In this document: positions 1 through 64,000 of the stretch, in pieces
How the letters are laid out: each line of letters begins with the position of its first letter
Position numbering within the stretch: position 1 is the stretch's first letter
DNA from: an uncultured Alphaproteobacteria bacterium
Lineage (GTDB): Bacteria; Pseudomonadota; Alphaproteobacteria; HIMB59; GCA-002718135
NCBI GenBank assembly: GCA_902577425.1
Contig: CACGZD010000001.1
Span: forward strand, 510,414 to 574,413
Length of the DNA stretch: 64,000 bases
Direction: 5' to 3'
The notes under the pieces: model-generated
Told to the model about the DNA's origin: nothing
The model's input: only the letters and a program-made list of their open reading frames with translations
Databases searched by the model: none
Program-made: the position numbers and the translations under genes

Positions 1-1
1 T

Positions 2-43
2 GTAGACGGCTCTATAACAGTTGCAGACTGGTCACAAGAGTAA
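2..43 (+). CDS. 3' end of a probable BMP-family nucleoside ABC substrate-binding protein (partial)
   Basis: Frame 2 reads VDGSITVADWSQE-stop, like BMP lipoprotein C-termini; directly upstream of the ABC ATPase and two permeases. Confidence 0.55.
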   Translation, partial: VDGSITVADWSQE

Positions 44-85
44 CTTAGAAAAATATTTTGGTGAGACCTAAATAAAATATATTTT

Positions 86-1606
86 ATGGTCTCACCTATT
101 TTAGAACTAAAAGATATAAACAAATCTTTTGGACACGTTCACGCCAACAAAAATATTAATTTACAAATACATAAAGGAACTATTCACGGAATAATTGGTG
201 AAAATGGAGCAGGCAAATCAACCTTGATGAGTATTGTTTTTGGTCTTTATCAGGCTGATTCAGGAACAATAAAGATTAGCGGAAAAGAAATAAAGTTAAA
301 ATCACCACGTGATTCAATATTAAGTGGCATAGGTATGGTTCATCAACATTTTATGCTAGTGGAAAATTTTTCTGTTTTAGAAAATATTATTTTAGGCTTT
401 GAAGGTGAGCTTGTTTTTGGAAAAAATTTAGAAAAAGCAAAAGAAGATTTAAAAAATTTATGTGATACATATAAACTTAATATTGATCTAGAATCTACCA
501 TATCTGATTTATCAGTAGGATTTCGCCAAAGAGTTGAAATTCTAAAATCTTTGTATCGAGGTGCAGAAATACTTATTTTAGATGAGCCTACCGGAGTATT
601 AACCCCTCAAGAAGTAGACGAACTTTTTAAAATTTTGCGCTCTTTAAAAGAAGAAGGAAAAACGATAGTTTTAATTACTCATAAGTTAAATGAAATTATG
701 GATTTAACCAGCGAAGTTTCTGTTATGCGTCAAGGGGAGATGGTTGGCCATAAAAAAACAGAGTCTACTAATAAAGAAGATTTAGCAGAAATGATGGTTG
801 GTAGAAGTGTTTTACTCAGAATAAATAAGTCAGTTACAAAACCCGGTAATTCAGTTTTTAGTGTAAGGGATTTAGTAGTCAAAGATGATTTAGATGTTAC
901 TAGAGTTAAAAATGTAAATTTAGATATTCATGAAGGAGAAATATTAGGACTTGCCGGGGTTACTGGCAATGGACAAACAGAATTGCTAGAGGCTTTGTCA
1001 GGTATAAGAAAAATTGAATCAGGTGAGATTAAACTTTTTAATGAAACTATTTCTAATAAAAATAATTTTTTTGATCCTAAACGTTTAAAAGAAAAAGGCT
1101 TGGCGCATGTTCCTGAAGATCGCCAAAGAATGGGACTTGTTACGGATTTTAAAGCGCATGAAAATTTAATTTTTGGCTATCACCACCAAGAACCATTTTC
1201 AAAATCATCTATTCTTAAAGAAAAAGAAATATTGTCTTTTTCAAAAAAAGTGATGGAAGAATATGATGTAAGACCAAGATCACCCAATTTAATTACCTCT
1301 AATTTTTCGGGTGGCAATCAACAAAAAATTATTTTAAGTCGTGAGCTTAATGAAAACCCAAAAGTTTTATTAGTTGGTCAACCTACTAGAGGTGTAGATA
1401 TTGGGGCAATAGAATTTATTCATCAACGACTTATTGACATGAGAGATAAAGGTGCAGCCATACTTTTAGTTTCTGTTGAGTTAGAAGAAGTATTATCTTT
1501 GTCAGATAGAATTGTTGTTATGTTTGATGGAAATATTGTTGGAGAAAAAATTAATAAAGATGTAACTGATCGAGAATTAGGATTATTAATGGCAGGAGTT
1601 GCTTAA
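86..1606 (+). CDS. Nucleoside/sugar ABC transporter ATP-binding protein (two ABC domains)
   Basis: Walker A GENGAGKS, LDEPT, second domain FSGGNQQK and QPTRGVD (CUT2 family). Confidence 0.92.
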   Translation: MVSPILELKDINKSFGHVHANKNINLQIHKGTIHGIIGENGAGKSTLMSIVFGLYQADSGTIKISGKEIKLKSPRDSILSGIGMVHQHFMLVENFSVLENIILGFEGELVFGKNLEKAKEDLKNLCDTYKLNIDLESTISDLSVGFRQRVEILKSLYRGAEILILDEPTGVLTPQEVDELFKILRSLKEEGKTIVLITHKLNEIMDLTSEVSVMRQGEMVGHKKTESTNKEDLAEMMVGRSVLLRINKSVTKPGNSVFSVRDLVVKDDLDVTRVKNVNLDIHEGEILGLAGVTGNGQTELLEALSGIRKIESGEIKLFNETISNKNNFFDPKRLKEKGLAHVPEDRQRMGLVTDFKAHENLIFGYHHQEPFSKSSILKEKEILSFSKKVMEEYDVRPRSPNLITSNFSGGNQQKIILSRELNENPKVLLVGQPTRGVDIGAIEFIHQRLIDMRDKGAAILLVSVELEEVLSLSDRIVVMFDGNIVGEKINKDVTDRELGLLMAGVA

Positions 1607-2724
1607 TGACAACTACAGTTGATAAATCAAAAGTTCCTTGGTGGGTTGCAAACTTAATTGTTCCTCTTGTAAATTTACTTTTGGCGCTTTTAGTCTCGGG
1701 ACTGTTTATTTTTATTGCTGGAGAAAATCCTTTTCAAGCAGTTAGACTTATAATTTATGGATCATTTGGTTACATAGAAGGTTTTGCCTATACTCTTTAT
1801 TATACGACAAATTTTGTTTTTACTGGTTTAGCATTTGCCGTAGCTTTTCATTGCCGTCTCTTTAATATAGGGGGTGAGGGACAAGCATATATAGGGGGCT
1901 TGGGTGTATTTCTTGTTGCAATAAATTTTAGTTTTTTACCTGTTCCCGTAGTGTGGTTGTTGGCTACTGCAGGAGCAGTAGTTTTTGGCGCAGCTTGGGC
2001 ATACATACCTGCCTATCTTCAAGCAAAAAGAGGAAGCCATGTTGTCATTACAACTATTATGTTTAATTTTATAGCTTCGTCTTTAATGGTATTTTTACTT
2101 GTTGATGTAATTAGAGATTTTAAACAAATGGGACCTCATACAGTAGCACTTCCTAAAGAATTATGGCTCCCAACTTTTAAAGAATTAGCACACTTATTTG
2201 GATTAAAGATAAGGTACTCTCCTTTGAACCTATCTTTTTTAATTGCAATAGCTGCATCATTTTTTGTTTGGTTTTTAATTTGGAAAACAAAGTGGGGATA
2301 TGAAATGCGAGCAGTTGGACACAATACTAAAGCAGCAATCTATGCAGGAATTTCTCCTCATAAAAATATTATCATAGCTATGTTAATTTCAGGTGGTTTA
2401 GCAGGTATGTTAGGTATCAATGAAATTCTCGGTGTTCATCACAAAATTGTTGCTGGATTTCCAGCAGGATATGGATTTACAGGAATCGCAGTAGCTTTAA
2501 TGGGAAGAAACCACCCAGTAGGAATATTTCCAGCAGCTTTTCTTTTTGGCATCTTATACCAAGGAGGATCGGAAGTGACTTTTGATATGCCTAATATTAC
2601 AAGATATATGTTTGTAGCAGTACAAGGAGTAATTATTTTATTTAGTGGCGCTTTAGAAAACCTATTTAGACCTCAGATTGAAAGTTTTTTTGTAAATCGA
2701 ATTAATAAAGAGGAGATGGCGTAA
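1606..2724 (+). CDS. Nucleoside ABC transporter permease
   Basis: Hydrophobic; FNIGGEGQ and GITVALMGRNHP-like motifs; coupled to ATPase. Confidence 0.9.
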   Translation: MTTTVDKSKVPWWVANLIVPLVNLLLALLVSGLFIFIAGENPFQAVRLIIYGSFGYIEGFAYTLYYTTNFVFTGLAFAVAFHCRLFNIGGEGQAYIGGLGVFLVAINFSFLPVPVVWLLATAGAVVFGAAWAYIPAYLQAKRGSHVVITTIMFNFIASSLMVFLLVDVIRDFKQMGPHTVALPKELWLPTFKELAHLFGLKIRYSPLNLSFLIAIAASFFVWFLIWKTKWGYEMRAVGHNTKAAIYAGISPHKNIIIAMLISGGLAGMLGINEILGVHHKIVAGFPAGYGFTGIAVALMGRNHPVGIFPAAFLFGILYQGGSEVTFDMPNITRYMFVAVQGVIILFSGALENLFRPQIESFFVNRINKEEMA

Positions 2725-3695
2725 TGGACAGTTTAGCCGATATTGCCTCATTATTAAATTCAACATTTAGAATTTCTACACCATTAGTGTTCGCGGCAAT
2801 GGCAGGGCTTTTTGCCGAAAGATCAGGCGTAATAGATTTTGGTTTAGAAGGAAAGATGCTTGCAGCAGCTTTTGTTGCAGCAGTTGGTGCTTATTTTTTT
2901 GGATCCCCTTGGATAGGGTTACTTTTAGCTATTTTAGCTTGTGTTAGCCTTTCCATGCTTCATGGTTTTGCCTCAGTTACTCATAAGGGTGATCAAGTAG
3001 TATCTTGTGTAGCAATAAACATTTTAATGATTGGGTTGACTACTGCATTAGCTGCGGCTTGGTTTGGTCAAGCAGGACTGACGCCTACGCTTACAAGTGA
3101 ACAAAGATTTTTAGAAATCACGCTACCTTTTGCGGACGCCTTACAAAATGTTCCAATTATTGGTTTAGTTTATAGCGATATAATAAGTGGTCATTATATA
3201 TTTGTATATATCGCCTATTTGTCTGTCCCTATAGTTTTTTGGATTGTTTTTAAAACTAGTTTTGGTTTAAGGCTTAGAGCCGTAGGTGAAAATCCAAGCG
3301 CAGTTGATACAGCAGGAATAAATGTATTTTCAATGCGATATAAGGCACTTATGGTTAATGGAGTGTTAATTGCTTTTGCAGGGGCACATTTATCAACTGC
3401 AGTTAATGCTAATTTTTTTAGAGAAATGTCTGCAGGAAGAGGATACTTAGCTTTAGCTGCTTTAATTTTTGGAAAATGGCATCCAAAAACAGCTTTAATT
3501 GCTTGTTTATTATTTGGCTTTACTGATGCTTTACAAATTAGACTACAAGGAGTTGAACTACCAATGATTGGAACGATACCTGTTCAATTGATTCAGGCAA
3601 TACCTTATATTTTAACAGTAGTTCTTCTCGCAGGATTTGTAGGAAAGGCAATTGCTCCTAACGCTATTGGTCAGCCATACATTAAAGAGAGATAA
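2724..3695 (+). CDS. Nucleoside ABC transporter permease
   Basis: ERSGVIDFGLEG, GLRLRAVGENP, GRGYLALAALIFGKW motifs. Confidence 0.9.
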   Translation: MDSLADIASLLNSTFRISTPLVFAAMAGLFAERSGVIDFGLEGKMLAAAFVAAVGAYFFGSPWIGLLLAILACVSLSMLHGFASVTHKGDQVVSCVAINILMIGLTTALAAAWFGQAGLTPTLTSEQRFLEITLPFADALQNVPIIGLVYSDIISGHYIFVYIAYLSVPIVFWIVFKTSFGLRLRAVGENPSAVDTAGINVFSMRYKALMVNGVLIAFAGAHLSTAVNANFFREMSAGRGYLALAALIFGKWHPKTALIACLLFGFTDALQIRLQGVELPMIGTIPVQLIQAIPYILTVVLLAGFVGKAIAPNAIGQPYIKER

Positions 3696-3770
3696 AGCTA
3701 TATGACATTCCAAAGCGTTTTAGATAAATATGGAATTTATTTTTTTTATGGCTATATGTATAAATAATAT

Positions 3771-4184
3771 ATGAAATTAAATACTGTAGATAAAAATTTT
3801 CTTCGAAAAAGCGGTTTAAAGCCAACCACACAAAGATTAGCAATATATAAAATTTTATTTAGTGAAGGCGATAAACATTTTACAGCTGAAGAAATAAATA
3901 AACTTGCTATATCTAGAGGTTTTAAAATTTCAGTTGCTACAATTTACAATAACCTTAATCATTTCGTTGAAGCTGGTTTATTAAAGAAAAGGCAAGTTGA
4001 TAATAACCGATCTTATTTTGATAACAATGTAAGCGATCATTTTCATCTTTTTGATGAAGAGACAAATACACTTACTGATATTCCGTCTTCTTCTATAAAA
4101 TTTGCCAAGCTACCAAAATTACCCAAAAATAAACAAATAAAAAATATTAATTTAGTAATAAATATAAAAAAAAATCCAGTTTAG
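3771..4184 (+). CDS. irr: Iron response regulator Irr (Fur family)
   Basis: GLKPTTQR, HFTAEE, SVATIYNNL, YFDNNVSDHFH (HxH heme site); lacks CxxC; ICE-type operators found in the window. Confidence 0.8.
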   Translation: MKLNTVDKNFLRKSGLKPTTQRLAIYKILFSEGDKHFTAEEINKLAISRGFKISVATIYNNLNHFVEAGLLKKRQVDNNRSYFDNNVSDHFHLFDEETNTLTDIPSSSIKFAKLPKLPKNKQIKNINLVINIKKNPV

Positions 4185-4196
4185 AATAATTCTAGT
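4180..4196. promoter_or_regulatory. Irr operator (ICE) upstream of katG
   Basis: TTTAGAATAATTCTAGT vs ICE consensus TTTRGAAYNRTTCYAAA; abuts TTGACA (4200-4205)-N16-TAAATT; overlaps the irr stop codon. Confidence 0.7.
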
Positions 4197-4229
4197 CTAT
4201 TGACATTTTTAATTATAGACTTAAATTAA

Positions 4230-6380
<2,151 letters not shown>

Positions 6381-6448
6381 CCAGTATTATTATTTTAAAT
6401 TTACTTTTTATTAAGCTCATTTATCTTTAGAATGCATTTAAATTTATT

Positions 6449-7384
6449 ATGAGTACTTCTAAAACAATATCTATCATTGCACCTTTTTTTAATGAAGAAG
6501 AAAGTTTACCAATTTTTTTAGATGAAATTTCTAAAGTTGATGATCAAACTACTAATTATAATTTTGAAATAATATTTATAGATGATGGAAGTACTGATAG
6601 CAGTCTTAATTTTTTAAAAAAAATTGCTGAAAACAATAAAAATATTATTATTCTCGAATTATCAAGAAATTTTGGAAAAGAAGCAGCTTTAACTGCAGGA
6701 ATAGATACAGCTATTGGTTCGGCTATAATCCCAATAGATGTTGATTTGCAGGACCCTCCTAATTTAATTAATGATATGATAAAAAAGTGGGAGTCTGGCT
6801 TTGATATTGTCCTAGCAAAAAGAAACAATAGGTTAAATGAAAATCTTTTAAAAAGATTATCCGCAAGTTTTTTTTATAAAATTTATTCTTTGTTTGTTGG
6901 AGATTCAAAAAATTCAAATGTAGGTGATTTTAGATTAATTGATAGAAAGGTAATAGATAATATAAAAAATCTAAAAGAAAAAAATAGATACATGAAAGGC
7001 CTTCTAAGCTGGCCTGGATTTTCAACTTCAGAAATTACTTACACTCGAAATAAAAGAAAAGCTGGCAAAACTAAGTTTACATTTTTAAAATTATTAAACT
7101 TGGGTTTTGAGGGTATTACTTCTTTTAGTATATTACCTTTGAAATTTTTTATGTTTATAGGATTTACAGGTATTGTCTTATCTGTTCTTTTTGCAATTAT
7201 AATTCTTCTGCAAAAATTACTTTATGATAATTTTATTGAAGGCTATGCTTTTTTAATTCTTTTAATTTTATTTTTTGGAAGTTTACAACTATTTGGTATT
7301 GGGATTCTTGGAGAGTATATTGGGAAAATATATATAGAAACAAAAAATAGACCAATATACATTATTAAAAATCGATATAATTAG
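6449..7384 (+). CDS. GT2 polyprenyl-phosphate glycosyltransferase (GtrB/ArnC-like)
   Basis: FIDDGSTD, LSRNFGKEAAL, IDVDLQDPP, GDFRLIDR, two C-terminal TM helices, ETKNRPIY. Confidence 0.88.
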   Translation: MSTSKTISIIAPFFNEEESLPIFLDEISKVDDQTTNYNFEIIFIDDGSTDSSLNFLKKIAENNKNIIILELSRNFGKEAALTAGIDTAIGSAIIPIDVDLQDPPNLINDMIKKWESGFDIVLAKRNNRLNENLLKRLSASFFYKIYSLFVGDSKNSNVGDFRLIDRKVIDNIKNLKEKNRYMKGLLSWPGFSTSEITYTRNKRKAGKTKFTFLKLLNLGFEGITSFSILPLKFFMFIGFTGIVLSVLFAIIILLQKLLYDNFIEGYAFLILLILFFGSLQLFGIGILGEYIGKIYIETKNRPIYIIKNRYN

Positions 7385-7392
7385 AGATTATT

Positions 7393-8121
7393 TTGGATTC
7401 AGATTCTTTTTTAGAAATGGCCAGATTTGAAGAAAATCATTGGTGGTTTTGTGGACGCAGAAAAATTTTAGATTATTTTTTAAAAAAAATAAAATTAAAA
7501 AAAAATGCCAAAATTTTAGAGATTGGCTGCGGCACTGGATCTAATTTAAAGATGTTAAAAAACTATGGTTTAGTGTCTGCTATGGAGCCAAGTGAAGATG
7601 CCATTAATTATTTAAGAAAAAAGAATTTAACTGAAATAAACTTTAGTAAAGGAAAATGTCCAGAAGATATAAATTTTGAGGATAAATTCGATTTAATTTG
7701 TATGTTTGATGTTTTGGAGCATATCGATGAGGATAGCGAAACTTTATTAAAAACAATTAAAGGTTTAAAAAATAATGGAAGATTATTTATAACTGTCCCA
7801 GCTTATCAATGGTTATGGAGTCAGCATGATATTAATTTAATGCATAAAAGAAGATACAACAGCAATACATTAAAAAATTTAATAAAAAATTTTGATATTA
7901 AAATAGAGCATATAACTTATTTTAATACTATTTTATTTCCCCTAGCATTACTCGATAGGATTGCTCAAAAAATTATAAAAAATAATAGTAAAAATAATAA
8001 ATTTCCCAATTATTTTTTAAACATTTTTTTTAAAATAATCTTTAATTTTGAAAAAATATTGCTGAAGTTTTTTTATTTTCCTTTTGGTCTTTCATTGTTG
8101 CTAATCATAAAGAAAGTTTAG
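7393..8121 (+). CDS. Class I SAM-dependent methyltransferase
   Basis: LEIGCGTG motif I, FDVLEHI, VPAYQWLWSQHD...HKRRY; TTG start. Confidence 0.82.
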   Translation: MDSDSFLEMARFEENHWWFCGRRKILDYFLKKIKLKKNAKILEIGCGTGSNLKMLKNYGLVSAMEPSEDAINYLRKKNLTEINFSKGKCPEDINFEDKFDLICMFDVLEHIDEDSETLLKTIKGLKNNGRLFITVPAYQWLWSQHDINLMHKRRYNSNTLKNLIKNFDIKIEHITYFNTILFPLALLDRIAQKIIKNNSKNNKFPNYFLNIFFKIIFNFEKILLKFFYFPFGLSLLLIIKKV

Positions 8122-8130
8122 TACGTATCC

Positions 8131-8176
8131 CGCACACTAGGGTTGAACTCCTAACCTCCAGATCCGTAGCCCGGTG
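8131..8176 (-). pseudogene. Decayed 3' fragment of tRNA-Arg(ACG)
   Basis: Minus strand CACCGGG-CT-ACG-GA-TCTGG-AGGTT-AGGAG-TTCAACC: paired anticodon stem, ACG anticodon (8167-8165), variable loop and T-loop start; T-stem 3' side decayed, no D-arm or 5' half. Confidence 0.55.
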
Positions 8177-8573
8177 ACCATTTTGGGGGTGCTAATTCAA
8201 AATCTTTATAGTCAAAAGCTGGAGCAACAGTACATCCAATTAGAGAATATTTGCCATTACTTTTCATACTAAACCAAGTACCTGCTTTTATTATCAAATG
8301 ATTATTCTCATCTTTATCAATATTGTGTCCAAGAATTTTGGTTACTGAACTTTTTCCGTCCTCTGAAATATATACGGATAAAGTATCTCCACTATAAAAA
8401 TGTAATATTTCATTTTTAGTTAATTTGTGCCAATGAGAAGTTTGATCTTTTTTAAGTAAATAATAAATTAAACTCACATTGTTTTCTTTATCGCGAAATG
8501 ATTCGGCAAAATATCCACCCTCAGGATGTGGAATCATTTTCAATTTTTCAATTAATTTTTCAGGGTCAATCAT
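8151..8573 (-). CDS. Cupin_5 / DUF985 family protein
   Basis: HPEGGYFAES, IYYLL, SHWHKL..EILHFYSG, GCTVAPAFDYKDFELA. Confidence 0.88.
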   Translation of the reverse strand: MIDPEKLIEKLKMIPHPEGGYFAESFRDKENNVSLIYYLLKKDQTSHWHKLTKNEILHFYSGDTLSVYISEDGKSSVTKILGHNIDKDENNHLIIKAGTWFSMKSNGKYSLIGCTVAPAFDYKDFELAPPKWSPGYGSGG

Positions 8574-8590
8574 AAATAAAGACTAGTATT

Positions 8591-9181
8591 TTATATTAAA
8601 TGACCAAGTTTTTTTATTTTTGTTGATATATATTTTTCATTATATTTATTGGTATCTGAAGTAAGAGCAACTCTTTGATTAACAACTATACCCATATTTT
8701 TTAATGCATTAATTTTTTTTGGATTATTTGTCATTAAATCTATTTTTTTTATTCCAAGAAAATTAATCATCCCTGAAATATTTTCATACTCTCTTTCATC
8801 TTCTTTAAAGCCTAATTGATGGTTTGCTTCTACAGTATCAAATCCCTTATCTTGAAGATTATAAGCTCGAATTTTGTTGGATAACCCAATTCCTCTTCCT
8901 TCTTGTTGCAGATAAAAAACTACACCACGACCTTTTTCAGCAATTTGCACCAAAGATTCTGTTAATTGATATCTACAATCACAGCGCATACTAAAAAATG
9001 ATTCCCCTGTTATACATTGCGAATGCACTCTACATAGAACAGGTTCATTAGTTAATAAATCACCCATACTTATTGCTAAGTGATCTTTAGAGTTCTCTTC
9101 ATCTGTAAACGCATGTACTTTAAATTCACCTACATCAGTAGGAAGGTTACTTGATTCAATAAACTTTAATTTTTTTTCCAT
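8591..9181 (-). CDS. ribA: GTP cyclohydrolase II (monofunctional)
   Basis: RVHSQCITGE..SMRCDC zinc motif, QEGRGIGL, LMTNNPKK; no RibB domain. Confidence 0.95.
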   Translation of the reverse strand: MEKKLKFIESSNLPTDVGEFKVHAFTDEENSKDHLAISMGDLLTNEPVLCRVHSQCITGESFFSMRCDCRYQLTESLVQIAEKGRGVVFYLQQEGRGIGLSNKIRAYNLQDKGFDTVEANHQLGFKEDEREYENISGMINFLGIKKIDLMTNNPKKINALKNMGIVVNQRVALTSDTNKYNEKYISTKIKKLGHLI

Positions 9182-9222
9182 TTTTAATTATGCTTTAATG
9201 TTTTATTTATTTTTGTAAATAA

Positions 9223-9699
9223 CTATAATTTAGTAGGATTAGGAGAGTTCCCATAAACATCTTTTGGATCAAAAACCTTTTCTTTTTCTTCAAATTTGAG
9301 CTTTATTTTCTTAAAATTTTTATCTTTAATAGAAATACTTCTATAAAAACATGATCTATAACCTACATGACAACTAGCCCCCCCTACAACATCTACTCTA
9401 AGCCAAATACTATCTTGATCATCATCAATTCTTATTTCTTTAATTGTTTGAACAAGTCCACTAGTCTTACCTTTGTGCCATAATGTTTGTCTACTCCGTG
9501 AATAATAAACCGCTTCACCTAAACTGATTGTTTTTTTTAGCGCTTCTTCATTCATATAACCCTGCATTAAAACTTCTCCAGAACTAAAATCAGTAGTTAC
9601 AACAGGTATTAAACCGTCTTGATCAAATTTAGGCGCTAATTCAGTTGACTCTTCAACTTGTTCGATTGTTTTTCTTTTTTCAAAATTCACTTCATTCAT
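9223..9699 (-). CDS. hisI: Phosphoribosyl-AMP cyclohydrolase
   Basis: [33 protein letters not shown]. Confidence 0.95.
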
Positions 9700-10696
9700 T
9701 TTTTAGTTCCTCTGCAATTTGTTTTGCAAAATAGGTTAAAATACCATCTGCACCAGCTCTTTTAAATGATAAAAGAGACTCTTTAATAACTTTTGATTCC
9801 AACCATCCATTATTAACAGCTCCTTTAATCATCGAATATTCGCCTGATACTTGATAGGCAAATGTTGGAACTTGAAACTCTGATTTAACGCGTTGAATAA
9901 CATCAAGATAAGGCATGCCTGGTTTAATCATTACCATATCAGCGCCTTCTTTAATATCTAGCGCAACCTCTCTAAGGGCTTCGTTACTATTTGCAACATC
10001 CATCTGGTAGGAAGATTTACTCCCCCCTTTCAAATTCCCAGAAGAACTAATAGCATCTCTAAAAGGACCATAAAATTTTGACGCATATTTTGCAGCATAC
10101 GAAAGGATCAAAGTATTTTCATATTTGTTTTGATCCAAAATGTTTCTTATTCTTCCAATTCTTCCATCCATCATATCTGAAGGAGCAATAATATCACAGC
10201 CTGCAACAGCTTGGACAAGTGCTTGTTGCTCCAATATTTCCAGAGTTGCATCATTATGAATAACATCATCAACAATAATGCCATCATGTCCATGATTTGT
10301 ATATGGATCAAGTGCAACATCACAAATAACACCAAGATCAGGAAAATTTTGTTTAATAGCTTTTATACTTCTGCAAATTAAATTATTTTCATCAACTGCT
10401 TGGGATCCATTTTCATCTTTTAATGAATTTTCAACTTGGGGAAATAACGCAACTGCTGGTATTTTTAGGTTAATAACAGTTTCTAATTCTTTTAAGATAT
10501 TATTAATTGAATATCTAAAAACACCTGGCATTGATTTTATTTCATCTGCAATATTGTTACCCTCACAAACAAAGATGGGCCATATTAGATCATTTACTGA
10601 TAAATTATTTTCACTAATCATTCTTCTTGTAAAATCTTTCATACGAAGTCTTCTTAATCGTGTTGATGGAAATTTTCCTAATTTAATATTTGACAT
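9692..10696 (-). CDS. hemB: Porphobilinogen synthase (Asp-rich, Zn-independent type)
   Basis: [46 protein letters not shown]. Confidence 0.97.
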
Positions 10697-10697
10697 A

Positions 10698-12623
10698 TTA
10701 ATTTATTGGAGAAAGAGATTCTTTTTGGAGACTCTTTATTAGTTCATCAAGTTTTATACTTTTTGTATTTTGATTTCCAAGTCTTCGAACAGACACAGTT
10801 TTTTCATCAGCTTCTTTTTTTCCTACAGCAAGAATTACTGGGACCTTTGCATTGCTATGTTCTCGAATTTTATAACCAATTTTTTCATTTCGTATATCCA
10901 CTTCAGTTACTAATCCACTTTTAGTTAATTGATCTTTAACATTAAAAGCATAGTTATCTGACTCAGAAGTTATCGTAGCAACCACAATTTGTAACGGAGA
11001 TAACCAAAGTGGTAAATGTCCAGCATAGTGTTCAATTAAAATACCTGTGAATCTCTCTAGAGAACCAAAAAGAGCTCTATGCAACATCACTGGAACTTTC
11101 TTTTGTCCATCTTCAGCTACATAGGTTGCACCAAGTCTTCCAGGTAAATTTAAATCAACTTGAAGTGTTCCACATTGCCAATCTCTTCCAATGGCATCTC
11201 GAAGAACAAATTCAAGTTTGGGTCCATAAAAAGCACCCTCTCCTGGGTTAAGTGTGTATTCAAGTCCTGTTGCTTCCATAGCTTGCATTAATGCCGCCTC
11301 AGCTTTATCCCAAACAACATCATCTCCAACTCGCTTTTCAGGTCTATCAGAAAATTTAATCCTTACACTATCAAAGCCAAAATCTTTATAGATACTAAGT
11401 ATTAGGTCGCACACAGTTTTGCTTTCTTGAGTTATTTGATCTTCTGTACAAAATATATGTGCATCATCTTGTGTAAATGCTCTTACTCGCATTAAACCAT
11501 GTAATGCTCCTGAAGGTTCATAACGATGGACCTTCCCAAATTCAGATAATAGAAATGGAAGATCTCGGTAACTCTTTAAACCTTGTTTGAAAACTTCAAC
11601 AGCGCCAGGACAATTCATTGGTTTAATTGCATATATTTTTTCATCTTTTGCTTCAGTCCTGAACATCATTTCACTAAATTTATCCCAGTGACCAGAAGTT
11701 TCCCACAAAGATTTATCCATCATGTCTGGTGTGTTTGTTTCTACATAACCTGCATCATCTTGTCTTTTTCGCATATAATTTATTAAAGATTGAAATAATT
11801 TCCACCCTTTGGGATGCCAAAAAACTGCTCCAGGAGCCTCTTCTTGAAAATGAAACAAATTCATTTCTTTTCCAAGTTTTCGATGATCTCTTTTTTCTGC
11901 CTCTTCTATTTGTAGCAAATGACTTTCTAATTCCTTTTCATTTCTCCACGCTGTTCCATAAATACGTGTAAGCATTGCATTATTGGAGTCTCCTCTCCAA
12001 TATGCACCTGCTACTTTCATTAATTTAAACCCTTTACCAATTTGTTTAGTGCTCATCATATGTGGACCACGACAAAGATCTAACCATTCTCCTTGTTTAT
12101 ATACTGTTATTTCTTCATCTTCTTTTAAGTCTTCAATTAGCTCAACCTTATATTCTTCACCTTTGCTTTTAAAAAATTTTATAGCTTCATCTCTTGACCA
12201 AACTTCTCTTGTAAACTTTTCATTCCTATTAATAATTTCATGCATTTTTTTTTCTATTTTAGGTAAGTCTGAAATAGCAAAAGGTTCTTTACGAGCAAAG
12301 TCATAATAAAAACCATTTTCAATTGAAGGACCTATTGTGACTTGTGTACCCGGATATAAAGATTGAACAGCTTCTGCCATTACATGAGCACAATCATGTC
12401 GAATAATGTCCAAAGCTTCATCATCCTCTTTTGTTAAAATTTGAATTTCAGAGTCATTTTCAACTGTTCTTGATAAATCTAATATTTTTCCATTAACCTT
12501 AAAAGCAATGGCTGTCTTAGAGAGAGAAATAGAAATTTGTTTAGCTATATCAAAGCCACTTAAACCCTTTTCTATTTTAGCAGATTTTCCATCAGGAAAT
12601 TTAATATTTATTAAATCAGCCAT
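10698..12623 (-). CDS. thrS: Threonyl-tRNA synthetase
   Basis: TGS and editing domains, KPMNCP, HRYEPSG, MLHRA; start moved to the ATG in the TAATG overlap with the cysS stop. Confidence 0.97.
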
Positions 12624-14014
12624 TAGATACTTCTCCAAATAGTACCTTCAGAAGTGTCTTCAATTTCAACTCCTTTTTCTTTAAGTTTATTCCTAATTTC
12701 ATCTGCCATATCAAAATTTTTGTTGCGTCTAGCTTCATTACGATTTTTTATCAACCCCTCTATAGTATCTTGATCAATATTTTTTGATTGTCCATATCCA
12801 AGCCAATTATCTGGATTTTCCTGGAGAATACCAAATATTTTTCCTATTTCTAAAAGATTAAACTTAATTTTTTGTTTTGTTTTTAGATCAGCATTATTGA
12901 TACCATTAGTTAGCATGTTAAGCTCAGCAATAACTTTAGGAGTATTGAGGTCATCATAAAGTCCGGCTATAATTCCTTCTTCTATTTCATTGTTTTCCAC
13001 ATAGGCATCAATCTTTTCGAGGTCCTTTAAAGTTCTATACAATCTATCTAGCATGGTACTATTTTGCTTAATAATATCTCTTGTCCAATTGAGAGGTTGG
13101 CGGTAGTGAGCAGATAAAAGAGTCAATCTTAGTACTTCGCCCTTATATTCTTTTACTAAATCATGAACCAATTTAATATTGCCAATAGATTTAGACATTT
13201 TTTCTCCCTCTACATTTACAAAACCATTATGAAACCAATAATTTGAAAAGGATTTTAAGTTATCATTATTTTTATGAGCTGCACATGTTTGTGCAATCTC
13301 ATTTTCGTGATGAGGAAAAATTAAGTCAGCTCCTCCACTGTGTATATCAAATGGTAAACCCAAAGTTTTTTCTGACATTGCCGAACACTCTAAATGCCAA
13401 CCTGGTCTTCCAAGTCCCCATGGAGACTCCCACCCTGGTAAGGGAGTCGGACTTGGTTTCCATAATACAAAGTCTGTAGGATCTTTTTTATATGGCGCGA
13501 CTTCAACTCTGCTTCCAGTAATTTGTTCATCACGGTTACGGCCAGATAACATTCCATAGTTTTTAAATGATGGAACATGAAATAAAACATGACCATCTTT
13601 TTCATAAGCAAAATTATTTTCAATTAATTTTTTAATAAGATTAATCATCTCTTTAATATAATCAGTTGCTTTTGGCTGTATGTCAGGCTGTTTAACTCCT
13701 AAAATAGACATGTCTTCATTATAAATTTTAGTAAATTTTTCAGTCAATTCTTTTATAGGAACTTTATTTTCTTGAGATGCCGCAATTATTTTATCATCTA
13801 TATCTGTAATGTTAGAAACATAAGTAACTTTTGGATATATAGTTTTTAAAAAACGAATTAATAAATCATTTACTACTGCCATTCTGGCATTTCCAATATG
13901 GGCATAATTATAAACTGTAGGTCCACATGCATATACCCGAACATTTAAAGGGTCTATTGGCTTAAACTCCTCTAAAGTATTACCTAGGGTATTATGAATT
14001 TTAAGTGTTTTCAT
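12623..14014 (-). CDS. cysS: Cysteinyl-tRNA synthetase
   Basis: [31 protein letters not shown]. Confidence 0.97.
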
Positions 14015-14064
14015 AAAATTAAAAACCACCTTATATTATCCATAAAGGTGTTTTAAACTTTTAT

Positions 14065-14508
14065 TTAAAAAAAAGGATTATATGCCCATTGAAGTAAAGC
14101 TTGCCGCTGTTTTTTTCTACAACTAAAATATTTTTTTGGACAGTTTTTTTTAATTCCACCAATATGTCTTGGTCCAAAAGCTTTCCATCGCATTATTTGT
14201 ATTCTGTCAATCTCAGGAATTCTTCTACCAATTGAAAAACGGCAATACCATTGGAACCATCCTCTAGGATCTTCTTTCATTATCCACCCTTTGGATTCCC
14301 ATTCTTTTAAGCTTTGTCCAGACCTAATTTGAAAATAGTTTAAATTTACATCAAATGATTTACTGATTTTAGCTTTTTTAAACCATGACTCTGGAAATTC
14401 ATTAATTGTATTTCCTAAATATGAACCACCAAACACCCCATACTCCAGCATTTTTTTTGGACTTAATTCTGGTTTGAATTCAGCGTAAAAATCCTTTTGT
14501 TTCTTCAT
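14065..14508 (-). CDS. Conserved hypothetical protein
   Basis: Well-formed ORF with motif-like segments PELSPKKMLEYGVFGG, GWFQWYCRF, RWKAF, CRKKQRQALLQWAY; no function assignable. Confidence 0.7.
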   Translation of the reverse strand: MKKQKDFYAEFKPELSPKKMLEYGVFGGSYLGNTINEFPESWFKKAKISKSFDVNLNYFQIRSGQSLKEWESKGWIMKEDPRGWFQWYCRFSIGRRIPEIDRIQIMRWKAFGPRHIGGIKKNCPKKYFSCRKKQRQALLQWAYNPFF

Positions 14509-14525
14509 ATAAGAAAACTTAATAA

Positions 14526-15347
14526 TTAATTAATAAAAAAATCTTTTGGCTGTTTTGAGATTTGAATGATATTTTTCTTTAATTTTTTTAAGGCAGCTGA
14601 TTCTATTTGTCTTACTCTTTCCTTGCTAATATTTAATTTTTTTCCAATCAGATCAAGTGTTGTTTTTTTATCACTTAAATTTCTTGAAAGAATTATTTCT
14701 TTTTCTCTAGTATTTAACAGTTCAATAGATTTTGCTAACCATTCATTTTTCAATTTATTATCATTATTTTTTTCCACCACTTCATCAGGTGTAAGTGAAT
14801 TAGCTTTTAATATAGATAATAAATCTGGACCATCTTCATTGTCTATGGTTTTATTTAAAGATAGATCTCCTAATGCAAGTTTATTTTCCATATGTTGAAC
14901 TTGTAAAGGTTTTACATTTAAAAAATTAGATATTTTTTCTACTTCTTCATGGCCCATGAAATTGTGGGAGTCAAAATTAATTTGTTTTTTTAATTTATTT
15001 AAACCAAAGAATAATGTTTTTTGTGCAGCATTATTTCCATTTTTTACGATTGACCAATTTTTTAGAATATAGTTTTGAATTGTTGCTCTTATCCACCACT
15101 GAGAGTAAGTTGATAATCTAAAACCTTTTGATAAATCAAATTTTTCTAATGCATGCATAAAACCTATTGTGCCTTCTTGAACTAAATCTAAGTGACTTAA
15201 CCCATAGGAAGAATATTTTTTTGCTATTGAATTTATTAATTTATTGTAGGCACCTATTAGTCTTAATAAAGAATTTTGATCATTATTATTTTGCCAATTT
15301 GAAATTAGCTCAAATTCTTCTTTTTTTTCTAAAGATTTTTGATTCAT
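14526..15347 (-). CDS. rpoH: RNA polymerase sigma-32 family factor, RpoH2-like
   Basis: DLVQEGTIG, GFRLSTYSQWWIRA, NWSIVK..QKTLFF (RpoH box variant), ISKERVRQIE; likely start MNQKS at 15347. Confidence 0.85.
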   Translation of the reverse strand: MNQKSLEKKEEFELISNWQNNNDQNSLLRLIGAYNKLINSIAKKYSSYGLSHLDLVQEGTIGFMHALEKFDLSKGFRLSTYSQWWIRATIQNYILKNWSIVKNGNNAAQKTLFFGLNKLKKQINFDSHNFMGHEEVEKISNFLNVKPLQVQHMENKLALGDLSLNKTIDNEDGPDLLSILKANSLTPDEVVEKNNDNKLKNEWLAKSIELLNTREKEIILSRNLSDKKTTLDLIGKKLNISKERVRQIESAALKKLKKNIIQISKQPKDFFIN

Positions 15348-15380
15348 AATTAATTTCTCATCTAATATTATTTTTATATG

Positions 15381-15399
15381 CATTAGAATGATTCTAATG
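15381..15399. promoter_or_regulatory. ICE-like palindrome between rpoH2 and proteorhodopsin
   Basis: CATTAGAA-TGA-TTCTAATG, perfect 8-3-8 inverted repeat sharing the TTAGAA-N3-TTCTA core of the other ICE sites. Confidence 0.5.
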
Positions 15400-15492
15400 T
15401 ATTTGCCATTAAAAAGGTTATTATGTGACAATTTGGCAATAACTGTCATTATTTTTAATAGTAATTTTAAATAATATAATTTTTTTACATAC

Positions 15493-15520
15493 CTTGCTAT
15501 TTGTTAATTTCGCCCTAATT
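15493..15520 (+). promoter_or_regulatory. Possible sigma32-type promoter for proteorhodopsin
   Basis: CTTGCT-N15-CCTAATT, same spacing as the ibpA promoter CTTGAA-N15-CCCACAT. Confidence 0.3.
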
Positions 15521-15549
15521 AGAATTCTAAACAAATTTTTATAAAACTT

Positions 15550-16269
15550 ATGGAATATTTTTTACAATCGACGGATTATGTAGGGGTATCATTTTGGCTT
15601 GTTTCCGTAGCAATGGTAGCTGCTACTGTTTTCTTTTTATATGAAGGTATGCATGTAAAAGAATCATGGAGAGTCTCTATGCTGTTAATGGGATTAGTGA
15701 CATTAATAGCAGGAATTCACTATTACTATATGAGAGATTATTGGATAGCTTCTCAAGAGTCACCCATAGTCTATCGATATATAGATTGGCTTCTTACTGT
15801 GCCACTTCAAATGATTGAATTTTATCTTATTTTAGTTGCTGCAGGCTTGGCGGCAAGATCAGGTATATTTTGGAGATTATTAGTTGGTACTTTAGTGATG
15901 CTTCTTGGTGGATATGCAGGAGAAAATAATTGGATTCACCCAACATTAGGTTTTGTTATTGGTATGCTTGGATGGATTTATATTGTGTATGAAATATTTA
16001 GAGGAGAATCAAGTGTCATTGCGAGCAAAAAAGATTCAATTAAAAAAGCATTTAGAGCCCTTGGATTAATAATTGTTTTCGGCTGGGCTATCTACCCTAT
16101 TGGATATATTTTTGGATTATTAAGTCCAATGATAGGCATGGGTACAGTCAATATAAATTTTTTAAATGTTACCTACAATTTAGCAGATTTTGTTAATAAA
16201 ATATTATTTGGATTAATAATATGGGACGTGGCTAGAAAAGATTCTTCTAAAGATTTGAAAGATGTCTAA
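15550..16269 (+). CDS. Proteorhodopsin, blue-absorbing type, no signal peptide
   Basis: RYIDWLLTVPLQMIEF (D-T-E pump motif, Gln at the tuning site), IAGIHY His, ADFVNK retinal lysine, seven hydrophobic segments. Confidence 0.95.
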   Translation: MEYFLQSTDYVGVSFWLVSVAMVAATVFFLYEGMHVKESWRVSMLLMGLVTLIAGIHYYYMRDYWIASQESPIVYRYIDWLLTVPLQMIEFYLILVAAGLAARSGIFWRLLVGTLVMLLGGYAGENNWIHPTLGFVIGMLGWIYIVYEIFRGESSVIASKKDSIKKAFRALGLIIVFGWAIYPIGYIFGLLSPMIGMGTVNINFLNVTYNLADFVNKILFGLIIWDVARKDSSKDLKDV

Positions 16270-16987
16270 AAAGAAAATAATAGTAATTGGTGGGTCAGGC
16301 TCAATAGGATCTGCCATAGCACGAGATTGTATAAATGATGGTTTTGATGTTTGTCTTATAGGCAGAAATTATGCATCATTAGAAAAAGTATCAAAAGAAC
16401 TTAATTGTACTTTTGAAAAAGCAGACGTTACTCAGAATGAAGAATTAAAAAAAGCTATTAGTAATTGTGGAGAAAATATTTATGGACTGGCCTACTGCGT
16501 TGGTTCAATAAATATGAAGACTTTATCTTCTGCTCATGAAAATGATTATATAGATAGTTTTAAAATTAATGTTCTTGGAGCTATTACAGCTATTCAACAT
16601 ACTAAAGATCTGATTCTAAACAACAAAGGATCAATATTATTGTTTTCTTCTGTAGCTGCTCAGCAAGGTTTTATTAATCATACCGTGATATCTACTGCAA
16701 AAGCTGCCGTTGAAGGTTTAACTGTTTCATTAGCTGCAGAATTATCTCCTAAAGTGAGAGTAAATTGTATTGCTCCCAGCTTAACAGAATCAGGCATGTC
16801 TGAATCAATTCTATCTAATGAAAATATGAAGAATGCTATAGCTTCTTTACATGCTATACCAAAAATTGGCCAACCTAATGATCATAGTAAGCTCGCAACT
16901 TTTCTGCTTGGAGAAAAGAATTCATGGATAACGGGGCAAATATTTCATGTTGACGGAGGTCGATCTACCGTTAGAAAAAAAGGGTAG
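16262..16987 (+). CDS. Atypical short-chain dehydrogenase/reductase
   Basis: GGSGSIG Rossmann motif, RVNCIAPSLT, VDGG; catalytic YxxxK appears as ISTAK. Confidence 0.85.
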   Translation: MSKKKIIVIGGSGSIGSAIARDCINDGFDVCLIGRNYASLEKVSKELNCTFEKADVTQNEELKKAISNCGENIYGLAYCVGSINMKTLSSAHENDYIDSFKINVLGAITAIQHTKDLILNNKGSILLFSSVAAQQGFINHTVISTAKAAVEGLTVSLAAELSPKVRVNCIAPSLTESGMSESILSNENMKNAIASLHAIPKIGQPNDHSKLATFLLGEKNSWITGQIFHVDGGRSTVRKKG

Positions 16988-16990
16988 TCT

Positions 16991-17395
16991 TTAGTAATTT
17001 AGTTCAATTGTAATTGGCTCACCATGAATAAGATTAATAGAAGCTTTAGAAAATTTTGGTGGACCTTTAGGTTGGTAGTTGTTGCTAAAAGCAAAGCCTT
17101 CTTTAGGCCTCCAAAAAAGTCCAGTTTTTAGCTCATTATTTGAATCTTCATCATGATAAACTACTACTGCTATCTTTCCTTCGTGTATTTTTGTTAAGGG
17201 AATTATGGTTTGTCCTTTAACAGCTTTTTTTCTTACAGATTCAATAGCAAGATCTTCTTTTAAAAAATTTTCTTTATTATTATAAATCTTAAGGTCTATA
17301 TATCCTTCATCATGTTCAACATTTGTAATAATTATTGTTCCATGAGCATATACTGTAGTAGGTAAAATAAATAAAAAGAGTATTAACAAGCGCAC
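16991..17395 (-). CDS. DUF2141 family exported protein
   Basis: VVYHDEDSNNEL, PKEGFAFSNN, GPPKF; GTG start at 17395 gives a signal peptide and removes overlap with pabB. Confidence 0.75.
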   Translation of the reverse strand: MRLLILFLFILPTTVYAHGTIIITNVEHDEGYIDLKIYNNKENFLKEDLAIESVRKKAVKGQTIIPLTKIHEGKIAVVVYHDEDSNNELKTGLFWRPKEGFAFSNNYQPKGPPKFSKASINLIHGEPITIELNY

Positions 17396-17438
17396 AAAAA
17401 ACCTTTTCTTATTAAATTCTAAGATATAATACTTAACT

Positions 17439-18668
17439 TTGTTAAATAATAAAGAATATTTAGAGCGTCTTTTTGACTCCGATAAGCCCATAATTATATA
17501 CAGGGTTACAAACGGATTTGATGTATACACTGATTTTTCAAAAAAAATTAAACTGACTAAAAAAAATGCAAAACAGTTTTTTGAAAAAGAGGTAAGAAAA
17601 AAAAATTCTAAAAATAAATTTTTTGATGGTTATGTTGGTTTTTTAAGTTTTGAACTTCAGTGTAAGTTAATAAATGTTAATCTACCCAAACAAAAAACAA
17701 ATGGTTTTAATGACAGTTTTTTTTATAAACCAGATACACTAATTAAAATTAGAAAAGATATACAAGTTTTTAAGACCACAATTTATAGTACGATTAGTAA
17801 AGCAGAAAGGGAGAAAAAAATTTCCATTTCTAAAAAAAAATTTTTTTATGATAAAAATTTTGATGTAAATATTTCTTTAGAAAAATATACAAAATTATTT
17901 AACCATTTTTCAAAAAAAATTCGTGAAGGTAAAACTTATCAAATAAAAATTTGTCAAAAATATAGAAATAAATCAAATATTGATGCGGTTCAATTTTTTT
18001 GGAAGCTAATGAAAGTCAATACTTCACCTGAGTCATTTATGATTAGAGATAATAATTTTTCAATTATTAGCTGTTCTCCAGAAACGCTAATTGATAAAAA
18101 GAAAAATATAATTATCACTAAACCAATTGCAGGAACTTTAAGAAAAAATAAAAATACATCACTTAGATTTGCAAAGAAATTTTTTGCTAAAAATTTAAAA
18201 GAAAGCAAAGAACACAATATGATTGTGGATATGGAAAGAAATGATTTATCAAGAATTTGTAAAGTCGGAAGCGTCAAGATCAAAGATTTAAAATCTGTTG
18301 AGGAATATAAGGATTTATACCATTATGTAACCACTATTAAGGGAATTTTAAAAAACAAAATTTCATCATTTGATATTATAAAAGCAATGATGCCTGGTGG
18401 TTCAGTTATAGGCTGTCCTAAAATAAGTACTTTAAATTTATTAAATTTTCAGGAAAAAGATAGTCGCAATATCTATACGGGAAGTTTTGGCTATATTAAA
18501 TCTAATGGAGATATGAGATTTAATATAATTATTAGATCTCTTTTAAATTATAAAAATATATCAGAAATTGCTGTAGCAAGTGGTGTAATATTAGGTAGCA
18601 CTGCAATTAAAGAATATAATGAAAACTTTATAAAAGCTAAGTCCTTATTGGATATTTTTAAATCATGA
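17439..18668 (+). CDS. pabB: Aminodeoxychorismate synthase component I
   Basis: Chorismate-binding domain: SCSPE, KPIAGT, KEHNMIVDMERNDL, MPGGSVIGCPK, YTGSFG; in folate operon. Confidence 0.85.
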   Translation: MLNNKEYLERLFDSDKPIIIYRVTNGFDVYTDFSKKIKLTKKNAKQFFEKEVRKKNSKNKFFDGYVGFLSFELQCKLINVNLPKQKTNGFNDSFFYKPDTLIKIRKDIQVFKTTIYSTISKAEREKKISISKKKFFYDKNFDVNISLEKYTKLFNHFSKKIREGKTYQIKICQKYRNKSNIDAVQFFWKLMKVNTSPESFMIRDNNFSIISCSPETLIDKKKNIIITKPIAGTLRKNKNTSLRFAKKFFAKNLKESKEHNMIVDMERNDLSRICKVGSVKIKDLKSVEEYKDLYHYVTTIKGILKNKISSFDIIKAMMPGGSVIGCPKISTLNLLNFQEKDSRNIYTGSFGYIKSNGDMRFNIIIRSLLNYKNISEIAVASGVILGSTAIKEYNENFIKAKSLLDIFKS

Positions 18669-19222
18669 TTTACATTATAGATCACGAAGATTCATTTACA
18701 TTTAATTTGGCTCATCTACTTGGCGCTTATGATACTGTTCAAGTATCTAATTTTTATGAAATCAATAAATCACAATTAAAAAAAGCTGATATGATTGTTT
18801 TGTCTCCAGGGCCTGGGGAACCTAAAAATTATCCAACAACAACAAAAATATATCATGAATATAAAGGAAAGAAAAAAATTCTTGGAATTTGTTTAGGATT
18901 CCAACAAATATTATTTGCAGAGGGTGGTCAAATTGTACAACAAAAAAATATTTATCATGGCTACCAATCTACAATTAATGTTTTACCAAGAAGTTATTTA
19001 TATAAACATTATAAAAAATTATCAGTTGGAAGATATCATTCATTAAAACTAAAAGAACCTTTTCAATCTTCTTCAATAAATATAACAATGCGATGTCAAA
19101 AAACTAATATAGCTATGGCCCTGGAGGATAAAAAAAATAAGATATTTGGATTTCAATTTCATCCTGATTCTTTTTTAACAAAAAATGGAAAAAACATTAT
19201 ACAAAAAATCTTATCAGCTTAA
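18665..19222 (+). CDS. pabA: Glutamine amidotransferase component II
   Basis: DHEDSFT, LSPGPGEP, GICLGFQ, GRYHSL, FQFHPDS. Confidence 0.85.
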   Translation: MIYIIDHEDSFTFNLAHLLGAYDTVQVSNFYEINKSQLKKADMIVLSPGPGEPKNYPTTTKIYHEYKGKKKILGICLGFQQILFAEGGQIVQQKNIYHGYQSTINVLPRSYLYKHYKKLSVGRYHSLKLKEPFQSSSINITMRCQKTNIAMALEDKKNKIFGFQFHPDSFLTKNGKNIIQKILSA

Positions 19223-19937
19223 TTCTTTCGCACCTAAAAGATATGATGATCTTTTGGGTAAGAGGGGTATTTTTTCCACTATTAGAGTTATAGGAAAAAA
19301 ACCTAAATTCATTTTAATAGATTATCATATAAAAAATATGAATATAGCTTTGAAAAAAATGAACATTAATTTTTATATTTCTGAAAAACTGATTTTAGAT
19401 TTTTTGCAACCTGCATTTAATAAATTAAATAATAAAGATAGTTTATTAAGAGTGGCTATTAATTCAAATACAATTTCTTTATCTTTAAGAACTAGACCAA
19501 AATACTATAAAGATTTTATCGGTGTATTTTCTTTTTATAAACGTCCAATACCTCATGTAAAAAATTTATATTATAAAAAGGTCATGAAGCTTATCAATTC
19601 AATTTATCTTAGGAAACAAGAGATAATTTTATGTAATAGAGGCCTTATATTAGAAGGATGTACAACAAATGTTATATGCATAAAGAATAAAAAAATCTAT
19701 ATTCCTAAAGAACACTATTATAAAGGATGTACTATTAGTTACCTATTAAAAACTACTAAACGCCAAATACAAAAATCAAATATTGCTATTAATAACCTAA
19801 ACAAATATGAAGAAATTTTGTTAGTAGGGTCAGGAAAAGGAGTTGTTAGTTTATCTGCAATACCTGAAATAAATTGGAAATCTAAATCTACTTTAATTTA
19901 TAAAGAATTTATGAATTTATATAAAAAAATATTATGA
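19185..19937 (+). CDS. pabC: Aminodeoxychorismate lyase-like PLP class IV enzyme
   Basis: GIFSTIR, HVKNL lysine, LEGCTTN, YKGCT; position between pabA and folP. Confidence 0.7.
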   Translation: MEKTLYKKSYQLNSFAPKRYDDLLGKRGIFSTIRVIGKKPKFILIDYHIKNMNIALKKMNINFYISEKLILDFLQPAFNKLNNKDSLLRVAINSNTISLSLRTRPKYYKDFIGVFSFYKRPIPHVKNLYYKKVMKLINSIYLRKQEIILCNRGLILEGCTTNVICIKNKKIYIPKEHYYKGCTISYLLKTTKRQIQKSNIAINNLNKYEEILLVGSGKGVVSLSAIPEINWKSKSTLIYKEFMNLYKKIL

Positions 19938-20764
19938 AAACCATGATTTTAAATAAAAATAAATTTAATTTTCAATCTCCTCTAATTATGGGAATATGTA
20001 ATGTAACAAAAGATTCTTTTAGTGATGGGGGAAAAAATTACAAAACATCAGATGCATTAACAAATATAAAAAAAATGTGGAAGAATGGAGCATCTATTAT
20101 AGATATTGGCGCAGAAAGCACGAGACCAGGAAGTGAGCCTATAACATATAAAAAAGAAATTAAAAAACTAGAACCTATTTTAAAAAAACTACCTAAAAAT
20201 AAATTTATTATTTCCATAGATAGTAATAAAATAGAAACACAAGAATTTGTCTTACAACAAGGTGTTCATATAATTAATGACATATATGCAGGAAATGAAG
20301 ATTTATTTTATTTATCAAAAAAATATAAAAATGGTTTAATATTAATGCATACACCGGCTCCTCCAAAGTCTATGCAGTTAATGACAGGAAGTTACAAAAA
20401 TATAATTAATGATATTAGAAAATTTTTTTTATCTAAATCAAAATTATTAAAAAAATATAAAATTCCTCAATCTAAAGTTTATTTTGATCCAGGAATAGGT
20501 TTTGGAAAAAATCTTTATCAAAACTTAGACATCATAAAAAATATTAATAAATTTAAGATCGAAAAATATGGTTTGTTAGTTGGTACATCAAGGAAGAGCT
20601 GGATAAGTAAAATTGATAATTCTCTAATAAACCAAAGGTTGGGAGGCTCAATTGCATCAGTTATATATTGTCTTGAAAAAGGAGTTGATATATTTCGAGT
20701 ACACGATGTTCAAGAAACCAAACAGGCAATCAATATATATAAAAAAATTTTATGTTTGAAGTAG
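19934..20764 (+). CDS. folP: Dihydropteroate synthase
   Basis: MGICNVTKDSFSDGG, DIGAESTRPG, FDPGIGFGK, GTSRKSW, RVHDV. Confidence 0.95.
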   Translation: MKTMILNKNKFNFQSPLIMGICNVTKDSFSDGGKNYKTSDALTNIKKMWKNGASIIDIGAESTRPGSEPITYKKEIKKLEPILKKLPKNKFIISIDSNKIETQEFVLQQGVHIINDIYAGNEDLFYLSKKYKNGLILMHTPAPPKSMQLMTGSYKNIINDIRKFFLSKSKLLKKYKIPQSKVYFDPGIGFGKNLYQNLDIIKNINKFKIEKYGLLVGTSRKSWISKIDNSLINQRLGGSIASVIYCLEKGVDIFRVHDVQETKQAINIYKKILCLK

Positions 20765-21096
20765 AAATAAAAAACTTAAAAACTAAAGCAAAAATAGGAA
20801 TTAGCTCTAAGGAGAGAACAAAATTTCAAACATTGCTAATTACTTGTCGTTTTAAATATTCAATAATTAAAAAAGAAAAAATTGATGACATTAAATATCT
20901 AAAAGATTATTCTTCTATAGTTAGGTTTTTAAAAGAATTTGTCCAAAAATCTAAATATAAAAGCATAGAACGATTAACTTTTGAATGTATTAATATTTTA
21001 GAAAAGAAATATAAATTAAAAAAAGTATTTATAAAAGTTAACAAGGTTGAAGTGGCAAAACGATATGGATGTGAGTCAATAAGTGTGTCAAAATAA
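20752..21096 (+). CDS. folB: Dihydroneopterin aldolase
   Basis: IGISSKER..Q, DYSSIV, KSIERL, VKVNK; size and position. Confidence 0.75.
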   Translation: MFEVEIKNLKTKAKIGISSKERTKFQTLLITCRFKYSIIKKEKIDDIKYLKDYSSIVRFLKEFVQKSKYKSIERLTFECINILEKKYKLKKVFIKVNKVEVAKRYGCESISVSK

Positions 21097-21595
21097 GGTT
21101 TTTCTAGCACTTGGCTCAAATGTAGGAAATTGGAAAGTTAATTTTAATTCTTGTTTAAATGAATTAAAAAAAATTTCCAAACTAAAAGCTATTGCAAATA
21201 TTTATGTATCAAAACCTTATGGCTATAAAAAACAAAATGATTTTTACAATACCGTTGTTGCAGTTAAAACACGCAATAGTCCATTTCAATTAATGAACCA
21301 AATTAAAATAATTGAAAAAAAACTACACAAAAATAAAATATTGATCAATGGACCCAGGCGAATAGATATTGATATTATCTTTTTTAATTCATTAAATATT
21401 TCTTATAAAAACTTAATTATTCCGCACCCAAGAGTTAGTGAAAGAGATTTCGTTTTATTACCCTTGTTTGATATTGATCCTTTTTTTAAACATCCACAAT
21501 CTAAAAAATCTATAAAAGCATTAACAGCTGAACTCCAAACAACTTATATCAAAAAAAGCATTAAGCAGCCGAAAGAGATGTTTGTAATTCATTAA
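21083..21595 (+). CDS. folK: HPPK (6-hydroxymethyldihydropterin pyrophosphokinase)
   Basis: LALGSNVG, QNDFYNTV, GPRRIDIDII, LIIPHPR, RDFVLLPL. Confidence 0.93.
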   Translation: MCQNKVFLALGSNVGNWKVNFNSCLNELKKISKLKAIANIYVSKPYGYKKQNDFYNTVVAVKTRNSPFQLMNQIKIIEKKLHKNKILINGPRRIDIDIIFFNSLNISYKNLIIPHPRVSERDFVLLPLFDIDPFFKHPQSKKSIKALTAELQTTYIKKSIKQPKEMFVIH

Positions 21596-22220
21596 GTTTT
21601 AATAAAGATATATCATTATTTTCATCTTTGAGACTTCTTGAGACATCTAATCCATTTGGTGAAGCTACCTTTACAATATTTCTAGCATTATTATTATTAA
21701 TACCACCACCAATAAATACTGGAATATTGAATGTCTTTAAAAATTGAATGTGATCTAAACAATCATTTAGAGGATAGGTAATTATTTTACTATCTGTATA
21801 AACATTTAAATCATAATAATAAATATCAGTTAATGAGTGAATATCGCTAAGATAGGTTTTATCAAATTTTTTTGGATTAATAGCAATACCTATTTTTAAT
21901 TTTTTAAAAATAGATTTAAGTGATAGCAAATCCTCTTTAGGAAAAAAATATGAACACGAAATAGTTTTAGGCTTAGTAAAATCTATTTGAGCAATTAACT
22001 CTTTAAGTGTTTGATGACGCGTTAATAGAACTGACTCAATTTTATAATAGTCGCATTCTTGAATTAAATTTTTAATTTCCTCATCATTACATGTATTTGG
22101 ACCAGGAAGGTTATTACTGGCGAAACCCAATAATTTAACATTATTTTCTGCAGCAATTTTTATTGATGAGACAGAAGTAATGCCACATATCTTTAAGTTT
22201 ATTTTAAAGTTTTTGTTCAT
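21561..22220 (-). CDS. Divergent TrpF (phosphoribosylanthranilate isomerase)-like TIM barrel
   Basis: KICGIT catalytic Cys, YYYD acid, IGGGIN, GLDVS; GGTG loop absent; no trp genes nearby. Confidence 0.75.
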   Translation of the reverse strand: MNKNFKINLKICGITSVSSIKIAAENNVKLLGFASNNLPGPNTCNDEEIKNLIQECDYYKIESVLLTRHQTLKELIAQIDFTKPKTISCSYFFPKEDLLSLKSIFKKLKIGIAINPKKFDKTYLSDIHSLTDIYYYDLNVYTDSKIITYPLNDCLDHIQFLKTFNIPVFIGGGINNNNARNIVKVASPNGLDVSRSLKDENNDISLLKLNELQTSLSAA

Positions 22221-22252
22221 AATATGTAATTAATAAATTATATTTAATCTTT

Positions 22253-23692
22253 ATGTATAATTCTTTCTATAGAAAAGTTGGTTTTGGTATTGGTATTAAT
22301 GACAAAATACCAGCTGACCCCCTTAAATGGGCAACTGACCAGCTTGATGAAATTCCCGAACTTTTGTGGACTGGATGGATACCGTCTGAGAAAGAAATGA
22401 GAATTAAATATGGAGAATGGATATATGGAGATCGTAAAGTATTAAGAAAGAAATATAAAAATGATAAAAATGCTTACAGAAAAGCAAAAGATAAATTGAG
22501 TATTCAAACGGGAGAAAGATTTTTTGAATTAAATGAGCATGCTATACGCCACTATCAAACAAAATATAGTAATCAACCTGTATTTGAGCGCTTCTGGTTA
22601 TTTTGGGGAAATCATTTTGCAATTAGTGAAAAAGACTCTTTAGCTGACTTTAGCACAGGTCCATATCAACGCGAAATTATTAGACCAAATATGATTAAAA
22701 CATTTGAAGATATGGTTCAAGAAGTAACAAGATCCTGGTGCATGATCCATCATCTTGATAATTCTGAATCGGTAGGGCCTAACTCTAAAAGAGGAATTGA
22801 ATCTAGGGATACAATTAATGAAAACCATGCAAGAGAATTATTGGAATTACACACTGTATCACCTGAAGCTGGTTATACACAAGATGATGTTATTAATCTT
22901 GCTTACATAATGACTGGTTGGGGTCACAAATGGAATAATAAAGTTTTAGAAACCGGAGATGTGTGGTTTGATCAAGATAAACATCAAAAAGGAGAGAAAA
23001 TAGTTTTAGGTAAAAAATATAAAAATGAAGGCAAACGTGAATTAAGCAAAGTGATTCACGACTTATCAAATCATCCGCAATGTATTAAATTTGTTTCTAC
23101 AAAGTTGTGTAGGCATTTTATTACTGACAATCCAACAAAAGATATGGTTGATCCTGTGATTAAGGCATGGACTAATTCAAATGGTAATTTAATTAAAATA
23201 CATAAAGCTGTAATACAACAAGCTTATAAGAATAATAATTTTACTTATAAGTTTCAGTTACCAGAGGTTTGGATAATGCAATTATCTAGAATTTTTGATT
23301 TAAATTTACCTATTTCATCAAAAAAAATGAACTATGAATTTAAGTTTGAGCCTTCTAATAGACAAGAACAATTGACTTGGTATCTTAATGAAGTCGGTCA
23401 TTCGCCTTATAGACCAAAACAACCTAATGGATGGAGTGATTATGAAGTTGATTGGATATCTCCTGAATTATTACTTCGTCGTTTATGGTTTGCTTCTAAT
23501 GAAATTCCTAACCATGTTAAAATAGAAAACTATAGTCATGGTTTTATGTCTCTATGCCTTGAAAGAAATTTTGATAATCATGAAAGAATGACTTCAATGA
23601 TAGAAGATTTAAAAATAAATAAAATAACTAAAAATGATTTAGAAAAAATATATGGAATAATTTGTAATTTACCATGGATATTAAAAGCATGA
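22253..23692 (+). CDS. DUF1800 family protein
   Basis: LFWGNHFAIS, HHLDN, INENHARELLELHTV, YTQDDV, PNGW. Confidence 0.9.
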   Translation: MYNSFYRKVGFGIGINDKIPADPLKWATDQLDEIPELLWTGWIPSEKEMRIKYGEWIYGDRKVLRKKYKNDKNAYRKAKDKLSIQTGERFFELNEHAIRHYQTKYSNQPVFERFWLFWGNHFAISEKDSLADFSTGPYQREIIRPNMIKTFEDMVQEVTRSWCMIHHLDNSESVGPNSKRGIESRDTINENHARELLELHTVSPEAGYTQDDVINLAYIMTGWGHKWNNKVLETGDVWFDQDKHQKGEKIVLGKKYKNEGKRELSKVIHDLSNHPQCIKFVSTKLCRHFITDNPTKDMVDPVIKAWTNSNGNLIKIHKAVIQQAYKNNNFTYKFQLPEVWIMQLSRIFDLNLPISSKKMNYEFKFEPSNRQEQLTWYLNEVGHSPYRPKQPNGWSDYEVDWISPELLLRRLWFASNEIPNHVKIENYSHGFMSLCLERNFDNHERMTSMIEDLKINKITKNDLEKIYGIICNLPWILKA

Positions 23693-24840
23693 ATTGTACT
23701 AGGAGGAATTTTTTAATAGGAGGATCAACAACACTATTTCTTACAGGGTTTTTATCTAAACAAAGCTTTGGCAATATAAAAAAAAATAACCTTGTTATTA
23801 TTTCATTGCGCGGAGGTATGGATGGTTTAACCGCTGTTCCTGTATTAGGTGATAAACGATTAAAAAAATTAAGAAGAGAATTAATATTAGAGCAAACACT
23901 AAAATTAAATAGTGATTTTGCTCTACACCCAAAGTTAGAAATTTTTCATCAGTTATGGAAAGAGAATAAAGCTGCTTTCGTGCATGCTACAAATATTCCT
24001 TATACTGGAAGATCACATTTTGATGGACAAAATCTAATGGAAACCGGAGGTCATGTTCCTTATAAAGAAAAAACAGGTTGGCTTGGTAGAGGATTGTTGT
24101 CCTCTAATATAATTGGCGAAGGTCTTGCTATTTCTTTACCTATGCCATTACTTTTGAGAGGTGTACCTCAGAATAATAATTTTTTTCCTTCACCGGATTA
24201 CGTTAAAACAAAATTAATTGATTATATTTATGATGAATTTAGAGAAGATCATAATGAATTAATTAGATCCACTTTTGATACAATAAAAAAAAGACCAATT
24301 TCAATGCAAATTGCAACTGATTCAAATGATAGAAATAAATTGGCAAAAGAAGCTGCTAAACAATTAAAAGATTCCAGCGGACCAAGAGTAGCTGTTTTTG
24401 AATTAGATGGTTTTGATACTCATGCTGCTCAAGGTGGGGTTGATGGAGCTCACGCTGATGAACTTGAAGAAGTTAATAATATTGTAGAAATTCTTCATAG
24501 AAATCTTGGAGAAGTTTTTAATGATACATTAATTGTGACACTAACAGAATTTGGAAGAACTATTAAACAAAATGGCGGTTATGGTACAGAGCATGGATAT
24601 GGAAGCGCTATTTTAATGGCTGGAGGGTTATTAAAAAAAGCACAAGTATATACAGATTGGCCAGGATTAAAGAAAAGAGAATTGTTTGAAGGCAGAGATT
24701 TAAATTCAACAATTGATGCAAGAGCAGTTTATAATTCTGCGATGGCTGTGTGTTTTAATAAAGATCCAGAGTTTCTAAAACGTGAGGTATTCTGGGGCGA
24801 TAATCTTCCCGATCTAACCAGCGAATTATTTAAAGTTTAA
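23674..24840 (+). CDS. DUF1501 family protein with Tat signal
   Basis: TRRNFL, LRGGMDGL, RSHFDGQ, GFDTH, TEFGRT, TEHG. Confidence 0.9.
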   Translation: MDIKSMNCTRRNFLIGGSTTLFLTGFLSKQSFGNIKKNNLVIISLRGGMDGLTAVPVLGDKRLKKLRRELILEQTLKLNSDFALHPKLEIFHQLWKENKAAFVHATNIPYTGRSHFDGQNLMETGGHVPYKEKTGWLGRGLLSSNIIGEGLAISLPMPLLLRGVPQNNNFFPSPDYVKTKLIDYIYDEFREDHNELIRSTFDTIKKRPISMQIATDSNDRNKLAKEAAKQLKDSSGPRVAVFELDGFDTHAAQGGVDGAHADELEEVNNIVEILHRNLGEVFNDTLIVTLTEFGRTIKQNGGYGTEHGYGSAILMAGGLLKKAQVYTDWPGLKKRELFEGRDLNSTIDARAVYNSAMAVCFNKDPEFLKREVFWGDNLPDLTSELFKV

Positions 24841-24912
24841 TCTTAGCTAATCTATTAATTGAGCATTTATTGTTATACTTAATAATTTTGTTTGTTATGA
24901 TTTGTCAATTTC

Positions 24913-25329
24913 ATGTTAAAAACAGATATGATTTCAGAGAACTTTGAAAAATTATTTAATGCAGCAAAAATGGTTAGAGACAATGCACATGTTCCTTACT
25001 CTAATTTTAAAGTGGGAGCAGCTTTTTTGACTGATGATAACTCTATCGTTTCTGGCTGTAATGTAGAAAATGCTGCTTATCCTCAATCTCAGTGCGCTGA
25101 AGCTAGCGCTATTGGAAATTTAGTTAGTCAGGGATTTTCTAAAATTAAAGAAGTAGTTGTCATAGGATCAGGATCTTTGTTATGTTCACCTTGTGGTGGC
25201 TGTCGACAACGTTTAAGAGAATTTGCTTCTTTAGAGACACCAATTCATATGTGTAATAGTGACGGTCATTTAAAAACTTCTACACTTAAAGAATTATTGC
25301 CAGACTCTTTTGGTCCAGAAAATTTATAA
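24913..25329 (+). CDS. cdd: Cytidine deaminase
   Basis: PYSNFKVGAA, GCNVENAAY, CAE, SPCGGCRQ. Confidence 0.95.
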   Translation: MLKTDMISENFEKLFNAAKMVRDNAHVPYSNFKVGAAFLTDDNSIVSGCNVENAAYPQSQCAEASAIGNLVSQGFSKIKEVVVIGSGSLLCSPCGGCRQRLREFASLETPIHMCNSDGHLKTSTLKELLPDSFGPENL

Positions 25330-26159
25330 TGCATAACTCTGCTAAATTGTTTTTAGAAAAAACAAATAATATTAATCCAGACATTGCTGTTATTTTAGGA
25401 AGCGGTCTAACTAATTTTTTTGAAGATAAAAATATTATCAGCTCAATTTCTTATGAAGATCTTCCAGATTTTCCACAACCAACTGTTAAAGGTCACGCTG
25501 GTAAACTCGTTCTAGGAAAAATTAGTGAAATGAATATTGTTTGTATGTATGGACGTTCTCATATCTACGAAGGTCACGAGCCACAAAGTTTAGCAAAACC
25601 TATTAGGGTATTAAAAGATATTGGATGTAAGTTGTTAATTGTTACAAACGCTGCAGGAAGCCTTGATCAAAATATGCCCGCTGGAAGTTTAATGGCTATT
25701 ACTGATCATATTAATTGGAGTGGATTTAATCCTTTAATTGGTATTAATGCTGATGCTTACGGGCCACGCTTTAATGATATGAGTGATGGCTATCATAAAA
25801 AGTATAGAGACCAATTAATTAAAACAGCCAATAAAATAAATCAAAAGGTATATGAAGGAATTTACTGCATGTATTCTGGACCAAATTTTGAAACACCTGC
25901 TGAAATCAATGCTCTTAAAGTTATTGGAGGAAATGCAGTAGGAATGTCAACTATTCCAGAAGTGTTAGTGGCTAATCATTGTGGTCTTCCAGTTATTGCG
26001 ATTAGTGTAATTACAAATTTAGCAGCAGGAATGAATAAAACCAAACTAAGTCACCAAGAAACATTAGAAAATGCTGCACTAGCAGAAAACAATATAACAA
26101 ATCTTATTAAAAACTATATTCACGATGTAAAATTAGATGATTCCTCAGGAAATAATTAG
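25329..26159 (+). CDS. punA: Purine nucleoside phosphorylase (trimeric PunA/XapA type)
   Basis: ILGSGL, GHAG, GRSHIYEG, TNAAG, GPNFETPAE, GMST. Confidence 0.92.
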   Translation: MHNSAKLFLEKTNNINPDIAVILGSGLTNFFEDKNIISSISYEDLPDFPQPTVKGHAGKLVLGKISEMNIVCMYGRSHIYEGHEPQSLAKPIRVLKDIGCKLLIVTNAAGSLDQNMPAGSLMAITDHINWSGFNPLIGINADAYGPRFNDMSDGYHKKYRDQLIKTANKINQKVYEGIYCMYSGPNFETPAEINALKVIGGNAVGMSTIPEVLVANHCGLPVIAISVITNLAAGMNKTKLSHQETLENAALAENNITNLIKNYIHDVKLDDSSGNN

Positions 26160-27450
26160 AAAAAAAAGAGAAGGCCATTCTTTAACAGAAGAAGAAATAA
26201 AATTTTTTGTTAATGGTCTAACGGACAAATCATTTTCCGATATCCAGATTGCAGCTATGAGCATGGCAATCTTTTTGAATGATATGTCATCTGAAGAAAC
26301 AGTATGGATGACTCATGCTATGAAAAATTCAGGTGATACTTTAGAGTGGAAAAAAATAGTAGATAGTGATTTGGTTTGTGATAAACATTCCACAGGCGGT
26401 GTTGGAGATAAAACAAGTCTTTTGTTAGCACCAATTTTAGCTGCTTGTGATTTATTTGTTCCTATGATTTCTGGAAGAGGGCTTGGACATACCGGAGGGA
26501 CACTTGATAAGTTTGATGCAATACCCGGATATAATACTCAGCCAGATATTGAAACTTTTAAAAAAGTTGTCAAAGAAGTTGGGTGTGCAATTATTGGACA
26601 AACTTCCAATTTAGCTCCTGCTGATAAAAAACTATATTCCATAAGGGATGTCGTTGGAACGGTGGAGTCACTTCCACTTATCACCTCATCTATTTTGTCA
26701 AAAAAAATTGCTTCCGGAATTACATCTCTAGTGTTGGATGTAAAAGTAGGCAACGGATCTTTTAATTCTACAATACAAATTGCAGAAAAGTTGGCAAAAT
26801 CCTTAGTGAATGTTGCCAAAGGCGCTGATCTAAAGTGTGAAGCCCTTATTACTGATATGAATCAAGTTTTAGGAAAAAGTGCCGGTCACTCCTTAGAGGT
26901 TATTGAATGTATTGAATATTTAACAACAACAAAAAGAGACAAGAGACTAGAAATTATTACTAATGATTTAGCATCTTCCCTTTTAATGATGATAAACAAT
27001 ATTTCAAAAGAAGAAGCTTTAAATAAAATAAATTCAGTTTTAGATAATGGACTAGCTGCAGAAAAATTTGAAAAAATGGTTCATGCATTAGGAGGTAGTA
27101 ATTCTTTTTTAAGCTCATATGAAAAACAATTAGCCGGCAATTCTTATTCTGAAGAAATTTTTTTGAATGAAAGTGGCTGGATTAAAGAAATAGATACACG
27201 AAAGCTTGGCTTAACTCTTATTCAGCTTGGGGGAGGAAGAAAAAAAGTAGATGATAAAATAAATTATCAAGTAGGCTATAATAATATTTTAGGAATAGGT
27301 GAGTATGTTGAAGAAAAAAAACCTGTATTAAAAGTTTTTGCTGATACTGAGGATTCTTTTAAGCAAATTAAAGATCAAATTATCAACTCTTTTGTTTTAA
27401 CAGATCAAGAAGTAAAAAAACCTAAAAATATATATCAAGTGATAAATTAA
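26137..27450 (+). CDS. deoA: Thymidine/pyrimidine-nucleoside phosphorylase
   Basis: DKHSTGGVGDK, ISGRGLGHTGGTLDK, SILSKK, DVKVGNG. Confidence 0.95.
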   Translation: MIPQEIIRKKREGHSLTEEEIKFFVNGLTDKSFSDIQIAAMSMAIFLNDMSSEETVWMTHAMKNSGDTLEWKKIVDSDLVCDKHSTGGVGDKTSLLLAPILAACDLFVPMISGRGLGHTGGTLDKFDAIPGYNTQPDIETFKKVVKEVGCAIIGQTSNLAPADKKLYSIRDVVGTVESLPLITSSILSKKIASGITSLVLDVKVGNGSFNSTIQIAEKLAKSLVNVAKGADLKCEALITDMNQVLGKSAGHSLEVIECIEYLTTTKRDKRLEIITNDLASSLLMMINNISKEEALNKINSVLDNGLAAEKFEKMVHALGGSNSFLSSYEKQLAGNSYSEEIFLNESGWIKEIDTRKLGLTLIQLGGGRKKVDDKINYQVGYNNILGIGEYVEEKKPVLKVFADTEDSFKQIKDQIINSFVLTDQEVKKPKNIYQVIN

Positions 27451-28107
27451 ATGAGTACACAAATAGAAATAGATAAAAAGCTTACAAAATATTTACAAGA
27501 GATAGGATATAGATCTGATAAGATAATTGATGAATTAGTTGCTGAAACACTTGCATTAGGAAATGTTGCACGTATGCAAATTGCTCCGGAGCAAGGTCAA
27601 TTTCTTGAAATCATTGTCAAAATTTCTCAAGCTAAAAATTGTTTAGAAATAGGAAGATTTACCGGGTTAAGTTCTTTATGCATTGCAAAAGGCCTTCCTG
27701 AAAATGGGAAGTTGGTTGCCATAGATAATTCAGATGAATTTCTTTTAATGGCTGAGAAGTATTGGAAAATGGCAGAGGTAGATTCCAAAATAGAATCTAT
27801 TATTGCTGATGGGGTAGAGGCAATGCAAAGTATGATTGACCGCAAGCATTTTTTTGATTTTATATTTATTGATGCTGATAAGAATAACTATCCTCACTAC
27901 TATGAACTATCATTACAACTACTTACTCCAAATGGAATTATCATTATAGATAACATGTTATGGCATGGTGATGTAGCCGATGATAAAAAACAAGATACGC
28001 AAACCAATACAATTAGAGAACTTAATTTAAAAATACAAAAAGATGACAGAATAAATTACTCACTTTTACCTTTATCTGATGGTCTGTCTTTTATTCAAAA
28101 AAAATAG
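27451..28107 (+). CDS. Class I O-methyltransferase (CCoAOMT/TrmR-like)
   Basis: MQIAPEQG, LEIGRFTGLS, FIDADK, DNMLWHG. Confidence 0.88.
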   Translation: MSTQIEIDKKLTKYLQEIGYRSDKIIDELVAETLALGNVARMQIAPEQGQFLEIIVKISQAKNCLEIGRFTGLSSLCIAKGLPENGKLVAIDNSDEFLLMAEKYWKMAEVDSKIESIIADGVEAMQSMIDRKHFFDFIFIDADKNNYPHYYELSLQLLTPNGIIIIDNMLWHGDVADDKKQDTQTNTIRELNLKIQKDDRINYSLLPLSDGLSFIQKK

Positions 28108-28115
28108 TTCATCAT

Positions 28116-28144
28116 CTTGAAAATTATATAAAAACTCCCACATT
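28116..28144 (+). promoter_or_regulatory. Sigma32 promoter of ibpA
   Basis: CTTGAA-N15-CCCACATT matches the RpoH consensus, 60 nt upstream of an Hsp20 gene. Confidence 0.75.
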
Positions 28145-28148
28145 AGTA

Positions 28149-28207
28149 ATGTTGGTATGCCATTATGGGTGCTAACAAATTAACTTGCTTATAAAGGAGT
28201 TTTTATG
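28149..28207 (+). ncRNA. ROSE-type RNA thermometer in the ibpA 5' UTR
   Basis: 3' hairpin AACUU-G(bulge)-CU / AG-GAGUU sequesters the SD via the UUGCU motif; an upstream hairpin TGTTGGTA..TGCTAACA. Confidence 0.72.
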
Positions 28208-28642
28208 ACTAGAAACCTATCCGTATGGAATTCGCTAAGACCATTTTCAGTAGGATTTGACTCTATTTTTGAAGAGTTTGATCGTATGTTAGAATCTACT
28301 GAGCGATATAATTCTAACTACCCACCTTATAACATTCGTAAAATAAATGAGAATGATTATAAAATTGAAGTTGCCCTTGCTGGTTATAGCAAAGACGACA
28401 TAGAGTTAGAATTAAAAGACAGCACATTGACTGTTCGCAATAAACAAAAAGAAAAAGTTGTTAATGATGATTCTAATGGAGTAATCCATAAAGGAATTTC
28501 CACAAGACAATTTGAGCGAGCATTTACAATATCTGAAGATATTAAAGTAAAAAATGCTGAACTACAAAATGGTCTCTTAAATATTGATTTAGAGCGTATT
28601 ATTCCAGAAGAAAAAAAAGCACGATTAATTAACATTAGTTAA
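28205..28642 (+). CDS. ibpA: Small heat shock protein
   Basis: NYPPYNI, VALAG, IHKGISTRQFERAF, NGLLNIDL. Confidence 0.93.
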   Translation: MTRNLSVWNSLRPFSVGFDSIFEEFDRMLESTERYNSNYPPYNIRKINENDYKIEVALAGYSKDDIELELKDSTLTVRNKQKEKVVNDDSNGVIHKGISTRQFERAFTISEDIKVKNAELQNGLLNIDLERIIPEEKKARLINIS

Positions 28643-28653
28643 TTACATGGATA

Positions 28654-28678
28654 GGGGCCTTGAAGGCCCCTTTTTTTT
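28654..28678 (+). terminator. Intrinsic terminator after ibpA
   Basis: GGGGCCT-TGA-AGGCCCC followed by T8. Confidence 0.9.
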
Positions 28679-28694
28679 ATTTATATAAAGCTAA

Positions 28695-29759
28695 ATGTTT
28701 TTTCGATTAATCATTATCATTTTTTTTTATTCAAGCTCTCTTTATTCATTAACTTTAGAAAAATTTAATGTTGATCTAAGTTATCCTTGGGGAATGACGT
28801 GGGTGGATTCAACCAAGCTTTTGATTACACAAAAAAAATCTGCAGAAATAGTTTTAATTGACCTTACAAAAAACACCTCAACAATTATTGATCATCAAAT
28901 TCCTGTAGCAGCCTTTGGACAAGGTGGATTGCTTGATATTATAAGTGAAGGTAATGATATTTGGATTTCCTGCTCAATTTTAAAAGAACGCCATCTGACA
29001 ACAGCTATATTTAAATCTAGATTAGAAAATAATACTTTAGTTGACTCAAAATTAATTTTTGAAGCCGAACCATATTTTATGAATGCTAAACATTTTGGAT
29101 CAAGATTAGTTCTCAAAGATGATTATCTATTTGCTAGTATTGGGGAGAGAGGTGAAGGGATGATCGCGCAAGATCCAAGCAATGCTATAGGAAGTATTAT
29201 TCGTATTCACAAAGATGGAAATCCTCCAAGTGATAATCCCTACGTTGAAAATGCCAATTGGTTACCAGAAGTGTTTCAACTAGGAGTGCGAAATCCGCAA
29301 GGAATGAGCTTAGACCCTTTAACTAACACAGTGTATATTTCTAATCACGGTCCAAAGGGGGGAGATTTTATAGGTCCTGTTTTAAAAGGTACAAATTATG
29401 GATGGAAACGAGTTGCTTGGGGTGGAACTAATTATTCAGGAACCAAAGTTGGAGATGGTAATGCATGGGAACCGGGGTTACTTAAACCAGATTATATCTG
29501 GGTTCCTTCTATTGGTGTAGGAGGTATAAAATTTTATAAAGGTGATTTATTTCCTGAATGGCAAAACTCCTTATTAGTGGGTTCTTTAAAATTTAAATAT
29601 TTATCTATTTTACACAGATCAGAAGATGGCTTTACAGAGGAAGAAATTATTTTTAAAAATAAAATTGGCCGAATAAGAGATATTGAAATTAATCAAAAAG
29701 GAGAAATATTTTTATTAGCTGACGAACCTAAAACTAGTTTATATAAACTTACTCCTTAA
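28695..29759 (+). CDS. PQQ-dependent aldose sugar dehydrogenase (GSDH/YliI family)
   Basis: Signal peptide, GQGGLLDI, HFGSRL, GVRNPQG, HGPKGGD, NYGW, GRIRDI. Confidence 0.88.
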   Translation: MFFRLIIIIFFYSSSLYSLTLEKFNVDLSYPWGMTWVDSTKLLITQKKSAEIVLIDLTKNTSTIIDHQIPVAAFGQGGLLDIISEGNDIWISCSILKERHLTTAIFKSRLENNTLVDSKLIFEAEPYFMNAKHFGSRLVLKDDYLFASIGERGEGMIAQDPSNAIGSIIRIHKDGNPPSDNPYVENANWLPEVFQLGVRNPQGMSLDPLTNTVYISNHGPKGGDFIGPVLKGTNYGWKRVAWGGTNYSGTKVGDGNAWEPGLLKPDYIWVPSIGVGGIKFYKGDLFPEWQNSLLVGSLKFKYLSILHRSEDGFTEEEIIFKNKIGRIRDIEINQKGEIFLLADEPKTSLYKLTP

Positions 29760-29764
29760 ATAAA

Positions 29765-30118
29765 ATGTGGTATTTATTAATTAAAACAATACTTACAGCA
29801 GTTGTTGTAGTTCTAGTTGCTGAAATAGCTAAAAGGTCATCGCTTCTGGCAGGATTACTTGTTTCTATTCCTCTTACATCTTTCTTAGCTTTAATGTGGT
29901 TGTACTTTGATACAAAGGATAATCAAAAAATAATTGATCTATCTAACGCAACATTTCTAATGATTATTCCTTCTTTGGCTTTTTTTATTTTTCTACCTAT
30001 TTTAATAAAGCTTAATCTACCTTTTTTTCTATCTATGGCAGCCGCAGTTTTATTAACAGCTGGGTGTTATTGGCTTTATGTAACGATTTTAAGCAAATTG
30101 GGATATGCTGGATTTTAG
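29765..30118 (+). CDS. DUF3147-like small membrane protein
   Basis: Four hydrophobic helices; EIAKRS..AGLLVSIPLTS pattern. Confidence 0.7.
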   Translation: MWYLLIKTILTAVVVVLVAEIAKRSSLLAGLLVSIPLTSFLALMWLYFDTKDNQKIIDLSNATFLMIIPSLAFFIFLPILIKLNLPFFLSMAAAVLLTAGCYWLYVTILSKLGYAGF

Positions 30119-30166
30119 TATTGTTATCTATAAAAATTACTGTTAATTTTCTTCTTTAAAAGTAAC

Positions 30167-30853
30167 ATGAAACTGCTGCTATTTATTTTATTTTTATTCT
30201 GTATGCCTTTGCATGCTCATCAACCTAAGTTAATTAATTATTCACCTACAATAGATAATCCTCATGTTGTTATTTTTCCTGAAATATCAAAAGCTTATTA
30301 CAGCAAACTAACTGGTCAGCCACATTATTATGTCATTAATAGCAAAGATGATTTTTTATTTTATACAAGTATCTTAAGTCCAAAAATTAATGAAGAGCCC
30401 TCGAGGTTTTCTCTAGAGGTTTCAGATGGAAATCAGAATATTGTTTATAAAGTTGATGGATCAAATTTTGAATGGACAGCTTGGTACGAACCTTATGCCC
30501 GTGATTGGTATTGGAAGGGACCCGAGATTGGCGTTGAAAGTGGAAAAGAATTTCAAACAAGTTTTACTATAGATGCTGGCACCTATTACATAAAAGTTTT
30601 TAATGAAAGTAATACAGGACATTATTCACTTGCTGTTGGTGAAGCAGAATTTTTTGGATCAAATTTATGGGAACAAATATTAACATGGACCCCTATTATT
30701 TTATATATCGGTCCTTATATGGATATAGTTCATTGGCAAAAATTTGATATTAGAGCATTTATTCCACATATTGCATTATTGGTTTTAATTTTTATAATTT
30801 ATTTTTTAATAAAAAGAATATTTTTTAGAAAAAGAAGATACTTTGCCAAATAA
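30167..30853 (+). CDS. Hypothetical exported protein with C-terminal membrane anchor
   Basis: Signal peptide ending LHA-HQP, C-terminal TM with basic tail; overlaps next gene. Confidence 0.65.
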   Translation: MKLLLFILFLFCMPLHAHQPKLINYSPTIDNPHVVIFPEISKAYYSKLTGQPHYYVINSKDDFLFYTSILSPKINEEPSRFSLEVSDGNQNIVYKVDGSNFEWTAWYEPYARDWYWKGPEIGVESGKEFQTSFTIDAGTYYIKVFNESNTGHYSLAVGEAEFFGSNLWEQILTWTPIILYIGPYMDIVHWQKFDIRAFIPHIALLVLIFIIYFLIKRIFFRKRRYFAK

Positions 30854-31436
30854 AATTTTTTTATTTTTAATCTTATTATCGTTTCCAGTAAACGCTCATA
30901 CTTTCACTGGGATGATTGGTTTTTATGATGGGCTCTCCCATCCTGTATTAGGCATTGATCATTTTTTAGCTATGGTAAGTGTTGGTATTGTTAGTGCGCA
31001 AATAGGAGGAAGAGCTATTTGGACCGTTCCTAGTACTTTTGTTGTCATGATGATTATTGGTGGAATATTAGGGATGGTTGCAGAAATATTTTTATTAAAT
31101 ATTACTGAATTGTTTATTGTAATAGTTGAGATTGGAATTGTCTTATCAGTTATTCTACTTGGATTAGCAATCGCTATTGGAAGAAAATTATCGTTAATTA
31201 TAATGATGTTTTTTGTCAGCATATTTGGATTATGTCATGGGGCAGCACACGGGATGGAAATGCCATGGGCAGCTAACCCAATACTTTTTGCACTTGGTTT
31301 TTCTTCAGGTACCGCAACTCTTCATTTATTTGGTGTCATTATAGGTAGTCTTTTAATTAAAAATCATTACTCATTATTCCTATTGCGCTTTATTGGTATT
31401 GCTTCTGCTTGTTATGGAGCTTATCTTTTTATTTAG
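30843..31436 (+). CDS. HupE/UreJ family Ni/Co transporter
   Basis: Signal peptide then AH, GLSHPVLGIDHFLAMVSVG, FGLCHGAAHG, LHLFG. Confidence 0.88.
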   Translation: MPNKIFLFLILLSFPVNAHTFTGMIGFYDGLSHPVLGIDHFLAMVSVGIVSAQIGGRAIWTVPSTFVVMMIIGGILGMVAEIFLLNITELFIVIVEIGIVLSVILLGLAIAIGRKLSLIIMMFFVSIFGLCHGAAHGMEMPWAANPILFALGFSSGTATLHLFGVIIGSLLIKNHYSLFLLRFIGIASACYGAYLFI

Positions 31437-31885
31437 ATATTTATTTTTACGTCAACTTCATCAGATAAAGAATTAGCAACAAAACAGTATCGGTGTGAAC
31501 GATCTTGCATTTTTATCATTTCTTTCTTTGATACTTCAAAATTATTTGCAAAAGTGATTTGAGGATTTAATTCAATTTTAGTTACACACATCTTACCTTT
31601 TGAGTTTTTGCCAAGAAAGGCAACAGCTTTATCTTTATAATTTATAACGGGCCACTTCATTTTAGCGGCTAGAGCTAAAAAAGTCATCATGTGACAACTG
31701 CTAATAGACGCTGCTAGTCCTTGTTCAGGATTTAAGCTATTTTTATTTCCACCATAATCAGGAGCTGCACTAGATGGCATAGATATATCATCGTTTACAA
31801 AGATCATATGATCAGGAGAGTACTTGCCTGGCTCAAAATCTTTACCTGCTAAATCCCAGTTTAAATTAATTGATAATTCTTCCAT
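31433..31885 (-). CDS. OsmC/Ohr family peroxiredoxin-like protein
   Basis: NPEQGLAASISSCHMMTF and RYCFVANS two-Cys pattern. Confidence 0.88.
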   Translation of the reverse strand: MEELSINLNWDLAGKDFEPGKYSPDHMIFVNDDISMPSSAAPDYGGNKNSLNPEQGLAASISSCHMMTFLALAAKMKWPVINYKDKAVAFLGKNSKGKMCVTKIELNPQITFANNFEVSKKEMIKMQDRSHRYCFVANSLSDEVDVKINI

Positions 31886-31958
31886 AAAAAAATCTCATAA
31901 TCATATTTTTAAAATATTACAATAAACATTTATAAATTAATTTTTCGCTAAATTTATA

Positions 31959-31975
31959 TTTAGAATAATTCTAAT
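31959..31975. promoter_or_regulatory. Irr operator (ICE) between osmC-like gene and the Fe(III) binding protein gene
   Basis: TTTAGAATAATTCTAAT; first 15 nt identical to the katG site. Confidence 0.75.
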
Positions 31976-32083
31976 AAACTTCATATTGTCATTTACGTAC
32001 TGTTTTTTTTTAAAATAGTATTTTTTTTTAAATTTTTTTATTAAAAATCATTAATTTTTTTAACTAATGCGAGGACCTAATTT

Positions 32084-33091
32084 ATGAAATTATTAACTTT
32101 ATTACTAATTACAATTATTGGATTTACAAATATATCTATTGCGAAAGAGGTAAATGTTTACTCATATAGGCAACCAATACTTATAGACCCTTTTTTTGAA
32201 GAGTTTACAAAAACTACTGGAATAAAAGTAAATGTTCTTCATGCAAAAAAAGGCCTGTTAGAAAGAGTAGTTGCAGAAGGAGCTAATACACCTGCAGATT
32301 TGGTGTTGACAGTTGATATTGCAAGATTGAGCCAATTTGTACAAAAAGATTTATTGATGGAAGTGAATTCTGTTATTCTTAATAAAAATATACCCCCACA
32401 TCTCAGAGACAGTAATAATAAATGGTTTGCGTTATCAAAGAGAGCAAGGATATTAGCAGTTTCAAAAGACAGAGTTTCTAATAATTCTATTAAAAATATA
32501 GAAGATCTTGCTGATCCAAGATGGAGAGGGAAAATTTGTACAAGACCCGGTAGCCATGACTATAACAGATCTTTATTAGCATCAATTATTGCTGCTAATG
32601 GAGAAGAAAAAGCAGAAGAGTGGGCATCAAATTTAGTTTTAAATTTAGCAAGAAAACCAGAAGGAAATGACAGAGCGCAAGCTAAGGCGGTTCACGAAGG
32701 AGTTTGTGATATTGCTGTGATGAATACTTATTATTTTGGTAAAATGAAATTTAATGAAAAGAATCCAGAACAAAAAGAATGGGCAAAATCCATTAACTTA
32801 ATATTTACTAATCAAGATAACAGAGGAAATCATATAAACGTTGCAGGTGGGGGTGTTGTAAAATATTCAAAGAACAAGGATAATGCTATTGCTCTACTTG
32901 AGTTTTTGACTCAACCTGAAGCACAAATATTATATTCAAAAATGAACTATGAATATCCAGTTAATCCAAATGTTGAGCCATCTGAAGAGCTAAGTTCCTG
33001 GGGAGTTTTTATAGAAGATCAATTACCTGTTGAGCGACTTGCAGAACTTGCTCCTACTGCTCAAAAAATTATTGATAGAGTTGGTTGGTAG
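32084..33091 (+). CDS. Fe(III) ABC transporter substrate-binding protein (FutA/FbpA-like)
   Basis: VNVYSYRQ, TVDIARL, RPGSHDYN, NTYYFG tandem Tyr iron ligands. Confidence 0.92.
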   Translation: MKLLTLLLITIIGFTNISIAKEVNVYSYRQPILIDPFFEEFTKTTGIKVNVLHAKKGLLERVVAEGANTPADLVLTVDIARLSQFVQKDLLMEVNSVILNKNIPPHLRDSNNKWFALSKRARILAVSKDRVSNNSIKNIEDLADPRWRGKICTRPGSHDYNRSLLASIIAANGEEKAEEWASNLVLNLARKPEGNDRAQAKAVHEGVCDIAVMNTYYFGKMKFNEKNPEQKEWAKSINLIFTNQDNRGNHINVAGGGVVKYSKNKDNAIALLEFLTQPEAQILYSKMNYEYPVNPNVEPSEELSSWGVFIEDQLPVERLAELAPTAQKIIDRVGW

Positions 33092-33110
33092 CCTATAAGT
33101 AGATCTTATT

Positions 33111-34712
33111 GTGTCTAGTTGGAATATTTGGTCAGTACCGGTTGGAATTATTTCTTTATTTATAATTTCACCAGTACTGGCTATTTTTTATTCTGCACTT
33201 TTGGGAGATACAACGTTATGGCCACATCTTTTTTCAACAGTCTTACCAAGATATCTTGTAAATACTTTATTATTAATGCTAGGTGTTGGAAGTTTAAGTT
33301 TGCTCTTTGGCATATCTACTGCATGGTTGGTATCGAGATATGAATTTCCAGGAAGATCTATTTTTGAATGGGCTCTCTTATTACCTGCTGCAGTTCCAGC
33401 TTATATAATTGCTTATACTTATACAGATCTCCTAGAATATGCTGGTCCTGTTCAAGGATATTTAAGAGAAGTTTTTAATTGGCAAAATTCACAAGATTAT
33501 TGGTTTCCTAATATAAGGTCAATGGAAGGTGCTATTCTAGTTATGTCATCAGTTTTGTATCCATATATTTATTTATTAACTCGGGCATCATTCATAACTC
33601 TTCCTATTTCATATTTTCAAACTAGCGCAATCTATGGGCGAAAGCCTTTTTTTGCAGTTGCTCTTCCATTAGCAAGACCTGCAATAATTGCTGGTTTAGC
33701 TCTTGTCTTGATGGAAACAATTTCTGATTTTGGCACAGTAGATTATTTTGCAATAGAAACTCTAACACTAGGCGTATTTAACGTGTGGCTTGGAATGAAT
33801 AGTCTCTCTGGCGCTGCTCAAATATCTTCAATATTATTTTTTATAGTAGTAATACTTTTAACATTAGAATTAATAGCAAGGCGAAATCAGAGATTTTATG
33901 AAAAACATAGCAGGCAAGAAACAATAGATTTAGACAAGATTTCAAATTATCAAAAAATATTATTTTTTATAACTTGCTTAATCCCACTAATACTTGGCTT
34001 TATTATTCCAGTATCTGTATTATTAAACTTTGTTTTAAAAGGGTATTCCGTTGTTAATATAAGTGAAGTTGTAGATACGGCTATTACAAGTATCACTATT
34101 TCATTTGTTGCATCTACAACGATTATGCTTTTATCTTTTCTTATGGTAGTTGTTGCAACTTACAAGTCTAACACTTTTCAGAAATCACTAATTTTTTTAG
34201 CATCTTGTGGATACGCATTTCCTGGAACAATTTTAGCGGTTGGAGTTGTTGTTTTTGTAGGATGGTTAAATGAGATTTTCTATTTCCACATAAATTATTT
34301 TATTGGTGGATTTATAGTATTAATTTTTGCTTATACATTGCGTTTTTTAGCAATTGGTAATGGATCAATCAGATCAGGCATTATGAGAATTAATCCTAAT
34401 CTTATTGATGCTTCGAGAACAATGGGCAGAAGTTTTTTAACAACAATGAAAAAAGTTATATTACCTCTGACTTATACAAATATATTGGTGGGGGGAATTT
34501 TAGTTTTTGTAGATATTTTAAAAGAACTCCCAATTACTCTTTTATTAAGACCTTTTAATTTTGAAACACTTGCTACATATGTCTATCAGTATGCATCAGA
34601 TGAAATGTTGGAAGAATCATCTTTTGCAGCTCTAATAATTGTAGTAGCGGGTCTGGGCCCTGTTATTTTTTTAAGCAGAACAATAAAAAAATATTCTAAT
34701 AAAACAAATTAA
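33111..34712 (+). CDS. Fe(III) ABC transporter permease
   Basis: Duplicated permease domain, PAYIIAY, ETISDFG, KELPITL. Confidence 0.92.
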   Translation: MSSWNIWSVPVGIISLFIISPVLAIFYSALLGDTTLWPHLFSTVLPRYLVNTLLLMLGVGSLSLLFGISTAWLVSRYEFPGRSIFEWALLLPAAVPAYIIAYTYTDLLEYAGPVQGYLREVFNWQNSQDYWFPNIRSMEGAILVMSSVLYPYIYLLTRASFITLPISYFQTSAIYGRKPFFAVALPLARPAIIAGLALVLMETISDFGTVDYFAIETLTLGVFNVWLGMNSLSGAAQISSILFFIVVILLTLELIARRNQRFYEKHSRQETIDLDKISNYQKILFFITCLIPLILGFIIPVSVLLNFVLKGYSVVNISEVVDTAITSITISFVASTTIMLLSFLMVVVATYKSNTFQKSLIFLASCGYAFPGTILAVGVVVFVGWLNEIFYFHINYFIGGFIVLIFAYTLRFLAIGNGSIRSGIMRINPNLIDASRTMGRSFLTTMKKVILPLTYTNILVGGILVFVDILKELPITLLLRPFNFETLATYVYQYASDEMLEESSFAALIIVVAGLGPVIFLSRTIKKYSNKTN

Positions 34713-35758
34713 TTAGCAGGAAAAATAAAAGTCTTCTCTGTATCAATCTCTATGCCTACTGCACTGGATTGGTTGGGTAAAAAATTTGGGGGCATATGAC
34801 TATGAACGTGAACAATTTCATTATCATTATTTAATACTGATAAATGAATAAAACTATAACCCCCCATTAATTTTGATGCCATCACCGTTCCTTTAATTCC
34901 ATTAACAGGAGTTTGTTCTTGATTTAATTTAACTGCCTCAGGTCTAATGTATACATTTACATTTTTAGACTCTAGGCTTTCATCGACTTTAAATTCTCCG
35001 ACAGGTGTTTCAACAGTTTTGTTTTTTACCATTCCACTAAATTTATTTGTTTCTCCAAAAAAATTTGCAACGTATGATGAGTTTGGCAGATTATATAATT
35101 CTTTTGGAGATCCAGATTGTACTATTCTACCTTCTTTATTCATAATATAAATTTTATTAGAAATAAACATAGCTTCAAATGGATCATGTGTTACAACTAA
35201 AACTGAAATATTAGACTTTTGAAGCAAGTGTAAAGTATCATCCCTAACTTCTTCTCTTAAATTTAAATCTAGACTTGAAAAAGGTTCATCAAGTAATAAA
35301 ATATCTGGTTTTGCAATAATTGAACGTGCCAAAGCTACTCTTTGTTGCTCCCCACCACTTAATTCGTGCGGATACTTATCTAAAGAATCAGATAGTTTAA
35401 TTACATCTAATATTTCCTTAATTGTATGAGAGATAGATTTATTTTTAATAGCAAATTGCAAGTTTTCTTTAACTGTTTGGTGAGGAAACAAAGCGTAGTC
35501 TTGAAATAAAAAACCTATTTTTCTTTTTTCTGTTTTTAAATGAATATTATTTGAGCTTACCAGATTGTTATTTAAATAAATTTCTCCATCTTGGACATGT
35601 GATAAGCCTGCAATAAGTTTTAACAAAGTTGTTTTTCCACACCCTGAGGGACCAAGAATGCAAGCAATTTTATCTTTCTCTAATTCTAAATTAATTTTAT
35701 TTAATATCTTTTTATCTTTTATTGAGTAACTTAAGTCTTTTATATTAACTGATAACAT
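34709..35758 (-). CDS. Fe(III)/PotA-type ABC ATP-binding protein (FbpC-like)
   Basis: GPSGCGKT, LFQDYALFPH, LSGGEQQR, LLDEPF, C-terminal TOBE-like region. Confidence 0.85.
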   Translation of the reverse strand: MLSVNIKDLSYSIKDKKILNKINLELEKDKIACILGPSGCGKTTLLKLIAGLSHVQDGEIYLNNNLVSSNNIHLKTEKRKIGFLFQDYALFPHQTVKENLQFAIKNKSISHTIKEILDVIKLSDSLDKYPHELSGGEQQRVALARSIIAKPDILLLDEPFSSLDLNLREEVRDDTLHLLQKSNISVLVVTHDPFEAMFISNKIYIMNKEGRIVQSGSPKELYNLPNSSYVANFFGETNKFSGMVKNKTVETPVGEFKVDESLESKNVNVYIRPEAVKLNQEQTPVNGIKGTVMASKLMGGYSFIHLSVLNNDNEIVHVHSHMPPNFLPNQSSAVGIEIDTEKTFIFPAN

Positions 35759-35761
35759 GAG

Positions 35762-36583
35762 CTATCCTATAACAGGATATTGTTTTGAAACAATTGGTAT
35801 CCACTCTTTTAATTTTTTTATTCTATTATCAGGAGATGGGTGAGTACTAAAAAATTCTGAAGGTCCAGACCCCCCCATATCTTCTTTCATTCTTTCCCAA
35901 ACTTTATATGACTCGTTAATATCATAACCAGCTAAACTTGAAAAAATTAAACCTAAGTAGTCTGCTTCGGACTCTTGTCTTCTATTAAAGGGTAGATCTA
36001 ATCCAAATTGTCTTACATATCCAGCAGCCTGTGGTAGTCTCTGTCCTAACACTAATTGTTCTAATGCCATAATTCCAAGATCAGTTACCATAGCAGTGCT
36101 TGCTCTTTCTGCAGAATGTCTTGCTACAGCATGAGCTATTTCATGTCCCATAACAGATGCTATTCCATCTTGGTTTTTTAGAATTGGTAATATACCTGAA
36201 TAAAATGCAATTTTACCACCAGGCATACACCATGCGTTTTTTGTTTGATCATCATCAACAAGAATAAATTCCCATTGAAAATTAGAAGTAGGATTTTTTT
36301 GTGAATTAGTTTCATAATAAACATTAATAGCATCACGAGTTTTAAAACCAATATCAACAATTTGATTGTATTCGGAAGTACCAGTTATAAGTTTGGATTG
36401 TGATTTAAAATTATTATAGGCAGGAAAGGTTCTTGAATATAAAAAATCATCTGACATAATATTTAATTGTTTTCGTTCTGAAAGTGCAACTTCAGTACAT
36501 GAAGATAATAATAGTGAAGCTCCGCACATGCAGCCCCCACCAATAATAAATTTTCTTCTGGATAAATTATTTATTTGTGTCAT
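35762..36583 (-). CDS. M48 metallopeptidase, Tat lipoprotein
   Basis: SRRKFI, LSSC lipobox, NAWCMPGGK, HEIAH, ESEAD, STHP. Confidence 0.9.
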   Translation of the reverse strand: MTQINNLSRRKFIIGGGCMCGASLLLSSCTEVALSERKQLNIMSDDFLYSRTFPAYNNFKSQSKLITGTSEYNQIVDIGFKTRDAINVYYETNSQKNPTSNFQWEFILVDDDQTKNAWCMPGGKIAFYSGILPILKNQDGIASVMGHEIAHAVARHSAERASTAMVTDLGIMALEQLVLGQRLPQAAGYVRQFGLDLPFNRRQESEADYLGLIFSSLAGYDINESYKVWERMKEDMGGSGPSEFFSTHPSPDNRIKKLKEWIPIVSKQYPVIG

Positions 36584-36610
36584 TTAATATATAAATATAA
36601 AAAAAATCAC

Positions 36611-37591
36611 ATGAACTCAACAGAACAAATATTTAAATCTGAAATACACGTTCATTTAGAGGCGACAATTACCCCAGATTTGTGTCGTAAATTTGCTAAG
36701 CGAAATAATGTCAACTTATCAGAGGATCTTTTTGGTACAAAATATGCTTATGAGTGGGATGATTTTTATGATTTTATTAAAAAATATGATTTGATCACCT
36801 CTGTTATTCATACACCAGAAGACTACAGAGAATTAACATATCAATACTTAAAAGATTGTGCTGCTAGTGACACAATCTATGTTGAAGCAATGGTCTCTTC
36901 TACCCATGCTAAGAAAAAGGGTATGACTTATCACTCCTTTTTAGATGGTGTCCATGAAGCTTCTTTACAGGCTGAAAAAGATTTTGGAATAGTTTCTAGA
37001 TTTATAATGAATGGCATAAGGCACTTAGGTCCTGAATCTGTTCAAGATACTGCCTATGAAGTTTTGAACAATCCTCACCCTTGTCTTGTTGGGTTTGGTT
37101 TAGCAGGAGATGAATTGCATTTTCCACCCAATCTATTTGTTAAAACATTTGATATGCTTAAAGAAGCAAATTTTCCTATTACTGTTCATGCAGGAGAATG
37201 GGATGGTCCAGAAAATATTAGAAATGCTATAAAGCTATTACATCCCACAAGATTAGGACATGGAGTACGGTCTATTGAAGATGCAAATTTAGTTCAAGAA
37301 ATCATTGAACAAGAAATTATTTTAGAAACTTGTCCAACAAGCAATATTGCTACAAAAATTTATGATAGTTATGAAAATCATCCTGTTAAAAAATTATATG
37401 ATGCCGGCGTTAAAATAACAGTTAATTCGGATGACCCCCCTTTTTTTAATGCAACAATTCAAGGTGAATACGACGTAATGTCTAAGTTAGGATTATCGAA
37501 TGATGAGTTAAGATCTTTAACGTATAATGCAATACAATCATCTTTTTGCGAAGATCAAATAAAAGAAAAATTATTAATTAAATTAAGCTAG
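36611..37591 (+). CDS. add: Adenosine/adenine deaminase
   Basis: HVHLE, VHAGE, RLGHG, CPTSN, NSDDP. Confidence 0.92.
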   Translation: MNSTEQIFKSEIHVHLEATITPDLCRKFAKRNNVNLSEDLFGTKYAYEWDDFYDFIKKYDLITSVIHTPEDYRELTYQYLKDCAASDTIYVEAMVSSTHAKKKGMTYHSFLDGVHEASLQAEKDFGIVSRFIMNGIRHLGPESVQDTAYEVLNNPHPCLVGFGLAGDELHFPPNLFVKTFDMLKEANFPITVHAGEWDGPENIRNAIKLLHPTRLGHGVRSIEDANLVQEIIEQEIILETCPTSNIATKIYDSYENHPVKKLYDAGVKITVNSDDPPFFNATIQGEYDVMSKLGLSNDELRSLTYNAIQSSFCEDQIKEKLLIKLS

Positions 37592-38552
37592 ATAATTTTA
37601 CCAAAGGTCTGGCACCATAATGTGATATTACTTCTGCTGAAGCAACAGATGCTAAATGACCACATTCTTTAAGTTCTTTTTTTCTCGACATACCAAATAA
37701 AAATCCTGAAGCAAAAAGATCGCCTGCTCCTGTTGTATCTACTACTTTATCAACTTTTATAGGTTCTATTTCTATAACATCATTATTATTGACAATTACT
37801 GATCCTTTATCACCAAGAGTAATTGCACAAATAATTTTTAATGATTTAGCATATTCTATCCCTTCTTCGATAGTTGAAGATTGAGACATAGAACAAATCT
37901 CATCACTATTGCCAAATAGAATATCAATGTCATTATGAATTAATTCTGAAAAAGAATCACGATGGCGATCAACACAAAATAAGTCTGACAAAGTAAATGC
38001 AACTTTCTGATCATCTGCCTTACATATATCTACCATTTTTTTCATTGCCTTTTTTGCGTTTTCATTATCCCATAGATAGCCTTCTAAATAAGCCATTTTA
38101 TGATTAACAATTTGATTCTCTTTTATATCTTCGGGACTAATTAAAGTTCCTGCCCCAAGAAATGTGCACATTGTTCTTGTGCCATCTTCTTCCACAAAAA
38201 TAGTACAACAACCAGTAGAAATATCAGGAGAAGTAAAGCCTAGAGGAAATTGCAAACCCTCACGTATCATATCTTTTTGTAAAAAATCTCCAATATTATC
38301 ATCTTTAATTTTGCCAATAAAACTTCCATTACCTCCAAAAGAAGTAATGCCAAACATTGAATTTCCTAAGGATCCGCCCCCAATCATTTCTTTGATTTTG
38401 TATTCTTGATGTAGATTATTTTTTAAATCTTCATCAATTAGATTCATGGAATCACGATTAATATTATGTTTTTCAATCTCATTTTGATTTGAAGGAATGA
38501 TTGCATCAACCATTGCATTTCCTATACCTACTACGTCTAGTCTTTCACTCAT
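37578..38552 (-). CDS. PfkB-family kinase (adenosine/inosine kinase-like)
   Basis: GIGNAMVD, GGSLGNS, GTRTMCTFLG, DTTGAGDLFASG. Confidence 0.88.
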   Translation of the reverse strand: MSERLDVVGIGNAMVDAIIPSNQNEIEKHNINRDSMNLIDEDLKNNLHQEYKIKEMIGGGSLGNSMFGITSFGGNGSFIGKIKDDNIGDFLQKDMIREGLQFPLGFTSPDISTGCCTIFVEEDGTRTMCTFLGAGTLISPEDIKENQIVNHKMAYLEGYLWDNENAKKAMKKMVDICKADDQKVAFTLSDLFCVDRHRDSFSELIHNDIDILFGNSDEICSMSQSSTIEEGIEYAKSLKIICAITLGDKGSVIVNNNDVIEIEPIKVDKVVDTTGAGDLFASGFLFGMSRKKELKECGHLASVASAEVISHYGARPLVKLSSLI

Positions 38553-38553
38553 C

Positions 38554-39438
38554 TTATTTTTTATTTGTATAAATTGGAATTAGCTGCACTATAATCACTC
38601 CTATAAAAATTGCAATACAACCGAGTATTTTATTTGTATCTAAAACCTGGTTTATTAAAATCCATCCTGCAATTGTTCCGAATACTGACTCCATTGATAA
38701 AATAATAGCAGCAGGGGCGGGACTAGCTTTGCTTTGAGCAATGATTTGAAGTGTGTATCCTATACCAGCAGAAGCTACGCCTGTATAAATAAGCTCAAAC
38801 CATTCTAATTTTATATTTGCTAGTGTAGGAGTTTCAAATGAGAAGGCTAAAATCGTAGAACACAAAAAAACAACTGCATACTGTATAAATCCAAACGTAA
38901 AAGGACTATAAAATTGTTTCATAAATACATCGATCAAGATTATGTGAATTGCAAAACATACTGCTGCGATAAACAATAAACTATCAGATCTTTGTATTTC
39001 TAGTGCTTGATTAGAAGATAGCAAATAGGAACCATAGATACATAACAAAACAGCTATCCAAACAATCCAATGCAATCTGGATTTAAAAATAAACCGTGAA
39101 ATTAAACTTACTATTGGCACATAAAGAGTACTTAAAAATGAAGCATTAGCAATTTGAGATTTTAGCAATGCATATTGCTGAAGTCCCATTCCACCAAACA
39201 AAGCAAGGCCAGCAAATAAACTTAAATAAATAAAATTTTTATTTTTAAAAAAAATTTCAAAATTCTGTTTTTCAAAATACAAAGCCAAAGGCAAAACAGT
39301 TAAAGCTGCCAAAAAAAAACGTGCAAAACTAAATGTGAAGGGTCCAATAAAACCCATACCAGTTGTTTGACTAACAAAGGCCGTTCCCCATATTAAGGAA
39401 GCGATTAACATTAAAAAATTTGCCTTCATGTGGCTCAT
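38554..39438 (-). CDS. DMT/EamA family transporter
   Basis: Ten hydrophobic segments, IWGTAFV, ILSMESVF. Confidence 0.88.
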   Translation of the reverse strand: MSHMKANFLMLIASLIWGTAFVSQTTGMGFIGPFTFSFARFFLAALTVLPLALYFEKQNFEIFFKNKNFIYLSLFAGLALFGGMGLQQYALLKSQIANASFLSTLYVPIVSLISRFIFKSRLHWIVWIAVLLCIYGSYLLSSNQALEIQRSDSLLFIAAVCFAIHIILIDVFMKQFYSPFTFGFIQYAVVFLCSTILAFSFETPTLANIKLEWFELIYTGVASAGIGYTLQIIAQSKASPAPAAIILSMESVFGTIAGWILINQVLDTNKILGCIAIFIGVIIVQLIPIYTNKK

Positions 39439-39456
39439 ATAAATAATCCTTATTTG

Positions 39457-41262
39457 TTATCTTTGAAGTTTTGAGGCTTTTTCTGAATTAGCCCACCATG
39501 ACTCTATAACTAAGCCATACAAGGGAATCTCATCCGGAAATTCCAAAAAATTCCAATAGGCTATACGGTCTGTATTACTATGATACAAGGGAATAACATA
39601 GTGCCCCCATAATAAAACTCTGTCTAATGCATGGATAGCCGTTGTTAATTCTTCTCTAGTTTTTGCTCCTATTAAAGTTTCAATTAAACTATCCACTACT
39701 GGACTATTAACCCCAGCATAATTTTTACTTCCATCTTTTTTACCAACTTCAGATCCCCAATAAAATTGTTGCTCATTTCCTGGACTCAAGCTTACATTCC
39801 AAGAAGCTTTAATCATATCAAAATCATAATTTAGCATTCTTGCTTGATATTGAGAAGAATCTACAGTTCGCACGGACATAGTAATACCTAAAACCTCCAA
39901 AGTTTTTTGAAAAGCCAATGCTATTTTTTCTACAGAAGGACTTACGATTAAAAATTCAAAGGCAAATTCTTTTCCATCTTTCATTAATTTTCCATCTTCA
40001 ACAAACCAACCTTCACCTTCAAGAATTTTTTTTGCTATACGCAAATTATCACGAGGCATACCTGATCCATCAGAAACAGGTGGTTGGTAGGTTTGATTAA
40101 ATATTTCTTTAGGTAATTGATTCTTCCAAGGATTAAGAAGTTTTAATTCATTTTCAGATGGTAGTCCTGAGGATGCCAGTGGAGAATTATCAAAATAACT
40201 ATCTGTACGAGTATAAGCATTATTATATAAAGCTTTATTGATCCATTCATGATCATAGGCATAGCTTAATGCAAGCCTTACCTGAGGGTTGTTGAAAATT
40301 TCTTTTCTTGAGTTCATAACAAGAGCATTCATTCCAGTTGGTCGATCATTTTTCATTTCCTGTAAAATGACATCCCCTCTATCTACTGCATCAAAAGTAT
40401 AATTACTTTGCCATCGTTTAGCATTGTACTCTCTTCTATAATCATATTCCCCAACCTTAAATGCTTCTAGTAGTACATTCGAGTCTTTGTAGTAATCATA
40501 AATTAACGTATCAAAATTATATTGACCCTTATTTGCTAATAAATCTTTTGCCCAATAATCTTTGACTCTTTGATATTTAATTTGTCTGCCAGGCTCTAAA
40601 CTTTCTATAGTATACGGACCACTGCCGAGAGGAATATCAAGAAAAGTTTTAGTTACATCAATATTTTCATAATATTTTTTTGGAACAATTGGGAGGAAGC
40701 CAGCTATGATTAATGGCAATTCTTTATCTTCATTGTTAACAAAGATCATTTTAATTCCATTTTGATCTACGAGTTCTGTTTTAATAACTTTGCCGTATGT
40801 TTTCTTTTGATTAGGCGTTCCCTTATTTTGAAAAGTTTCAAGACTAAACAAAACATCTTCTCTAGTAATAGGAGAGCCATCATGAAATTTAGCTTTAGGA
40901 TTTATATAAAATGTTATGGAAGATCGGTCTTCTGGCATTTCTGCATATTCTGCTATTAAACCATATAATGAAAAAGCCTCATCCCATACTCTTCGCATTA
41001 AGGTGTCATTTATATAGCCCAACCCTGCTGCTCTCGATCCTTTGAAAGCTATACGATTTAAATTATCAAAAGAACCATAAACACCTAAGCGCAAGACACC
41101 CCCTTTGGGCGCATCTGGATTGACATAGGGAAGATGCTTTTTATCCGAACCATGCATTGGTAATCCATGCATAGCGATCCCATGCATTTTATTTGCTAGA
41201 CCAGACTGAGAAAATAAAAAAACAAATAAAAGTATAATAAATTTATGACATATAAATTTCAT
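39457..41262 (-). CDS. Family 5 ABC substrate-binding protein (YejA-like)
   Basis: HGIAMHG, YVNPDAPKGG, YGLIAE, PLGSGPY, DYWAKDL, LDRVLLWGHYVIP. Confidence 0.88.
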   Translation of the reverse strand: MKFICHKFIILLFVFLFSQSGLANKMHGIAMHGLPMHGSDKKHLPYVNPDAPKGGVLRLGVYGSFDNLNRIAFKGSRAAGLGYINDTLMRRVWDEAFSLYGLIAEYAEMPEDRSSITFYINPKAKFHDGSPITREDVLFSLETFQNKGTPNQKKTYGKVIKTELVDQNGIKMIFVNNEDKELPLIIAGFLPIVPKKYYENIDVTKTFLDIPLGSGPYTIESLEPGRQIKYQRVKDYWAKDLLANKGQYNFDTLIYDYYKDSNVLLEAFKVGEYDYRREYNAKRWQSNYTFDAVDRGDVILQEMKNDRPTGMNALVMNSRKEIFNNPQVRLALSYAYDHEWINKALYNNAYTRTDSYFDNSPLASSGLPSENELKLLNPWKNQLPKEIFNQTYQPPVSDGSGMPRDNLRIAKKILEGEGWFVEDGKLMKDGKEFAFEFLIVSPSVEKIALAFQKTLEVLGITMSVRTVDSSQYQARMLNYDFDMIKASWNVSLSPGNEQQFYWGSEVGKKDGSKNYAGVNSPVVDSLIETLIGAKTREELTTAIHALDRVLLWGHYVIPLYHSNTDRIAYWNFLEFPDEIPLYGLVIESWWANSEKASKLQR

Positions 41263-41352
41263 ATTTGTTATCTTATCAATAGTTACTATATAAATGAAGT
41301 AACTTTATGATAATTTATCAAAGTTAATATTTTAGTATATAGTTTTATTTTA

Positions 41353-42273
41353 ATGAAAAAAATTTTACCTTCAGAAATTACCCCATATTCAACATATTTG
41401 AATAGAAGAAAATTTGTCAAAACTGCAAGCGCCTTTTCTATAGCTACATCGCTATCTCTTTCGGCAAAAGCTTTACATAATAACGATTCATCTAAATACA
41501 TTTCAAAATTAGATGAAAATGATGAGCTAAATACCTATGAAGAAATAACAACCTATAATAATTTTTATGAATTTGGAATGGGCAAATCTGATCCGTCAAA
41601 TAACTCAAGCTTGTTTAATCCTAAACCTTGGACTATCAAAATTGAAGGCTTAGTAGAAAAACCATTAGAGATAAATTTAGAAGATCTGCTAAAAAAAATT
41701 CAGATTGAAGATCGTATATATAGACTTAGATGTGTCGAAGCGTGGTCAATGGTAATTCCATGGCAGGGTTTTCCATTATCAGAGTTAATTAAAATTGCTT
41801 CTCCCCTCAGTAGCGCAAAATATATTCAATTTGTCACTATCTTTCGACCTGAAGAAATGCCGGGACAAAAAAGACGTCTATTGCCATGGCCTTATGTTGA
41901 AGGTTTAAGAATGGATGAAGCAATGAACCCACTAACAATTTTATCAACTGGTTTATATGGCCATGATTTATTAAATCAAAACGGCGCTCCCCTTAGACTT
42001 GTAGTTCCTTGGAAATATGGGTTTAAATCAATTAAATCCATTGAAACTATTCGTTTTGTTGAAAAACAACCAAGTGCTACATGGTCAATGGTAGCTCCAA
42101 ATGAGTATGGTTTTTATTCAAATGTAAATAATACTGTAGACCATCCAAGATGGAGCCAAGCAACTGAAAGAAGAATTGGTGAATTTATGCGTCGTCCCAC
42201 TCTCATGTTTAATGGATATGAAGAAGAAGTTGCTCATTTGTATAAAGATATGGATCTTCAAACATATTATTAA
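41353..42273 (+). CDS. msrP: Methionine sulfoxide reductase catalytic subunit
   Basis: Tat [41 protein letters not shown]. Confidence 0.96.
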
Positions 42274-42276
42274 AAT

Positions 42277-42873
42277 ATGCTTTCGACCAACAGGGTTAAA
42301 AAAACAAAACCCCCAATTATAATATTGTTATTTCTTCCAAGTTTATATTGGATTTATTTATTATTGATAGGAAATTTAGGAGTAAACCCTATTGAAAAAC
42401 TAATGGATAATTTAGGCGAGATGGCTTTAAGATTAATTATTCTAACACTTATTATTTCTTCTCTTTCCGATTTAAAATTTTTTCGATCCTTAGTTACGCT
42501 GCGTCGAACAATTGGTTTATTTGCTTTTTATTATGTATGTTTACATTTTTCGACTTATATTTTTTTAGATCATTTTTTTAATTTTCAATTCATCATCAAG
42601 GATATTATTAAAAGACCATTTATTACTTTTGGATTTATTAGTTTTTTGTGTTTAATACCTATGGCCATCACTTCATTTGATGGCATGATAAAAAAATTAG
42701 GTTTTAATTTATGGAAAAAAATTCATTACCTAATCTACCCAGCTGCTATTCTTTCAAGTTTTCATTTTTTTATGTTGGTTAGGGCTAATAAAACAGAGCC
42801 TTTAATTTATATAGGTATAATTATTTTATTATTAAGTTATCGTTTCTATAAAAAAATATTTATTCGTCGATAG
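42277..42873 (+). CDS. msrQ: Methionine sulfoxide reductase heme-binding subunit
   Basis: RRTIGL, YVCLHF, KRPFIT, WKKIHYL, HF. Confidence 0.93.
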   Translation: MLSTNRVKKTKPPIIILLFLPSLYWIYLLLIGNLGVNPIEKLMDNLGEMALRLIILTLIISSLSDLKFFRSLVTLRRTIGLFAFYYVCLHFSTYIFLDHFFNFQFIIKDIIKRPFITFGFISFLCLIPMAITSFDGMIKKLGFNLWKKIHYLIYPAAILSSFHFFMLVRANKTEPLIYIGIIILLLSYRFYKKIFIRR

Positions 42874-44095
42874 GATCAGTAACAGGATTTAATTCCATAC
42901 CAGCAGCAGTAATATTTCGAGGCAATGGTGTATATTGTGATTCCAAATCTACTGGCTTTGCTCTTTTTGCCATTCTGTATAATCCAAAGAGACCAAGCAT
43001 TGCATGCCCTATTAATAAATAAATAAAAAACCCATTAGCTCCAATCAAACTCATAAAACTAGAAACCAATATTGGTCCCATTACCGCTCCTATTCCAACA
43101 AGAATAGCAAAAGAAGAACTTGCCGCAACTATTTCATCAGGTTTTAAAAAATCATTAACATGTGCTACCGCCAGGGAATACATTGGTAAACAAACAGCTG
43201 AATAAAAAGCGACAAAAATAAAAAACATAATTAATGAAAGATAAGAGGAGCCTACAATAAGTAAGCATAATCCAGAGGCTATAAAAGTAGTCCCTATTAA
43301 TATGATTCTTCGGTCAATTCTGTCAGACAAATATCCAATAGGCCACTGGGAAAGTGCCCCAAAAGAACTAATTATGACCATAAACATTGAAATTTCAAAT
43401 AGCCCCAGTTCTTTAGAAGCGGCATACACAGCTCCATATCCAAAAACGGCACTATGAATTAGTCCTGTAAACAAAGCGCCAATAAATCCAAGTGGTGATA
43501 TGATATAAAACTCTTTTAAGGATAAAGATTTTGGGTTTGAAAAATTTGGTTGCTCTGTAGTTGATAATAATATTGGTAAAAGCGCAAAAGATAATAATAC
43601 TGAAACTAATATAAATAAATCTACTTTAGCAGGATCACTAATGTTTAAGAGAAATTGACCGCATCCAAGAAATGCAAAAGTTATAATCATATAAACTGAT
43701 AAAAGTTGGCCACGTGTTTCATTTGTTGATTTGTCATTTAACCAACTTTCCATAATAACAAAAATGCCTGACAAACTTATTCCAGTTAATATTCTAATAC
43801 AAAACCAAGAATAAGGATCTAATAAAACTGAGTGAAGAAGAATTGCAATTGATGCCAAAGAAGCCAAAGCAGCAAATACACGTATATGACCTACTCGCCT
43901 TAATAGTATCGGAATTAATAATGATCCTGATAAATAACCAACATAGTATCCTGCCACTATGACACCTGTAGAAAAAAAACCAAAACCTTCTATTACAGAT
44001 CTGACTCCTATTAATGTTCCTTGCAGTCCATGTGCTAGACAAATTATTGCAAAGCCAAAAAAAAGGGCCCACGTTTTAGATAGTATAGTAGTCAT
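42860..44095 (-). CDS. MFS transporter (YcaD-like)
   Basis: Twelve TM, RRVGHIR, ESWLN, GYLSDRIDRR. Confidence 0.88.
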   Translation of the reverse strand: MTTILSKTWALFFGFAIICLAHGLQGTLIGVRSVIEGFGFFSTGVIVAGYYVGYLSGSLLIPILLRRVGHIRVFAALASLASIAILLHSVLLDPYSWFCIRILTGISLSGIFVIMESWLNDKSTNETRGQLLSVYMIITFAFLGCGQFLLNISDPAKVDLFILVSVLLSFALLPILLSTTEQPNFSNPKSLSLKEFYIISPLGFIGALFTGLIHSAVFGYGAVYAASKELGLFEISMFMVIISSFGALSQWPIGYLSDRIDRRIILIGTTFIASGLCLLIVGSSYLSLIMFFIFVAFYSAVCLPMYSLAVAHVNDFLKPDEIVAASSSFAILVGIGAVMGPILVSSFMSLIGANGFFIYLLIGHAMLGLFGLYRMAKRAKPVDLESQYTPLPRNITAAGMELNPVTDPIDE

Positions 44096-44137
44096 ATAAA
44101 TGAATGTAATTAGTTAATAGTTGGTGTTTTATTTAAT

Positions 44138-44494
44138 CTAGTATTCTTCTTCGCCTTCTTCTGTTGGTTTAATACCAACGTCGACAGCTGGATCGACATC
44201 TGTTTCATCTTCAAGAAGTACTGTATCATCTTCTACTTGATCTTCAGTATTATCTAAATCCAAATTCTCTATGTCTAGATCGTCTTCTTTTTCTTTTGGT
44301 TTAGGAGGTATTGGGTTTGTTAAAGGTGCAGCATTTGTTGTGCCAGGTTTACGACCTCTTCGTGGACGAGACATTGTTGTAACTTCAATTTCTTTTCCAC
44401 ACTCAGGACATTCCAATTCAGTCCTTCCTAAATCGTAGTATTGTTTGCTACACATAGGACAAATTCTTTTTAAACCCCAGGATTCTTTGTACAT
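44138..44494 (-). CDS. TIGR02300/FYDLN_acid family zinc-ribbon protein
   Basis: WGLKRICPMC..YYDL..CPECG followed by a very acidic tail; start at ATG 44494. Confidence 0.82.
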   Translation of the reverse strand: MYKESWGLKRICPMCSKQYYDLGRTELECPECGKEIEVTTMSRPRRGRKPGTTNAAPLTNPIPPKPKEKEDDLDIENLDLDNTEDQVEDDTVLLEDETDVDPAVDVGIKPTEEGEEEY

Positions 44495-44495
44495 A

Positions 44496-44657
44496 TTATT
44501 CTTGATCTCTCTCGTATATTTTTCCGCAGTAACTACAAACAATTTTATTTGTTGAACCAAATGTATAGTAAACTGCGGGATGTCCTAAACCATCTTGTCC
44601 CCCATCGCAACAAATAGTTTCAATATCTGCAGGAACTTTTGTCACTTCTTCATCCAT
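44496..44657 (-). CDS. zf-CHCC zinc-finger protein (NDUFS6-like), missing from the ORF track
   Basis: Hand translation MDEEVTKVPADIETICCDGGQDGLGHPAVYYTFGSTNKIVCSYCGKIYERDQE (53 aa): CDGG..GHP..CxYC. Confidence 0.88.
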   Translation of the reverse strand: MDEEVTKVPADIETICCDGGQDGLGHPAVYYTFGSTNKIVCSYCGKIYERDQE

Positions 44658-44728
44658 ATGAAAATGCTATAGAAAAAAAAATTAATAATGTCTACGATAA
44701 TTGTATAGAATTGATAAATCTAAAACTT

Positions 44729-45568
44729 CTATAACTGGAAATAAACAATACCAATTCCCATGACTATTAATATGGAAGGAATAATTCTCTTTTTTGCCTC
44801 TTTTTCAGCTAAAAATAATAATCCAATAATTGCTGCAATAACTATACTTATTTCTCTAATACTAGACACATAGGCAATTTCAATAAACTGCATTCCCCAC
44901 ACAACCAACGCATAACTACTCGTTGCAAAAAATCCAGCCGCAATTCCAGATTTAATGGTATATGAACTCCTATCTCTAAGACCCTTTTTTGAAAAAATTG
45001 AAATGATTAAAAGAGGTACTCCGTTTAAGGCAAATAACCAGAATATATAAGTAAAACCATTTTCAGCTTTTCTTACTCCAATACCATCCACTAAAGTATA
45101 TAGTGTGATTAATACAGCTGTAGATAATGCTAAAAAAAAAGCGGCTCTATTAAATTCTATTTTTGAAGAAAATGAAATCAAAAATAAACCTAGGCAAACT
45201 ATTATTATGCCTCCAAAACCGTATGTATTTATAGAGGTTGATAAAAATACAATACTAAAGAGAGCGATTAAAAGTGAAGAGCCTCCTCTAGCTATAGGAT
45301 AAACAAATGATAAATCTCCATATTTATAAGAATAAATAACATTCAATCTATAGAGTACGTGAATGATTACTGTTGCTAATAAAAAAAACCAAATTTCTAA
45401 AGTAGGAAAAGGAACATAAAAAGTGAGAGGAATAAAAATTATAATTTCCATCAAAGAAGTTATGCCCATTAAAGATAAAGGATTAGAACTTGATTTTATA
45501 ATAGCACTCCATGTTGCATGAAATAGAGCTGATAAAAGAATTAATAAGAAAATAAAATTTATTGTCAA
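44729..45568 (-). CDS. DMT transporter, phosphonate-utilisation-associated type (TIGR03340-like)
   Basis: SALFHATW, GDLSFVYPIARG, YTLVDG, SIREISIV; divergent from phnA. Confidence 0.75.
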   Translation of the reverse strand: MTINFIFLLILLSALFHATWSAIIKSSSNPLSLMGITSLMEIIIFIPLTFYVPFPTLEIWFFLLATVIIHVLYRLNVIYSYKYGDLSFVYPIARGGSSLLIALFSIVFLSTSINTYGFGGIIIVCLGLFLISFSSKIEFNRAAFFLALSTAVLITLYTLVDGIGVRKAENGFTYIFWLFALNGVPLLIISIFSKKGLRDRSSYTIKSGIAAGFFATSSYALVVWGMQFIEIAYVSSIREISIVIAAIIGLLFLAEKEAKKRIIPSILIVMGIGIVYFQL

Positions 45569-45604
45569 AGTTATGCTTTCATTAATTAAGTATTATTTAT
45601 AATC

Positions 45605-45630
45605 TATTGATTTTTATTGTCGTATCAATA
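45605..45630. promoter_or_regulatory. Inverted repeat between DMT and phnA (possible operator)
   Basis: TATTGAT-N12-ATCAATA. Confidence 0.35.
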
Positions 45631-45644
45631 TATAAAGCAAAAAA

Positions 45645-46889
45645 ATGACCAATACTCTTTCTATTAATAATAGAGAATATCCTAGTATTCTAAATCAAAC
45701 ATCCATTGTTATATGTCTTGATGGTAGTCAAAAAGAATACATAGATGAAGCATCAAAGTTAAATCTTACACCAAACCTTGATGATATTATACAAAAGGGA
45801 GAGTATCTTATGGCCCATAGTGCCATTCCAAGTTTTACAAATCCAAATAATATTTCAATTGTTACAGGTCAGCCAAGTTCTGTACACGGTATTTGTGGAA
45901 ATTTTTTTTATACACCTGAAACTGGCAAAGAAGTGATGATGAATGATCCTCAGTATCTAAGGGCTCCAACAATATTTGAAAAATTTTATCAAGCAGGTGC
46001 AAAAATTGCACTTGTAACAGCTAAAGACAAATTACGCACACTTCTTGGTAATGGTTTAAAATTTAATGAAGGTAGAACAATATGTTTCTCTGCTGAAAAA
46101 TCAGATCAAGCAACAAAAATAGAAAACGGAATTGAAAATGTTAATGACTGGTTGGGCATGCCAGTTCCAGAAGTTTACTCTCAGGATTTATCAGAGTTTG
46201 TAATGGCAGCTGGCGTTAAACTCATGGAAGAATTTAAACCAGATATTATGTATCTATCAACAACTGATTATATTCAGCACAAGTATGCCCCAGGACACGA
46301 AGTTGCTAACAAATTTTATTCCATGTTTGATAAATATATTGGTCAACTAGATGAATTAGGTGCAACAATTATTATTACATCCGATCATGGCATGAAGCCA
46401 AAATCAAAAGAAGATGGCTCTCCCAATGCAATTTTTTTACAAGACCATCTTGATGATAAATTTAATAAAAATAAAACAAAAGTCATTCTTCCTATTACAG
46501 ATCCCTATGTTGTACACCATGGCGCTTTAGGTTCTTTCGCTACAATTTATTTAGAAGATAAAAATGATTTAGAAGATGTAATGATGGAGATAAAAAAGAT
46601 CAAAGATATTGAAGTAGTTTTAAATAAGGAAGAAGGCTGTTCCCAATACAATCTGCCTAAAGATAGAATGGGAGATATTATTTGTATGTCCTCTGAATTT
46701 ATGACTATTGGTTCTTCTAAAGATAAGCACAATCTAAGTGGTTTAAATGAACCACTTCGCTCACATGGTGGGTTGCATGAGAGGGAAGTACCCTTTATTG
46801 TAAATAAAAAAATGCCTCAAATTGATTCTAATAAACAATTATATAACTATGATGCATTTTATTATGCAATCTCTGGAACAAATTCATGA
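45645..46889 (+). CDS. phnA: Phosphonoacetate hydrolase
   Basis: [42 protein letters not shown]. Confidence 0.95.
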
Positions 46890-48325
46890 ACAATAAAATC
46901 ATAAATGAATCAATGCGTATAGCTGGTAAAAAGGTTAATGCAGAAAAAGTTATAGAAGTTGAATATCCTTTCACTGGAGATGTTATAGGAACTGTTCCTG
47001 CAGGAAATGCAGAACATGCTAAACAAGCTTTAGATATTGCTGCAAACTTTACACCAAAATTAACAAGATATGAGAGGCAAAAAATTTTACAAAATACTGC
47101 GGAATTATTAGTTAAAAGAAAAGATGAAATTTCAGATATGATCACAATGGAACTTGGTTTATCAAAGCAAGATTCGTTATATGAAGTAGGAAGAGCATTT
47201 GATGTTTTTTCTCTTACCGCTCAATTATGTATTTATGATGATGGTGAGATATTTTCGTGTGATTTAACGCCACATGGAAAGGCTAGAAAAATTTTTACTA
47301 TACGAGAACCTCTAACAGCTATTTCAGCTATTACACCTTTTAATCACCCTTTAAATATGGTGGCACATAAAATTGCTCCTTCTATAGCAACTAATAACTG
47401 CACTGTTTGCAAACAAACTGAGTTAACGCCAATGACAGCTATGTTGTTAGCGGATATATTATATGAGGCAGGCTTACCACCTGAGATGTTCTCAGTAGTT
47501 ACTGGCTGGCCTGATGATATTGGATTAGAAATGATTCAAAATCCTAATATTGATTTAATAACATTTACTGGAAGTGTAGGTGTTGGAAAATATATTGCAG
47601 AACAAGCTGGATACAAAAGAACTGTTTTAGAATTAGGAGGTAATGACCCTCTAATTGTTTTAAATGATTTAGATGAAGACGATCTAAAGAAAGCAGTTGA
47701 ACTTGCTGTTACTGGTGCTACAAAAAATTCTGGCCAACGTTGCACAGCTGTTAAAAGAATATTATGTCAAAACAAAATAGCTGATCGATTTGTTGAAATG
47801 GCCTTAGAGAGAGCAAAGAAAATTAAATTTGGTGACCCAATGGATTTAAAAACGGATTTAGGTACGGTTGTAAATGCCGAAGCAGCACAATTATTTGATA
47901 AACGTGTCTCTATGGCAGCTGAAGATGGTGCTAAAATATTATATCATCCTGGACTTGAAGGCGCTTTGTTGCCTCCTATTGTAATTGATCATGTTAATCC
48001 AAAAAGTGAACTAGTAATGGAAGAAACATTTGGTCCTGTCATTCCTATCATTAGAGTTCCTGATGAAGATGATGAAGTTATAACAATTTCTAATTCCACT
48101 GCTTTTGGATTATCTTCTGGAGTTTGTACGAATAATTTTATGAGGGCAAAAAAATATATTCAAAATTTAAATGTTGGTACAGTTAACATATGGGAAGTTC
48201 CTGGGTACAGAATAGAGATGTCTCCTTTTGGGGGAATTAAAGACTCAGGCCTGGGTTATAAAGAGGGAGTTATCGAAGCGATGAAAAGTTTTACTAATGT
48301 AAAAACATTTTCACTTCCTTGGTAG
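46886..48325 (+). CDS. phnY: Phosphonoacetaldehyde dehydrogenase (NAD+)
   Basis: ALDH: [33 protein letters not shown]; overlaps phnA. Confidence 0.92.
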
Positions 48326-48401
48326 ATTTTTAATAAACTAAAATATTTTTGTTAATCAAGATGCTTTTGAAAAAGTAGTAATTACTTTAAATTTTTACAA
48401 A

Positions 48402-49214
48402 TTAAAATTTTTTAGTTGTCTCAAACCAATTGATATTATCTTTTAAAAAGTCTTCAGTATGGACTACCAGTGAGTTTTTATTAATTAATATTACATTATA
48501 ATTTGGATCAGTATTGGCCGTTCCCAATCTATAGTTTTTTGAAAAATTGGGCACTAATGGAGACCAAGTACTTCTCGGCGCACTAAAAGGTATATTTAAA
48601 TAATTTCCTGATACCGTAATATGTTGATGACCAAAAAAAATATGTTGAATAATTTTTTTAAATTTAATTAATATATCTTTAAATTCATCTCCTTGTTGTA
48701 AACCAATATAATCACTATTGGGTTCTCCTAGGGGTAAGGGATTATGATGCATAAAAAGATAAACTTGTTTATTATTATCTGAAGCATTTTCCAGAGTATT
48801 TATAATCCAACTTTGTCTGTTGTTGCAAAAATGTCCTTGATGGGTATTTGATAAATTTGTATCTAAAAAAATAAAACGTTTATCTTCAATGTCTTCAAAA
48901 TATTGAACAAAACCATTGTCATCTAAAGGTATTTTTGTAAATATTTGTTTGAATTGTTCTCTATCATCATGATTGCCCATAAGTAATTTTGGAAACAAAT
49001 GTTTTGGTATTTTGGAATTTAATAATATTTCATTTAATTTATTATAAGATTCACTATCCCCGTCATGCGTTAAATCTCCTGATATAACAAATAGCTTTGA
49101 GTCTAAATGATTGTTGCAAATATGTTGAAGTGCTAGTGAAAATCTCTCTTTAGCATCATGTTCAAAAAGTTTATCTGGAGAAATATGAGGATCTGATAAA
49201 TGGATTATTTTCAT
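48402..49214 (-). CDS. Calcineurin-like metallophosphoesterase (CpdA/GpdQ-like)
   Basis: SDPH, SGDLTHDG, GNHD, MHHNP, FGHQH. Confidence 0.88.
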   Translation of the reverse strand: MKIIHLSDPHISPDKLFEHDAKERFSLALQHICNNHLDSKLFVISGDLTHDGDSESYNKLNEILLNSKIPKHLFPKLLMGNHDDREQFKQIFTKIPLDDNGFVQYFEDIEDKRFIFLDTNLSNTHQGHFCNNRQSWIINTLENASDNNKQVYLFMHHNPLPLGEPNSDYIGLQQGDEFKDILIKFKKIIQHIFFGHQHITVSGNYLNIPFSAPRSTWSPLVPNFSKNYRLGTANTDPNYNVILINKNSLVVHTEDFLKDNINWFETTKKF

Positions 49215-49241
49215 ATTTAAAAAAATATTTTAAATGAATAA

Positions 49242-49871
49242 TTAAAGTTTTGTTTTAAAAAAAAGATACTTATTAAATTCTTTATTTAAATCGATGCTAA
49301 CACGGGCATGTACTTTCCCTTGTTTGCCCATAAAAGAACTTTTCTTTTGAACAGGGAAAACACCCTCATGCCAAATATTGGGATGAATATATAAACCTTT
49401 TGATCCATCAAAATAAAATGCCTTAAAATCTTCTGCTTGAATATCATCGCCAGGTAACGCAAGAGGTGAAATAAATGGACCTCTTTCAGAGGGAAAAAAT
49501 AACTGTCCTCCATCTGGGTGGTAATTAACATGCCATATATAAATCTCTTCTGGCTCACTATATTCTGTATTATTTTCAATATTTTCTGGAGGGGCAGAAT
49601 ATCCTAAAATATATTTTCCATCTATTTCATACTCACTATTATGTTGCACAGCATTATTTTGCCCATAAAGAGTTGATCCTTCCCACCAAGTATCAAACGA
49701 ACCTTCGGTATAGCCCGCTTCATTACCTGTTCCTTCATCAATTTCTCGCCAACCCTGCTTTGGCCAAGTTACAATTTCAACATCACTGTTTTCAAATGAG
49801 TCTATTAAATAACCATATCCTTTAAGAGTTTCATTTGTAGCTTTGACTAAGGGGATTTCAATGGCCTGCAT
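49242..49871 (-). CDS. Ureidoglycolate-lyase (AllA)-like cupin
   Basis: LKGYG start motif, NYHPDGGQLFFP (cf. ERHPLGSQAF), GLYIHPNIWH. Confidence 0.7.
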   Translation of the reverse strand: MQAIEIPLVKATNETLKGYGYLIDSFENSDVEIVTWPKQGWREIDEGTGNEAGYTEGSFDTWWEGSTLYGQNNAVQHNSEYEIDGKYILGYSAPPENIENNTEYSEPEEIYIWHVNYHPDGGQLFFPSERGPFISPLALPGDDIQAEDFKAFYFDGSKGLYIHPNIWHEGVFPVQKKSSFMGKQGKVHARVSIDLNKEFNKYLFFKTKL

Positions 49872-49882
49872 AAATATTGCTT

Positions 49883-50983
49883 TTAATTAATTTTAATTTG
49901 TAATTCATTAACAACTTCTTTTATGGCCTTAATGGTATCATGCATATCATTGTCATCTAAATTTCCAATACATCCAATACGAAAAGTATCAGCAACAGTA
50001 AGCTTCCCTGGATAAATCAAAAAATCTTTATTACTCAAAGCATCATAAAATTCTTCAAAATTAAAATTTGAATTTTGAGGCTGCATAAACGTTATAATTA
50101 TTGGCGCTTGTAATTCATTTGACAGTAATTGTTTAAAACCTATTTCTTTCATACCATCACAAATTATTTTGCAATTATTTGAATACCTTTTATGTCTTCC
50201 TTCAACCCCCCCTTCTTTTGAATGTTCATTTATAGCTTGTTGAAAGGCAGCTAAAACATGTGTGGGAGGAGTAAAACGCCACTGTTTATTTTTTTTCATT
50301 GCTTGCCATTGATCATATAGATCTAAACTTAAAGAATGTGCATTTCCTTTTGCTTTTTCGATAATATTATTTTTAACTAAAATAAAGCCTACTCCAGGAA
50401 CTCCTTCTAAACATTTATTGGAAGAAGCAGCAACAGCATCAAATACAATTGTTTTACTACTAAGAGGAAGAGCGCCAAAAGCACTCATAGCATCAATAAA
50501 TAATGATAAATTTTTTTTTGCTACTAAGTCAGATATTTTTTGAATAGGATTTAATATTCCTGAGGTTGTTTCACAGTAAACAGCAAACACATGAGTTAAA
50601 TCAGTATTAGAATCTATAATGTTTTCAATTTCATCTAAATCATGTTGTTCATGTTCCGCCACTTCATAAGCAATACATTCTCTACCAACATAGTCACACA
50701 TTTTTTTCATACGGTGACCATATGCTCCATTAATTAATATTAATATTTTTGCATCTTTAGATGTGAGAGAGCCAACCATTGATTCTACTGCAAATGTTCC
50801 GCTACCTTGCATTGGAACACATTGGTAATTATTTTCACCATCAATAAGTTTTACAAGAGATTCACGAATAGAATGGTTCAGATCAATAAATTTTTGATCT
50901 CGCGAACCCCAATCATGAAGCATGGCTTCTTTGGTTGTCATGGAGGTAGTAAGTGGTCCAGGTGTAAGAAGTTTTTTATCCAT
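49883..50983 (-). CDS. phnW: 2-aminoethylphosphonate:pyruvate transaminase
   Basis: LLTPGPLTTS, DWGSRD, MQGSGTFAVE, CETTSG, SSNKCLEG, WRFTPP. Confidence 0.96.
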   Translation of the reverse strand: MDKKLLTPGPLTTSMTTKEAMLHDWGSRDQKFIDLNHSIRESLVKLIDGENNYQCVPMQGSGTFAVESMVGSLTSKDAKILILINGAYGHRMKKMCDYVGRECIAYEVAEHEQHDLDEIENIIDSNTDLTHVFAVYCETTSGILNPIQKISDLVAKKNLSLFIDAMSAFGALPLSSKTIVFDAVAASSNKCLEGVPGVGFILVKNNIIEKAKGNAHSLSLDLYDQWQAMKKNKQWRFTPPTHVLAAFQQAINEHSKEGGVEGRHKRYSNNCKIICDGMKEIGFKQLLSNELQAPIIITFMQPQNSNFNFEEFYDALSNKDFLIYPGKLTVADTFRIGCIGNLDDNDMHDTIKAIKEVVNELQIKIN

Positions 50984-50992
50984 ATTCTTAAT

Positions 50993-51023
50993 TGAGTTAA
51001 CTATTTAATTCTTAATTAGCTCA
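50993..51023. promoter_or_regulatory. Imperfect inverted repeat between phnW and phnZ (possible operator)
   Basis: TGAGTTAA-N15-TTAGCTCA, one mismatch. Confidence 0.3.
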
Positions 51024-51081
51024 CTAGCAATTAAATAAAAAATTGATTTGCAATTTTTTCTTAAAGTTGTATTTTTTCTGT

Positions 51082-51642
51082 GTGGAAAATATTGTTAATC
51101 ATCTATTAAATCTTTTGGCGACCAAAGGAGCTGATCTACAGTATGGAAATGAAGATGTAACACAATTAGAACATGCCTTACAATGTGCTGAATTAGCAGA
51201 AAATAATAATTTACCTAATCCTACTATAGCGGCCGCTTTGCTACATGATATAGGGCACTTATTATATGATGGTGATGACCCCATTCATGAAGGCAAAGAT
51301 GGTCATCACGAAAATATAGGAGCAAATTATTTAGCTGAATATTTTGGAGAGGAGGTTATTCGCCCAATACAAGCACATGTTGATTCTAAGAGATATTTAT
51401 CTGCTGTAGAAGAAGGATATTATGACCTTCTATCTGAAGCATCAAAACTATCTTTAGAAGCTCAAGGTGGTCCTTTTACAAAGGAAGAAGCCAAAATTTT
51501 TGTTGAAAAACCTTTCATGAAAGAAGCTATAGAATTAAGACGTTTTGATGATCAAGCCAAAATCTTAAATAAAAAAACGCCTTCTCTTGATTATTTTAAA
51601 CATTATGTTGAAGAGGCTCATAATTTATTTTTAAATAATTAA
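51082..51642 (+). CDS. phnZ: PhnZ-type HD-domain diiron oxygenase
   Basis: YGNE..QLEHALQCA, LLHDIGH, HENIG, HVDSKRYL, LSEASKLSLEAQGG, RRFDDQAK; likely GTG start at 51082. Confidence 0.88.
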   Translation: MENIVNHLLNLLATKGADLQYGNEDVTQLEHALQCAELAENNNLPNPTIAAALLHDIGHLLYDGDDPIHEGKDGHHENIGANYLAEYFGEEVIRPIQAHVDSKRYLSAVEEGYYDLLSEASKLSLEAQGGPFTKEEAKIFVEKPFMKEAIELRRFDDQAKILNKKTPSLDYFKHYVEEAHNLFLNN

Positions 51643-51645
51643 TTT

Positions 51646-52170
51646 ATGAATTTTGACAATTATGATTTTTTAGATACCTCTAAATTTGCTGGAAAAATTA
51701 TTCTTACATCTTTCCCTGGTTTAATCGAAAATACGCGTTTTGATATTTCATTTTTTTTAAAAGAGTTAAAAATATTTAAGGATAATAATTGTTCTTCAAT
51801 TACATCTTTTGTAGAAGATAGTGAGTTTGAAAAAATCTGTGATAAAAAAAACTTCGTTGAACAAATCTATCATAATAAGTTAAAGTGGTACCATCTACCT
51901 ATTAAAGATTTAGGTGCTCCTAATACTGAATTTAAATTTAAGTGGGAAACAACAAAAGTTTTATTAAAAAATGAATTGATCGAAGGCAAAAATATAGTTT
52001 TGCATTGTCGTGGAGGAAAAGGACGGGCAGGAACAGTTGCCGCATTATTATTAATTGATTTTGGAGTTAAAAAAGAAGAGGCTATTCAGCTCGTACGATC
52101 AAGAAGAAAAGGTGCTATTGAAACAAAAGAACAAGAAGAATTTATTTTTTCTTATAGACCTGTAGCTTAG
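51646..52170 (+). CDS. CX5R cysteine phosphatase (CDKN3/dual-specificity-like)
   Basis: HLPIKD acid loop, HCRGGKGRAG P-loop, GAIETKEQ. Confidence 0.88.
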   Translation: MNFDNYDFLDTSKFAGKIILTSFPGLIENTRFDISFFLKELKIFKDNNCSSITSFVEDSEFEKICDKKNFVEQIYHNKLKWYHLPIKDLGAPNTEFKFKWETTKVLLKNELIEGKNIVLHCRGGKGRAGTVAALLLIDFGVKKEEAIQLVRSRRKGAIETKEQEEFIFSYRPVA

Positions 52171-53219
52171 TAATTTACGGTTAAATTAAAAATATTTTGT
52201 AACACAAATAAAATTATAAAAGATATTAATGCTGCAAGGATTGGCAACAAAACCCAACCTATAGAAATTTTCCTTGCAATTGTCCATTGAACCTCTTTTC
52301 CACCTTTTAATAATCCTATACCAATTACACCACCCACGACTGCTTGAGAGCTTGATACTGGAACAAGAGGAATTGAGGGTAAATTAATTGACTGAAGAAA
52401 ATTACTAATACCTTGAGAAGCAAATAAAAATAAAACGATAGAATGAGCTAGTACAACGATAAAAGCGGCTACAGGGGACATTTTTAATAAATCATTTCCA
52501 ACAGTAAACATTACTTTTTTAGAATAAGTAAAAACACCAACTGCTATAGCAATACCACCTAATAGAAAAAGTTGCTCTTTGGACGAGAAATTAAAATCAT
52601 TTAAAATATTAATATCAGTAAAAGGTGAGATAGGGACAAAAACCCCCATTACATTAGCAATGTTATTAGCTCCTAGACTGTACGCTCCAAAAGCACCAGC
52701 TAATAAAAGAGCCGTTCTCGTATATGCGTCTAATCGCAGAATATGTAATTTTGCTTTTTGTAGAAAATTTTTTGTTATTACAAAAAAAAGCATTGAAAGC
52801 AAACCAGCAATAATAGGACATAAAACCCAAGTACCTAAAATTGTAATTAAAACTTGAATATTGGTTGAAGATCCAGTGTACAAGTTCCATCCTATAATAG
52901 CGCCAACAATTGCCTGCGTTGTTGAAACAGGAAGACCAGATTTTGTCATTATATATACTGAGAGCCCAGCAGCAATACATGCAGCAAAAGCTCCAGGCAA
53001 TGCATTGATTGATCCGAGCTTACCCAGTGTTTCGGTTGTTCCAGATCCACTAATAATAGCTCCTAGAATAACAAAGATACTACAAACAATTGCAGCAGTT
53101 TTAAATTGTACCATGCGCGTGCCAACCGCAGTTCCAAAAACATTAGCTGCATCATTGGCTCCTAAAGACCATCCTAGAAATAATCCTCCTAAGAGAAAAA
53201 TAATAATTGTTAATTCCAT
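52167..53219 (-). CDS. PiT family inorganic phosphate transporter
   Basis: GANDAANVFG and GANNIAN signatures, PVSTTQ, PVSSSQ. Confidence 0.92.
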   Translation of the reverse strand: MELTIIIFLLGGLFLGWSLGANDAANVFGTAVGTRMVQFKTAAIVCSIFVILGAIISGSGTTETLGKLGSINALPGAFAACIAAGLSVYIMTKSGLPVSTTQAIVGAIIGWNLYTGSSTNIQVLITILGTWVLCPIIAGLLSMLFFVITKNFLQKAKLHILRLDAYTRTALLLAGAFGAYSLGANNIANVMGVFVPISPFTDINILNDFNFSSKEQLFLLGGIAIAVGVFTYSKKVMFTVGNDLLKMSPVAAFIVVLAHSIVLFLFASQGISNFLQSINLPSIPLVPVSSSQAVVGGVIGIGLLKGGKEVQWTIARKISIGWVLLPILAALISFIILFVLQNIFNLTVNY

Positions 53220-53226
53220 AAATTAA

Positions 53227-53889
53227 TTAAACTGATCTTTTGATAGCGTAGATCTGAATTTCATCTGAAATATCTTCTGCTTGATCACAAATACGATCAA
53301 TTTTTTCAACAAAATAACGTAGATGCATTTTTTGATCCAAAGAAAGATTAGAATCAAAAATTTTTCTCGCCAAAGAACTAAATTTTATATCAGATTCTTT
53401 TTCATAAAATGTTACTTTGTGTGCATTGTCTCTAACAGATTTAATATCTCTAAAAAACGATCTTACTGTTAAACATAGTGCCTCTACACAATTTACTACA
53501 GTCTCTGTTAAATCAATTAAATCGTCATGAAACTCTTTTGGAAAATTTGGTTTTTGAATAGAGAAATGATAACAATTACCTTGATACATTCCAATAACTT
53601 CATCAAGATGTTCAAGAACTCTTAATACATCACTTCGAGCATCGGGAATTAATGTTTCTTCATATAAGGTGTGCTCCACTTCTTTGGTTATTTTATCAGC
53701 CTTACTTTCCATTAATTTAACTTGTTCGACCATTTCATCAAATTTGCCATTGGCAGAACTAGATAAATATGTTGGAATAATAGACTTAAATACCAAGCCT
53801 ACTTCAGAGAGAATATCAACAAATTCGTCTATTTCTCTCTCTAATTTTTTGGTTTCACCAAATAAAGATGTACTTTTTAATCCAAACAT
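53227..53889 (-). CDS. DUF47 (PhoU-like) PiT accessory protein
   Basis: ESKADKI, YEKESD, DQAEDISD; directly upstream of PiT. Confidence 0.9.
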   Translation of the reverse strand: MFGLKSTSLFGETKKLEREIDEFVDILSEVGLVFKSIIPTYLSSSANGKFDEMVEQVKLMESKADKITKEVEHTLYEETLIPDARSDVLRVLEHLDEVIGMYQGNCYHFSIQKPNFPKEFHDDLIDLTETVVNCVEALCLTVRSFFRDIKSVRDNAHKVTFYEKESDIKFSSLARKIFDSNLSLDQKMHLRYFVEKIDRICDQAEDISDEIQIYAIKRSV

Positions 53890-53928
53890 TTGGTGCTTAT
53901 AGAACTTTTATTAAAAAAATAAAGCTAT

Positions 53929-53946
53929 GTTACATTTTTGTTACAA
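53929..53946 (-). promoter_or_regulatory. Pho box upstream of DUF47-PiT
   Basis: Minus strand TTGTAAC-AAAA-ATGTAAC, 11-bp periodic direct repeat. Confidence 0.7.
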
Positions 53947-54019
53947 ACTCGTAGTTTTTCAAATTGTTGCAATATATAAATTATACTAATCTTCATATTA
54001 ATATTTTAAAGGAGCAAGA

Positions 54020-54247
54020 ATGAATTATGTATCGATGAACCAATTAAAATGGCTAAGTACTGGATTAGTATTAGCAGGAATTTTATTAACTAATTTAAAT
54101 TATTATCCATTAAATATTTTTACTCATGGTCTTGGCGCCATAGGATGGGCTATTGCTGGTTATATTGCCAAAGATAGAGCTTTAATGACAAATTTTGGAT
54201 TTCAAATTCCTCTATTTGCGATTGGATATTTTTACTATTTTACTTAA
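54020..54247 (+). CDS. Small membrane protein (DUF6552-like)
   Basis: GGAG RBS; KWLSTGLVL, YPLNIF, KDRALM; two to three TM segments. Confidence 0.7.
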   Translation: MNYVSMNQLKWLSTGLVLAGILLTNLNYYPLNIFTHGLGAIGWAIAGYIAKDRALMTNFGFQIPLFAIGYFYYFT

Positions 54248-54250
54248 TAG

Positions 54251-54673
54251 ATGAAAAAAGTTTTATTTATGTGTGTTGCTAATTCAGCTAGAAGCCAAAT
54301 GGCCGAAGGTATAGCAAAAAGCATTTATCTCGATTTTAAAATTGAAAGTGCTGGTTCAAAACCAACAAAATTAAATCCTATTGCAGTTAAAGTTATGAAT
54401 GAAATTGGAATTGATATAAGTAACAATTTTTCTAAAGATATTAATAGTTTAAATAAAAAATTTATTGATGAATTAGATTATGTAATAACTTTGTGCAAAG
54501 AAGAAGTTTGTCCAATTATTATAACGAATGCTAAAAAAATTCACCTACCTTTTCTTGATCCTGCTATAGATAATTTACCTGAAAAAGAGTTGATTAAAAA
54601 TTTTAGAGATATACGTAATCAAATAAAGAAAAAAATTATTGAATTAAAAACTATATTTGAAGTATCTTTTTAG
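54251..54673 (+). CDS. arsC: Arsenate reductase, LMW-PTP/thioredoxin type
   Basis: CVANSARSQMAEG, SAGS, TLC..VCP, DPA. Confidence 0.88.
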   Translation: MKKVLFMCVANSARSQMAEGIAKSIYLDFKIESAGSKPTKLNPIAVKVMNEIGIDISNNFSKDINSLNKKFIDELDYVITLCKEEVCPIIITNAKKIHLPFLDPAIDNLPEKELIKNFRDIRNQIKKKIIELKTIFEVSF

Positions 54674-54736
54674 TCTTTATTAATTTTTTAATAAGAGAGG
54701 TTTTTTTAGGAAATAATAAATTAATTATTCATCATT

Positions 54737-55393
54737 CTATTTAATTAATATTTTTCCTAAATAAGTTGCTATGATTGAGCCAATTATCTGAGCTAATATA
54801 AATAACAATATGCTACCTGGATCTATACCAGTAAAAGTATTGGTAAACATTCTGCCTATAGTAACAGCTGGATTAGCAAAACTAGTAGATGAAGTAAACC
54901 AATAACCTGCAGTAATAAAAAGAGCAACGGCTATAGGTAAGTTTTGTTTATTTTGTTTACCAACTAATATAATAGTTAAAATTAAACCAAAAGTAGCAAC
55001 TATCTCTGAAAAAAAAGTATAAATCCCAAATCTGTTATTTGTTGATAATTCATATATTGGATATTCAAAATACCAATTTGCAGTGAAGCATCCTAATATA
55101 GCACCTATAATATGAGTCAAAATGAATAATAAAACTATTTTTAATTCTATTTTTTTTTGAATAAGATCGCTGAGTAGAACTACAGGATTAAAATATGCAC
55201 CTGAAATATTTATAAACATTGATATTAATACATATAATATAGCACCTGTAGCCAAAGCATTTGCTAATAAAGTTATTGCTAAATTTCCATTTGATAAGTT
55301 TTGACCCATAATTCCACTTCCCACAATGGTTAAAACAAGAAAATAAGAGCCAATAAATTCAGATATCAATTTTTGAAATAAAGATTTTTGCAT
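54737..55393 (-). CDS. MIP channel, AqpS-like
   Basis: SEFIGS, SGAYFNPVV, WFTSSTSFANPAVT. Confidence 0.85.
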   Translation of the reverse strand: MQKSLFQKLISEFIGSYFLVLTIVGSGIMGQNLSNGNLAITLLANALATGAILYVLISMFINISGAYFNPVVLLSDLIQKKIELKIVLLFILTHIIGAILGCFTANWYFEYPIYELSTNNRFGIYTFFSEIVATFGLILTIILVGKQNKQNLPIAVALFITAGYWFTSSTSFANPAVTIGRMFTNTFTGIDPGSILLFILAQIIGSIIATYLGKILIK

Positions 55394-55447
55394 TAGAATA
55401 AGATTTTTGTAATGCTAATATATTTTTTTTATTAAATTTTTATTTCA

Positions 55448-55465
55448 ATGTAAAAAAAATGTAAT
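55448..55465 (+). promoter_or_regulatory. Pho box upstream of SET-phoR
   Basis: ATGTAAA-AAAA-ATGTAAT; TGTAA repeated at 11 bp like the other boxes. Confidence 0.55.
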
Positions 55466-55526
55466 ATTAGGGTTATGGCTATTAAAATCCTTGATAAAGG
55501 TATAAATATAATTAAAAAAAACTCTT

Positions 55527-56024
55527 ATGAAAAAATTATGGTTCAAAAAAAAATCTTCTCTTCATGGATCGGGACTATTCGCTCTAAGTAATGTTAAAAA
55601 GGGTGAACAAGTAATTGAATATATAGGTGATAAAGTAACTAAAAAAGAAGGTGATAAAAGAGCCGATAAACAAATAAAAAAAGCTGAAAAAAATAAAAAA
55701 AATGGAATGGTCTATGTTTTTGAACTCAATAAAAAATATGACATTGATGGGGGGGTAGCTCGAAATTATGCACGTTTTATCAATCACTCCTGTGATCCAA
55801 ATTGTGAAGTAGAAATAACCAATAATCATATTTGGATATCATCGATTAAAAAAATTAAAAAAGGAGCAGAATTAACATATAATTACGGCTATCCCTTTGA
55901 TAGTGATTTTGAAGATCATATTTGTAAATGTGGATCTAAAAAATGTGTAGGGTATATTTTAAGTGACGATGATTGGCCCAAGCTAAAAAAATATGAAAAA
56001 AAACATAAAAAGGGCTCTAGATAA
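55527..56024 (+). CDS. SET-domain protein-lysine methyltransferase with post-SET
   Basis: HGSGLFA, EYIG, RFINHSCDPNC, ELTYNY, CKCGSKKC. Confidence 0.93.
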   Translation: MKKLWFKKKSSLHGSGLFALSNVKKGEQVIEYIGDKVTKKEGDKRADKQIKKAEKNKKNGMVYVFELNKKYDIDGGVARNYARFINHSCDPNCEVEITNNHIWISSIKKIKKGAELTYNYGYPFDSDFEDHICKCGSKKCVGYILSDDDWPKLKKYEKKHKKGSR

Positions 56025-57030
56025 AGTACCCCTTATAACTATAGCTATCAGTGTTGATAGAAATATAACTTATTATAATAACTTTGCTAAGCAAAAATTT
56101 CTTTTTATTGAAGAAGGAAGAGATATTAATGCTGTTGTTAGATCAATGGAATTAAACAGTTTTATTGATAGGGCTTTTAGAGAAAAAAAAGATTTTAAAG
56201 TAGAGTTCCAACCTTCTAATTATGAAGATTGGTATTTTATCGCCGACCTTGTTTTTTTTTCTGAAAGCGAAGGTTCAGATAAAGAGCTCATTGTTATTCT
56301 AACTGATCAAACAATGCTTTATAACTATGAAAAAATGCGAACTGATTTTGTTGCTAATGTCAGTCATGAATTGCGCACACCTCTCTCATCAATAGTTGGT
56401 TATATTGAAACTATTAAAAATGATATTAATCTAGATAAAATAACCACAAACAAATTTTTAGATATTATGGAGGATCAAGCTTGGCGTATGACAAGATTAG
56501 TCGAAGATTTATTGTTGTTAAGCAAATATGAGGCAGGAGATAAGCCTCTAGAATTAAAAGAAACAGAGATTGTAAACATTCTTCAAAAAGCAATAGATAA
56601 TTTAAATAAAAAAATTGAAGATAAAAAATTAAAAGTAAATTTAAATGATCATTTTACTAAAAAATTGATTTCTCTTAACAGTGATTCTATCATTCAAGTA
56701 TTTATAAATATTATAGATAACGCAATTAAGTATTCAGATGAGGGAAGTGAGATAAACATCGTTCTAAAACAGGCTATCCTAGATGATAATACTTATGTTC
56801 AAGTTCAAATTAAAGATCAAGGCGAGGGAATCTCCAATGAACATCTTAATCGCTTAACAGAAAGATTTTATAGAATTGATAAAAACCGATCTAGGGACTT
56901 AGGTGGTACAGGACTAGGTTTATCTATCGTAAAACATATTATAAACCGCCATAATGGCAAGTTTACAATTGAGAGTGAGATTAATCAGGGAAGTACTTTT
57001 ACCGTTTATTTACCTTTTGAATTTAATTAA
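55993..57030 (+). CDS. phoR: Phosphate regulon sensor kinase lacking N-terminal TM helices
   Basis: PAS-like start, DFVANVSHELRTPL H-box, NAIKYS, DQGEG, RFYR, GGTGLGL. Confidence 0.9.
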   Translation: MKKNIKRALDKVPLITIAISVDRNITYYNNFAKQKFLFIEEGRDINAVVRSMELNSFIDRAFREKKDFKVEFQPSNYEDWYFIADLVFFSESEGSDKELIVILTDQTMLYNYEKMRTDFVANVSHELRTPLSSIVGYIETIKNDINLDKITTNKFLDIMEDQAWRMTRLVEDLLLLSKYEAGDKPLELKETEIVNILQKAIDNLNKKIEDKKLKVNLNDHFTKKLISLNSDSIIQVFINIIDNAIKYSDEGSEINIVLKQAILDDNTYVQVQIKDQGEGISNEHLNRLTERFYRIDKNRSRDLGGTGLGLSIVKHIINRHNGKFTIESEINQGSTFTVYLPFEFN

Positions 57031-57042
57031 TAAAAAACAAAT

Positions 57043-57060
57043 CTTTAATATTTCTGTAAT
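57043..57060 (+). promoter_or_regulatory. Pho box upstream of pstS
   Basis: CTTTAAT-ATTT-CTGTAAT. Confidence 0.65.
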
Positions 57061-57105
57061 ATTATAGATCTATTTCTACCTTAAATTTATTTAAAGAGGT
57101 TTAAA

Positions 57106-58101
57106 ATGAAAAAATTTGTTCTTAGTTTAATTATTGTAACTTTTGCAATTACAAGCTCAGTTTCTGCAAGAGATTATATATCTATCGTTGGATCTTCTAC
57201 TGTTTATCCATTTGCAACACTAGTTGCTGAAAAAATGGCTTCTGAAGGAATGAAAGCACCAGTTATTGAAAGCACAGGTTCTGGGGGAGGACATAAATTA
57301 TTTTGTGCTGGTGTTGGAGTTGAACATCCTGATATTACAAATTCATCAAGAGCACAAAAAGATAAAGAGTTTAAATTATGCCAAGATGGCGGTGTAATGG
57401 ATATCGTAGAAGTACGTGTTGGTAATGACGGTATTGCATTTGCTTACTCTTCTGATTATGAGTGGAAGTACACAAATGGTGCAGCTATGAAAGGTGGAAT
57501 AGATCTTTCAAAGGAAGAAATTTGGCAAGCTATGGCCAGAGACAATAAAGATGCACCAAGCACTTGGTTTGAAATTGATAAGCGATTACCAAAAGTAGAA
57601 ATTTCTATTATGGCACCCCCTCCTTCTTCTGGAACAAGAGATGCGTTTGATTCACTCGTAATGAAAAAAGGTTGTGTCAAAGATATGCTGGTTGCTGATG
57701 GCGACTGTAAAGCTTACCGTGAAGATGGCCATGTTATTGAGGGTGGTGAAAATGATGAACTTTATGTTGAACACATTACAAAAGAGCAAGGTGCATTCGG
57801 TATTTTCGGATATAGTTTCTTAGCAAATAATGAAGATAAAATTTCTGCTTCTAAAATTAATGGGGTAGAAATCTCTCAAGAAGGTATTCAAGATTATTCA
57901 TATCCTATTGCAAGACCTTTATTCTTTTATATCAAAAAAGCGCATGTAGGTGTAATCCCTGGGTTAATGGATTATGTTAATGAGTTTGTAAGTGAGGAAG
58001 CAACAGAAGGTTATTTATTGGATGCGGGGTTGGTCGAGTTAAGTCCAGCTGATAGAAGCAAAGTTCTTGATGACATTGCTAATTTGACAAATTACAAATA
58101 A
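57106..58101 (+). CDS. pstS: Phosphate ABC substrate-binding protein
   Basis: Signal peptide, GSSTVYPF, ESTGSGGG, PPSSGTRDAF, YPIARPLFFY. Confidence 0.95.
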   Translation: MKKFVLSLIIVTFAITSSVSARDYISIVGSSTVYPFATLVAEKMASEGMKAPVIESTGSGGGHKLFCAGVGVEHPDITNSSRAQKDKEFKLCQDGGVMDIVEVRVGNDGIAFAYSSDYEWKYTNGAAMKGGIDLSKEEIWQAMARDNKDAPSTWFEIDKRLPKVEISIMAPPPSSGTRDAFDSLVMKKGCVKDMLVADGDCKAYREDGHVIEGGENDELYVEHITKEQGAFGIFGYSFLANNEDKISASKINGVEISQEGIQDYSYPIARPLFFYIKKAHVGVIPGLMDYVNEFVSEEATEGYLLDAGLVELSPADRSKVLDDIANLTNYK

Positions 58102-58117
58102 CCTTAATCTAATTGAA

Positions 58118-58147
58118 TAAAAAGAGGGGATTTCCCCCTCTTTTTTT
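58118..58147 (+). terminator. Intrinsic terminator after pstS
   Basis: A-run, GAGGGG-ATTTC-CCCCTC, T7. Confidence 0.85.
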
Positions 58148-58150
58148 ATT

Positions 58151-58179
58151 GACTCATATCATTGTAATATAACTGTAAC
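58151..58179 (+). promoter_or_regulatory. Pho box(es) upstream of pstC
   Basis: GACTCAT-ATCA-TTGTAAT-ATAA-CTGTAAC, 11-bp periodicity. Confidence 0.8.
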
Positions 58180-58208
58180 AAAAGTTTAGTATTCTTTCTA
58201 AATATCTA

Positions 58209-59582
58209 ATGTTTTATTGGTCTCTAATTATTATAGTTCTTGGTATTTATTCCGCATATATTTTTGGAAAATCACGAATTAAATCAAACGCTAAGCAGTT
58301 AGATATCAAAACAGTTTCTCTTCCTACATATTATGCGCAATACATGATGGTCTGGTGTTTGCTACCTGCTCTTATTGTTTATTTTGGGTGGATCATTTTT
58401 GAAAATCAAATAATTCAAAATCTTGTCCTTGCAAACTTTGATTTTGAATTAAACCCCACTCTTAATCCTGGGCTATTAATTGCAGAGATAAAAAATGTTG
58501 CTTCAAACATTTCTTTTGCTGAGGGAAAAGCAATAGAAATATTAAATGCTGCGGAACATTACTCTTCACTTAAATTTACAAGTACAGTTGCTTTTTATTT
58601 AAGTGTTTTAATTTTTATGATTTTAGGAGTTATGATTGCCTCTAGAAAATTGCAACCCACTTTTCGTGCACAGAAATCAATTGAAAATTATATAAAATAT
58701 TTTCTATTTTTTTGTTCTACAGTAGCAGTTTTAACAACTGTTGGAATTGTCTTCTCATTATTGTTTGAAAGTTTACGTTTTTTTTCTGAAGTATCTATTT
58801 TTGAATTCTTATTTGGAACTAAGTGGTATCCTTATATTCCTATACGAGAAGGTCAGTCAGGATCCCAAGGATCATTTGGAGCTATTCCAATATTTGCTGG
58901 AACATTTTTGATTATGATTGTTGCAATGAGTGTTGCTACACCTATTGGATTATTTACAGCAATTTATTTATCTGAATATGCTTCACCAAAAATAAGAAGT
59001 ATAGTGAAGCCTCTTTTAGAAATTTTAGCTGGCGTCCCTACTATAGTTTATGGTTTCTTTGCTTTTGTTACTGTTGCCCCATTTGTCAAAACATTCGGCC
59101 AGTCCTTGGGAATAGATGCTTCGCCTACAAGTGCTCTTGCCGCAGGCTTGGTGATGGGCATTATGATTATACCTTTTATATCTTCGTTATCAGATGATGT
59201 AATAAATTCTGTCCCTCAAAGTTTGAGAGAAGGGTCTTTAGGTGTTGGCGCTAATAAAGCAGAAACAATTAAAAAGGTCATTCTACCAGCTGCCCTTCCT
59301 GGTATTGTGGGTGCCTTTTTACTAGGTGTTTCAAGGGCTATTGGAGAAACTATGATTGTCGTTGTGGCTGCAGGTACTGCGCCCAATTTAACTGCAAATC
59401 CTTTTGAAAATGTTACCACTGTTACAGTACAAATTGTTATTGCTTTAATTGGTGATCAAGAATTTGATGACCCACGAACCTTATCAGCTTTTGCATTAGG
59501 ATTAGTTTTATTTGTTATTACATTAATTCTTAATATTTTTGCTTTAAGAATTGTTAAAAAATATAGAGAACGATATGAGTAA
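58209..59582 (+). CDS. pstC: Phosphate ABC permease
   Basis: EILAGVPTIVYG, SRAIGETM, N-terminal alpha-type extension. Confidence 0.95.
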   Translation: MFYWSLIIIVLGIYSAYIFGKSRIKSNAKQLDIKTVSLPTYYAQYMMVWCLLPALIVYFGWIIFENQIIQNLVLANFDFELNPTLNPGLLIAEIKNVASNISFAEGKAIEILNAAEHYSSLKFTSTVAFYLSVLIFMILGVMIASRKLQPTFRAQKSIENYIKYFLFFCSTVAVLTTVGIVFSLLFESLRFFSEVSIFEFLFGTKWYPYIPIREGQSGSQGSFGAIPIFAGTFLIMIVAMSVATPIGLFTAIYLSEYASPKIRSIVKPLLEILAGVPTIVYGFFAFVTVAPFVKTFGQSLGIDASPTSALAAGLVMGIMIIPFISSLSDDVINSVPQSLREGSLGVGANKAETIKKVILPAALPGIVGAFLLGVSRAIGETMIVVVAAGTAPNLTANPFENVTTVTVQIVIALIGDQEFDDPRTLSAFALGLVLFVITLILNIFALRIVKKYRERYE

Positions 59583-60855
59583 TCAATATTCACACGAAAA
59601 AATTATTCAATTAAGAAAAAAAAGAAGTGCAGCTGATCGCCGATTCAAAACTTATGGCTTAATTGCTACCTTAATGGGAATGGCGATTTTATTTTTTTTA
59701 TTATTTACTATTTTCTCTAAAGGATATTCTTCCTTTCAAAAATCTGTAATTGAATTAGAGGTGTCGTATGATCAAGAAACTTTAAAAATTACTTCTGACT
59801 CAACCTATGAAGAACAAGTAAAAGCAAAATTTTTTAGAGTGAAAAAAAATGCCATTGCCAAAGCACTACCTGACTTAAGTAAAAAAGATATTAAGTTGAT
59901 AAAAAAGATGTTTTCAATAAATGTTGATAAAGAAATTAAGGAGTATTTTTTAAATAATCCAAATATTTTAAATACTACTCAGAAGATTTTTGTTACTGCT
60001 CATAGTGATGTTGATCAACTGTTAAAAGGAAATGCTAGACGTAATATTGAAGAGAAAAAAAGAAAATTAAATGATAGGCAATTAGAATTTTTTGATGAAT
60101 TTGTTTCAAGCGGCAGATTAAAAACTAAATTTAATAATTTCTTTTTTAAGAATGCTGATTCAAGACATCCTGAATTGGCTGGTATAGCTGGATCTTTTGT
60201 AGGATCATTATTTACTTTGATGACTGTTTTTTTATTAGCGTTTCCAATTGGTATTGGCGCATCAATATATTTAGAAGAATTTGCACCAAAAAATAAGTTT
60301 ACAGAGTTAATTGAAGTTAATATTGCCAACTTAGCAGCTGTTCCTTCTATAGTATTTGGTTTGTTAGGACTGGGTATTTTGTTAAATGTTTTTGGATTTC
60401 CAAGAAGTACACCTTTGGTTGGAGGAACTGTTTTAGCACTAATGACGCTACCCACGATAATTATAGCTTGTCGTGCCTCTCTTAAAGCCGTCCCACCATC
60501 TATAAAAGAAGGTGCTTTAGCGATGGGGGCATCAAAAATGCAAGCGGTATTTCATCATCAGGTACCATTAGCATTACCAGGCACTTTAACTGGTACTATT
60601 ATTGGTTTAGCGCAAGCTTTAGGGGAAACAGCTCCTTTGATTATGATAGGAATGATTGCTTTTATCCCAAATATTCCAACCGGTTTCACAGAGCCATCTG
60701 CAGCTTTACCTGTACAAATCTATCTTTGGGTAGAAAGTTCAGAGAGAGGGTTTCAAGAAAAAACTGCTGCAGCAATAATGATGATATTAATATTTTTATT
60801 TTTAATGAATGCTTTAGCAGTATTCTTAAGAAGTAAGTTTGAGAGAAAATGGTAA
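59575..60855 (+). CDS. pstA: Phosphate ABC permease
   Basis: [18 protein letters not shown]; start at MSNQ overlapping pstC stop. Confidence 0.95.
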
Positions 60856-60856
60856 T

Positions 60857-61618
60857 ATGAAAAATATAAAAATATCTTCAAAAAATGTAAATGTTCATTA
60901 TGGTGCAAAACAAGCACTTCATTCAGTGTCATTAAATATTAATGAAAATGAAGTTACTTCACTAATTGGACCTTCTGGTTGTGGAAAATCTACTTTTCTA
61001 AGATGTATCAATAGAATGAATGATTTAATTGATATTTGTAAAGTTGATGGATCTATTACAGTAGATAATGAGGAAATTATTTCGGATGAAGTTGATGTAG
61101 TAAGTCTTCGTTCAAAAATTGGAATGGTTTTTCAAAAACCAAACCCTTTTCCTAAATCTATTTTTGATAATGTTGCTTATGGGCCAACTATTCATGGTAT
61201 AGCTGAAAGCAAAACAGACTTAGAAGAAATAGTTCATTCATCATTAAAGAGAGCAGGACTTTTAAAAGAGGTAAAGGATCGTTTGCATGAACCTGGCACA
61301 AGCTTATCTGGTGGACAACAACAACGCTTATGTATTGCACGAGCAATAGCTGTTAATCCAGATATTATTTTAATGGATGAACCATGTTCAGCATTAGATC
61401 CAATTGCAACAGCAATAATTGAAGAATTAATTGATGAGCTTAAAGCAAATTACACTATTGTGATAGTGACTCACTCTATGCAGCAAGCAGCTAGAGTATC
61501 ACAACGAACTGGGTTTTTTCATTTAGGGGAACTAATTGAAACAGGTGATACACAAAAAATTTTTACTAATCCTGATAATGAAAAAACACAGGGTTATATA
61601 ACGGGAAGGTTTGGATAA
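60857..61618 (+). CDS. pstB: Phosphate ABC ATPase
   Basis: [32 protein letters not shown]. Confidence 0.97.
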
Positions 61619-62335
61619 ATGGAACAAGATACACATATAGTTAAATCCTATGATGAGGAGATGAAAGAAATTAATAACAGCATCTTAGACATAGGAAGTT
61701 TAGTGGAAAATCAATTAAAAGAAGCTTTGGGTGCCTTAAAAAATCAAGATACAGAATTAGCTGACAAAGTAATTCAAGCAGATAATTTAATTGATGAAAA
61801 ATTCAGGCAACTTGATCAAAAACTAGTTCTTATATTGGGAAAAAGACAACCAATGGCAACAGATTTAAGAACAATTTTCTCCGCAATTAAAATGAACAAA
61901 GATCTTGAAAGATTAGGAGATCATTCAACAAATATTGCAAAACGTACTGCTATGATTGAACTTGTTTTACCAGAAAAGCCTGTACGAGATATATTAAGAA
62001 TGGGAGAGCATGTTCGAGTTATGATAGCAAAAGTTATTCAATCATTTGTAAACTTTTCTGCAGAGGAAGCAAAAATTGTTTGGGAAATGGATGAAGAAAT
62101 TGATGATGAATATCTTGGTATTCTTCGACAACTTTTAACTTATATGATGGAAGATCCTAAAAGAATATCAGCATGCACAAATTTACTTTATATGGTTAAG
62201 GATCTAGAGAGGGCTGGAGATTATGTTCAAAATATTGCCGAAGACATATATTATGCAGTATCAGGAGAGCCTTTGTATAATGATGGACCAGATAGGGAGT
62301 GGGAAGCAATCAAACCTCTTAAAAAAAAGAAATAA
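61619..62335 (+). CDS. phoU: Phosphate signalling protein
   Basis: RQPMATDLR, DLERLGDH, LERAGDY..NIAE. Confidence 0.95.
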   Translation: MEQDTHIVKSYDEEMKEINNSILDIGSLVENQLKEALGALKNQDTELADKVIQADNLIDEKFRQLDQKLVLILGKRQPMATDLRTIFSAIKMNKDLERLGDHSTNIAKRTAMIELVLPEKPVRDILRMGEHVRVMIAKVIQSFVNFSAEEAKIVWEMDEEIDDEYLGILRQLLTYMMEDPKRISACTNLLYMVKDLERAGDYVQNIAEDIYYAVSGEPLYNDGPDREWEAIKPLKKKK

Positions 62336-62353
62336 CTGTAATCAAATTGTAAT
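62336..62353 (+). promoter_or_regulatory. Pho box upstream of phoB
   Basis: CTGTAAT-CAAA-TTGTAAT immediately after the phoU stop. Confidence 0.8.
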
Positions 62354-62376
62354 AAAAATTTATTAAAAAATAAACA

Positions 62377-63060
62377 ATGAAATTAAAAACTTTAATTGTA
62401 GAAGATGAGAGTTCACTACTTGAATTATTAAAATTTAATTTTATTAAAGATGGATTTAAAGTTGATACAGCAACTGATGGTGAAATGGCTCTTGAAAAAA
62501 TTTTGAATAAAGCACCTGATCTTTTAATTTTAGATTGGATGTTACCAAAATTGTCTGGAATTGAACTTTGTAGACGTATTAGAAAAAATAAAGAACTAAA
62601 AAATCTTCCAATTATAATGTTAACTGCAAGGGGTGAAGAAGAAGATAGACTTCGAGGTTTAGAAACTGGAGCAGATGATTATGTCACTAAACCTTTTTCT
62701 GTAAATGAATTAATGGCAAGAGTTAAAGCAGTATTAAGAAGAATTAGACCGATGTTCACTGAAGAAGTTTTGTCATATAAGGGGATCGTAGTTGACCTCG
62801 TATCTCATAAGGTAACAAGAGACAGCGAAACACTCCATCTTGGTCCCACAGAATTTAATCTATTAGTTTTTTTTATGGAAAATATCGGCAGAGTTTTTTC
62901 AAGAGAACAACTTTTGAATCATGTGTGGAAAGATGAAGCATATGTGGAACCTCGCACTGTTGATGTACACATAAGAAGATTAAGAAAATCTATCAATAAT
63001 GACGTAAAAGAAGATTTTATAAGAACAGTAAGAAGTGCTGGCTACTGTTTTGGCTCCTAA
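62377..63060 (+). CDS. phoB: Phosphate regulon response regulator
   Basis: LDWMLP, MLTARGEE, DYVTKPF, RTVDVHIRRLRK, RTVRSAGY. Confidence 0.96.
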   Translation: MKLKTLIVEDESSLLELLKFNFIKDGFKVDTATDGEMALEKILNKAPDLLILDWMLPKLSGIELCRRIRKNKELKNLPIIMLTARGEEEDRLRGLETGADDYVTKPFSVNELMARVKAVLRRIRPMFTEEVLSYKGIVVDLVSHKVTRDSETLHLGPTEFNLLVFFMENIGRVFSREQLLNHVWKDEAYVEPRTVDVHIRRLRKSINNDVKEDFIRTVRSAGYCFGS

Positions 63061-63114
63061 TTAAGCCATAAATTAATTTTATACAAATCACTTATCACAA
63101 TGTAAAATTGTCTT

Positions 63115-64000
63115 ATGCAGGGATTTTTCAGATCTTTTTTTACTGTTAGTTTTTATACTTTTCTAAGTCGTATATTGGGTTTTGTCAGAGACATATTAAT
63201 AGCGAGATTCCTTGGATCCACCGTAACATCTGATGCCTTCTTTGTTGCCTTTAGAATTCCCAATTTCTTTAGACGTGTTTTAGCAGAAGGTGCCTATAGC
63301 GCCGCACTAATCCCAGTTTTTTCAGGCGTTGTTATTGATTCCAAAAATGATCATGAAGCTGCAGACTTTGTGGAAAATACAATGTCATTGTTACTATTTG
63401 TTACGGTAATTTTGACCTTCATTTTCTTTTTTGGCATGCCGTATATTATTCAAATTTTAGCTCCTGGATTTTCTGCAAACAAAGAAGCATTTGATTTAGC
63501 TGTTCATTTTGGAAAAATTATTTTTCCGTATTTAATTTTTATTTCCCTCGTTGCCCATTTTGCGTCTATTAACAATGTTCACGGAAAATTTGTAGCAGGT
63601 GCTTTTGCTCCCGCTATTTTAAATATTAGTCTTATTCTTTCTCTTTTTATTTTAACCCCTCAACTCTCTACAGCTGGTCATGCTTTATCGTATGGTGTTT
63701 TGATTGGAGGGTTATTCCAATTTATTTATTTATATAAAGCGGTATTAAAATTTTATCGTCCTCGCATTCGTTTCCCACACTTTGATGAAAAATTAAAAAA
63801 ATTTTTACGTTTATTTTTTCCAGGGTTAATTGGTTCAGGTGTCATACAATTAAATATTGTTATTGGAACAATTATAGCATCCTTTCTTCCAATAGGAGCT
63901 ATTAGTCATATTTATTATGCAGACCGGTTAAATCAATTACCACTAGCCATTTTTGGTATTGCCATGGGTATTGTTCTTTTACCAAGTTTATCAAAGGCTA
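63115..64000 (+). CDS. murJ: Lipid II flippase (partial, runs off window; missing from ORF track)
   Basis: Hand translation MQGFFRSFFTVSFYTFLSRILGFVRDILIARFLG..DAFFVAFRIPNFFRR..AEGA. Confidence 0.93.
   Translation, partial: MQGFFRSFFTVSFYTFLSRILGFVRDILIARFLGSTVTSDAFFVAFRIPNFFRRVLAEGAYSAALIPVFSGVVIDSKNDHEAADFVENTMSLLLFVTVILTFIFFFGMPYIIQILAPGFSANKEAFDLAVHFGKIIFPYLIFISLVAHFASINNVHGKFVAGAFAPAILNISLILSLFILTPQLSTAGHALSYGVLIGGLFQFIYLYKAVLKFYRPRIRFPHFDEKLKKFLRLFFPGLIGSGVIQLNIVIGTIIASFLPIGAISHIYYADRLNQLPLAIFGIAMGIVLLPSLSKA

Follow-up and report, generated by a model that had tools for sequence, protein, structure and literature searches.

The pab-fol locus

The window analyzed here, an AT-rich stretch of 64 kb (GC about 31%), contains a compact set of folate genes: pabB, pabA, pabC, folP, folB, and folK. 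All lie on the plus strand, and adjacent genes abut or overlap. The last of them, folK, converges upon and overlaps a minus-strand gene, here termed trpFL (trpF-like), and a ribA gene is found elsewhere in the window. The features are:

8591 to 9181, minus strand: ribA, monofunctional GTP cyclohydrolase II (NF001591, 263.9 versus a cut-off of 148; TIGR00505, 241 versus 205.85)
17439 to 18668, plus strand: pabB, aminodeoxychorismate synthase component I (Pfam Chorismate_bind, 241 bits; best NCBIfam match, PabB-clade2)
18665 to 19222, plus strand: pabA, glutamine amidotransferase component (TIGR00566, 123.9 versus a cut-off of 121)
19185 to 19937, plus strand: pabC-like class IV aminotransferase (aminodeoxychorismate lyase; Pfam Aminotran_4, 60.9 bits; the best NCBIfam matches are PabC models, all below cut-off)
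19934 to 20764, plus strand: folP, dihydropteroate synthase (TIGR01496, 265.7 versus a cut-off of 162.6)
20752 to 21096, plus strand: folB-type dihydroneopterin aldolase/epimerase domain protein (Pfam FolB, 63.2 bits; TIGR00526, 63.1 versus 45)
21083 to 21595, plus strand: folK, HPPK, the last operon gene (Pfam HPPK, 113.6 bits; TIGR01498, 115.4 versus a cut-off of 54.1)
21561 to 22220, minus strand: trpFL, 219 residues, with a predicted TrpF-fold (β/α)8 barrel
21561 to 21595: convergent 3'-end overlap of folK and trpFL, 35 nt

The listed TTG start of pabB runs into a divergent DUF2141 gene; the true start may be further downstream. The folB-type protein falls below the cut-offs of the FolB and FolX equivalog models alike.

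In the pABA and pterin branches, the operon covers every step but two: GTP cyclohydrolase I and the pyrophosphatase (FolE and FolQ). These are the same two steps that are replaced by the RibA/TrpF route described below. Many bacteria place folE outside the fol operon, so an operon without folE is weak evidence. The ribA gene, whose neighbors are hisI and hemB, passes both curated cut-offs and thereby qualifies as a bona fide RibA.

Pfam searches with every sizeable ORF of the window identified no trp gene, folE, folE2, or queuosine gene, and no rib gene besides ribA. FolE probes, run against the ORFs and by tblastn against the window, found no match; these probes are functional, having matched 120 metagenome FolE proteins with scores of up to 313 bits. 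The initial annotation of this DNA had described a trpF-like ORF overlapping the folK 3' end by 35 nt, no trp genes nearby, a folate operon without folE, and a monofunctional ribA with no other rib genes. All of this holds, and the overlap is exactly 35 nt.

A remodeled TrpF barrel

The trpFL gene is real and under purifying selection. It has 719 homologs in a protein collection search, a dN/dS of about 0.10 (similar to that of folK), and a confidently predicted fold, and therefore is more than a chance ORF. No trpFL was found among the IMG/VR viral contigs. For a homolog 96–97% identical to trpFL, the NCBI pipeline name is "hypothetical protein."

TrpF is the sole family matched by the ORF in Pfam and NCBIfam, and the match is weak. 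The Pfam PRAI score of 21.5 bits lies under the gathering score of 22.7, and the NCBIfam TrpF equivalogs, with cut-offs of 172–270, score the window protein at 36 bits or less and P0132, a distant member of the family, at 57 bits or less. By curated cut-offs, then, trpFL falls outside TrpF (PRA isomerase; PF00697, EC 5.3.1.24).

Structure prediction gives a clearer picture. An AlphaFold (AF2) model made from 47 sequences has a pLDDT of 94.4 and a pTM of 0.90, and its ten best matches in the PDB all are TrpF, among them 4AAJ, 5LHF, 1V5X, 1DL3, 4WUI, 1LBM, and 1NSJ (TM 0.71–0.84; identity 14–19%). The predicted structure thus is a TrpF-type (β/α)8 barrel, with TM values of 0.77–0.84 to the Thermotoga maritima (1LBM, 1NSJ) and Pyrococcus furiosus (4AAJ) enzymes. 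Residues were mapped through a MAFFT alignment to T. maritima TrpF, using a reference sequence 100% identical to 1LBM. T. maritima residues and their trpFL counterparts are:

Cys7: Cys12 (KICG), kept
Asp126: Asp137 (YYYD), kept
S157-G158-G159: G171-G172-G173, phosphate site
Asp178 and Ser180: Asp192 and Ser194, phosphate site
Arg36 (SPR motif): Asn42, lost
His83 (QLHG motif): Ser90, lost
GGSG loop (GGSG/GGTG): no counterpart, deleted

Cys7 and Asp126 reportedly form the acid-base pair of TrpF, and Arg36 of the T. maritima enzyme is said to bind the anthranilate carboxylate. Both members of the pair are invariant in the trpFL family (Cys12 and Asp137), and trpFL shares with canonical TrpF the phosphate-binding GGG and DxS motifs. 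By contrast, the signatures of the anthranilate site (SPR Arg36, QLHG His83, and the GGTG..FDW loop) are absent, and their replacements are family-invariant. In the model, two short strands (139–141 and 146–148) form a β-hairpin in the position of the GGSG loop. The initial annotation had seen here a divergent TrpF homolog with the catalytic Cys and Asp and no GGTG loop, and the alignment agrees. Conservation within the family separates into two classes: K10, C12, G32, D137, G173, N178, and D192 are invariant also in the nearest ordinary TrpF relatives, and G40-P41-N42-T43, Y135-Y136-D137-L138-N139-x-Y141, C154, and GGGIN are invariant inside the family.

This alignment suggests that trpFL keeps the residues for Amadori chemistry and for holding the 5'-phosphate, and that the part that recognizes the aglycone was rebuilt and then frozen. 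From such a pattern one would expect the same type of reaction on a different substrate, so trpFL may well act in TrpF fashion upon another, putative N-ribosylamine.

Might trpFL instead be a very divergent PRA isomerase, either the sole trpF of its genome or a redundant second copy? Whether judged by sequence or by fold, the families closest to it all are TrpF, and the catalytic pair is retained. This nonetheless is improbable. The protein reaches neither the Pfam cut-off nor any NCBIfam cut-off for TrpF, the anthranilate Arg, the QLHG His, and the GGTG loop have given way to invariant replacements, and the 64 kb around the gene contain no trp genes. Moreover, two AT-rich relatives carry a canonical alphaproteobacterial trpF in the arrangement trpF-trpB-trpA-accD (with folC next in one), and the pipeline name mentioned above is not that of an isomerase. 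Because TrpF membership fails on score, motifs, and context, trpFL should not, on its sequence, be annotated as PRA isomerase.

One candidate for a canonical SAR11 trpF (P0195, in a trpF-trpB-trpA-accD-folC context) was rejected as not specific to SAR11; by tetranucleotide signature, SAR11 could not be told apart from other AT-rich marine contigs. The nearest outgroup TrpF proteins, P0157 and P0175, lie on short contigs with no informative context.

Distribution and linkage to folK

When 1.84 billion cluster representatives were searched exhaustively with phmmer, the trpFL family proved to be small, with about four full-length clusters at 50% identity (P0121, 64%; P0123, 57%; P0132, 32%). Next in the ranking come ordinary TrpF proteins at 22–28% identity. 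Scanning one genome from each GTDB species yielded 61 trpFL loci, which fall into two tiers, 55–97% and 32–36% identical to the window protein; P0132 belongs to the second. Apart from one, all 61 belong to MAGs or single-cell genomes of SAR11 type (for example "Pelagibacteraceae bacterium AG-349-E10," "MarineAlpha5," and the GORG AG-xxx SAGs). Carriers of trpFL include the SAGs AG-913-B05, AG-891-G06, AG-895-E07, AG-894-O04, AG-916-M14, AG-447-P01, and AG-414-E06 and the MAGs MarineAlpha5_Bin7 and Bin9. The exception (L021), on a 5-kb contig assigned to "uncultured Flavobacteriales," probably is misbinned. Cultured SAR11 strains are not represented among the 61 loci of this one-genome-per-species scan.

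In every locus that reaches past the 3' end of the gene (59 of 59), trpFL runs toward folK, the last gene of a pabBAC-folPBK operon, and the 3' ends of the two overlap. This sample was gathered through trpFL itself, so that operons without trpFL would have gone unseen. The same folK-trpFL arrangement was recognized by eye in locus L001, and occurs on a 1.5-kb metagenome contig. The initial annotation had noted that trpFL is convergent and not co-transcribed with the operon, which these loci bear out, and had called for a survey of co-occurrence with fol genes. That survey, within the sample so drawn, finds the pterin-branch genes beside the isomerase throughout, even where the operon proteins are just 33–57% identical between the tiers.

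The other neighbor of trpFL differs from lineage to lineage: DUF1800 (divergent in this window), cdd (cytidine deaminase), a small ORF, malate synthase, katG, or an MIP channel. At least five changes of this neighbor have occurred across the loci. In tier 2, an MIP channel gene and katG lie beside trpFL, and in 45 loci the trpFL start lies 3 nt after the stop codon of katG, which has the same orientation. A znuABC/Fur-family cluster adjoins the pab-fol operon in tier-2 loci. Extension beyond the window ends yielded nothing relevant.

Sequence divergence and base composition also join trpFL to the operon. Between tiers, trpFL is 33–36% identical, close to FolK (37%), FolB (33%), and PabC (35%). 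Its GC content of 22–28% equals that of the operon, and lies 4–10 points under both flanks in the window and the 11 loci measured. With its folK linkage and its shared divergence, GC content, and dN/dS, trpFL therefore behaves as a seventh member of the pab-fol block, despite its opposite strand.

An alternative account is that the two genes came together by chance and were then kept adjacent by their overlapping 3' ends. The trpFL gene then would be unrelated to folate, and in tier 2 maybe expressed with katG; its low GC would mark a region of low expression or high variability. Separating convergent genes that overlap by 24–44 nt would indeed be disruptive, and the close katG junction of tier 2 fits this account. 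So does the lack of a shared regulatory element: none was found for trpFL and the operon, promoter-like sites do not exceed their chance frequency, the Rfam search of the window revealed no riboswitch or other Rfam family, and its folK-trpFL junction contains no terminator-like site. Yet the overlap is 24, 35, or 44 nt according to lineage, which argues that the junction has been remodeled while the genes stayed together. Furthermore, SAR11 lineages without the compact operon yielded no trpFL, and in composition and divergence the gene follows the operon, not the other flank. A frozen accident thus seems improbable.

RibA, FolE, and the chlamydial precedent

The distance between ribA and the operon is about 9 kb in seven tier-1 loci; in tier-2 loci ribA is not within 10 kb. 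We propose that the window ribA supplies the substrate for trpFL.

With the FolE probes, FolE was found neither in the window nor in 1.1 Mb of related loci, taken as 20-kb slices of genomes; nor does the window or any related locus contain a second TrpF. Metagenome contigs were scanned with an AT-rich DNA pattern for CEHH...PQxQE, which returned 120 FolE loci. Alphaproteobacterial FolE probably carries RLQxQE, so SAR11 FolE may escape this pattern. FolE is required also for synthesis of queuosine precursors, and for this reason may well be retained in genomes that contain trpFL.

One FolE cluster (L096, L160, and L182, arranged folE-cysS-thrS) was considered as a handle on SAR11, its CysRS being 59–61% identical to that of the window. 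It was rejected: the ThrRS is just 46–48% identical, as opposed to 72–82% inside the window's tier, and the wider contigs are not SAR11-like. The idea that arose from it, that window ORF 14065–14508 fills a syntenic gap for folE, was dropped also; by the FolE probes, this ORF is no FolE remnant.

Cultured SAR11 presents a different arrangement. For strain HTCC1062, FolE (FolE1) is listed together with scattered FolB, FolK, and FolP (SEED table, supplement to de Crecy-Lagard et al. 2007). The strain has no compact operon, and neither phmmer nor the GTDB-species scan found trpFL in it. It is suggestive that folE with scattered fol genes, and the compact operon with trpFL, could be alternative configurations.

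A biochemical precedent comes from Chlamydia. Purified Chlamydia TrpF turns the RibA product ("compound V") into dihydroneopterin monophosphate, and the trpF gene complements an Escherichia coli ΔfolE mutant; in Chlamydia trachomatis, TrpF (CT327) together with RibA bypasses FolE and FolQ (Adams et al. 2014, mBio, PMC4161248). The precedent invoked by the initial annotation is therefore real. Its further statement, that it knew of no account of this route beyond Chlamydia, accords with the searchable literature, where neither such a gene nor a RibA/TrpF route outside Chlamydia was found described, and nothing specific on SAR11 folE or the SAR11 folate pathway.

The two systems share a genome context (a TrpF-fold enzyme with FolB, FolK, and FolP, a local fol cluster without folE, and RibA) and, by analogy, may share a chemistry: Amadori rearrangement of the RibA product and ring closure to dihydroneopterin monophosphate. 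They also differ. The chlamydial TrpF is not beside a fol operon; it is promiscuous but still a functional PRA isomerase of broad specificity, and in some species is encoded in the trp operon (PMC4161248). In contrast, trpFL belongs to a separate, strongly remodeled family without SPR, QLHG, or GGTG, which is locked to folK and appears dedicated. Its hosts are free-living marine SAR11-type bacteria, and its role is read from sequence. Being, according to that report, a functional PRA isomerase of broad specificity, the chlamydial enzyme provides no precedent for the trpFL active-site pattern performing this reaction.

Two further comparisons are instructive. The dual-substrate PriA/HisA isomerases of Actinobacteria, as is proposed for trpFL, are barrels for Amadori rearrangement of ribosylamines in which changes of active-site loops have shifted the substrate range. 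They constitute another family, however, HisA-like and two-fold symmetric with two phosphate sites. Neither in sequence nor in fold do they match trpFL closely, and it is TrpF structures that rank first for trpFL. FolE2 (GTP cyclohydrolase IB) is a known non-orthologous replacement for FolE and would fill the same pathway hole, but its fold and chemistry are unrelated, and no FolE2 family occurs among the Pfam matches of the window. In other bacteria, FolE2 is tied to zinc limitation.

A model for trpFL function

These considerations lead to a model in which trpFL would retain TrpF chemistry, with Cys12 as general base and Asp137 as general acid. The 5'-phosphate would be held by G171–G173 and by D192 and S194. 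The anthranilate pocket would have been rebuilt through replacement of Arg36 by Asn42, of His83 by Ser90, and of the GGTG loop by the conserved YYDLN-x-Y β-hairpin. The most likely substrate would be the RibA product, 2,5-diamino-6-ribosylamino-4(3H)-pyrimidinone 5'-phosphate, whose rearranged form would close to 7,8-dihydroneopterin 3'-phosphate. Dephosphorylation then would provide the substrate for the FolB, FolK, and FolP enzymes of the neighboring operon. RibA and trpFL would in this way replace FolE and FolQ, as demonstrated biochemically for Chlamydia TrpF.

The intact chemistry residues, the altered aglycone pocket, and the constant association with folK make trpFL a good candidate for such a FolE/FolQ bypass. 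The reading offered by the initial annotation is thereby plausible and partly supported. Other observations count against it. The gene is convergent with the operon and not co-transcribed; the 3' overlap alone could hold the two genes together, with no functional tie between them; the FolE of HTCC1062 is a counter-indication; and in tier 2 ribA is unlinked and trpFL has a same-strand junction with katG. Weighing both sides, we put somewhat short of an even chance on the reading that trpFL is a specialized TrpF-fold Amadori isomerase of the pab-fol block, likely converting the RibA product to dihydroneopterin phosphate; we infer substrate, product, and FolE absence alike.

A related reading grants trpFL its isomerase activity and assigns it a different compound. 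The trpFL protein would act on some other phosphorylated ribosylamine or aminoketose, for example in pterin salvage or repair, or in an unrelated pathway, and FolE would make the pterin. The retained chemistry and rebuilt pocket accommodate this equally, as does the presence of FolE in HTCC1062, and the TrpF/HisA fold has been recruited for several Amadori-type reactions (PMC4161248). On the other hand, no neighbor points to an alternative substrate, the only invariant neighbor is folK of the pterin branch, and the single obvious gap in the operon is the FolE/FolQ step. We regard another substrate as rather unlikely.

The bypass by RibA and trpFL extends to a wider hypothesis, which is possible if doubtful. 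Several uncultured SAR11 subclades may make the folate pterin without GTP cyclohydrolase I, using a self-contained block of seven genes (pabB-pabA-pabC-folP-folB-folK plus the convergent trpFL) that is fed only by chorismate and the RibA product. In that case, trpFL would represent a new dedicated family, RibA-product isomerase or dihydroneopterin-phosphate synthase, evolved from TrpF.

Implications

What is new here is a small family that is nearly restricted to SAR11-type genomes obtained from single cells or metagenomes, is linked to folK, and shares the GC content and divergence of the operon. Even if trpFL does something else, it is a conserved, selected enzyme fixed to a vitamin operon.

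A 2026 survey predicted extensive folate auxotrophy in Pelagibacterales from the presence of FolK and FolP alone (PMC13408713), which makes the patchy distribution of the pab-fol-trpFL block ecologically relevant.

If trpFL does perform the FolE/FolQ bypass, then the route would cease to be an oddity of reduced intracellular pathogens, and would possess a dedicated enzyme family in free-living members of the most abundant group of heterotrophs in the sea, recognizable in annotation by the signature KxCGIT ... GPNT ... YYDLNxY ... GGGIN. It also would provide a natural example of re-specialization of the TrpF barrel, directly testable by enzymologists. Predictions of folate (vitamin B9) production and auxotrophy in marine communities would change, and genome-based calls of folate auxotrophy, prototrophy, and zinc demand for the most abundant ocean bacteria would need to be revised.

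Composition and ends of the folate block

The pabB-pabA-pabC-folP-folB-folK operon and the convergent TrpF-like gene, trpFL (together, window 17439-22220), have a GC content of 22-28%, versus 29-36% in their flanks; the same holds for this block in loci L005-L057, in every lineage checked. The low GC could mean that the block was acquired from a foreign source, or that its genes are expressed at a low level and their composition is relaxed. With the TTG start listed for it, pabB shares 92 nt (17439-17530) with the 5' end of a divergent DUF2141 gene (16991-17530), and the true start probably lies further downstream. At the other end, a gene pair begins 32 nt from the trpFL start; no such pair adjoins trpFL in other lineages.

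22253-24840, opposite strand to trpFL: DUF1800/DUF1501 gene pair

Two sequence variants were noted. In SAG AG-917-G13, trpFL is broken by a frameshift into two overlapping ORFs (L061:9983-10646); either the sequence contains an error or the gene is a pseudogene there. A subgroup of TrpF-like proteins (P0186, P0188, P0191, and P0202) retains the GGTG loop, with KxCC replacing KxCG and MPSGPG replacing SPR.

Neighboring regions

Elsewhere, the window includes a nucleoside-salvage cluster and a dense phosphate-acquisition region. The latter encodes a PHO4-type transporter with a PhoU_div protein, a low-molecular-weight phosphatase, a histidine kinase, PstSCAB, PhoU, and a PhoB-like regulator.

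24913-27450: cdd, purine nucleoside phosphorylase, and thymidine phosphorylase
52167-63060: phosphate-acquisition region

Upstream of cysS-thrS lies an ORF with no Pfam family and no similarity to FolE.

14065-14508, minus strand: 147-aa ORF

Its place is occupied by folE in an unrelated, very abundant, AT-rich marine lineage with the order folE-cysS-thrS (L096, L160, L182, and L184-L194), represented by nearly identical 46-kb contigs that carry arylsulfotransferase/dockerin genes and recur in many Tara samples. The CysRS of this lineage is 59-61% identical to that of the window, but its ThrRS only 46-48%. Transfer of the CysRS gene, or unequal rates of evolution, may account for this.

Catalase-peroxidase genes occur both in the window and in tier-2 loci (those whose trpFL product is 32-36% identical to the window protein). 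In the latter, katG is preceded by a MIP channel gene and stops 3 nt before the trpFL start.

3771-6380: katG, behind a Fur-family regulator
L017-L062, about 7826-9979: tier-2 katG, immediately upstream of trpFL

Cultured SAR11 is noted for having no catalase, which makes it remarkable that these SAR11-type lineages carry katG.

Zinc enzymes and metal uptake

RibA and HisI are both zinc-dependent cyclohydrolases, and their genes directly adjoin in the window, where hisI encodes PRA-CH only (not hisIE). In seven of the 13 tier-1 loci (55-97% identity), some 9 kb separate this pair from the folate operon. Tier-2 loci generally carry a metal-uptake cluster on the pabB side of the operon; in L036, it encodes a solute-binding protein, a Fur-family regulator, ZnuA, a ZnuC-like ABC ATPase, a ZnuB (ABC-3) permease, and a second Fur-family (Zur-like) regulator.

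8591-9699: monofunctional ribA and monofunctional hisI
L036:14897-19898: metal-uptake cluster

Because FolE-IA, like RibA and HisI, is a zinc enzyme, a tie between zinc economy and this folate block is conceivable.

Follow-up and report, generated by a model that had tools for sequence, protein, structure and literature searches.

Gene content of the locus

The window, by which we mean the whole 64,000-nucleotide stretch of DNA that was analysed, contains a phosphonate gene cluster whose open reading frames were confirmed in the order, and at exactly the positions (44729-52170), given in a preliminary description. We judged the family assignments of PhnW, PhnY and PhnA against NCBI curated cut-offs, and all three proteins score above them. 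PhnA, a phosphonoacetate hydrolase (45645-46889, plus strand), matches the TIGR02335 equivalog with 492 bits (cut-off 408), and PhnY, an NAD-dependent phosphonoacetaldehyde dehydrogenase (46886-48325, plus strand), matches the TIGR03250 equivalog with 785 bits (cut-off 636). PhnW, a 2-aminoethylphosphonate:pyruvate transaminase (49883-50983, minus strand), reaches 522 bits against NF010006 (cut-off 296) and 474 bits against TIGR02326 (cut-off 401). Because phnA and phnY overlap by 4 bases, the two likely form one operon. PhnW would convert 2-aminoethylphosphonate (AEP) to phosphonoacetaldehyde, which PhnY would oxidize to phosphonoacetate and PhnA would hydrolyse to acetate and phosphate. At the level of sequence these assignments to families are firm, and flux through this known hydrolytic route is presumed.

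An EamA/DMT permease (44729-45568, minus strand; PF00892, 68 bits) scores 151 bits against TIGR03340 ('phn_DUF6'), under the cut-off of 288, and its gene adjoins phnA in relatives too. This relative of the 'phosphonate utilization associated putative membrane protein' family is a candidate for the cluster's importer. PbfA and the FAD-dependent Pbf enzymes are, as noted previously, not recognisable, and none is present in the window. The cluster itself encodes no regulator.

The stretch that separates the divergently oriented genes phnW and phnZ (50984-51081) presumably carries the promoters of both. It contains ATTCTTAATT twice (50984-50993 and 51008-51017) and is conserved with one related locus (L006), not with most relatives. 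A scan for consensus promoters returned 54 sites where 55 were expected and is uninformative in such AT-rich DNA.

On the other side of phnZ, genes of a putative phosphate/arsenate block follow. A small Cys-based (CX5R) phosphatase of the DSP/PTP fold (DSP; 51646-52170, plus strand) matches PF22784 (PTP-SAK) with 56 bits, carries the motif HCRGGKGRAGT and has SsoPTP as its best solved relative (E 3e-12). A Pit-family (PHO4) phosphate transporter (52167-53219, minus strand; PF01384, 196 bits), 84-99% identical among related loci, is paired with a PhoU_div (DUF47) protein (53227-53889, minus strand; PF01865, 80 bits). An ArsC-like low-molecular-weight phosphatase or arsenate reductase (54251-54673, plus strand; PF01451, 60 bits; 112 bits against arsC_pI258_fam, under the cut-off of 174) and a MIP channel (54737-55393, minus strand; PF00230, 87 bits) are context genes of this phosphate/arsenate block. 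The Pho regulon core, phoR-pstS-pstC-pstA-pstB-phoU-phoB (55993-63060, plus strand), lies directly beside the phosphonate cluster. PstC, PstA, PstB, PhoU and PhoB each exceed their equivalog cut-offs, while PhoR (296 bits against TIGR02966, cut-off 334) and PstS (120 bits against a PstS-family model, cut-off 207) fall under theirs.

A block of PhoU_div, Pit, DSP and PhnZ, then PhnW, an AllA-like gene and a metallophosphoesterase (MPE), and further on PhnY and PhnA, is found in about 45 species-representative genomes. The identical arrangement also occurs on several metagenome contigs, including three (L087-L089). This recurring arrangement is not due to chance.

A PhnZ-like oxygenase and an AllA-like partner of PhnW

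The PhnZ-like protein is an HD-domain diiron oxygenase (51082-51642, plus strand). Its reading frame opens at a TTG at 51043, and the most likely start is the GTG at 51082, which gives 186 aa and slightly corrects the listed frame; this start is preferred because the gene is called in this way on the three identically arranged metagenome contigs L087-L089 (as 186 aa on L087 and on L089). The protein matches both PhnZ (4mlm, E 6e-31) and TmpB (6npa, E 5e-29), and in the alignment it retains equivalents of H34, H58, D59, H62, H80, H104 and D161, including all iron ligands, as well as of Y24 and E27. At 200 bits it falls just below the TIGR03276 trusted cut-off (214.6) and is equally distant from PhnZ and TmpB, so its substrate could differ from theirs.

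The PhnY* hydroxylase, PhnZ's partner, is absent from the cluster, though its gene could lie elsewhere in the genome. The combination of phnZ with phnWAY in clusters lacking PhnY* is already documented: phnZ occurs in 24 of 75 phnWAY clusters, never alongside pbfA (PMC8154272). PhnW turns (R)-1-hydroxy-2-aminoethylphosphonate (R-HAEP) into a dead-end 1-hydroxy-aldehyde, and the rationale published for phnZ in phnWAY clusters is that R-HAEP is handled separately (PMC8154272). Orphan PhnZ homologues are also seen in C-P lyase operons that lack PhnY*. An orphan PhnZ-like oxygenase would cleave phosphonates that arrive already 1-hydroxylated. Given the conserved ligand and amino-binding residues, together with the published rationale, the protein at this locus most likely acts on such pre-hydroxylated phosphonates, mainly R-HAEP, which it would convert to glycine and phosphate.

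The gene 11 bases 3' of phnW, and probably co-transcribed with it, encodes a cupin protein (49242-49871, minus strand), a lengthened version of the ureidoglycolate-lyase family. This AllA-like protein matches PF04115 (Ureidogly_lyase) with 39 bits (cut-off 23) over residues 112-181 only, and the AllA equivalog models give 20-32 bits each against cut-offs of 160-315. AllA was the sole match among solved structures in a family profile search, and an AlphaFold model (pLDDT 81.8) has AllA as its top Foldseek matches. By sequence and predicted structure, the protein has an AllA-like fold.

Among 55 species-representative genomes, for the most part SAR11, the AllA-like gene stands immediately 3' of phnW in 54; since most of the 54 come from one order, part of this recurrence reflects shared ancestry. 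The pair stays together where other modules replace PhnZ, DSP and Pit (L005, L013, L015, L017 and L060), and the gene also appears in a PhnW (553 bits)/PhnY (806 bits) cluster of an Arenicellales-like lineage (L067, L093 and L104). Homologues of 50-70% identity occur in many phyla in heterogeneous contexts that are not beside phn genes, so what the family acts on may be some general metabolite and not a phosphonate. We found no description of the protein in the phosphonate literature searched, including PMC8154272, PMC10590968 and PMC12366243. The gene is a real, undescribed accessory gene of phosphonate clusters, and we take the product to be an uncharacterised accessory enzyme of the pathway.

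By analogy with ureidoglycolate breakdown, our best guess, tentatively drawn, is that the AllA-like protein may act as a lyase or isomerase at a hydroxylated carbon beside a carbonyl. Candidate substrates would be 1-hydroxy-phosphonoacetaldehyde, the dead-end product of PhnW from HAEP, or its oxidised form hydroxyphosphonoacetate. DsyD, another PF04115 domain, acts on a 2-hydroxy acid (PMC11306096). Alternatively, the protein could be an ordinary ureidoglycolate-type C-N lyase or general hemiaminal lyase that does not use a phosphonate, its link to PhnW being indirect, through glyoxylate supplied as amino acceptor or through clearance of a by-product of amine removal. True homology to AllA, with the HPxGxQ..P and WH motifs in common, speaks for such a role, as do the gene's neighbours in other lineages, which are amine-removing or amide-cleaving enzymes: a class III aminotransferase and a DadA-like oxidase, M20 peptidases, a CN-hydrolase, an asparaginase and PuuD-like hydrolases. 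We nevertheless consider it unlikely: the protein misses every AllA equivalog cut-off and carries about 45 additional residues that are highly conserved, its surroundings contain no genes for purine or allantoin metabolism, a separate ureidoglycolate lyase is found in the SAR11 purine operon (bioRxiv 10.1101/2024.02.09.579562), and pyruvate is the acceptor with which PhnW is characterised (PMC8154272). This small enzyme, whose gene recurs directly behind phnW in dozens of species, is worth testing.

Probable modules for phosphodiesters and for phosphate and arsenate

The MPE (48402-49214, minus strand; PF00149, 52 bits) is a GpdQ-like (class III) metallophosphodiesterase. It scores 181 bits against the SpdA model, under the cut-off of 400; its closest solved structures are GpdQ (2zo9/2dxl/3d03, E 6e-16) and also Rv0805. 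The motifs D8-x-H10, GD, GNHD, HH and GHxH are legible in the sequence, on reading which no signal peptide is evident. On three plasmids (Phaeobacter, Tistrella and Phyllobacterium), homologues with 35-40% identity stand at the end of Ugp-type ABC operons. In SAR11 variants the AllA-like and MPE genes are separated either by a GDPD gene and a Ugp-like ABC cassette or by permeases and a UgpB-like binding protein. Elsewhere the MPE recurs with a Ugp-type ABC transporter and not with phn genes, so it looks like part of a phosphodiester-scavenging module, of which it would be the enzymatic end, the transporter genes being missing in this strain. Phosphodiesterases such as GpdQ act on phosphodiesters and phosphonate monoesters (PMC9371700). 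The MPE would hydrolyse such compounds after import, for example deacylated phosphonolipid head groups, to release free phosphonate or a monoester.

The usual SAR11 gene order is ArsC-like, DUF6552, PhoU_div, Pit and DSP. In L006 an insertion separates DSP from PhnZ and not from Pit; in three SAR11 loci DSP still adjoins PhnZ though Pit and PhoU_div are absent. Three of five inspected plasmid homologues, only about 30% identical to the protein at this locus, lie inside ars (arsenic-resistance) operons. Based on the synteny and the homologues in ars operons, we infer that the CX5R phosphatase belongs to the phosphate-arsenate block of Pit, PhoU-like, ArsC-like and MIP genes and not with the phosphonate enzymes.

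In the preliminary description, the MPE, the AllA-like protein and the CX5R phosphatase were undescribed steps of one extended pathway for esterified or hydroxylated phosphonates. All three genes are indeed located among the phn genes or next to them, and about 45 related genomes share this synteny; the MPE comes straight after the AllA-like gene at 37 of 58 loci, and DSP immediately precedes PhnZ at 44 of 47. This synteny is mostly confined to one order, however, and insertions split the MPE from the AllA-like gene and DSP from PhnZ. Outside SAR11 the partners of the MPE are Ugp-type transporters, DSP-like genes accompany ars genes in 3/5 inspected contexts, and MarineAlpha5 and Arenicellales clusters keep PhnW, AllA-like and PhnY without MPE or DSP. 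A single pathway using all three enzymes thus seems improbable. The preliminary interpretation is partly supported: more than PhnWAY is present, and the AllA-like gene is tightly linked to phnW (54/55 loci and a second lineage). Three undescribed phosphonate steps are not upheld, and at most one is well supported. It is plausible that the range is widened by PhnZ for hydroxylated phosphonates and by the GpdQ-like diesterase for esters; the frequent adjacency of the MPE and AllA-like genes would be compatible with a phosphonate-ester role.

A purely phosphate-ester function, in which the MPE and then the CX5R phosphatase convert diesters to monoesters to phosphate with no phosphonate or arsenic role, would suit their complementary chemistries, the apparently cytoplasmic location of both proteins, the lack of an alkaline phosphatase gene among the genes annotated at about 39.5-63 kb of the window and the Pho-type hub that the entire locus forms, but it is highly unlikely, as the two genes nowhere adjoin and each varies from locus to locus without the other, DSP homologues were seen to recur in ars operons and in no other context, and small enzymes of the PTP fold do not usually act as general monoesterases.

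We rather favour reading the region as the variable locus with which a SAR11-type (Pelagibacterales-like) alphaproteobacterium scavenges phosphorus, built beside phoR-pstSCAB-phoU-phoB from separable modules (the hydrolytic AEP route, the oxidative PhnZ route, the AllA-like protein, the MPE and the CX5R phosphatase), and judge this five-module reading, taken as a whole, to be somewhat probable.

Comparison with known systems

Parts of the locus resemble systems described elsewhere. The uncharacterised PTP/DSP genes of ars operons, such as BN5_2710 of Pseudomonas pseudoalcaligenes (PMC10138600), encode small phosphatases from the family of the CX5R protein. Identity is only about 30%, and the locus in the window has no arsB, acr3, arsH or arsJ, but its CX5R gene likewise lies near an ArsC-like gene and the phosphate/arsenate entry route Pit. 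GpdQ of Enterobacter aerogenes (PDB 2zo9, 2dxl, 3d03) is the best solved relative of the MPE, which has the metal-ligand motifs, though the match is weak (62 bits). Whereas MPE homologues close Ugp-type ABC operons, the MPE in the window abuts phn genes without transporter genes.

The phnWAY and phnZ clusters of Zangelmi et al. 2021 (PMC8154272, Table 1) similarly combine PhnW, PhnY, PhnA and a PhnZ homologue with no PhnY* or PbfA in the cluster. The present cluster differs from these in lying in a SAR11-type genome beside pst/pho genes, in having an AllA-like gene in the (probable) phnW transcription unit and in having no regulator gene within it.

AllA (PDB 1xsq, 1xsr, 1yqc, 2bdr) has its fold and core motifs in common with the AllA-like protein, which is distinguished by about 45 more residues, an invariant W-P...R...GTG loop, scores below every AllA equivalog cut-off and a position outside any purine/allantoin context. 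The described Pbf accessory enzymes are the PbfA lyase, the PbfB-D FAD oxidases and the PbfF racemase (PMC8154272, PMC10590968, PMC12366243). Unlike these, the AllA-like protein is a ureidoglycolate-lyase-family cupin whose fold does not indicate PLP, FAD or NAD dependence. Both are encoded by optional, recurrent genes of AEP clusters that presumably widen or protect the pathway.

Gene content and genomic setting

PhnW (49883-50983), PhnY (46886-48325) and PhnA (45645-46889) each exceed the curated cut-off of their family (522 bits against 296, 785 against 636 and 492 against 408, respectively), and their genes are clustered within 45645-50983, an arrangement kept in relatives. Together they encode a predicted hydrolytic route from aminoethylphosphonate (AEP) to acetate, phosphate and alanine. 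The cluster also contains an EamA permease (44729-45568; 151 bits to the phosphonate-associated family TIGR03340, under its cut-off), a calcineurin-like phosphoesterase (48402-49214; PF00149, 52 bits), an AllA-like protein with a PF04115 'ureidoglycolate lyase' domain (49242-49871; 39 bits against a cut-off of 23), a PhnZ-like HD-domain protein (51043-51642) and a CX5R phosphatase (DSP; 51646-52170; PF22784, 56 bits against 27), followed by a Pit phosphate transporter (52167-53219) and its PhoU_div partner (53227-53889). The open reading frames of the preliminary description were all recovered at precisely the coordinates it had given, and gene content confirms its view that the cluster extends beyond PhnWAY. 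It had also reported no recognisable Pbf enzyme, and family-model scans of the window agree: neither a class III aminotransferase-like lyase, nor an FAD oxidase, nor a 2-hydroxyacid-dehydrogenase-like racemase of the Pbf type was found. A Phn_aa_oxid FAD enzyme and a Phn_Fe-ADH are present only in related loci.

Intergenic spacing suggests that the genes may form three transcription units: phnA-phnY, whose reading frames share 4 bases; phnW with the AllA-like gene and the esterase gene, at gaps of 11 and 27 bases; and phnZ with the DSP gene, 3 bases apart. On metagenome contigs from three samples, which have the identical minimal arrangement, PhnZ is called as 186 aa, so its start is most likely the GTG at 51082. 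The phnW-phnZ intergenic region carries two copies of ATTCTTAATT (50984-50993 and 51008-51017, 24 bases apart) that are common to the window and its closest relative, L006, but not to most relatives, which have their own shared intergenic element, different from the window's. An Rfam scan of the entire window gave zero matches, and a promoter/terminator scan gave no excess over shuffled sequence and is uninformative at the window's G+C content of about 31%.

Immediately right of the cluster come successively a DUF6552 ORF, an ArsC-like low-molecular-weight phosphatase/arsenate reductase and an MIP channel (54020-55393, between Pit/PhoU_div and phoR), then a SET-domain gene and the complete phoR-pstS-pstC-pstA-pstB-phoU-phoB set (55993-63060), which adjoins the phosphonate cluster. 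The DUF6552, ArsC-like and MIP genes look like a small arsenate-handling block beside the phosphate transporters, and control of the phosphonate cluster by PhoB is likely. Related genomes additionally carry at this position a polyphosphate kinase, a second Metallophos gene with a GT4 glycosyltransferase, and an acyltransferase. This flanking gene content, in the window and in relatives, makes the phosphonate cluster part of the organism's main phosphorus-acquisition locus. On the left (39457-44560), genes assigned by synteny with the related locus L001 encode a family-5 binding protein, the two proteins of an MsrP/MsrQ-like pair (Oxidored_molyb and Ferric_reduct) and an MFS transporter, along with small ORFs of the FYDLN_acid and zf-CHCC families. 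By gene order, these genes are the conserved left border of a variable island. The single-cell assembly AG-447-P01 is the nearest genome, and the collection of single-cell genomes it comes from supplied most other relatives; several of these bear a Pelagibacteraceae label and have the same flanking genes, and we therefore term the organism SAR11-type.

A modular island, its esterase and its small phosphatase

Clustering the ORFs of 65 related loci and annotating the recurrent extra genes revealed that the window is a stripped-down version of the island, with most relatives carrying four extra genes between the esterase gene and phnY. These encode c2, which is a protein of 368 aa; an iron alcohol dehydrogenase of the phosphonate type (TIGR03405, 377 bits); a short MetE-like protein; and a UgpB-like binding protein. 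The c2 gene lies 3' of the esterase gene or the AllA-like gene in 49 of 59 related loci (for example L001 11523-12635, minus strand) and is absent from the window; its product has no match in Pfam, NCBIfam or the PDB. It contains FDAGMGDGS, which resembles a SAM-binding motif.

Further cassettes are found in some relatives: a GDPD phosphodiesterase with a Ugp-like ABC transporter, or permeases with a binding protein, between the AllA-like and esterase genes; a PhnS2-type AEP ABC transporter between DSP and PhnZ; and, ahead of phnW, an FAD oxidase of the 'Phn_aa_oxid' type (TIGR03329, 581 bits). Relative to the window, L006 has two cassette insertions, and a comparison over 45663-52919 gives about 94% DNA identity from the esterase gene to phnZ but only 78% across phnA-phnY. 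Segments have thus been exchanged between lineages, and the mosaic points to recombination inside the island. In some relatives (L005 580-6412, also L015 and L017), a choline-kinase/GntI-like kinase, an SDR and an OpuAC-type ABC transporter stand in place of PhnZ-DSP-Pit upstream of phnW, which hints at a quaternary-amine or N-methylated phosphonate substrate.

The preliminary description had counted three unexplained enzymes in the extended cluster. Only one of these, the AllA-like protein, is a well-supported phosphonate accessory, being associated with phn genes across SAR11 and an Arenicellales-like lineage and linked to phnW in 54 of 55 genomes. The esterase, which elsewhere pairs with Ugp-type systems, and the CX5R phosphatase, which tends to go with a Pit/ars block, do not keep a phn association in the contexts inspected outside SAR11; for both, membership of adjacent modules in a mosaic phosphorus island is the likelier reading.

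The esterase has readable binuclear metal-site motifs in its translation (DxH, GD, GNHD, HH and GHxH), and its best solved relatives are GpdQ and Rv0805. Against the equivalog model for the 2',3'-cNMP phosphodiesterase SpdA it scores 181 bits, short of the cut-off of 400. Homologues with 35-40% identity are the last gene of a Ugp/CUT1-type ABC operon on plasmids of Phaeobacter, Tistrella and Phyllobacterium, and no phn genes lie near these three. A Ugp-type uptake system is absent from the window; in SAR11 variants it is encoded between the AllA-like and esterase genes, sometimes together with a GDPD diesterase. From this gene order, the esterase is probably the enzymatic end of a diester-uptake module whose transporter this strain lost or never gained. 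GpdQ-type enzymes also cleave phosphonate monoesters (PMC9371700), so release of AEP from deacylated phosphonolipids is a possible role. A role as the lipid-remodelling phospholipase PlcP was rejected: in relatives that place is filled by a different Metallophos gene beside the GT4 glycosyltransferase, and this second Metallophos gene and the esterase gene fell into separate clusters in the ORF clustering of related loci.

The DSP is a small archaeal-type PTP/DSP with HCRGGKGRAGT as its HCX5R(S/T) catalytic loop and SsoPTP as its best solved relative. Gene order in SAR11 loci runs ArsC-like, DUF6552, PhoU_div, Pit, DSP, PhnZ. In L006 a transporter insertion parts DSP from PhnZ and DSP stays with Pit, and in three loci without Pit, DSP still adjoins the ArsC-like block. 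Three of the five plasmid homologues inspected (about 30% identity) lie within ars operons: those of Methylophaga and Pseudomonas are flanked by arsH and the gapdh-arsJ pair, and the Klebsiella gene follows arsC. A PTP/DSP-type gene has been listed, uncharacterised, in the ars operon of Pseudomonas pseudoalcaligenes (PMC10138600). No link to phosphonate genes was found in the homologue contexts inspected outside SAR11. Separating three modules, namely the phosphonate core, a diester module and a phosphate/arsenate block, also has a practical use, in that metagenome surveys then do not tally the esterase and the small phosphatase as phosphonate genes.

The PhnZ-like oxygenase

The PhnZ-like protein aligns to solved PhnZ (E 6e-31) and TmpB (E 5e-29) structures. 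In the alignment, the six HD diiron ligands are kept (EH, HD..H, H, H, D) at positions matching 4mlm/4n71, and the window's DLQYGNE aligns with DLDYIGE of PhnZ, so that equivalents of Tyr24 and Glu27 are present. In PhnZ, these two residues contact the 2-amino group of the substrate. The residue numbers of the PhnZ iron ligands reportedly go back to work by van Staalduinen and colleagues in 2014. The protein falls below the TIGR03276 cut-off (200.2 against 214.6 bits) and under the more specific PhnZ1 and TmpB models (154 and 150 bits, cut-off 300).

PhnY*, the Fe/2-oxoglutarate hydroxylase partner of PhnZ, has no counterpart in the cluster, in its annotated flanks or among the recurrent genes of related loci. 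The nearest plasmid-borne PhnZ homologues (43-50% identity) are orphans too, within C-P lyase operons. Such homologues without a PhnY*-type gene occur at L096 6989-7537 and L098 6001-6561, on plasmids of Variovorax and Nostoc. The preliminary description had listed PhnZ as an addition to PhnWAY. This addition to a phnWAY cluster is already explained in the literature: phnZ was found in 24 of 75 phnWAY clusters, never alongside pbfA, as in the window, and was read as a separate outlet for R-1-hydroxy-2-aminoethylphosphonate (R-HAEP) (Zangelmi et al., PMC8154272). In one survey (PMC9381506), Pelagibacterales accounted for 45% of the phnZ sequences from marine sources.

The AllA-like protein and its pairing with PhnW

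A genome scan with a narrow AllA-like alignment (A2) was evaluated for the best 80 of 547 confirmed loci, a sample biased toward SAR11. Among these, the AllA-like gene lies directly downstream of phnW in 54 of the 55 species-representative genomes with upstream DNA, the single exception being Candidatus Njordibacter. The pair stays intact while its surroundings change: upstream, the place of the PhnZ-DSP-Pit block may be taken by an OpuAC-type ABC transporter together with an SDR and a kinase-like gene, or by a permease and an FAD oxidase. An Arenicellales-like lineage has a 57%-identical homologue clustered with genuine PhnW (553 bits) and PhnY (806 bits) and a DUF72 gene; Pit and PhoU_div are also present on one of three contigs of this lineage. 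We read the AllA-like protein as a genuine accessory to the PhnW step.

The family extends well beyond these loci (5,073 matching clusters at 90% identity, 705 representatives at 50%), and homologues of 50-70% identity in many other phyla lie away from phn genes. No common theme emerged from the neighbourhoods of these distant homologues, beyond the partial recurrence of amine-removing enzymes and the short MetE-like protein. The commonest neighbours across lineages are enzymes converting an amine to a carbonyl, and one recurring non-phn context comprises a LysR gene beside an AllA-like gene, a class III aminotransferase, a DadA-like FAD oxidase, a binding protein and the short MetE-like protein (PF01717, about 350 aa). 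MetE-like copies from the non-phn context are 49-50% identical to the SAR11-island copy, and the AllA-like and short MetE-like genes may work together. The copies lie at L053 11684-12790 (minus strand) in a SAR11 island and at L105 12408-13457 and L108 12509-13558 in an unrelated lineage without phn genes. In the complete genome of Candidatus Njordibacter sp. Uisw_039, a gammaproteobacterium, an AllA-like gene 76% identical to the window's (L016 8001-8630) has no phnW nearby, and horizontal transfer is likely. The gene adjoins a PF14099 'polysaccharide lyase' gene; some SAR11 loci likewise have a PF14099 insertion separating Pit from DSP.

In fold, the protein is closest to AllA. The family profile matched only AllA chains among solved structures, and an AlphaFold model (pLDDT 81.8) has AllA structures as its best Foldseek matches (2bdr, 1xsq, 1xsr and 1yqc; E 1e-8 to 1e-6). 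The HPxGxQ..P and WH motifs are common to both. Yet the window's protein scores 20-32 bits with the eight AllA equivalog models, whose cut-offs lie at 160-315, is about 45 residues longer, including an invariant W-P...R...GTG loop left unplaced by the AlphaFold model, and has phnW and a phosphodiesterase gene as neighbours rather than a purine/allantoin context. The purine operon of SAR11 encodes a ureidoglycolate lyase of its own (bioRxiv 10.1101/2024.02.09.579562), which argues against a plain AllA role. Judged by sequence and context, the protein is not a standard AllA. It was also considered as the missing PhnY*-type hydroxylase for PhnZ and rejected, because it tracks PhnW, not PhnZ, and stays where PhnZ is absent.

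AEP turnover makes up a major part of phosphorus cycling in the sea. Pelagibacterales contribute much of the marine phnZ and phnWAY gene pool (PMC9381506). A phnW-linked gene without an assigned function in nearly every SAR11-type species examined is the kind of lead that yielded PbfA and PbfF, and the AllA-like/PhnW pair is the part of the locus worth an experiment. Solving its role would reveal either a new step of phosphonate catabolism or which by-product the pathway must discard. As an accessory of the PhnW step, the AllA-like protein would, in our preferred guess, act on the hydroxylated branch, on 1-hydroxy-phosphonoacetaldehyde or hydroxyphosphonoacetate. PhnW acts slowly on R-HAEP, and the 1-hydroxy-phosphonoacetaldehyde it yields is a dead end, breaking down to phosphate and glycolaldehyde (PMC8154272). 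That the protein is a new phosphonate enzyme acting right after PhnW, splitting or rearranging an alpha-hydroxy phosphonate by ureidoglycolate-lyase-type chemistry, strikes us as a long shot; if true, it would be a previously unknown cofactor-light route of C-P bond breakdown in the surface ocean's most abundant heterotrophs. AllA converts ureidoglycolate to glyoxylate and urea, and the HO-CH(X)-C=O layout of ureidoglycolate recurs in both 1-hydroxy-phosphonoacetaldehyde and hydroxyphosphonoacetate, while another PF04115 domain, DsyD, works on a 2-hydroxy acid (PMC11306096).

What the first reader, a model, noticed from the sequence alone, without database searches (positions are those of the whole stretch)
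49242..49871. Ureidoglycolate-lyase-like cupin behind phnW: candidate new C-P cleaving or hydroxylating enzyme
Seen: 11 nt downstream of phnW; AllA motif ERHPxGSQ altered to NYHPDGGQ, second His (IWH) kept; no allantoin genes in the window. Known: AllA cleaves HOOC-CH(OH)-NH-CONH2 to glyoxylate + urea. Inference A: the analogue hydroxyphosphonoacetate, which PhnW+PhnY could form from 1-hydroxy-2-AEP, might be split to glyoxylate + phosphite. Inference B: as a metal cupin it could be the missing alpha-hydroxylase upstream of PhnZ. Either would be new.
Basis: inference. Interest (0 to 1): 0.78.

Follow-up and report, generated by a model that had tools for sequence, protein, structure and literature searches.

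The report
AllA-like cupin tied to phosphonate breakdown
A small metal-binding enzyme labelled "ureidoglycolate lyase" in databases is really a separate, uncharacterised family that keeps turning up inside gene clusters for breaking down natural phosphonates, in ocean SAR11 bacteria and in other phyla, so it is probably an undescribed helper enzyme of that pathway.

Summary
Window 49242-49871 (minus strand) encodes a 209-aa protein 11 nt downstream of phnW. It carries NYHPDGGQ and IWH and hits Pfam PF04115.

It is not a canonical AllA. It scores 21-32 bits against NCBIfam AllA models whose cut-offs are 160-315 bits. Only its C-terminal ~75 residues align to AllA. One AllA acidic position (Glu) is Asn here.

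It belongs to a large distinct family: more than 5000 clusters at 90% identity and about 600 species. The family has its own invariant residues: R42, N116, Y117, D120, K/R183, Q184, H188, E198.

The only recurrent gene context is 2-aminoethylphosphonate-type catabolism:
- phnW-X-phosphoesterase in all SAR11 loci;
- tmpA-tmpB-X with a 4-nt overlap in Rhodobacterales and Hoeflea;
- X beside phnS2T2U2;
- X with a PhnY*-like gene, a PhnZ-like gene, NPP phosphodiesterase and ceramidase in Bacteroidota.

Elsewhere the gene stands alone. Homologues also occur in bivalves and a brachiopod.

The fold is AllA-like, not that of a 2OG oxygenase. X coexists with the TmpA and PhyH hydroxylases. phnWAY+phnZ clusters without phnY* are already known. 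Phosphite release fits none of the contexts.

Best reading: an uncharacterised accessory metalloenzyme with lyase-type chemistry that acts on C1-hydroxylated aminoalkylphosphonates or their derivatives. The reaction itself remains unknown.

The parts
49242..49871 (-). X: 209-aa AllA-fold cupin. Type I member of a distinct PF04115 subfamily (motifs WHVNYHPDGGQ, IWHE, KVHARVS).
   Evidence: ORF; PF04115 at 39 bits over residues 112-181 only; AllA equivalog models at 21-32 bits, far below their cut-offs; AF2 pLDDT 94; Foldseek best hits are AllA structures, E~1e-8; conserved-residue table.
49883..50983 (-). phnW, 2-aminoethylphosphonate:pyruvate transaminase. Its stop codon lies 11 nt before the X start.
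   Evidence: NF010006 522 bits (cut-off 296) and TIGR02326 474 bits. Adjacency to X holds in 30/30 Pelagibacterales loci with adequate flanks.
48402..49214 (-). Metallophosphoesterase (SpdA/CpdA-like class III phosphodiesterase), 27 nt after X. Probably the third gene of a phnW-X-MPE operon.
   Evidence: PF00149 52 bits; NF050112 181 bits, below its cut-off. Present in the SAR11 loci, though sometimes displaced by inserted cassettes.
51043..51642 (+). PhnZ-like HD-domain oxygenase, transcribed divergently from phnW across a ~60-nt intergenic region. The true start may lie downstream of the TTG that was called.
   Evidence: TIGR03276 200 bits (cut-off 214.6), HMP dioxygenase model 154 bits, TmpB model 150 bits.
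51646..52170 (+). Dual-specificity/PTP-type phosphatase directly after the PhnZ-like gene.
   Evidence: PF22784 56 bits; conserved beside the HD gene in the SAR11 loci.
46886..48325 (+). phnY, phosphonoacetaldehyde dehydrogenase.
   Evidence: TIGR03250 785 bits, cut-off 636.
45645..46889 (+). phnA, phosphonoacetate hydrolase.
   Evidence: TIGR02335 492 bits, cut-off 408.
44729..45568 (-). EamA-family membrane protein of the phosphonate-associated 'phn_DUF6' type.
   Evidence: PF00892; TIGR03340 151 bits, below its cut-off.
52167..53889 (-). PHO4-family phosphate transporter (52167-53219) and a PhoU_div-family protein (53227-53889).
   Evidence: Pfam families of the syntenic genes in L001 and L004, which are 88-90% identical to the window proteins.
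55993..63060 (+). Pho regulon core: phoR, pstS, pstC, pstA, pstB, phoU, phoB. It shows that the phosphonate cluster sits in a phosphorus-acquisition island.
   Evidence: NCBIfam hits.

Best explanation
[quoted passage not shown] It belongs to a separate, uncharacterised subfamily whose job lies in catabolism of 2-aminoethylphosphonate-type phosphonates (AEP, trimethyl-AEP and phosphonolipid head groups), not in allantoin breakdown.

Shown:
- It is a distinct family with its own invariant residues.
- Phosphonate catabolism is its only recurrent gene context, and the link is tightest to the PhnZ/TmpB HD-oxygenase step and to PhnW.

Inferred:
- It keeps the His...Gln...His part of the AllA metal site, with Asn116 and Asp120 replacing or adding to AllA's Glu.
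- It adds a basic cluster (R42, K/R183, H188) suited to a phosphonate group.
- It performs AllA-like, redox-neutral chemistry at a carbinol carbon: the hydroxyl and an anionic group chelate the metal, a carbonyl forms, and a group leaves.
- The substrate common to all contexts would be a C1-hydroxylated aminoalkylphosphonate ((R)-HAEP or hydroxy-TMAEP) or a derivative of one. An example is 1-hydroxy-phosphonoacetaldehyde, the dead-end aldehyde that PhnW makes from (R)-HAEP.
- Its role would be that of an ancillary 'funnel or rescue' enzyme like PbfA-D, not a core step.

The exact reaction is not established.
For: Not a canonical AllA:
- NCBIfam AllA models score 21-32 bits against cut-offs of 160-315.
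- Only ~75 C-terminal residues align to AllA.
- AllA's Glu at position -2 from the His is Asn116 throughout the family.

Fold:
- AF2 model pLDDT 94.
- Foldseek top hits are 2bdr, 1xsq, 1xsr and 1yqc (E 7e-9 to 5e-8, TM 0.62-0.69 on the target), then the Fe-binding DUF4867 structure 9gyy.
- AllA is Ni-dependent (PMC3793230). DUF4867 has a 2His-2Glu metal site (PMC11968277).

Family size: 5073 clusters at 90% identity, 369 clusters at 50% identity with E<1e-10, about 600 species carrying NYHPDGGQ.

Context:
- phnW-X in 30/30 Pelagibacterales loci with at least 3 kb on each side, and phnA-phnY-phnW-X on one strand in L040.
- LysR | tmpA-tmpB-X in seven Rhodobacterales/Hoeflea genomes. TmpA scores 590 bits and TmpB 352 bits, both above cut-off. 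tmpB and X overlap by 4 nt in L050, L072, L073 and L078.
- X beside phnS2-phnT2-phnU2 in L045 and L066.
- phnW/phnY near X in Arenicellales L043.
- Bacteroidota-type loci: TonB receptor-NPP phosphodiesterase-X-HAD-PhyH-DUF5690-HD (L112), and HD | X-NPP-ceramidase (L109).
- Linked fractions with adequate flanks: 11/37 other genomes and 5/21 metagenome contigs. For scale, phnY*Z clusters were found in only 7 of 19,425 complete genomes (PMC8154272).
- In 24 unlinked loci, 89 neighbours hit 129 Pfam families, none more than twice, and none of the 25 families listed is an allantoin or urease family.

Other points:
- Metazoan ureidoglycolate lyase is a malate-synthase-like protein (PMC10120013), yet bivalves and Lingula carry X homologues.
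- PhnW converts (R)-HAEP slowly into 1-hydroxy-phosphonoacetaldehyde, which PhnX cannot use (PMC8154272).
Against: - No biochemical data exist, so the chemistry is inferred from fold and neighbours only.
- About two thirds of non-SAR11 loci show no phosphonate gene within 8 kb. The two largest type II clades (soil, and marine 'MSGY') show none at all. The family may therefore hold several functions, or X may act on a non-phosphonate substrate that merely co-occurs.
- In Sneathiella, X sits after an allantoate-amidohydrolase-like M20 enzyme and near a C-N hydrolase. That points to ureido/amide chemistry.
- TmpA+TmpB and PhnY*+PhnZ work in vitro as two-enzyme pathways, and the review PMC10574752 describes tmpAB as a two-gene operon. 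No step is obviously missing.
- No single reaction that I can write explains the PhnW, TmpAB and PhnY*Z contexts equally well.
Confidence: 0.5

Rival explanations
1. X is simply a divergent ureidoglycolate lyase, or a lyase for another ureido/amido carbinol. It would yield glyoxylate plus urea or an amine for nitrogen or carbon supply, and its position next to phosphonate genes would carry no mechanistic meaning.
For: - PF04115 is hit above gathering.
- The fold and the His/Gln/His residues are shared with AllA.
- RefSeq names the family 'ureidoglycolate lyase'.
- In Sneathiella, X follows an allantoate-amidohydrolase-like M20 enzyme (690 bits against NF006769) and lies near a CN_hydrolase.
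- Most loci outside SAR11 have no phosphonate neighbour.
- Some SAR11 lineages catabolise purines and allantoin (PMC11698098).
Against: - X fails every AllA equivalog model by a wide margin.
- AllA's Glu is Asn, and eight family-invariant polar residues are absent from AllA.
- No allantoin or urease family is among the 25 Pfam families listed for neighbours in unlinked loci, and none in the window by the limited test made.
- Four independent arrangements with phosphonate genes, including 4-nt overlap with tmpB, are hard to put down to chance.
- Bivalves carry X although the metazoan UGL is a different protein.
Confidence: 0.18
2. One reading: X is an oxygen-dependent hydroxylase that makes the 1-hydroxy substrate of the PhnZ/TmpB-type HD oxygenase from AEP-type phosphonates. 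It would replace PhnY*/TmpA where these are absent.
For: - HD + X with no TauD/PhyH-type hydroxylase within 8 kb occurs in SAR11 (none in the whole 64-kb window), in Amylibacter L059 (LysR | tmpB-X) and in Chitinophagales L109.
- X has an H118-x-D120...H168 pattern that recalls a 2-His-1-carboxylate site.
- Cupin Fe enzymes that act on hydroxyalkylphosphonates without 2OG exist (HEPD, MPnS, HppE; own knowledge). Psf4/HppE appears only as a weak generic cupin hit (rank 30).
Against: - The fold matches the Ni-dependent lyase AllA. No 2OG oxygenase is among the significant Foldseek hits, and there is no TauD or PhyH Pfam hit.
- X coexists in one operon with TmpA (seven genomes) and with PhyH (L111, L112, L132), where a second hydroxylase would be redundant.
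- D120 is Cys in some members.
- No reductant-supplying partner is apparent.
- phnWAY+phnZ without phnY* is a known arrangement, explained by uptake of (R)-HAEP (PMC8154272).
- X also persists alone with its LysR regulator in Amylibacter L064.
Confidence: 0.1
3. One reading: X is a new C-P lyase that expels phosphite from an alpha-hydroxyphosphonate. Candidate substrates are hydroxyphosphonoacetate (to glyoxylate + phosphite) or HAEP/hydroxy-TMAEP (to the aldehyde + phosphite), by a retro-Abramov reaction analogous to AllA's C-N cleavage.
For: - The chemistry is formally parallel to AllA's: hydroxyl and leaving group on the same carbon, with an adjacent anionic group to chelate the metal (mechanistic parallel drawn in PMC11968277; otherwise inference).
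- X lies next to enzymes that make or use 1-hydroxyphosphonates.
- A basic cluster absent from AllA could bind phosphonate.
Against: - The tmpA-tmpB-X and Bacteroidota loci lack phnW, phnY and phnA within 8 kb, so hydroxyphosphonoacetate cannot be the common substrate.
- X would compete with the co-transcribed HD oxygenase for the same substrate.
- Phosphite would be a loss of phosphorus in a Pho-regulon island unless it is oxidised, and no phosphite dehydrogenase or transporter was seen among the annotated neighbours.
- No precedent for the reaction is known to me.
Confidence: 0.07
4. X cleaves or rearranges the side product of PhnW acting on (R)-HAEP. It would convert 1-hydroxy-phosphonoacetaldehyde to glycolaldehyde + phosphate, or convert alpha-hydroxyphosphonates to phosphate esters that the neighbouring phosphoesterases then hydrolyse.
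For: - PhnW makes this aldehyde slowly. PhnX and ADH cannot use it, and it decays non-enzymatically to phosphate + glycolaldehyde (PMC8154272).
- X directly follows phnW in all SAR11 loci and in L040.
- A phosphoesterase of varying family often follows X: MPE in SAR11, HAD in L112, NPP in L109.
Against: - It does not explain tmpA-tmpB-X, because hydroxy-TMAEP cannot be transaminated.
- The adjacent phosphoesterases are equally well explained as enzymes that free AEP from lipid or glycan esters.
- It is pure inference.
Confidence: 0.12

Closest known systems
AllA / DAL3 ureidoglycolate lyase (EC 4.3.2.3, Pfam PF04115; PDB 1XSQ, 1XSR, 1YQC, 2BDR)
   Same: - Same fold: Foldseek E~1e-8, TM 0.62-0.69 on the target.
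- The C-terminal ~75 residues are alignable (hhalign probability 97%).
- The His (HP.G.Q), Gln and second His (WH) are conserved.
- It is presumably metal-dependent like Ni-AllA (PMC3793230).
   Different: - About 50 residues longer, and the N-terminal half is not alignable by sequence.
- AllA's Glu at -2 from the His is Asn116; Leu is Asp120.
- Eight invariant polar residues (R42, N116, Y117, D120, K/R183, Q184, H188, E198) are absent from AllA.
- It fails all AllA equivalog models.
- The gene context is phosphonate catabolism, not allantoin catabolism.
DUF4867 (SftX/SqvB; PDB 9GYY)
   Same: - A neighbouring AllA-like cupin family.
- Also a recurrent accessory gene, of unknown role, in pathways for a C-heteroatom organo-anion (sulfoquinovose).
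- A metal site at the barrel centre, and no missing step in its pathway (PMC11968277).
   Different: - Only a weak structural match (E 3e-4, 10% identity).
- DUF4867 has a 2His-2Glu Fe site.
- Its context is sulfosugar and ketose metabolism.
PbfA, PbfB, PbfC, PbfD ('phosphonate breakdown factors')
   Same: Recurrent, non-essential genes embedded in AEP catabolic clusters that widen the substrate range ((R)-HAEP, N-methyl-AEP) (PMC8154272, PMC10590968). This is the functional category I propose for X.
   Different: - Unrelated folds and cofactors (PLP, FAD).
- Their reactions are known.
- X is not mentioned in those surveys.
PhnY*/PhnZ and TmpA/TmpB oxidative C-P cleavage pathways
   Same: X is co-operonic with TmpA-TmpB and clustered with PhyH/PhnY*-like and PhnZ-like genes.
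   Different: X is neither a TauD/PhyH-type 2OG oxygenase nor an HD-domain protein. The published pathways are complete with two enzymes.
Cupin phosphonate enzymes HEPD, MPnS and HppE
   Same: A cupin barrel with a His/His/(Glu or Gln) metal site, acting on hydroxyalkylphosphonates (own knowledge).
   Different: - No specific similarity: Psf4/HppE is only a generic cupin hit at rank 30 (E 3e-3, TM ~0.3).
- They are biosynthetic oxygenases.

Membership tests
AllA ureidoglycolate lyase (EC 4.3.2.3) | Match to Pfam PF04115 above the gathering threshold | tested here: met
   39.2 bits against 23, but only residues 112-181 match profile positions 70-139 of 162.
AllA ureidoglycolate lyase (EC 4.3.2.3) | Score above the curated cut-off of an AllA equivalog or subfamily model (NCBIfam) | tested here: not met
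   Eight AllA models score 20.7-31.9 bits against cut-offs of 160-315.
AllA ureidoglycolate lyase (EC 4.3.2.3) | AllA-type cupin fold | tested here: met
   AF2 pLDDT 94. The top five Foldseek PDB hits are all AllA structures, E 7e-9 to 5e-8.
AllA ureidoglycolate lyase (EC 4.3.2.3) | Conserved ELERHP.G.Q ... WHH residues, the presumed Ni site | tested here: inconclusive
   His118, Gln123 and His168 are kept. The Glu at -2 is Asn116 in every member, and Leu is replaced by Asp120. Which residues bind Ni in AllA was not verified here.
AllA ureidoglycolate lyase (EC 4.3.2.3) | Clustering with allantoin or purine catabolic genes | tested here: not met
   None in the window by the limited tblastn test. 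None among the 25 Pfam families listed for neighbours in 24 unlinked loci. The only ureide-like neighbour is an M20 amidohydrolase in Sneathiella.
AllA ureidoglycolate lyase (EC 4.3.2.3) | Ni-dependent release of urea + glyoxylate from (S)-ureidoglycolate | not testable with these tools
   Needs an enzyme assay.
Fe(II)/2OG hydroxylases of phosphonates (PhnY*, TmpA) | TauD/PhyH-type double-stranded beta-helix with HxD/E...H and a 2OG-binding Arg/Lys | tested here: not met
   No TauD or PhyH Pfam hit. No 2OG oxygenase among the significant structural matches; only JMJD5 at rank 25 with E 2e-3. An H-x-D...H pattern exists, but shifted relative to the cupin HxH position, and D120 is Cys in some members.
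Recurrent accessory enzymes of AEP catabolic clusters (PbfA-D category; a functional class, not a homology family) | Recurrent clustering with phnW, phnA/Y, phnZ, tmpAB or AEP transporters in unrelated lineages | tested here: met
   30/30 Pelagibacterales, 11/37 other genomes and 5/21 metagenome contigs with adequate flanks; four distinct arrangements.
Recurrent accessory enzymes of AEP catabolic clusters (PbfA-D category; a functional class, not a homology family) | Demonstrated turnover of a phosphonate that feeds a core pathway | not testable with these tools
   Needs enzymology.

The most novel reading that the evidence does not exclude
X catalyses a so far unknown, redox-neutral transformation of the C-P bond of alpha-hydroxyphosphonates. 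Three candidates: retro-Abramov release of phosphite; phosphonate-to-phosphate rearrangement giving phosphoethanolamine or phosphocholine for the adjacent phosphoesterases; or metal-assisted dephosphonylation of 1-hydroxy-phosphonoacetaldehyde. Any of these would be a fourth mechanistic class of biological C-P cleavage, present in SAR11, roseobacters, Bacteroidota and even bivalves.
Probability: 0.15. Interest if true: 0.9.

Novelty: new variant of a known kind. Interest (0 to 1): 0.62.

Why it matters
Phosphonates are a major pool of dissolved organic phosphorus in the sea, and SAR11 is the most abundant marine heterotroph.

- Every SAR11 locus examined places this uncharacterised gene directly after phnW.
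- The published tmpA-tmpB 'two-gene' operon of roseobacters in fact carries it as a translationally coupled third gene.
- Bacteroidota loci that look built for sphingophosphonolipid breakdown carry it too.
- Public databases call it 'ureidoglycolate lyase', which would mislead metagenomic surveys of both purine and phosphonate cycling.

If it proves to be an enzyme acting on hydroxylated aminophosphonates, it would add a component to AEP catabolism. It could also explain how PhnZ-containing clusters without a hydroxylase work.

Its presence in phosphonolipid-rich bivalves hints at an animal route for phosphonate turnover, for which no enzyme is known to me.

Tried and rejected
- Locus search with the diverse 39-sequence alignment A2 failed for lack of a conserved stretch. 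It was repeated with a narrower alignment.
- Promoter and terminator scans around the cluster gave no more sites than shuffled sequence. Operon structure therefore rests on spacing only.
- Domain fusions: nine of ten long homologues carry no extra domain. One (P0240) has a C-terminal glyoxalase/VOC domain, a single case that I did not use.
- Literature: no paper links PF04115 or ureidoglycolate lyase to phosphonate catabolism, tmpAB or phnZ. DUF5690 is not described in any relevant paper.
- The class III aminotransferase next to X in L168 was tested as a possible PbfA. It looks HemL/GntE-like instead.
- No hydroxylase (TmpA or PhyH type) was found anywhere in the window.
- My first greedy ORF calling in high-GC loci picked antisense ORFs. 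I redid it with a codon-position GC filter.
Full report
**Observation**

Window 49242-49871 holds a 209-aa ORF on the minus strand. Its start codon lies 11 nt after the stop of a gene at 49883-50983 (-). That gene is PhnW beyond doubt (NF010006 522 bits, cut-off 296). A metallophosphoesterase gene (48402-49214, -) follows X after 27 nt.

The remaining neighbours:
- Across a ~60-nt divergent region lie a PhnZ-like HD oxygenase (51043-51642, +; TIGR03276 200 bits, cut-off 214.6) and a PTP/DSP-type phosphatase.
- Convergent on the other side are phnA and phnY (both above equivalog cut-offs) and an EamA 'phn_DUF6'-like membrane protein.
- The cluster abuts a PHO4 transporter, a PhoU_div gene and the Pho regulon core phoR-pstSCAB-phoU-phoB.

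The window has 30.8% G+C. Its closest relatives are SAR11/Pelagibacteraceae single-cell genomes and MAGs.

**What the protein is**

Pfam PF04115 is hit above gathering, but only over residues 112-181. All eight NCBIfam AllA models score 21-32 bits against cut-offs of 160-315.

Sequence and profile searches of the PDB find only the four AllA structures, again over the C-terminal ~75 residues. hhalign against E. coli AllA gives 97% probability over 78 columns.

An AlphaFold model built on 39 diverse homologues is confident (pLDDT 94, pTM 0.90). Its best structural matches are the AllA structures (E 7e-9 to 5e-8, TM 0.62-0.69 on the target). Next come the Fe-binding DUF4867 protein 9GYY and generic cupins. 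No 2OG oxygenase is among the significant hits.

X is therefore an AllA-fold cupin but not a member of the AllA orthologous group.

**The family**

The family is large:
- 5073 clusters at 90% identity.
- 705 clusters at 50% identity, 369 of them with E<1e-10.
- About 600 species genomes carrying the exact NYHPDGGQ motif.

There are two sequence subtypes:
- Type I (WH.NYHPDGGQ, WHE, VHARVS) is found in Proteobacteria and includes the window protein.
- Type II (RE.NYHPDGGQ, WHQ, VHAC) is found in Bacteroidota, soil and marine metagenomes, and animals.

Residues invariant across both subtypes are W36, R42, G49, F59, N116, Y117, H118, P119, D120, Q123, W167, H168, K/R183, Q184, H188 and E198.

In the alignment, AllA shares only H118, P119, G121, Q123, G159, W167 and H168. 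It has Glu where X has N116 and Leu where X has D120.

AllA is Ni-dependent (PMC3793230), and DUF4867 binds Fe through 2His-2Glu at equivalent positions (PMC11968277). From this I infer that X still binds a metal through H118, Q123 and H168, with N116 and/or D120. I also infer that R42, K/R183 and H188 could form an anion site.

**Gene context**

This is the strongest evidence.

1. Pelagibacterales.
- Every locus with at least 3 kb on both sides has phnW directly upstream of X (30/30). Usually the PhnZ-like/DSP pair, phnA-phnY and the phosphoesterase are present too.
- A more distant Pelagibacteraceae genome has phnA-phnY-phnW-X on one strand (L040).
- Variable cassettes are inserted in this island: a ugp-like ABC transporter with a GDPD phosphodiesterase, and a phosphonate-type Fe alcohol dehydrogenase (TIGR03405, 363 bits).

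2. Rhodobacterales and Hoeflea.
- Seven genomes (Amylibacter, Leisingera x2, Ruegeria x2, Thalassobius, Hoeflea) have LysR | tmpA-tmpB-X. TmpA and TmpB pass their equivalog cut-offs (590 bits against 400; 352 bits against 300).
- The X start overlaps the tmpB stop by 4 nt in L050, L072, L073 and L078. For L072 and L078, and for L057, the X start I used is the annotated RefSeq start, confirmed by exact look-up.
- The published description is of a two-gene operon (PMC10574752).
- Within Amylibacter alone I see three states: tmpA-tmpB-X, tmpB-X, and LysR-X alone (L047, L059, L064).

3. X lies beside the putative AEP ABC transporter phnS2-phnT2-phnU2 in a Deltaproteobacteria MAG and a Rhodospirillales MAG. 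It lies near phnW/phnY in an Arenicellales genome.

4. A type II clade.
- L112: TonB receptor - secreted NPP phosphodiesterase - X - HAD - PhyH (weakly PhnY*-like) - DUF5690 - PhnZ-like HD.
- L109 (named Chitinophagales through P0546): TonB receptor - secreted NPP - HD | X - NPP - ceramidase. This looks like a sphingophosphonolipid utilisation locus.
- L127: DUF5690 - Rieske oxygenase - DAO-type FAD oxidoreductase - X.

Outside Pelagibacterales, 11/37 genome loci and 5/21 metagenome loci with adequate flanks are linked in this way. For scale, a survey of 19,425 complete genomes found only 7 phnY*Z and 75 phnWAY clusters (PMC8154272).

In the unlinked loci nothing else recurs. Eighty-nine neighbours from 24 loci hit 129 Pfam families, none more than twice, and none of the 25 families listed is an allantoin or urease family. 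The one exception is Sneathiella, where an allantoate-amidohydrolase-like M20 enzyme precedes X.

**Distribution in animals**

X homologues at 43-46% identity to the window protein are encoded on chromosome-scale scaffolds of many bivalves and of the brachiopod Lingula. The bivalves include Mizuhopecten (three paralogues on one scaffold), Pinctada, Mytilus, Mya, Mercenaria and Dreissena.

Metazoan ureidoglycolate lyase has been identified as a malate-synthase-like protein (PMC10120013). These animal copies are therefore unlikely to be the purine-pathway enzyme.

Molluscs are rich in ceramide-aminoethylphosphonate (own knowledge). That fits a phosphonate-related role but proves nothing.

Inference A requires PhnW and PhnY to build hydroxyphosphonoacetate.
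- The tmpAB and Bacteroidota loci contain neither enzyme within 8 kb of X.
- (R)-HAEP is a poor PhnW substrate. Its product, 1-hydroxy-phosphonoacetaldehyde, is a dead end that decays to phosphate and glycolaldehyde (PMC8154272).
- Releasing phosphite next to the Pho regulon would waste phosphorus, and I saw no phosphite-oxidation genes among the annotated neighbours.

Inference B is weakened on three counts.
- The fold is that of a Ni-dependent lyase, not a 2OG oxygenase.
- X coexists with TmpA and PhyH.
- phnWAY+phnZ clusters without phnY* are an established arrangement (24/75), interpreted as use of environmental (R)-HAEP.

B survives as a minority reading, because HD+X without any hydroxylase occurs in three lineages: SAR11, L059 and L109.

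**Most likely explanation**

X is an ancillary metalloenzyme of AEP-type phosphonate catabolism. It is comparable in status to PbfA-D but has a different fold.

The compounds common to all its contexts are C1-hydroxylated aminoalkylphosphonates:
- TmpA and PhnY* make them.
- TmpB and PhnZ consume them.
- PhnW mis-processes them.
- They occur naturally as (R)-HAEP.

AllA-type chemistry operates at a carbinol carbon whose hydroxyl and neighbouring anion chelate the metal. I therefore propose that X acts on such a compound or on a derivative of it. One candidate reaction is clearing or using 1-hydroxy-phosphonoacetaldehyde.

- Shown: the family identity, the departure from AllA, and the recurrent context.
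- Inferred: the metal site, the anion site, the substrate class and the lyase-type chemistry.

I put about 0.65 on 'dedicated to phosphonate catabolism, not ureidoglycolate' and about 0.5 on the fuller statement.

The main rival, at about 0.18, is a genuine ureido or amido-carbinol lyase whose phosphonate neighbours are incidental. The Sneathiella context and the many solitary loci support it.

**Novelty**

I found no paper connecting this family with phosphonates. Public annotation is 'ureidoglycolate lyase' or 'hypothetical'.

It is best classed as a new variant of a known kind: an AllA-fold enzyme recruited to a different pathway.

Noticed in passing
window 51646-52170 (+); L001 5689-6213, L004 5691-6215: A PTP/dual-specificity-type phosphatase is conserved directly after the PhnZ-like HD oxygenase gene in the SAR11 loci. 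No role for such a phosphatase in phosphonate catabolism is known to me.
   Followed up: partly
L013 9444-14090; L014 8642-15899; L011 8619-14646; L001 9523-10635: The SAR11 phosphonate island carries variable cassettes that are absent from this window. One is a ~368-aa protein with no Pfam or NCBIfam hit, a phosphonate-type Fe alcohol dehydrogenase (TIGR03405, 363 bits), a MetE-like protein and a substrate-binding protein. In L011 there is a ugp-like ABC transporter plus a GDPD phosphodiesterase between X and the phosphoesterase.
   Followed up: partly
L109 1863-11672 (Chitinophagales contig Ga0163154_10000020): The locus combines a TonB-dependent receptor, two NPP-type phosphodiesterases (one with a Por secretion tail), a PhnZ-like HD gene, X, an alkaline ceramidase and a secreted beta-lactamase-family protein. 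It looks like a utilisation locus for sphingophosphonolipids (ceramide-AEP), with no hydroxylase within 8 kb.
   Followed up: partly
L127 10-3945: DUF5690 membrane protein - Rieske-type oxygenase alpha subunit - DAO-family FAD oxidoreductase - X on one strand, in a Planctomycetes-like contig. DUF5690 also sits between PhyH and HD in L111, L112 and L132, so it may be a transporter for AEP-type compounds.
   Followed up: no
L047, L059, L064 (three Amylibacter MAGs), around 6200-8600 in each: Three states within one genus: LysR | tmpA-tmpB-X, LysR | tmpB-X, and LysR | X alone. X is the part that is always kept.
   Followed up: partly
proteins P0419, P0463, P0498 (Mizuhopecten yessoensis, one 2.1-Mb scaffold); P0399, P0465, P0466, P0452 and others: X homologues are encoded in the genomes of many bivalves and the brachiopod Lingula, with three paralogues on one scaffold in the scallop. 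One homologue (P0557) comes from a 'viral metagenome' record.
   Followed up: partly
protein P0240 (418 aa): A single homologue carries a C-terminal glyoxalase/VOC domain fused to the X domain. This may be a true fusion or a gene-calling artefact.
   Followed up: no
window 54251-55393: A thioredoxin-type arsenate reductase (ArsC-like, 112 bits, below its cut-off) and a MIP-family channel lie between the phosphonate cluster and the pho regulon. That would fit arsenate co-handling in a phosphate-uptake island.
   Followed up: no
L068 6611-7846, L075, L079, L080, L083 (Sneathiella): In Sneathiella, X is preceded by an allantoate-amidohydrolase-like M20 enzyme. It is flanked by EamA transporters, an NMT1-type ABC system and, in L079, an 808-aa CN_hydrolase. 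This is the only non-phosphonate context that recurs, though in a single genus.
   Followed up: partly
L168 5705-8669: LysR | HemL/GntE-like class III aminotransferase - X with a 23-nt gap. This is another amine-handling partner for X outside recognisable phosphonate genes.
   Followed up: partly

Follow-up and report, generated by a model that had tools for sequence, protein, structure and literature searches.

A SET-domain methyltransferase gene overlaps phoR behind a PhoB-type box on the border of a variable phosphate island in the order HIMB59

Results

Gene content of the locus

The window, by which we mean the whole 64-kb stretch of DNA analysed, comes from a member of the order HIMB59 whose nearest named genome is the SAG AG-414-E06 of family GCA-002718135. 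It carries on the + strand a gene whose 165-residue product has a Pfam SET match, a predicted SET and post-SET protein-lysine methyltransferase gene (55527-56024; hereafter SET). SET runs into phoR (55993-57030), which encodes a soluble 345-residue PAS-HisKA-HATPase histidine kinase with HisKA and HATPase_c matches. The remaining genes of the cassette follow on the same strand: pstS for the phosphate-binding protein (57106-58101; PBP_like_2, E 1.5e-33), pstC, pstA and pstB (58209-61618; open reading frames with homologues matched in related loci), phoU (61619-62335; PhoU domain, E 9.3e-47) and phoB (62377-63060), the product of which scored 329.6 bits against TIGR02154 PhoB, above the cut-off of 296.2.

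On the other side of SET, profile matches identified PHO4, a Pit-like phosphate transporter gene, with its PhoU_div/DUF47 partner on the - strand (52167-53889). Across the family, no neighbour of SET was more constant than this pair in our locus survey, which combined searches for related loci, their encoding contigs and tblastn. An open reading frame with a profile match to DUF6552, a small membrane protein, lies at 54020-54247 (+). In most relatives the DUF6552 gene is directly 5' of SET; here arsC (54251-54673) and a MIP channel gene (54737-55393, -) intervene.

The SET protein

The preliminary description had reported an intact SET domain with a post-SET zinc motif, and this was borne out. 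The 165-residue protein matched the complete Pfam SET profile (PF00856, positions 1-105 of 105) with 86.9 bits and an E-value of 1.5e-24, the cut-off being 22.4 bits. Its best solved relative was the SET domain of MLL1/KMT2A (E 1.5e-24), aligned over residues 9-143, a region that takes in HGxG, NHSCxPNC, ELTYNY and CxCGxxxC. The AdoMet-binding and catalytic motifs HGSG (13-16), NHSCDPNC (86-93) and ELTYNY (115-120) all align with those of MLL1. Residues G16, N86, H87, C89, E115 and Y120 were invariant among 67 homologues from several phyla, as were the residues of the post-SET zinc motif, C89, C133, C135 and C140. The predicted zinc cluster (CxCx4C plus the Cys of NHSC) aligns with the MLL1 post-SET.

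The AlphaFold (AF2) model reached a pLDDT of 90.9 when built from an alignment of 67 sequences, compared with 35 from 13 sequences. Foldseek placed MLL1, NSD1, NSD2 and ASH1L as its top matches (probability 1.00, TM 0.63-0.72). The protein also carries a Lys-rich insert (SET-I) and a Lys-rich C-terminal helix. By its sequence, it is a catalytically intact MLL/Trithorax-like SET and post-SET enzyme with predicted protein-lysine methyltransferase activity.

The SET-phoR overlap

SET and phoR overlap by 32 nt (55993-56024, +), the length first proposed. The phoR ATG sits in the +1 frame within the codons AAA TAT GAA AAA of the SET tail, and the overlap includes a run of eight A residues (A8). The adjacency is not peculiar to one genome, so this refuting condition of the preliminary description does not apply: an identical 32-nt overlap occurred in loci L001-L006, L104/L105, L124, L126, L129-L132 and L157-L160, at 77-100% SET identity and 60-98% PhoR identity, the run being A9 in L002-L006. 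SET-phoR is thus a real, conserved and co-oriented unit. As the phoR start codon lies inside the Lys-rich tail of SET, the two genes would be transcribed together and are probably translationally coupled. The embedded ATG starts a pstS-like gene instead of phoR in L087-L092. We considered whether L157-L160, which are labelled Pelagibacteraceae, represent a second order with SET-phoR, and rejected this, their SET and upstream spacer being of the L002-L006 type.

RNA-derived contigs from five metatranscriptome runs in two studies crossed the SET-phoR junction, for example at 55834-56110 and 55876-56050, each with 0 mismatches; such contigs are unstranded and may contain DNA, and they are evidence only of the presence of this region in metatranscriptomes. 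Contig ends were also considered as a guide to the transcription start and discarded, since they coincide with homology breaks and SNPs in unstranded contigs: left ends at 55397-55436 fall at a break in homology between island versions, and those at 55876-55887 at a C/T polymorphism at 55886.

The PhoR kinase

The best NCBIfam matches of the kinase were PnpS (304.6 bits, cut-off 400) and TIGR02966 PhoR (296.2 bits, cut-off 334.2), both below their cut-offs, as was NF008235 (199.4 bits, cut-off 390). We therefore assign it to the PhoR/PnpS family provisionally, by best match at scores under the curated cut-offs; the PAS-HisKA-HATPase core and the linkage to pstSCAB-phoU-phoB are both present. 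No N-terminal membrane anchor was found in this PhoR. The protein begins at the PAS region and lacks approximately 120 residues found at the N terminus of a typical alphaproteobacterial PhoR. The short form is clade-wide, as homologues of 342-346 residues share one start residue, whether or not they overlap SET, which supports the phoR start at 55993. For the same reason we rejected the idea that placement behind SET caused the loss of the anchor, as relatives of this length that do not adjoin SET share the start.

Pho boxes and promoters

A PhoB-type direct repeat, TGTAAAAAAAATGTAAT (TGTAAA-N5-TGTAAT), lies at 55449-55465 (+) with 11-bp periodicity in the sense orientation. It ends 61 nt before the SET ATG, within one nucleotide of the 62 nt given earlier, and has 1 mismatch to the TGTAAT-N5-TGTAAT motif of the pstS, pstC and phoB spacers. 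A possible weak third half-site follows at 55471-55476, and at 55431-55447 a weaker repeat points the other way, perhaps acting on the divergent MIP gene. When the 64-kb window was scanned for this motif with at most 1 mismatch, 4 matches were found (starting at 55449, 57044, 58163 and 62337), all on the + strand and all in the spacers 5' of SET, pstS, pstC and phoB. In 486 nt of equally AT-rich spacer, 0.027 matches would be expected by chance, and none of 2000 simulated runs gave 4 or more.

The box before pstS (57044-57060, +) matches perfectly in L001 and L157, the box before pstC (58163-58179, +) lies just 3' of a terminator-like hairpin at about 58120-58148, and the box before phoB (62337-62353, +) is perfect, TGTAATCAAATTGTAAT. 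Another, TGTAAC-N5-TGTAAC (53929-53945, -), is directed toward the PhoU_div-PHO4 operon and is conserved in L085, L087 and L088.

A Pho box replaces the -35 element and stands about 10 nt before the -10 hexamer. For the SET box of the window, the most -10-like hexamers begin 14-17 nt past the second repeat, compared with the canonical distance of about 10. The identical SET box stands at the same distance in L001, L104, L105 and L134, which have different upstream genes. In a sister lineage (L143, L144, L145, L147 and L155), boxes matching at 12 of 12 positions occur 56-65 nt 5' of SET, with TATATT or TAAAAT 8-10 nt past the box, the canonical -10 spacing. There the box is invariant and its flanks vary, and SET of L155 is followed by a convergent gene, with no phoR. 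The spacer with these perfect boxes is divergent and 109 nt long, and PhoU_div could be a second gene under their control.

Recognisable boxes are not universal. No + strand Pho box with up to 2 mismatches was found before SET in L002-L006 or L129-L132, only - strand repeats, which may serve plcP. The AG-337-I02 genus (L002-L006, L157) thus has the SET-phoR overlap and lacks a recognisable + strand box. In most loci where DUF6552 lies upstream of SET, a conserved sigma-70-like CTTGTAT...TCTAAT region takes the place of the box. Within SET, a promoter-like match at 55855-55883 occurs at chance frequency, and a separate phoR promoter inside SET is still conceivable.

Variation of the island in HIMB59

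What follows SET differs among the closest relatives, at 73-96% SET identity: phoR, a pstS-like binding protein gene or a convergent gene of unrelated kind. Most often, SET is succeeded by a convergent gene for a 319-residue membrane protein and murJ, with no phosphate gene behind SET, and a tail with an embedded start codon was present in only about 5 of the 102 nearest SET clusters. SET stands among phosphate-stress genes (PHO4-PhoU_div, plcP-agt, dgkA, pst, phoB) in every arrangement found in the order. The phosphate island is variable, with SET as a fixed gene on its border. The nearby plcP-agt are lipid remodelling genes, and Pho boxes have been described for plcP clusters (PMC4796936).

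This is the same locus as the flexible phosphate genomic islands (fGIp) of the order HIMB59 described in 2023 (PMC10734472), where the SET gene was already drawn and from which the genomes L001 to L006 come. Figure 2C of that study lists 'SET domain, methyltransferase' with PstSCAB, PhoR/PhoB, LpxH, RfaG, DGK, GlpF and WzB. By its account, some islands have SET and pst without PhoR-PhoB, the methyltransferase is counted in the core of one island version, and cultured isolates of the order have an island version that includes the SET gene. The study treats the SET gene without analysis of function, regulation, overlap or Pho boxes, and its scope is confined to HIMB59. It was the only report found in our literature search for a link between SET and Pho.

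SET near pho genes in other phyla

A SET gene with 50-57% identity stands immediately 5' of phoB-phoR in Omnitrophota and Planctomycetota. The order SET-(crcB)-(LMWPc)-phoB-phoR was observed in L011, L015, L099, L102/L103 and the P0205 locus, with kinases scoring best as PnpS/PhoR and regulators as PhoB. SET lies 2.3 kb before pstS-pstC in L018, a further case of recurrence across phyla. The Omnitrophota adjacency belongs to a long conserved gene string (QueH-NUDIX-SET-...) and therefore counts as one evolutionary event; the two-component genes are absent from L100/L101, which have this string. SET homologues in Pelagibacteraceae, Verrucomicrobiota and DPANN archaea stand in unrelated gene contexts. 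Given SET before phoB-phoR in both Omnitrophota and Planctomycetota, a Pho link beyond the HIMB59 lineage remains plausible.

Discussion

The cassette that follows SET directly in this island version is phoR-pstSCAB-phoU-phoB. Through the box 5' of SET, PhoB~P most likely induces the SET-phoR pair in phosphate-starved cells; binding of PhoB~P would autoregulate the sensor, with SET induced alongside. SET itself, not phoR alone, appears to be the regulated gene, because the sister lineage has perfect, canonically spaced boxes before a SET without phoR. SET would therefore most likely methylate a cytoplasmic protein in the response to phosphate starvation, and its action is probably not specific to PhoR. 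We have moderate confidence in this reading as a whole, in which SET is a fixed gene of the island behind a PhoB-type box and is here cotranscribed with phoR. The variable downstream gene, the boxes before a monocistronic SET and the adjacency to phoB-phoR elsewhere together indicate that SET is probably a member of the Pho regulon and not a dedicated partner of PhoR.

SET persists without a following phoR, and in islands without PhoR-PhoB, so it could instead be a housekeeping enzyme that happens to flank a hot spot for the insertion and loss of phosphate cassettes; the box would then autoregulate phoR, and SET would be a passenger lying between promoter and sensor, without a part in phosphate physiology. 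That SET stays while the gene behind it varies (most often the 319-residue membrane gene and murJ), that so few of the nearest clusters have the embedded ATG, that the methyltransferase is core in one island version (PMC10734472) and that many SET homologues occupy unrelated contexts would all fit such positional hitch-hiking. It would not readily account for the perfect, conserved boxes with canonical -10 spacing before a monocistronic SET, for phosphate genes on the other side of SET in nearly all arrangements, or for the independent adjacency of SET to phoB-phoR in other phyla, and we regard it as possible and on the whole unlikely. The preliminary description had gone further than our preferred reading and proposed that SET may modulate PhoR, PhoB or PhoU. 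The conserved SET-phoR unit behind a PhoB-type box, with RNA-derived contigs across the junction, held up. The modulation itself was not supported, a dedicated pairing being weakened by the variable downstream gene, the scarcity of tails with a start codon and the islands without PhoR-PhoB (PMC10734472). Methylation of a lysine of PhoR, PhoB or PhoU (or PstB), tuning phosphate signalling, would agree with an overlap conserved down to 60% PhoR identity, with SET directly before phoB-phoR in Omnitrophota and Planctomycetota and with SET adjoining the end of pst-phoU-phoB in the HIMB59 family. Most close relatives, however, keep SET without an adjacent phoR or phoB, islands from which PhoR-PhoB is reportedly absent still have SET (PMC10734472), and no conserved partner is common to all SET contexts; we consider such methylation improbable. 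We are equally doubtful of its broader form, in which the small SET protein is a conserved, PhoB-induced Pho accessory in HIMB59 and in Omnitrophota/Planctomycetota that exerts post-translational feedback by methylating PhoB, PhoR, PhoU or PstB.

The arrangement of the overlap raises a further question, as the frames of SET and phoR differ by +1 and the A8 (or A9) run lies within it: loss of one A by transcriptional or translational slippage would yield a SET::PhoR fusion, tethering the methyltransferase to the kinase. No indel was present at the run in any RNA-derived contig crossing it, contigs being of a kind that hides rare variants. A SET domain was found in 0 of the 120 nearest PhoR clusters and no fused open reading frames were seen; the run length varies by lineage, and AAA Lys codons are expected at 31% GC. 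Such a fusion is therefore very improbable. In view of plcP, agt and dgkA as recurrent neighbours, SET might have a role in membrane remodelling, with an amino-lipid head group or a lipid-remodelling enzyme as possible targets, to which we give only a slight chance.

The enzyme resembles the SET and post-SET of MLL1/KMT2A (PDB 2W5Z, 7W67), NSD1 and ASH1L in fold (TM about 0.7, 37% identity), and the MLL1 type in AdoMet-binding and catalytic motifs and the CxCx4C zinc cluster. Unlike the MLL1 type, it is a stand-alone 165-residue bacterial protein without AWS/pre-SET, WIN regions or WRAD partners, is rich in Lys in its SET-I insert and its tail, and comes from a host without histones. Characterised prokaryotic SET proteins include Go1-SET of Methanosarcina mazei, which methylates MC1-alpha, NUE/cpnSET of Chlamydia, RomA/LegAS4 of Legionella and BaSET of Bacillus anthracis (PMC3980110). 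They are likewise small enzymes of similar size, but are secreted effectors that act on host histones or modifiers of an archaeal chromatin protein, and neither the Pho regulon nor a two-component operon is associated with any of them.

The phoBR operon of Escherichia coli, the paradigm of this system, is autoregulated through a Pho box. A PhoB box before the sensor gene would give positive feedback here as well. Unlike in E. coli, the whole pst-phoU operon lies between phoR and phoB, and phoR lacks a membrane anchor and is overlapped by the preceding gene for an unrelated enzyme. As a precedent for protein methylation that tunes a two-component regulator, PhoP of Salmonella is reportedly methylated by CheR, which belongs to a different enzyme family and acts in a different system (PhoPQ, magnesium) with no gene linkage.

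Ever since SET methyltransferases were discovered in bacterial genomes, their role in free-living bacteria has, to our knowledge, stayed an unanswered question, and the examples known to us from published work are all host-directed effectors or an archaeal chromatin modifier. Here the gene overlap, the promoter motif and the recurrent neighbourhood in two distant groups tie an intact SET protein of an abundant, streamlined ocean lineage to one defined condition, phosphate starvation, which suggests this as the condition in which to seek its target. The locus also illustrates how cassettes may be swapped behind a fixed gene through reuse of a start codon embedded in the tail of that gene. It places a known enzyme family in a new regulatory context. 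Should the target be a protein of the Pho pathway, SET would bring a further level of control to a signalling system that is among the most thoroughly studied in bacteria; should it lie outside that pathway, it would still be the first physiological substrate for a SET protein of a free-living bacterium.

Features of the SET protein

The Pfam SET match to the 165-aa ORF at 55527-56024 (+) spans the whole profile (E 1.5e-24). The closest solved structure, the SET domain of MLL1 (E 1.5e-24 over residues 9-143), aligned with the protein at all four of the GxG, NHSCxPNC, ELTYNY and CxCx4C motifs. Catalytic residues and C89, C133, C135 and C140 were invariant among 67 homologues from several phyla, and a model built on the alignment of these homologues (pLDDT 90.9) superposed with a TM of ~0.7 on the SET domains of MLL1, NSD1, NSD2 and ASH1L. 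The full profile, motif alignment and invariant cysteines bear out the intact SET and post-SET regions noted in the preliminary description. Together, the domain match, motifs, invariant residues and predicted model indicate that the gene is genuine and encodes what appears to be a working SET plus post-SET methyltransferase, and catalytic activity is predicted with high confidence.

Gene order and overlap with phoR

The window is AT-rich (30.8% GC). PHO4 and PhoU_div (52167-53889, - strand), the DUF6552 small membrane protein (54020-54247), an LMWP-type arsC (54251-54673) and a MIP channel (54737-55393, - strand) precede SET. After it come phoR (55993-57030), then pstS, pstC, pstA, pstB, phoU and phoB in that order (57106-63060), and murJ (from 63115). 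The nearest named genome was SAG AG-414-E06 (locus L001; SET 99%, PhoR 97% and PstS 99% identical), in which plcP-agt is divergent from SET. This lipid-remodelling pair is absent from the whole 64 kb window, and the MIP channel occupies its place (55394-55526 compared with L001:3879-4000). Pho-boxed plcP-agt clusters are known to act in lipid remodelling during phosphate starvation (PMC4796936).

The phoR start at 55993 lies inside SET in the +1 frame, so that 32 nt are common to both genes, as previously described. The product is a soluble PAS-HisKA-HATPase kinase of 345 aa whose top NCBIfam matches were PnpS and TIGR02966 PhoR, both under their curated cut-offs. Typical alphaproteobacterial PhoR proteins have ~120 extra N-terminal residues. 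Because all 342-346-aa relatives, including copies away from SET, have this shorter form and begin at the same residue, the absent membrane anchor is a clade feature. Loss of the anchor as a by-product of the overlap was ruled out, since copies not beside SET are equally short.

Metatranscriptome contigs from five runs in two studies crossed the SET/phoR junction, two of them without mismatch (55834-56110 and 55876-56050) and others at 55887-56178, 55887-56094 and 55952-56120. As these contigs are unstranded, possibly include DNA, and end on polymorphisms and homology breaks, they lend weak support to co-transcription and do not locate a start site. Within SET, a promoter-like match (55855-55883) occurred at the frequency expected by chance, and no terminator was found between the two genes. 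Overall, we consider co-transcription of SET with phoR likely. Slippage at the A8 run could instead produce a SET::PhoR fusion; no indel at this run was seen in the junction-crossing contigs, and we regard such a fusion as highly improbable.

Pho boxes in the window and in relatives

The Pho-type repeat previously described upstream of SET is present (TGTAAAAAAAATGTAAT, 55449-55465, + strand), but lies 61 nt rather than 62 nt 5' of the ATG. The strict pattern TGTAAW-N5-TGTAAW matched twice in the window, at 55449 and at 62337 just 5' of phoB, versus 0.13 matches expected. When up to one mismatch to TGTAAT-N5-TGTAAT was allowed, there were four matches, all on the + strand and located before SET, pstS, pstC and phoB; a 2-mismatch match at 53929 (- strand) faces PhoU_div. 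In a composition simulation of five spacers (486 nt in total, 19% GC, 2000 runs), 0.027 matches were expected and four were never reached. The best -10-like hexamers at the SET box start 14-17 nt after the second repeat, versus the usual ~10 nt. Directly adjoining the SET box is a weaker repeat on the opposite strand (55431-55447, 2 mismatches), which may belong to the divergent gene. The pair (55431-55465) is kept in L001, where plcP, not MIP, is divergent, and homology between the window and L001 breaks ~30 nt upstream of the + strand box.

Two other spacers were of note. The pstS-pstC spacer (58102-58208) holds a GC-rich hairpin and T-run (~58120-58148) followed by a Pho box (58163-58179), an arrangement that may end the pstS transcript and restart transcription at pstCAB under PhoB control. 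In the spacer at 62336-62376, a perfect Pho box ends 23 nt 5' of the phoB ATG, leaving space for a -10 and scarcely any for a leader; the phoB mRNA may be leaderless or nearly so.

The window-type box was identical in L001, L104, L105 and L134, near-identical sequences that add little independent support. A sister lineage (L143, L144, L145, L147 and L155; SET 65-70% identical) carried 12/12 boxes (CTGTAAT-N4-TGTAAT) in the orientation of SET and 56-65 nt 5' of its start codon, with a TATATT or TAAAAT hexamer 8-10 nt further on, the classical PhoB promoter geometry. Box columns were invariant and flanks variable. We estimate that a 109-nt spacer of such composition would contain one perfect match by chance with a probability of the order of 2e-4. 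Since the spacer is common to both divergent genes, the box could serve either SET or PhoU_div; its orientation and -10 spacing favour SET. In L155 the gene following SET is convergent, making SET monocistronic. The sister-lineage boxes provide independent support for PhoB control of SET itself. Against the generality of such control, no such + strand box was present in the AG-337-I02 loci or in most of those that have DUF6552 upstream; these boxless loci share a conserved sigma-70-like CTTGTAT...TCTAAT region instead.

Synteny within order HIMB59

The SET-phoR unit with the identical 32-nt overlap was found in L001-L006, L104, L105, L124, L126, L129-L132, L142, L152, L153 and L157-L160 (SET 77-100%, PhoR 60-98% identical), and the adjacency is therefore not unique to the window genome. 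AG-414-E06 belongs to GTDB order HIMB59, family GCA-002718135, L002-L006 to genus AG-337-I02 of that family, and L028-L035 to family HIMB59 (PMC10734472 supplement).

SET was the constant element and its downstream gene varied, with five arrangements among close relatives (SET 65-96% identical). SET may be followed by phoR and pst genes; by a pstS-like gene whose product, a binding protein, shares 48% identity with the window PstS (L087-L092); by murJ after a convergent gene for a 319-aa membrane protein, the commonest order (~35 loci); by the 319-aa gene, a different phoR (47% identical) and phoB (L106, L114, L118); or directly by murJ. The pstS-like gene starts at the same embedded ATG in the SET tail, with the same 32-nt overlap as phoR. 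This tail (YEKKHKK or HEKKRKK) occurred in only ~5 of the 102 nearest SET protein clusters. In L156 the order is SET, pstS-like gene, phoR. The pstS-like protein (L087:1545-2555; also L088-L092 and L156) has a signal peptide and stands without pstCAB. The 319-aa membrane protein (L081:623-1582, - strand, and ~35 other loci) is conserved between SET and murJ in most relatives and shows only faint PHO4 similarity (E 1.2e-05, below cut-off); the phoR-to-phoB cassette stands in its place in the window.

Upstream, the usual neighbours were divergent PHO4 and PhoU_div, and DUF6552; plcP-agt was divergent from SET in L001-L006, L104, L105 and L129-L132. In family HIMB59, dgkA follows SET, and arsC, phoB, phoU and pstBAC adjoin on the opposite strand. 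One metagenome contig (L121:1-3921) contains two tandem arsC-MIP-SET copies upstream of phoR, and only the 3' end of the second SET copy aligns; the tandem reflects either genuine duplication or misassembly at the variable junction.

Flexible phosphate islands have been described in order HIMB59, with "SET domain, methyltransferase" among the island genes in the Figure 2C legend, the methyltransferase called part of the core in version H, and a version A without PhoR-PhoB; neither function nor regulation was proposed for the SET gene (PMC10734472). No other paper linking a SET domain to the Pho regulon was found in the literature searched.

SET homologues outside the order

The survey took in 80 loci from species-representative genomes. 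Pelagibacteraceae homologues (43-49% identical) lie in a dapE/argB-truA-fmt-def context. In some, only 3 nt separate the SET homologue from the end of an upstream histone-deacetylase-family gene (Pfam Hist_deacetyl, E 1e-82; L053:3072-4001; also L049, L050, L063, L066 and L070), so that lysine deacylase and lysine methyltransferase genes are paired in a free-living bacterium. No phosphate genes were found near the Verrucomicrobiota, Gemmatimonadota or DPANN archaeal homologues in this survey.

A clade labelled Omnitrophota or Planctomycetales was 50-57% identical to the window SET, above the Pelagibacteraceae copies. Its genes form the string QueH-NUDIX-(aminotransferase)-SET-(CrcB)-(LMWPc)-regulator-kinase with gaps of 0-25 nt (L011, L015, L099, L102/L103 and the locus of homologue P0205); the two-component genes are absent in L100/L101. 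The regulators scored highest as PhoB (244-268 bits, cut-off 296) and the kinases as PnpS (394-422 bits, cut-off 400), with PhoR next. A phosphate-selective porin lies 4.6 kb downstream in L099, and in L018 a porin, pstS and pstC follow SET at a distance of 2.3 kb. As the string is inherited, we count this linkage as one or two independent events beyond that in order HIMB59. Recurrence beside phoB-phoR, with a chance expectation below 1% per lineage, is suggestive and is not statistical proof. An LMWP-type arsenate-reductase-like gene beside phoB occurs both in HIMB59-family islands (L021/L028) and at the P0205 locus, which also has an ArsP permease; this arsenic-phosphate linkage is recurrent.

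Possible role of SET in phosphate physiology

The most economical account is that SET would be a core enzyme located where cassettes are exchanged. In several island versions it would have come under PhoB control and been coupled, via the start codon embedded in its tail, to the next phosphate gene, which is phoR in the window and a pstS paralogue elsewhere. On this account, SET-phoR in the window genome is probably an operon autoregulated by PhoB, and SET probably belongs to the Pho regulon; for PhoB control of SET in this genome taken by itself, our confidence is moderate. The preliminary description went further, proposing that SET may methylate PhoR, PhoB or PhoU. The Omnitrophota arrangement lends this some support, but SET persists without an adjoining phoR or phoB, and published island version A lacks PhoR-PhoB (PMC10734472); we consider a Pho-pathway substrate unlikely.

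The enzyme family is already known, and the SET gene has been drawn in phosphate islands before. What is new is the evidence for PhoB control of SET, the conserved overlap together with the repeated use of the start codon inside SET, the variability of the gene that follows SET, and the recurrence beside phoB-phoR in distant phyla. These points suggest phosphate starvation as a physiological condition in which to find the substrate of a SET protein from a free-living bacterium.
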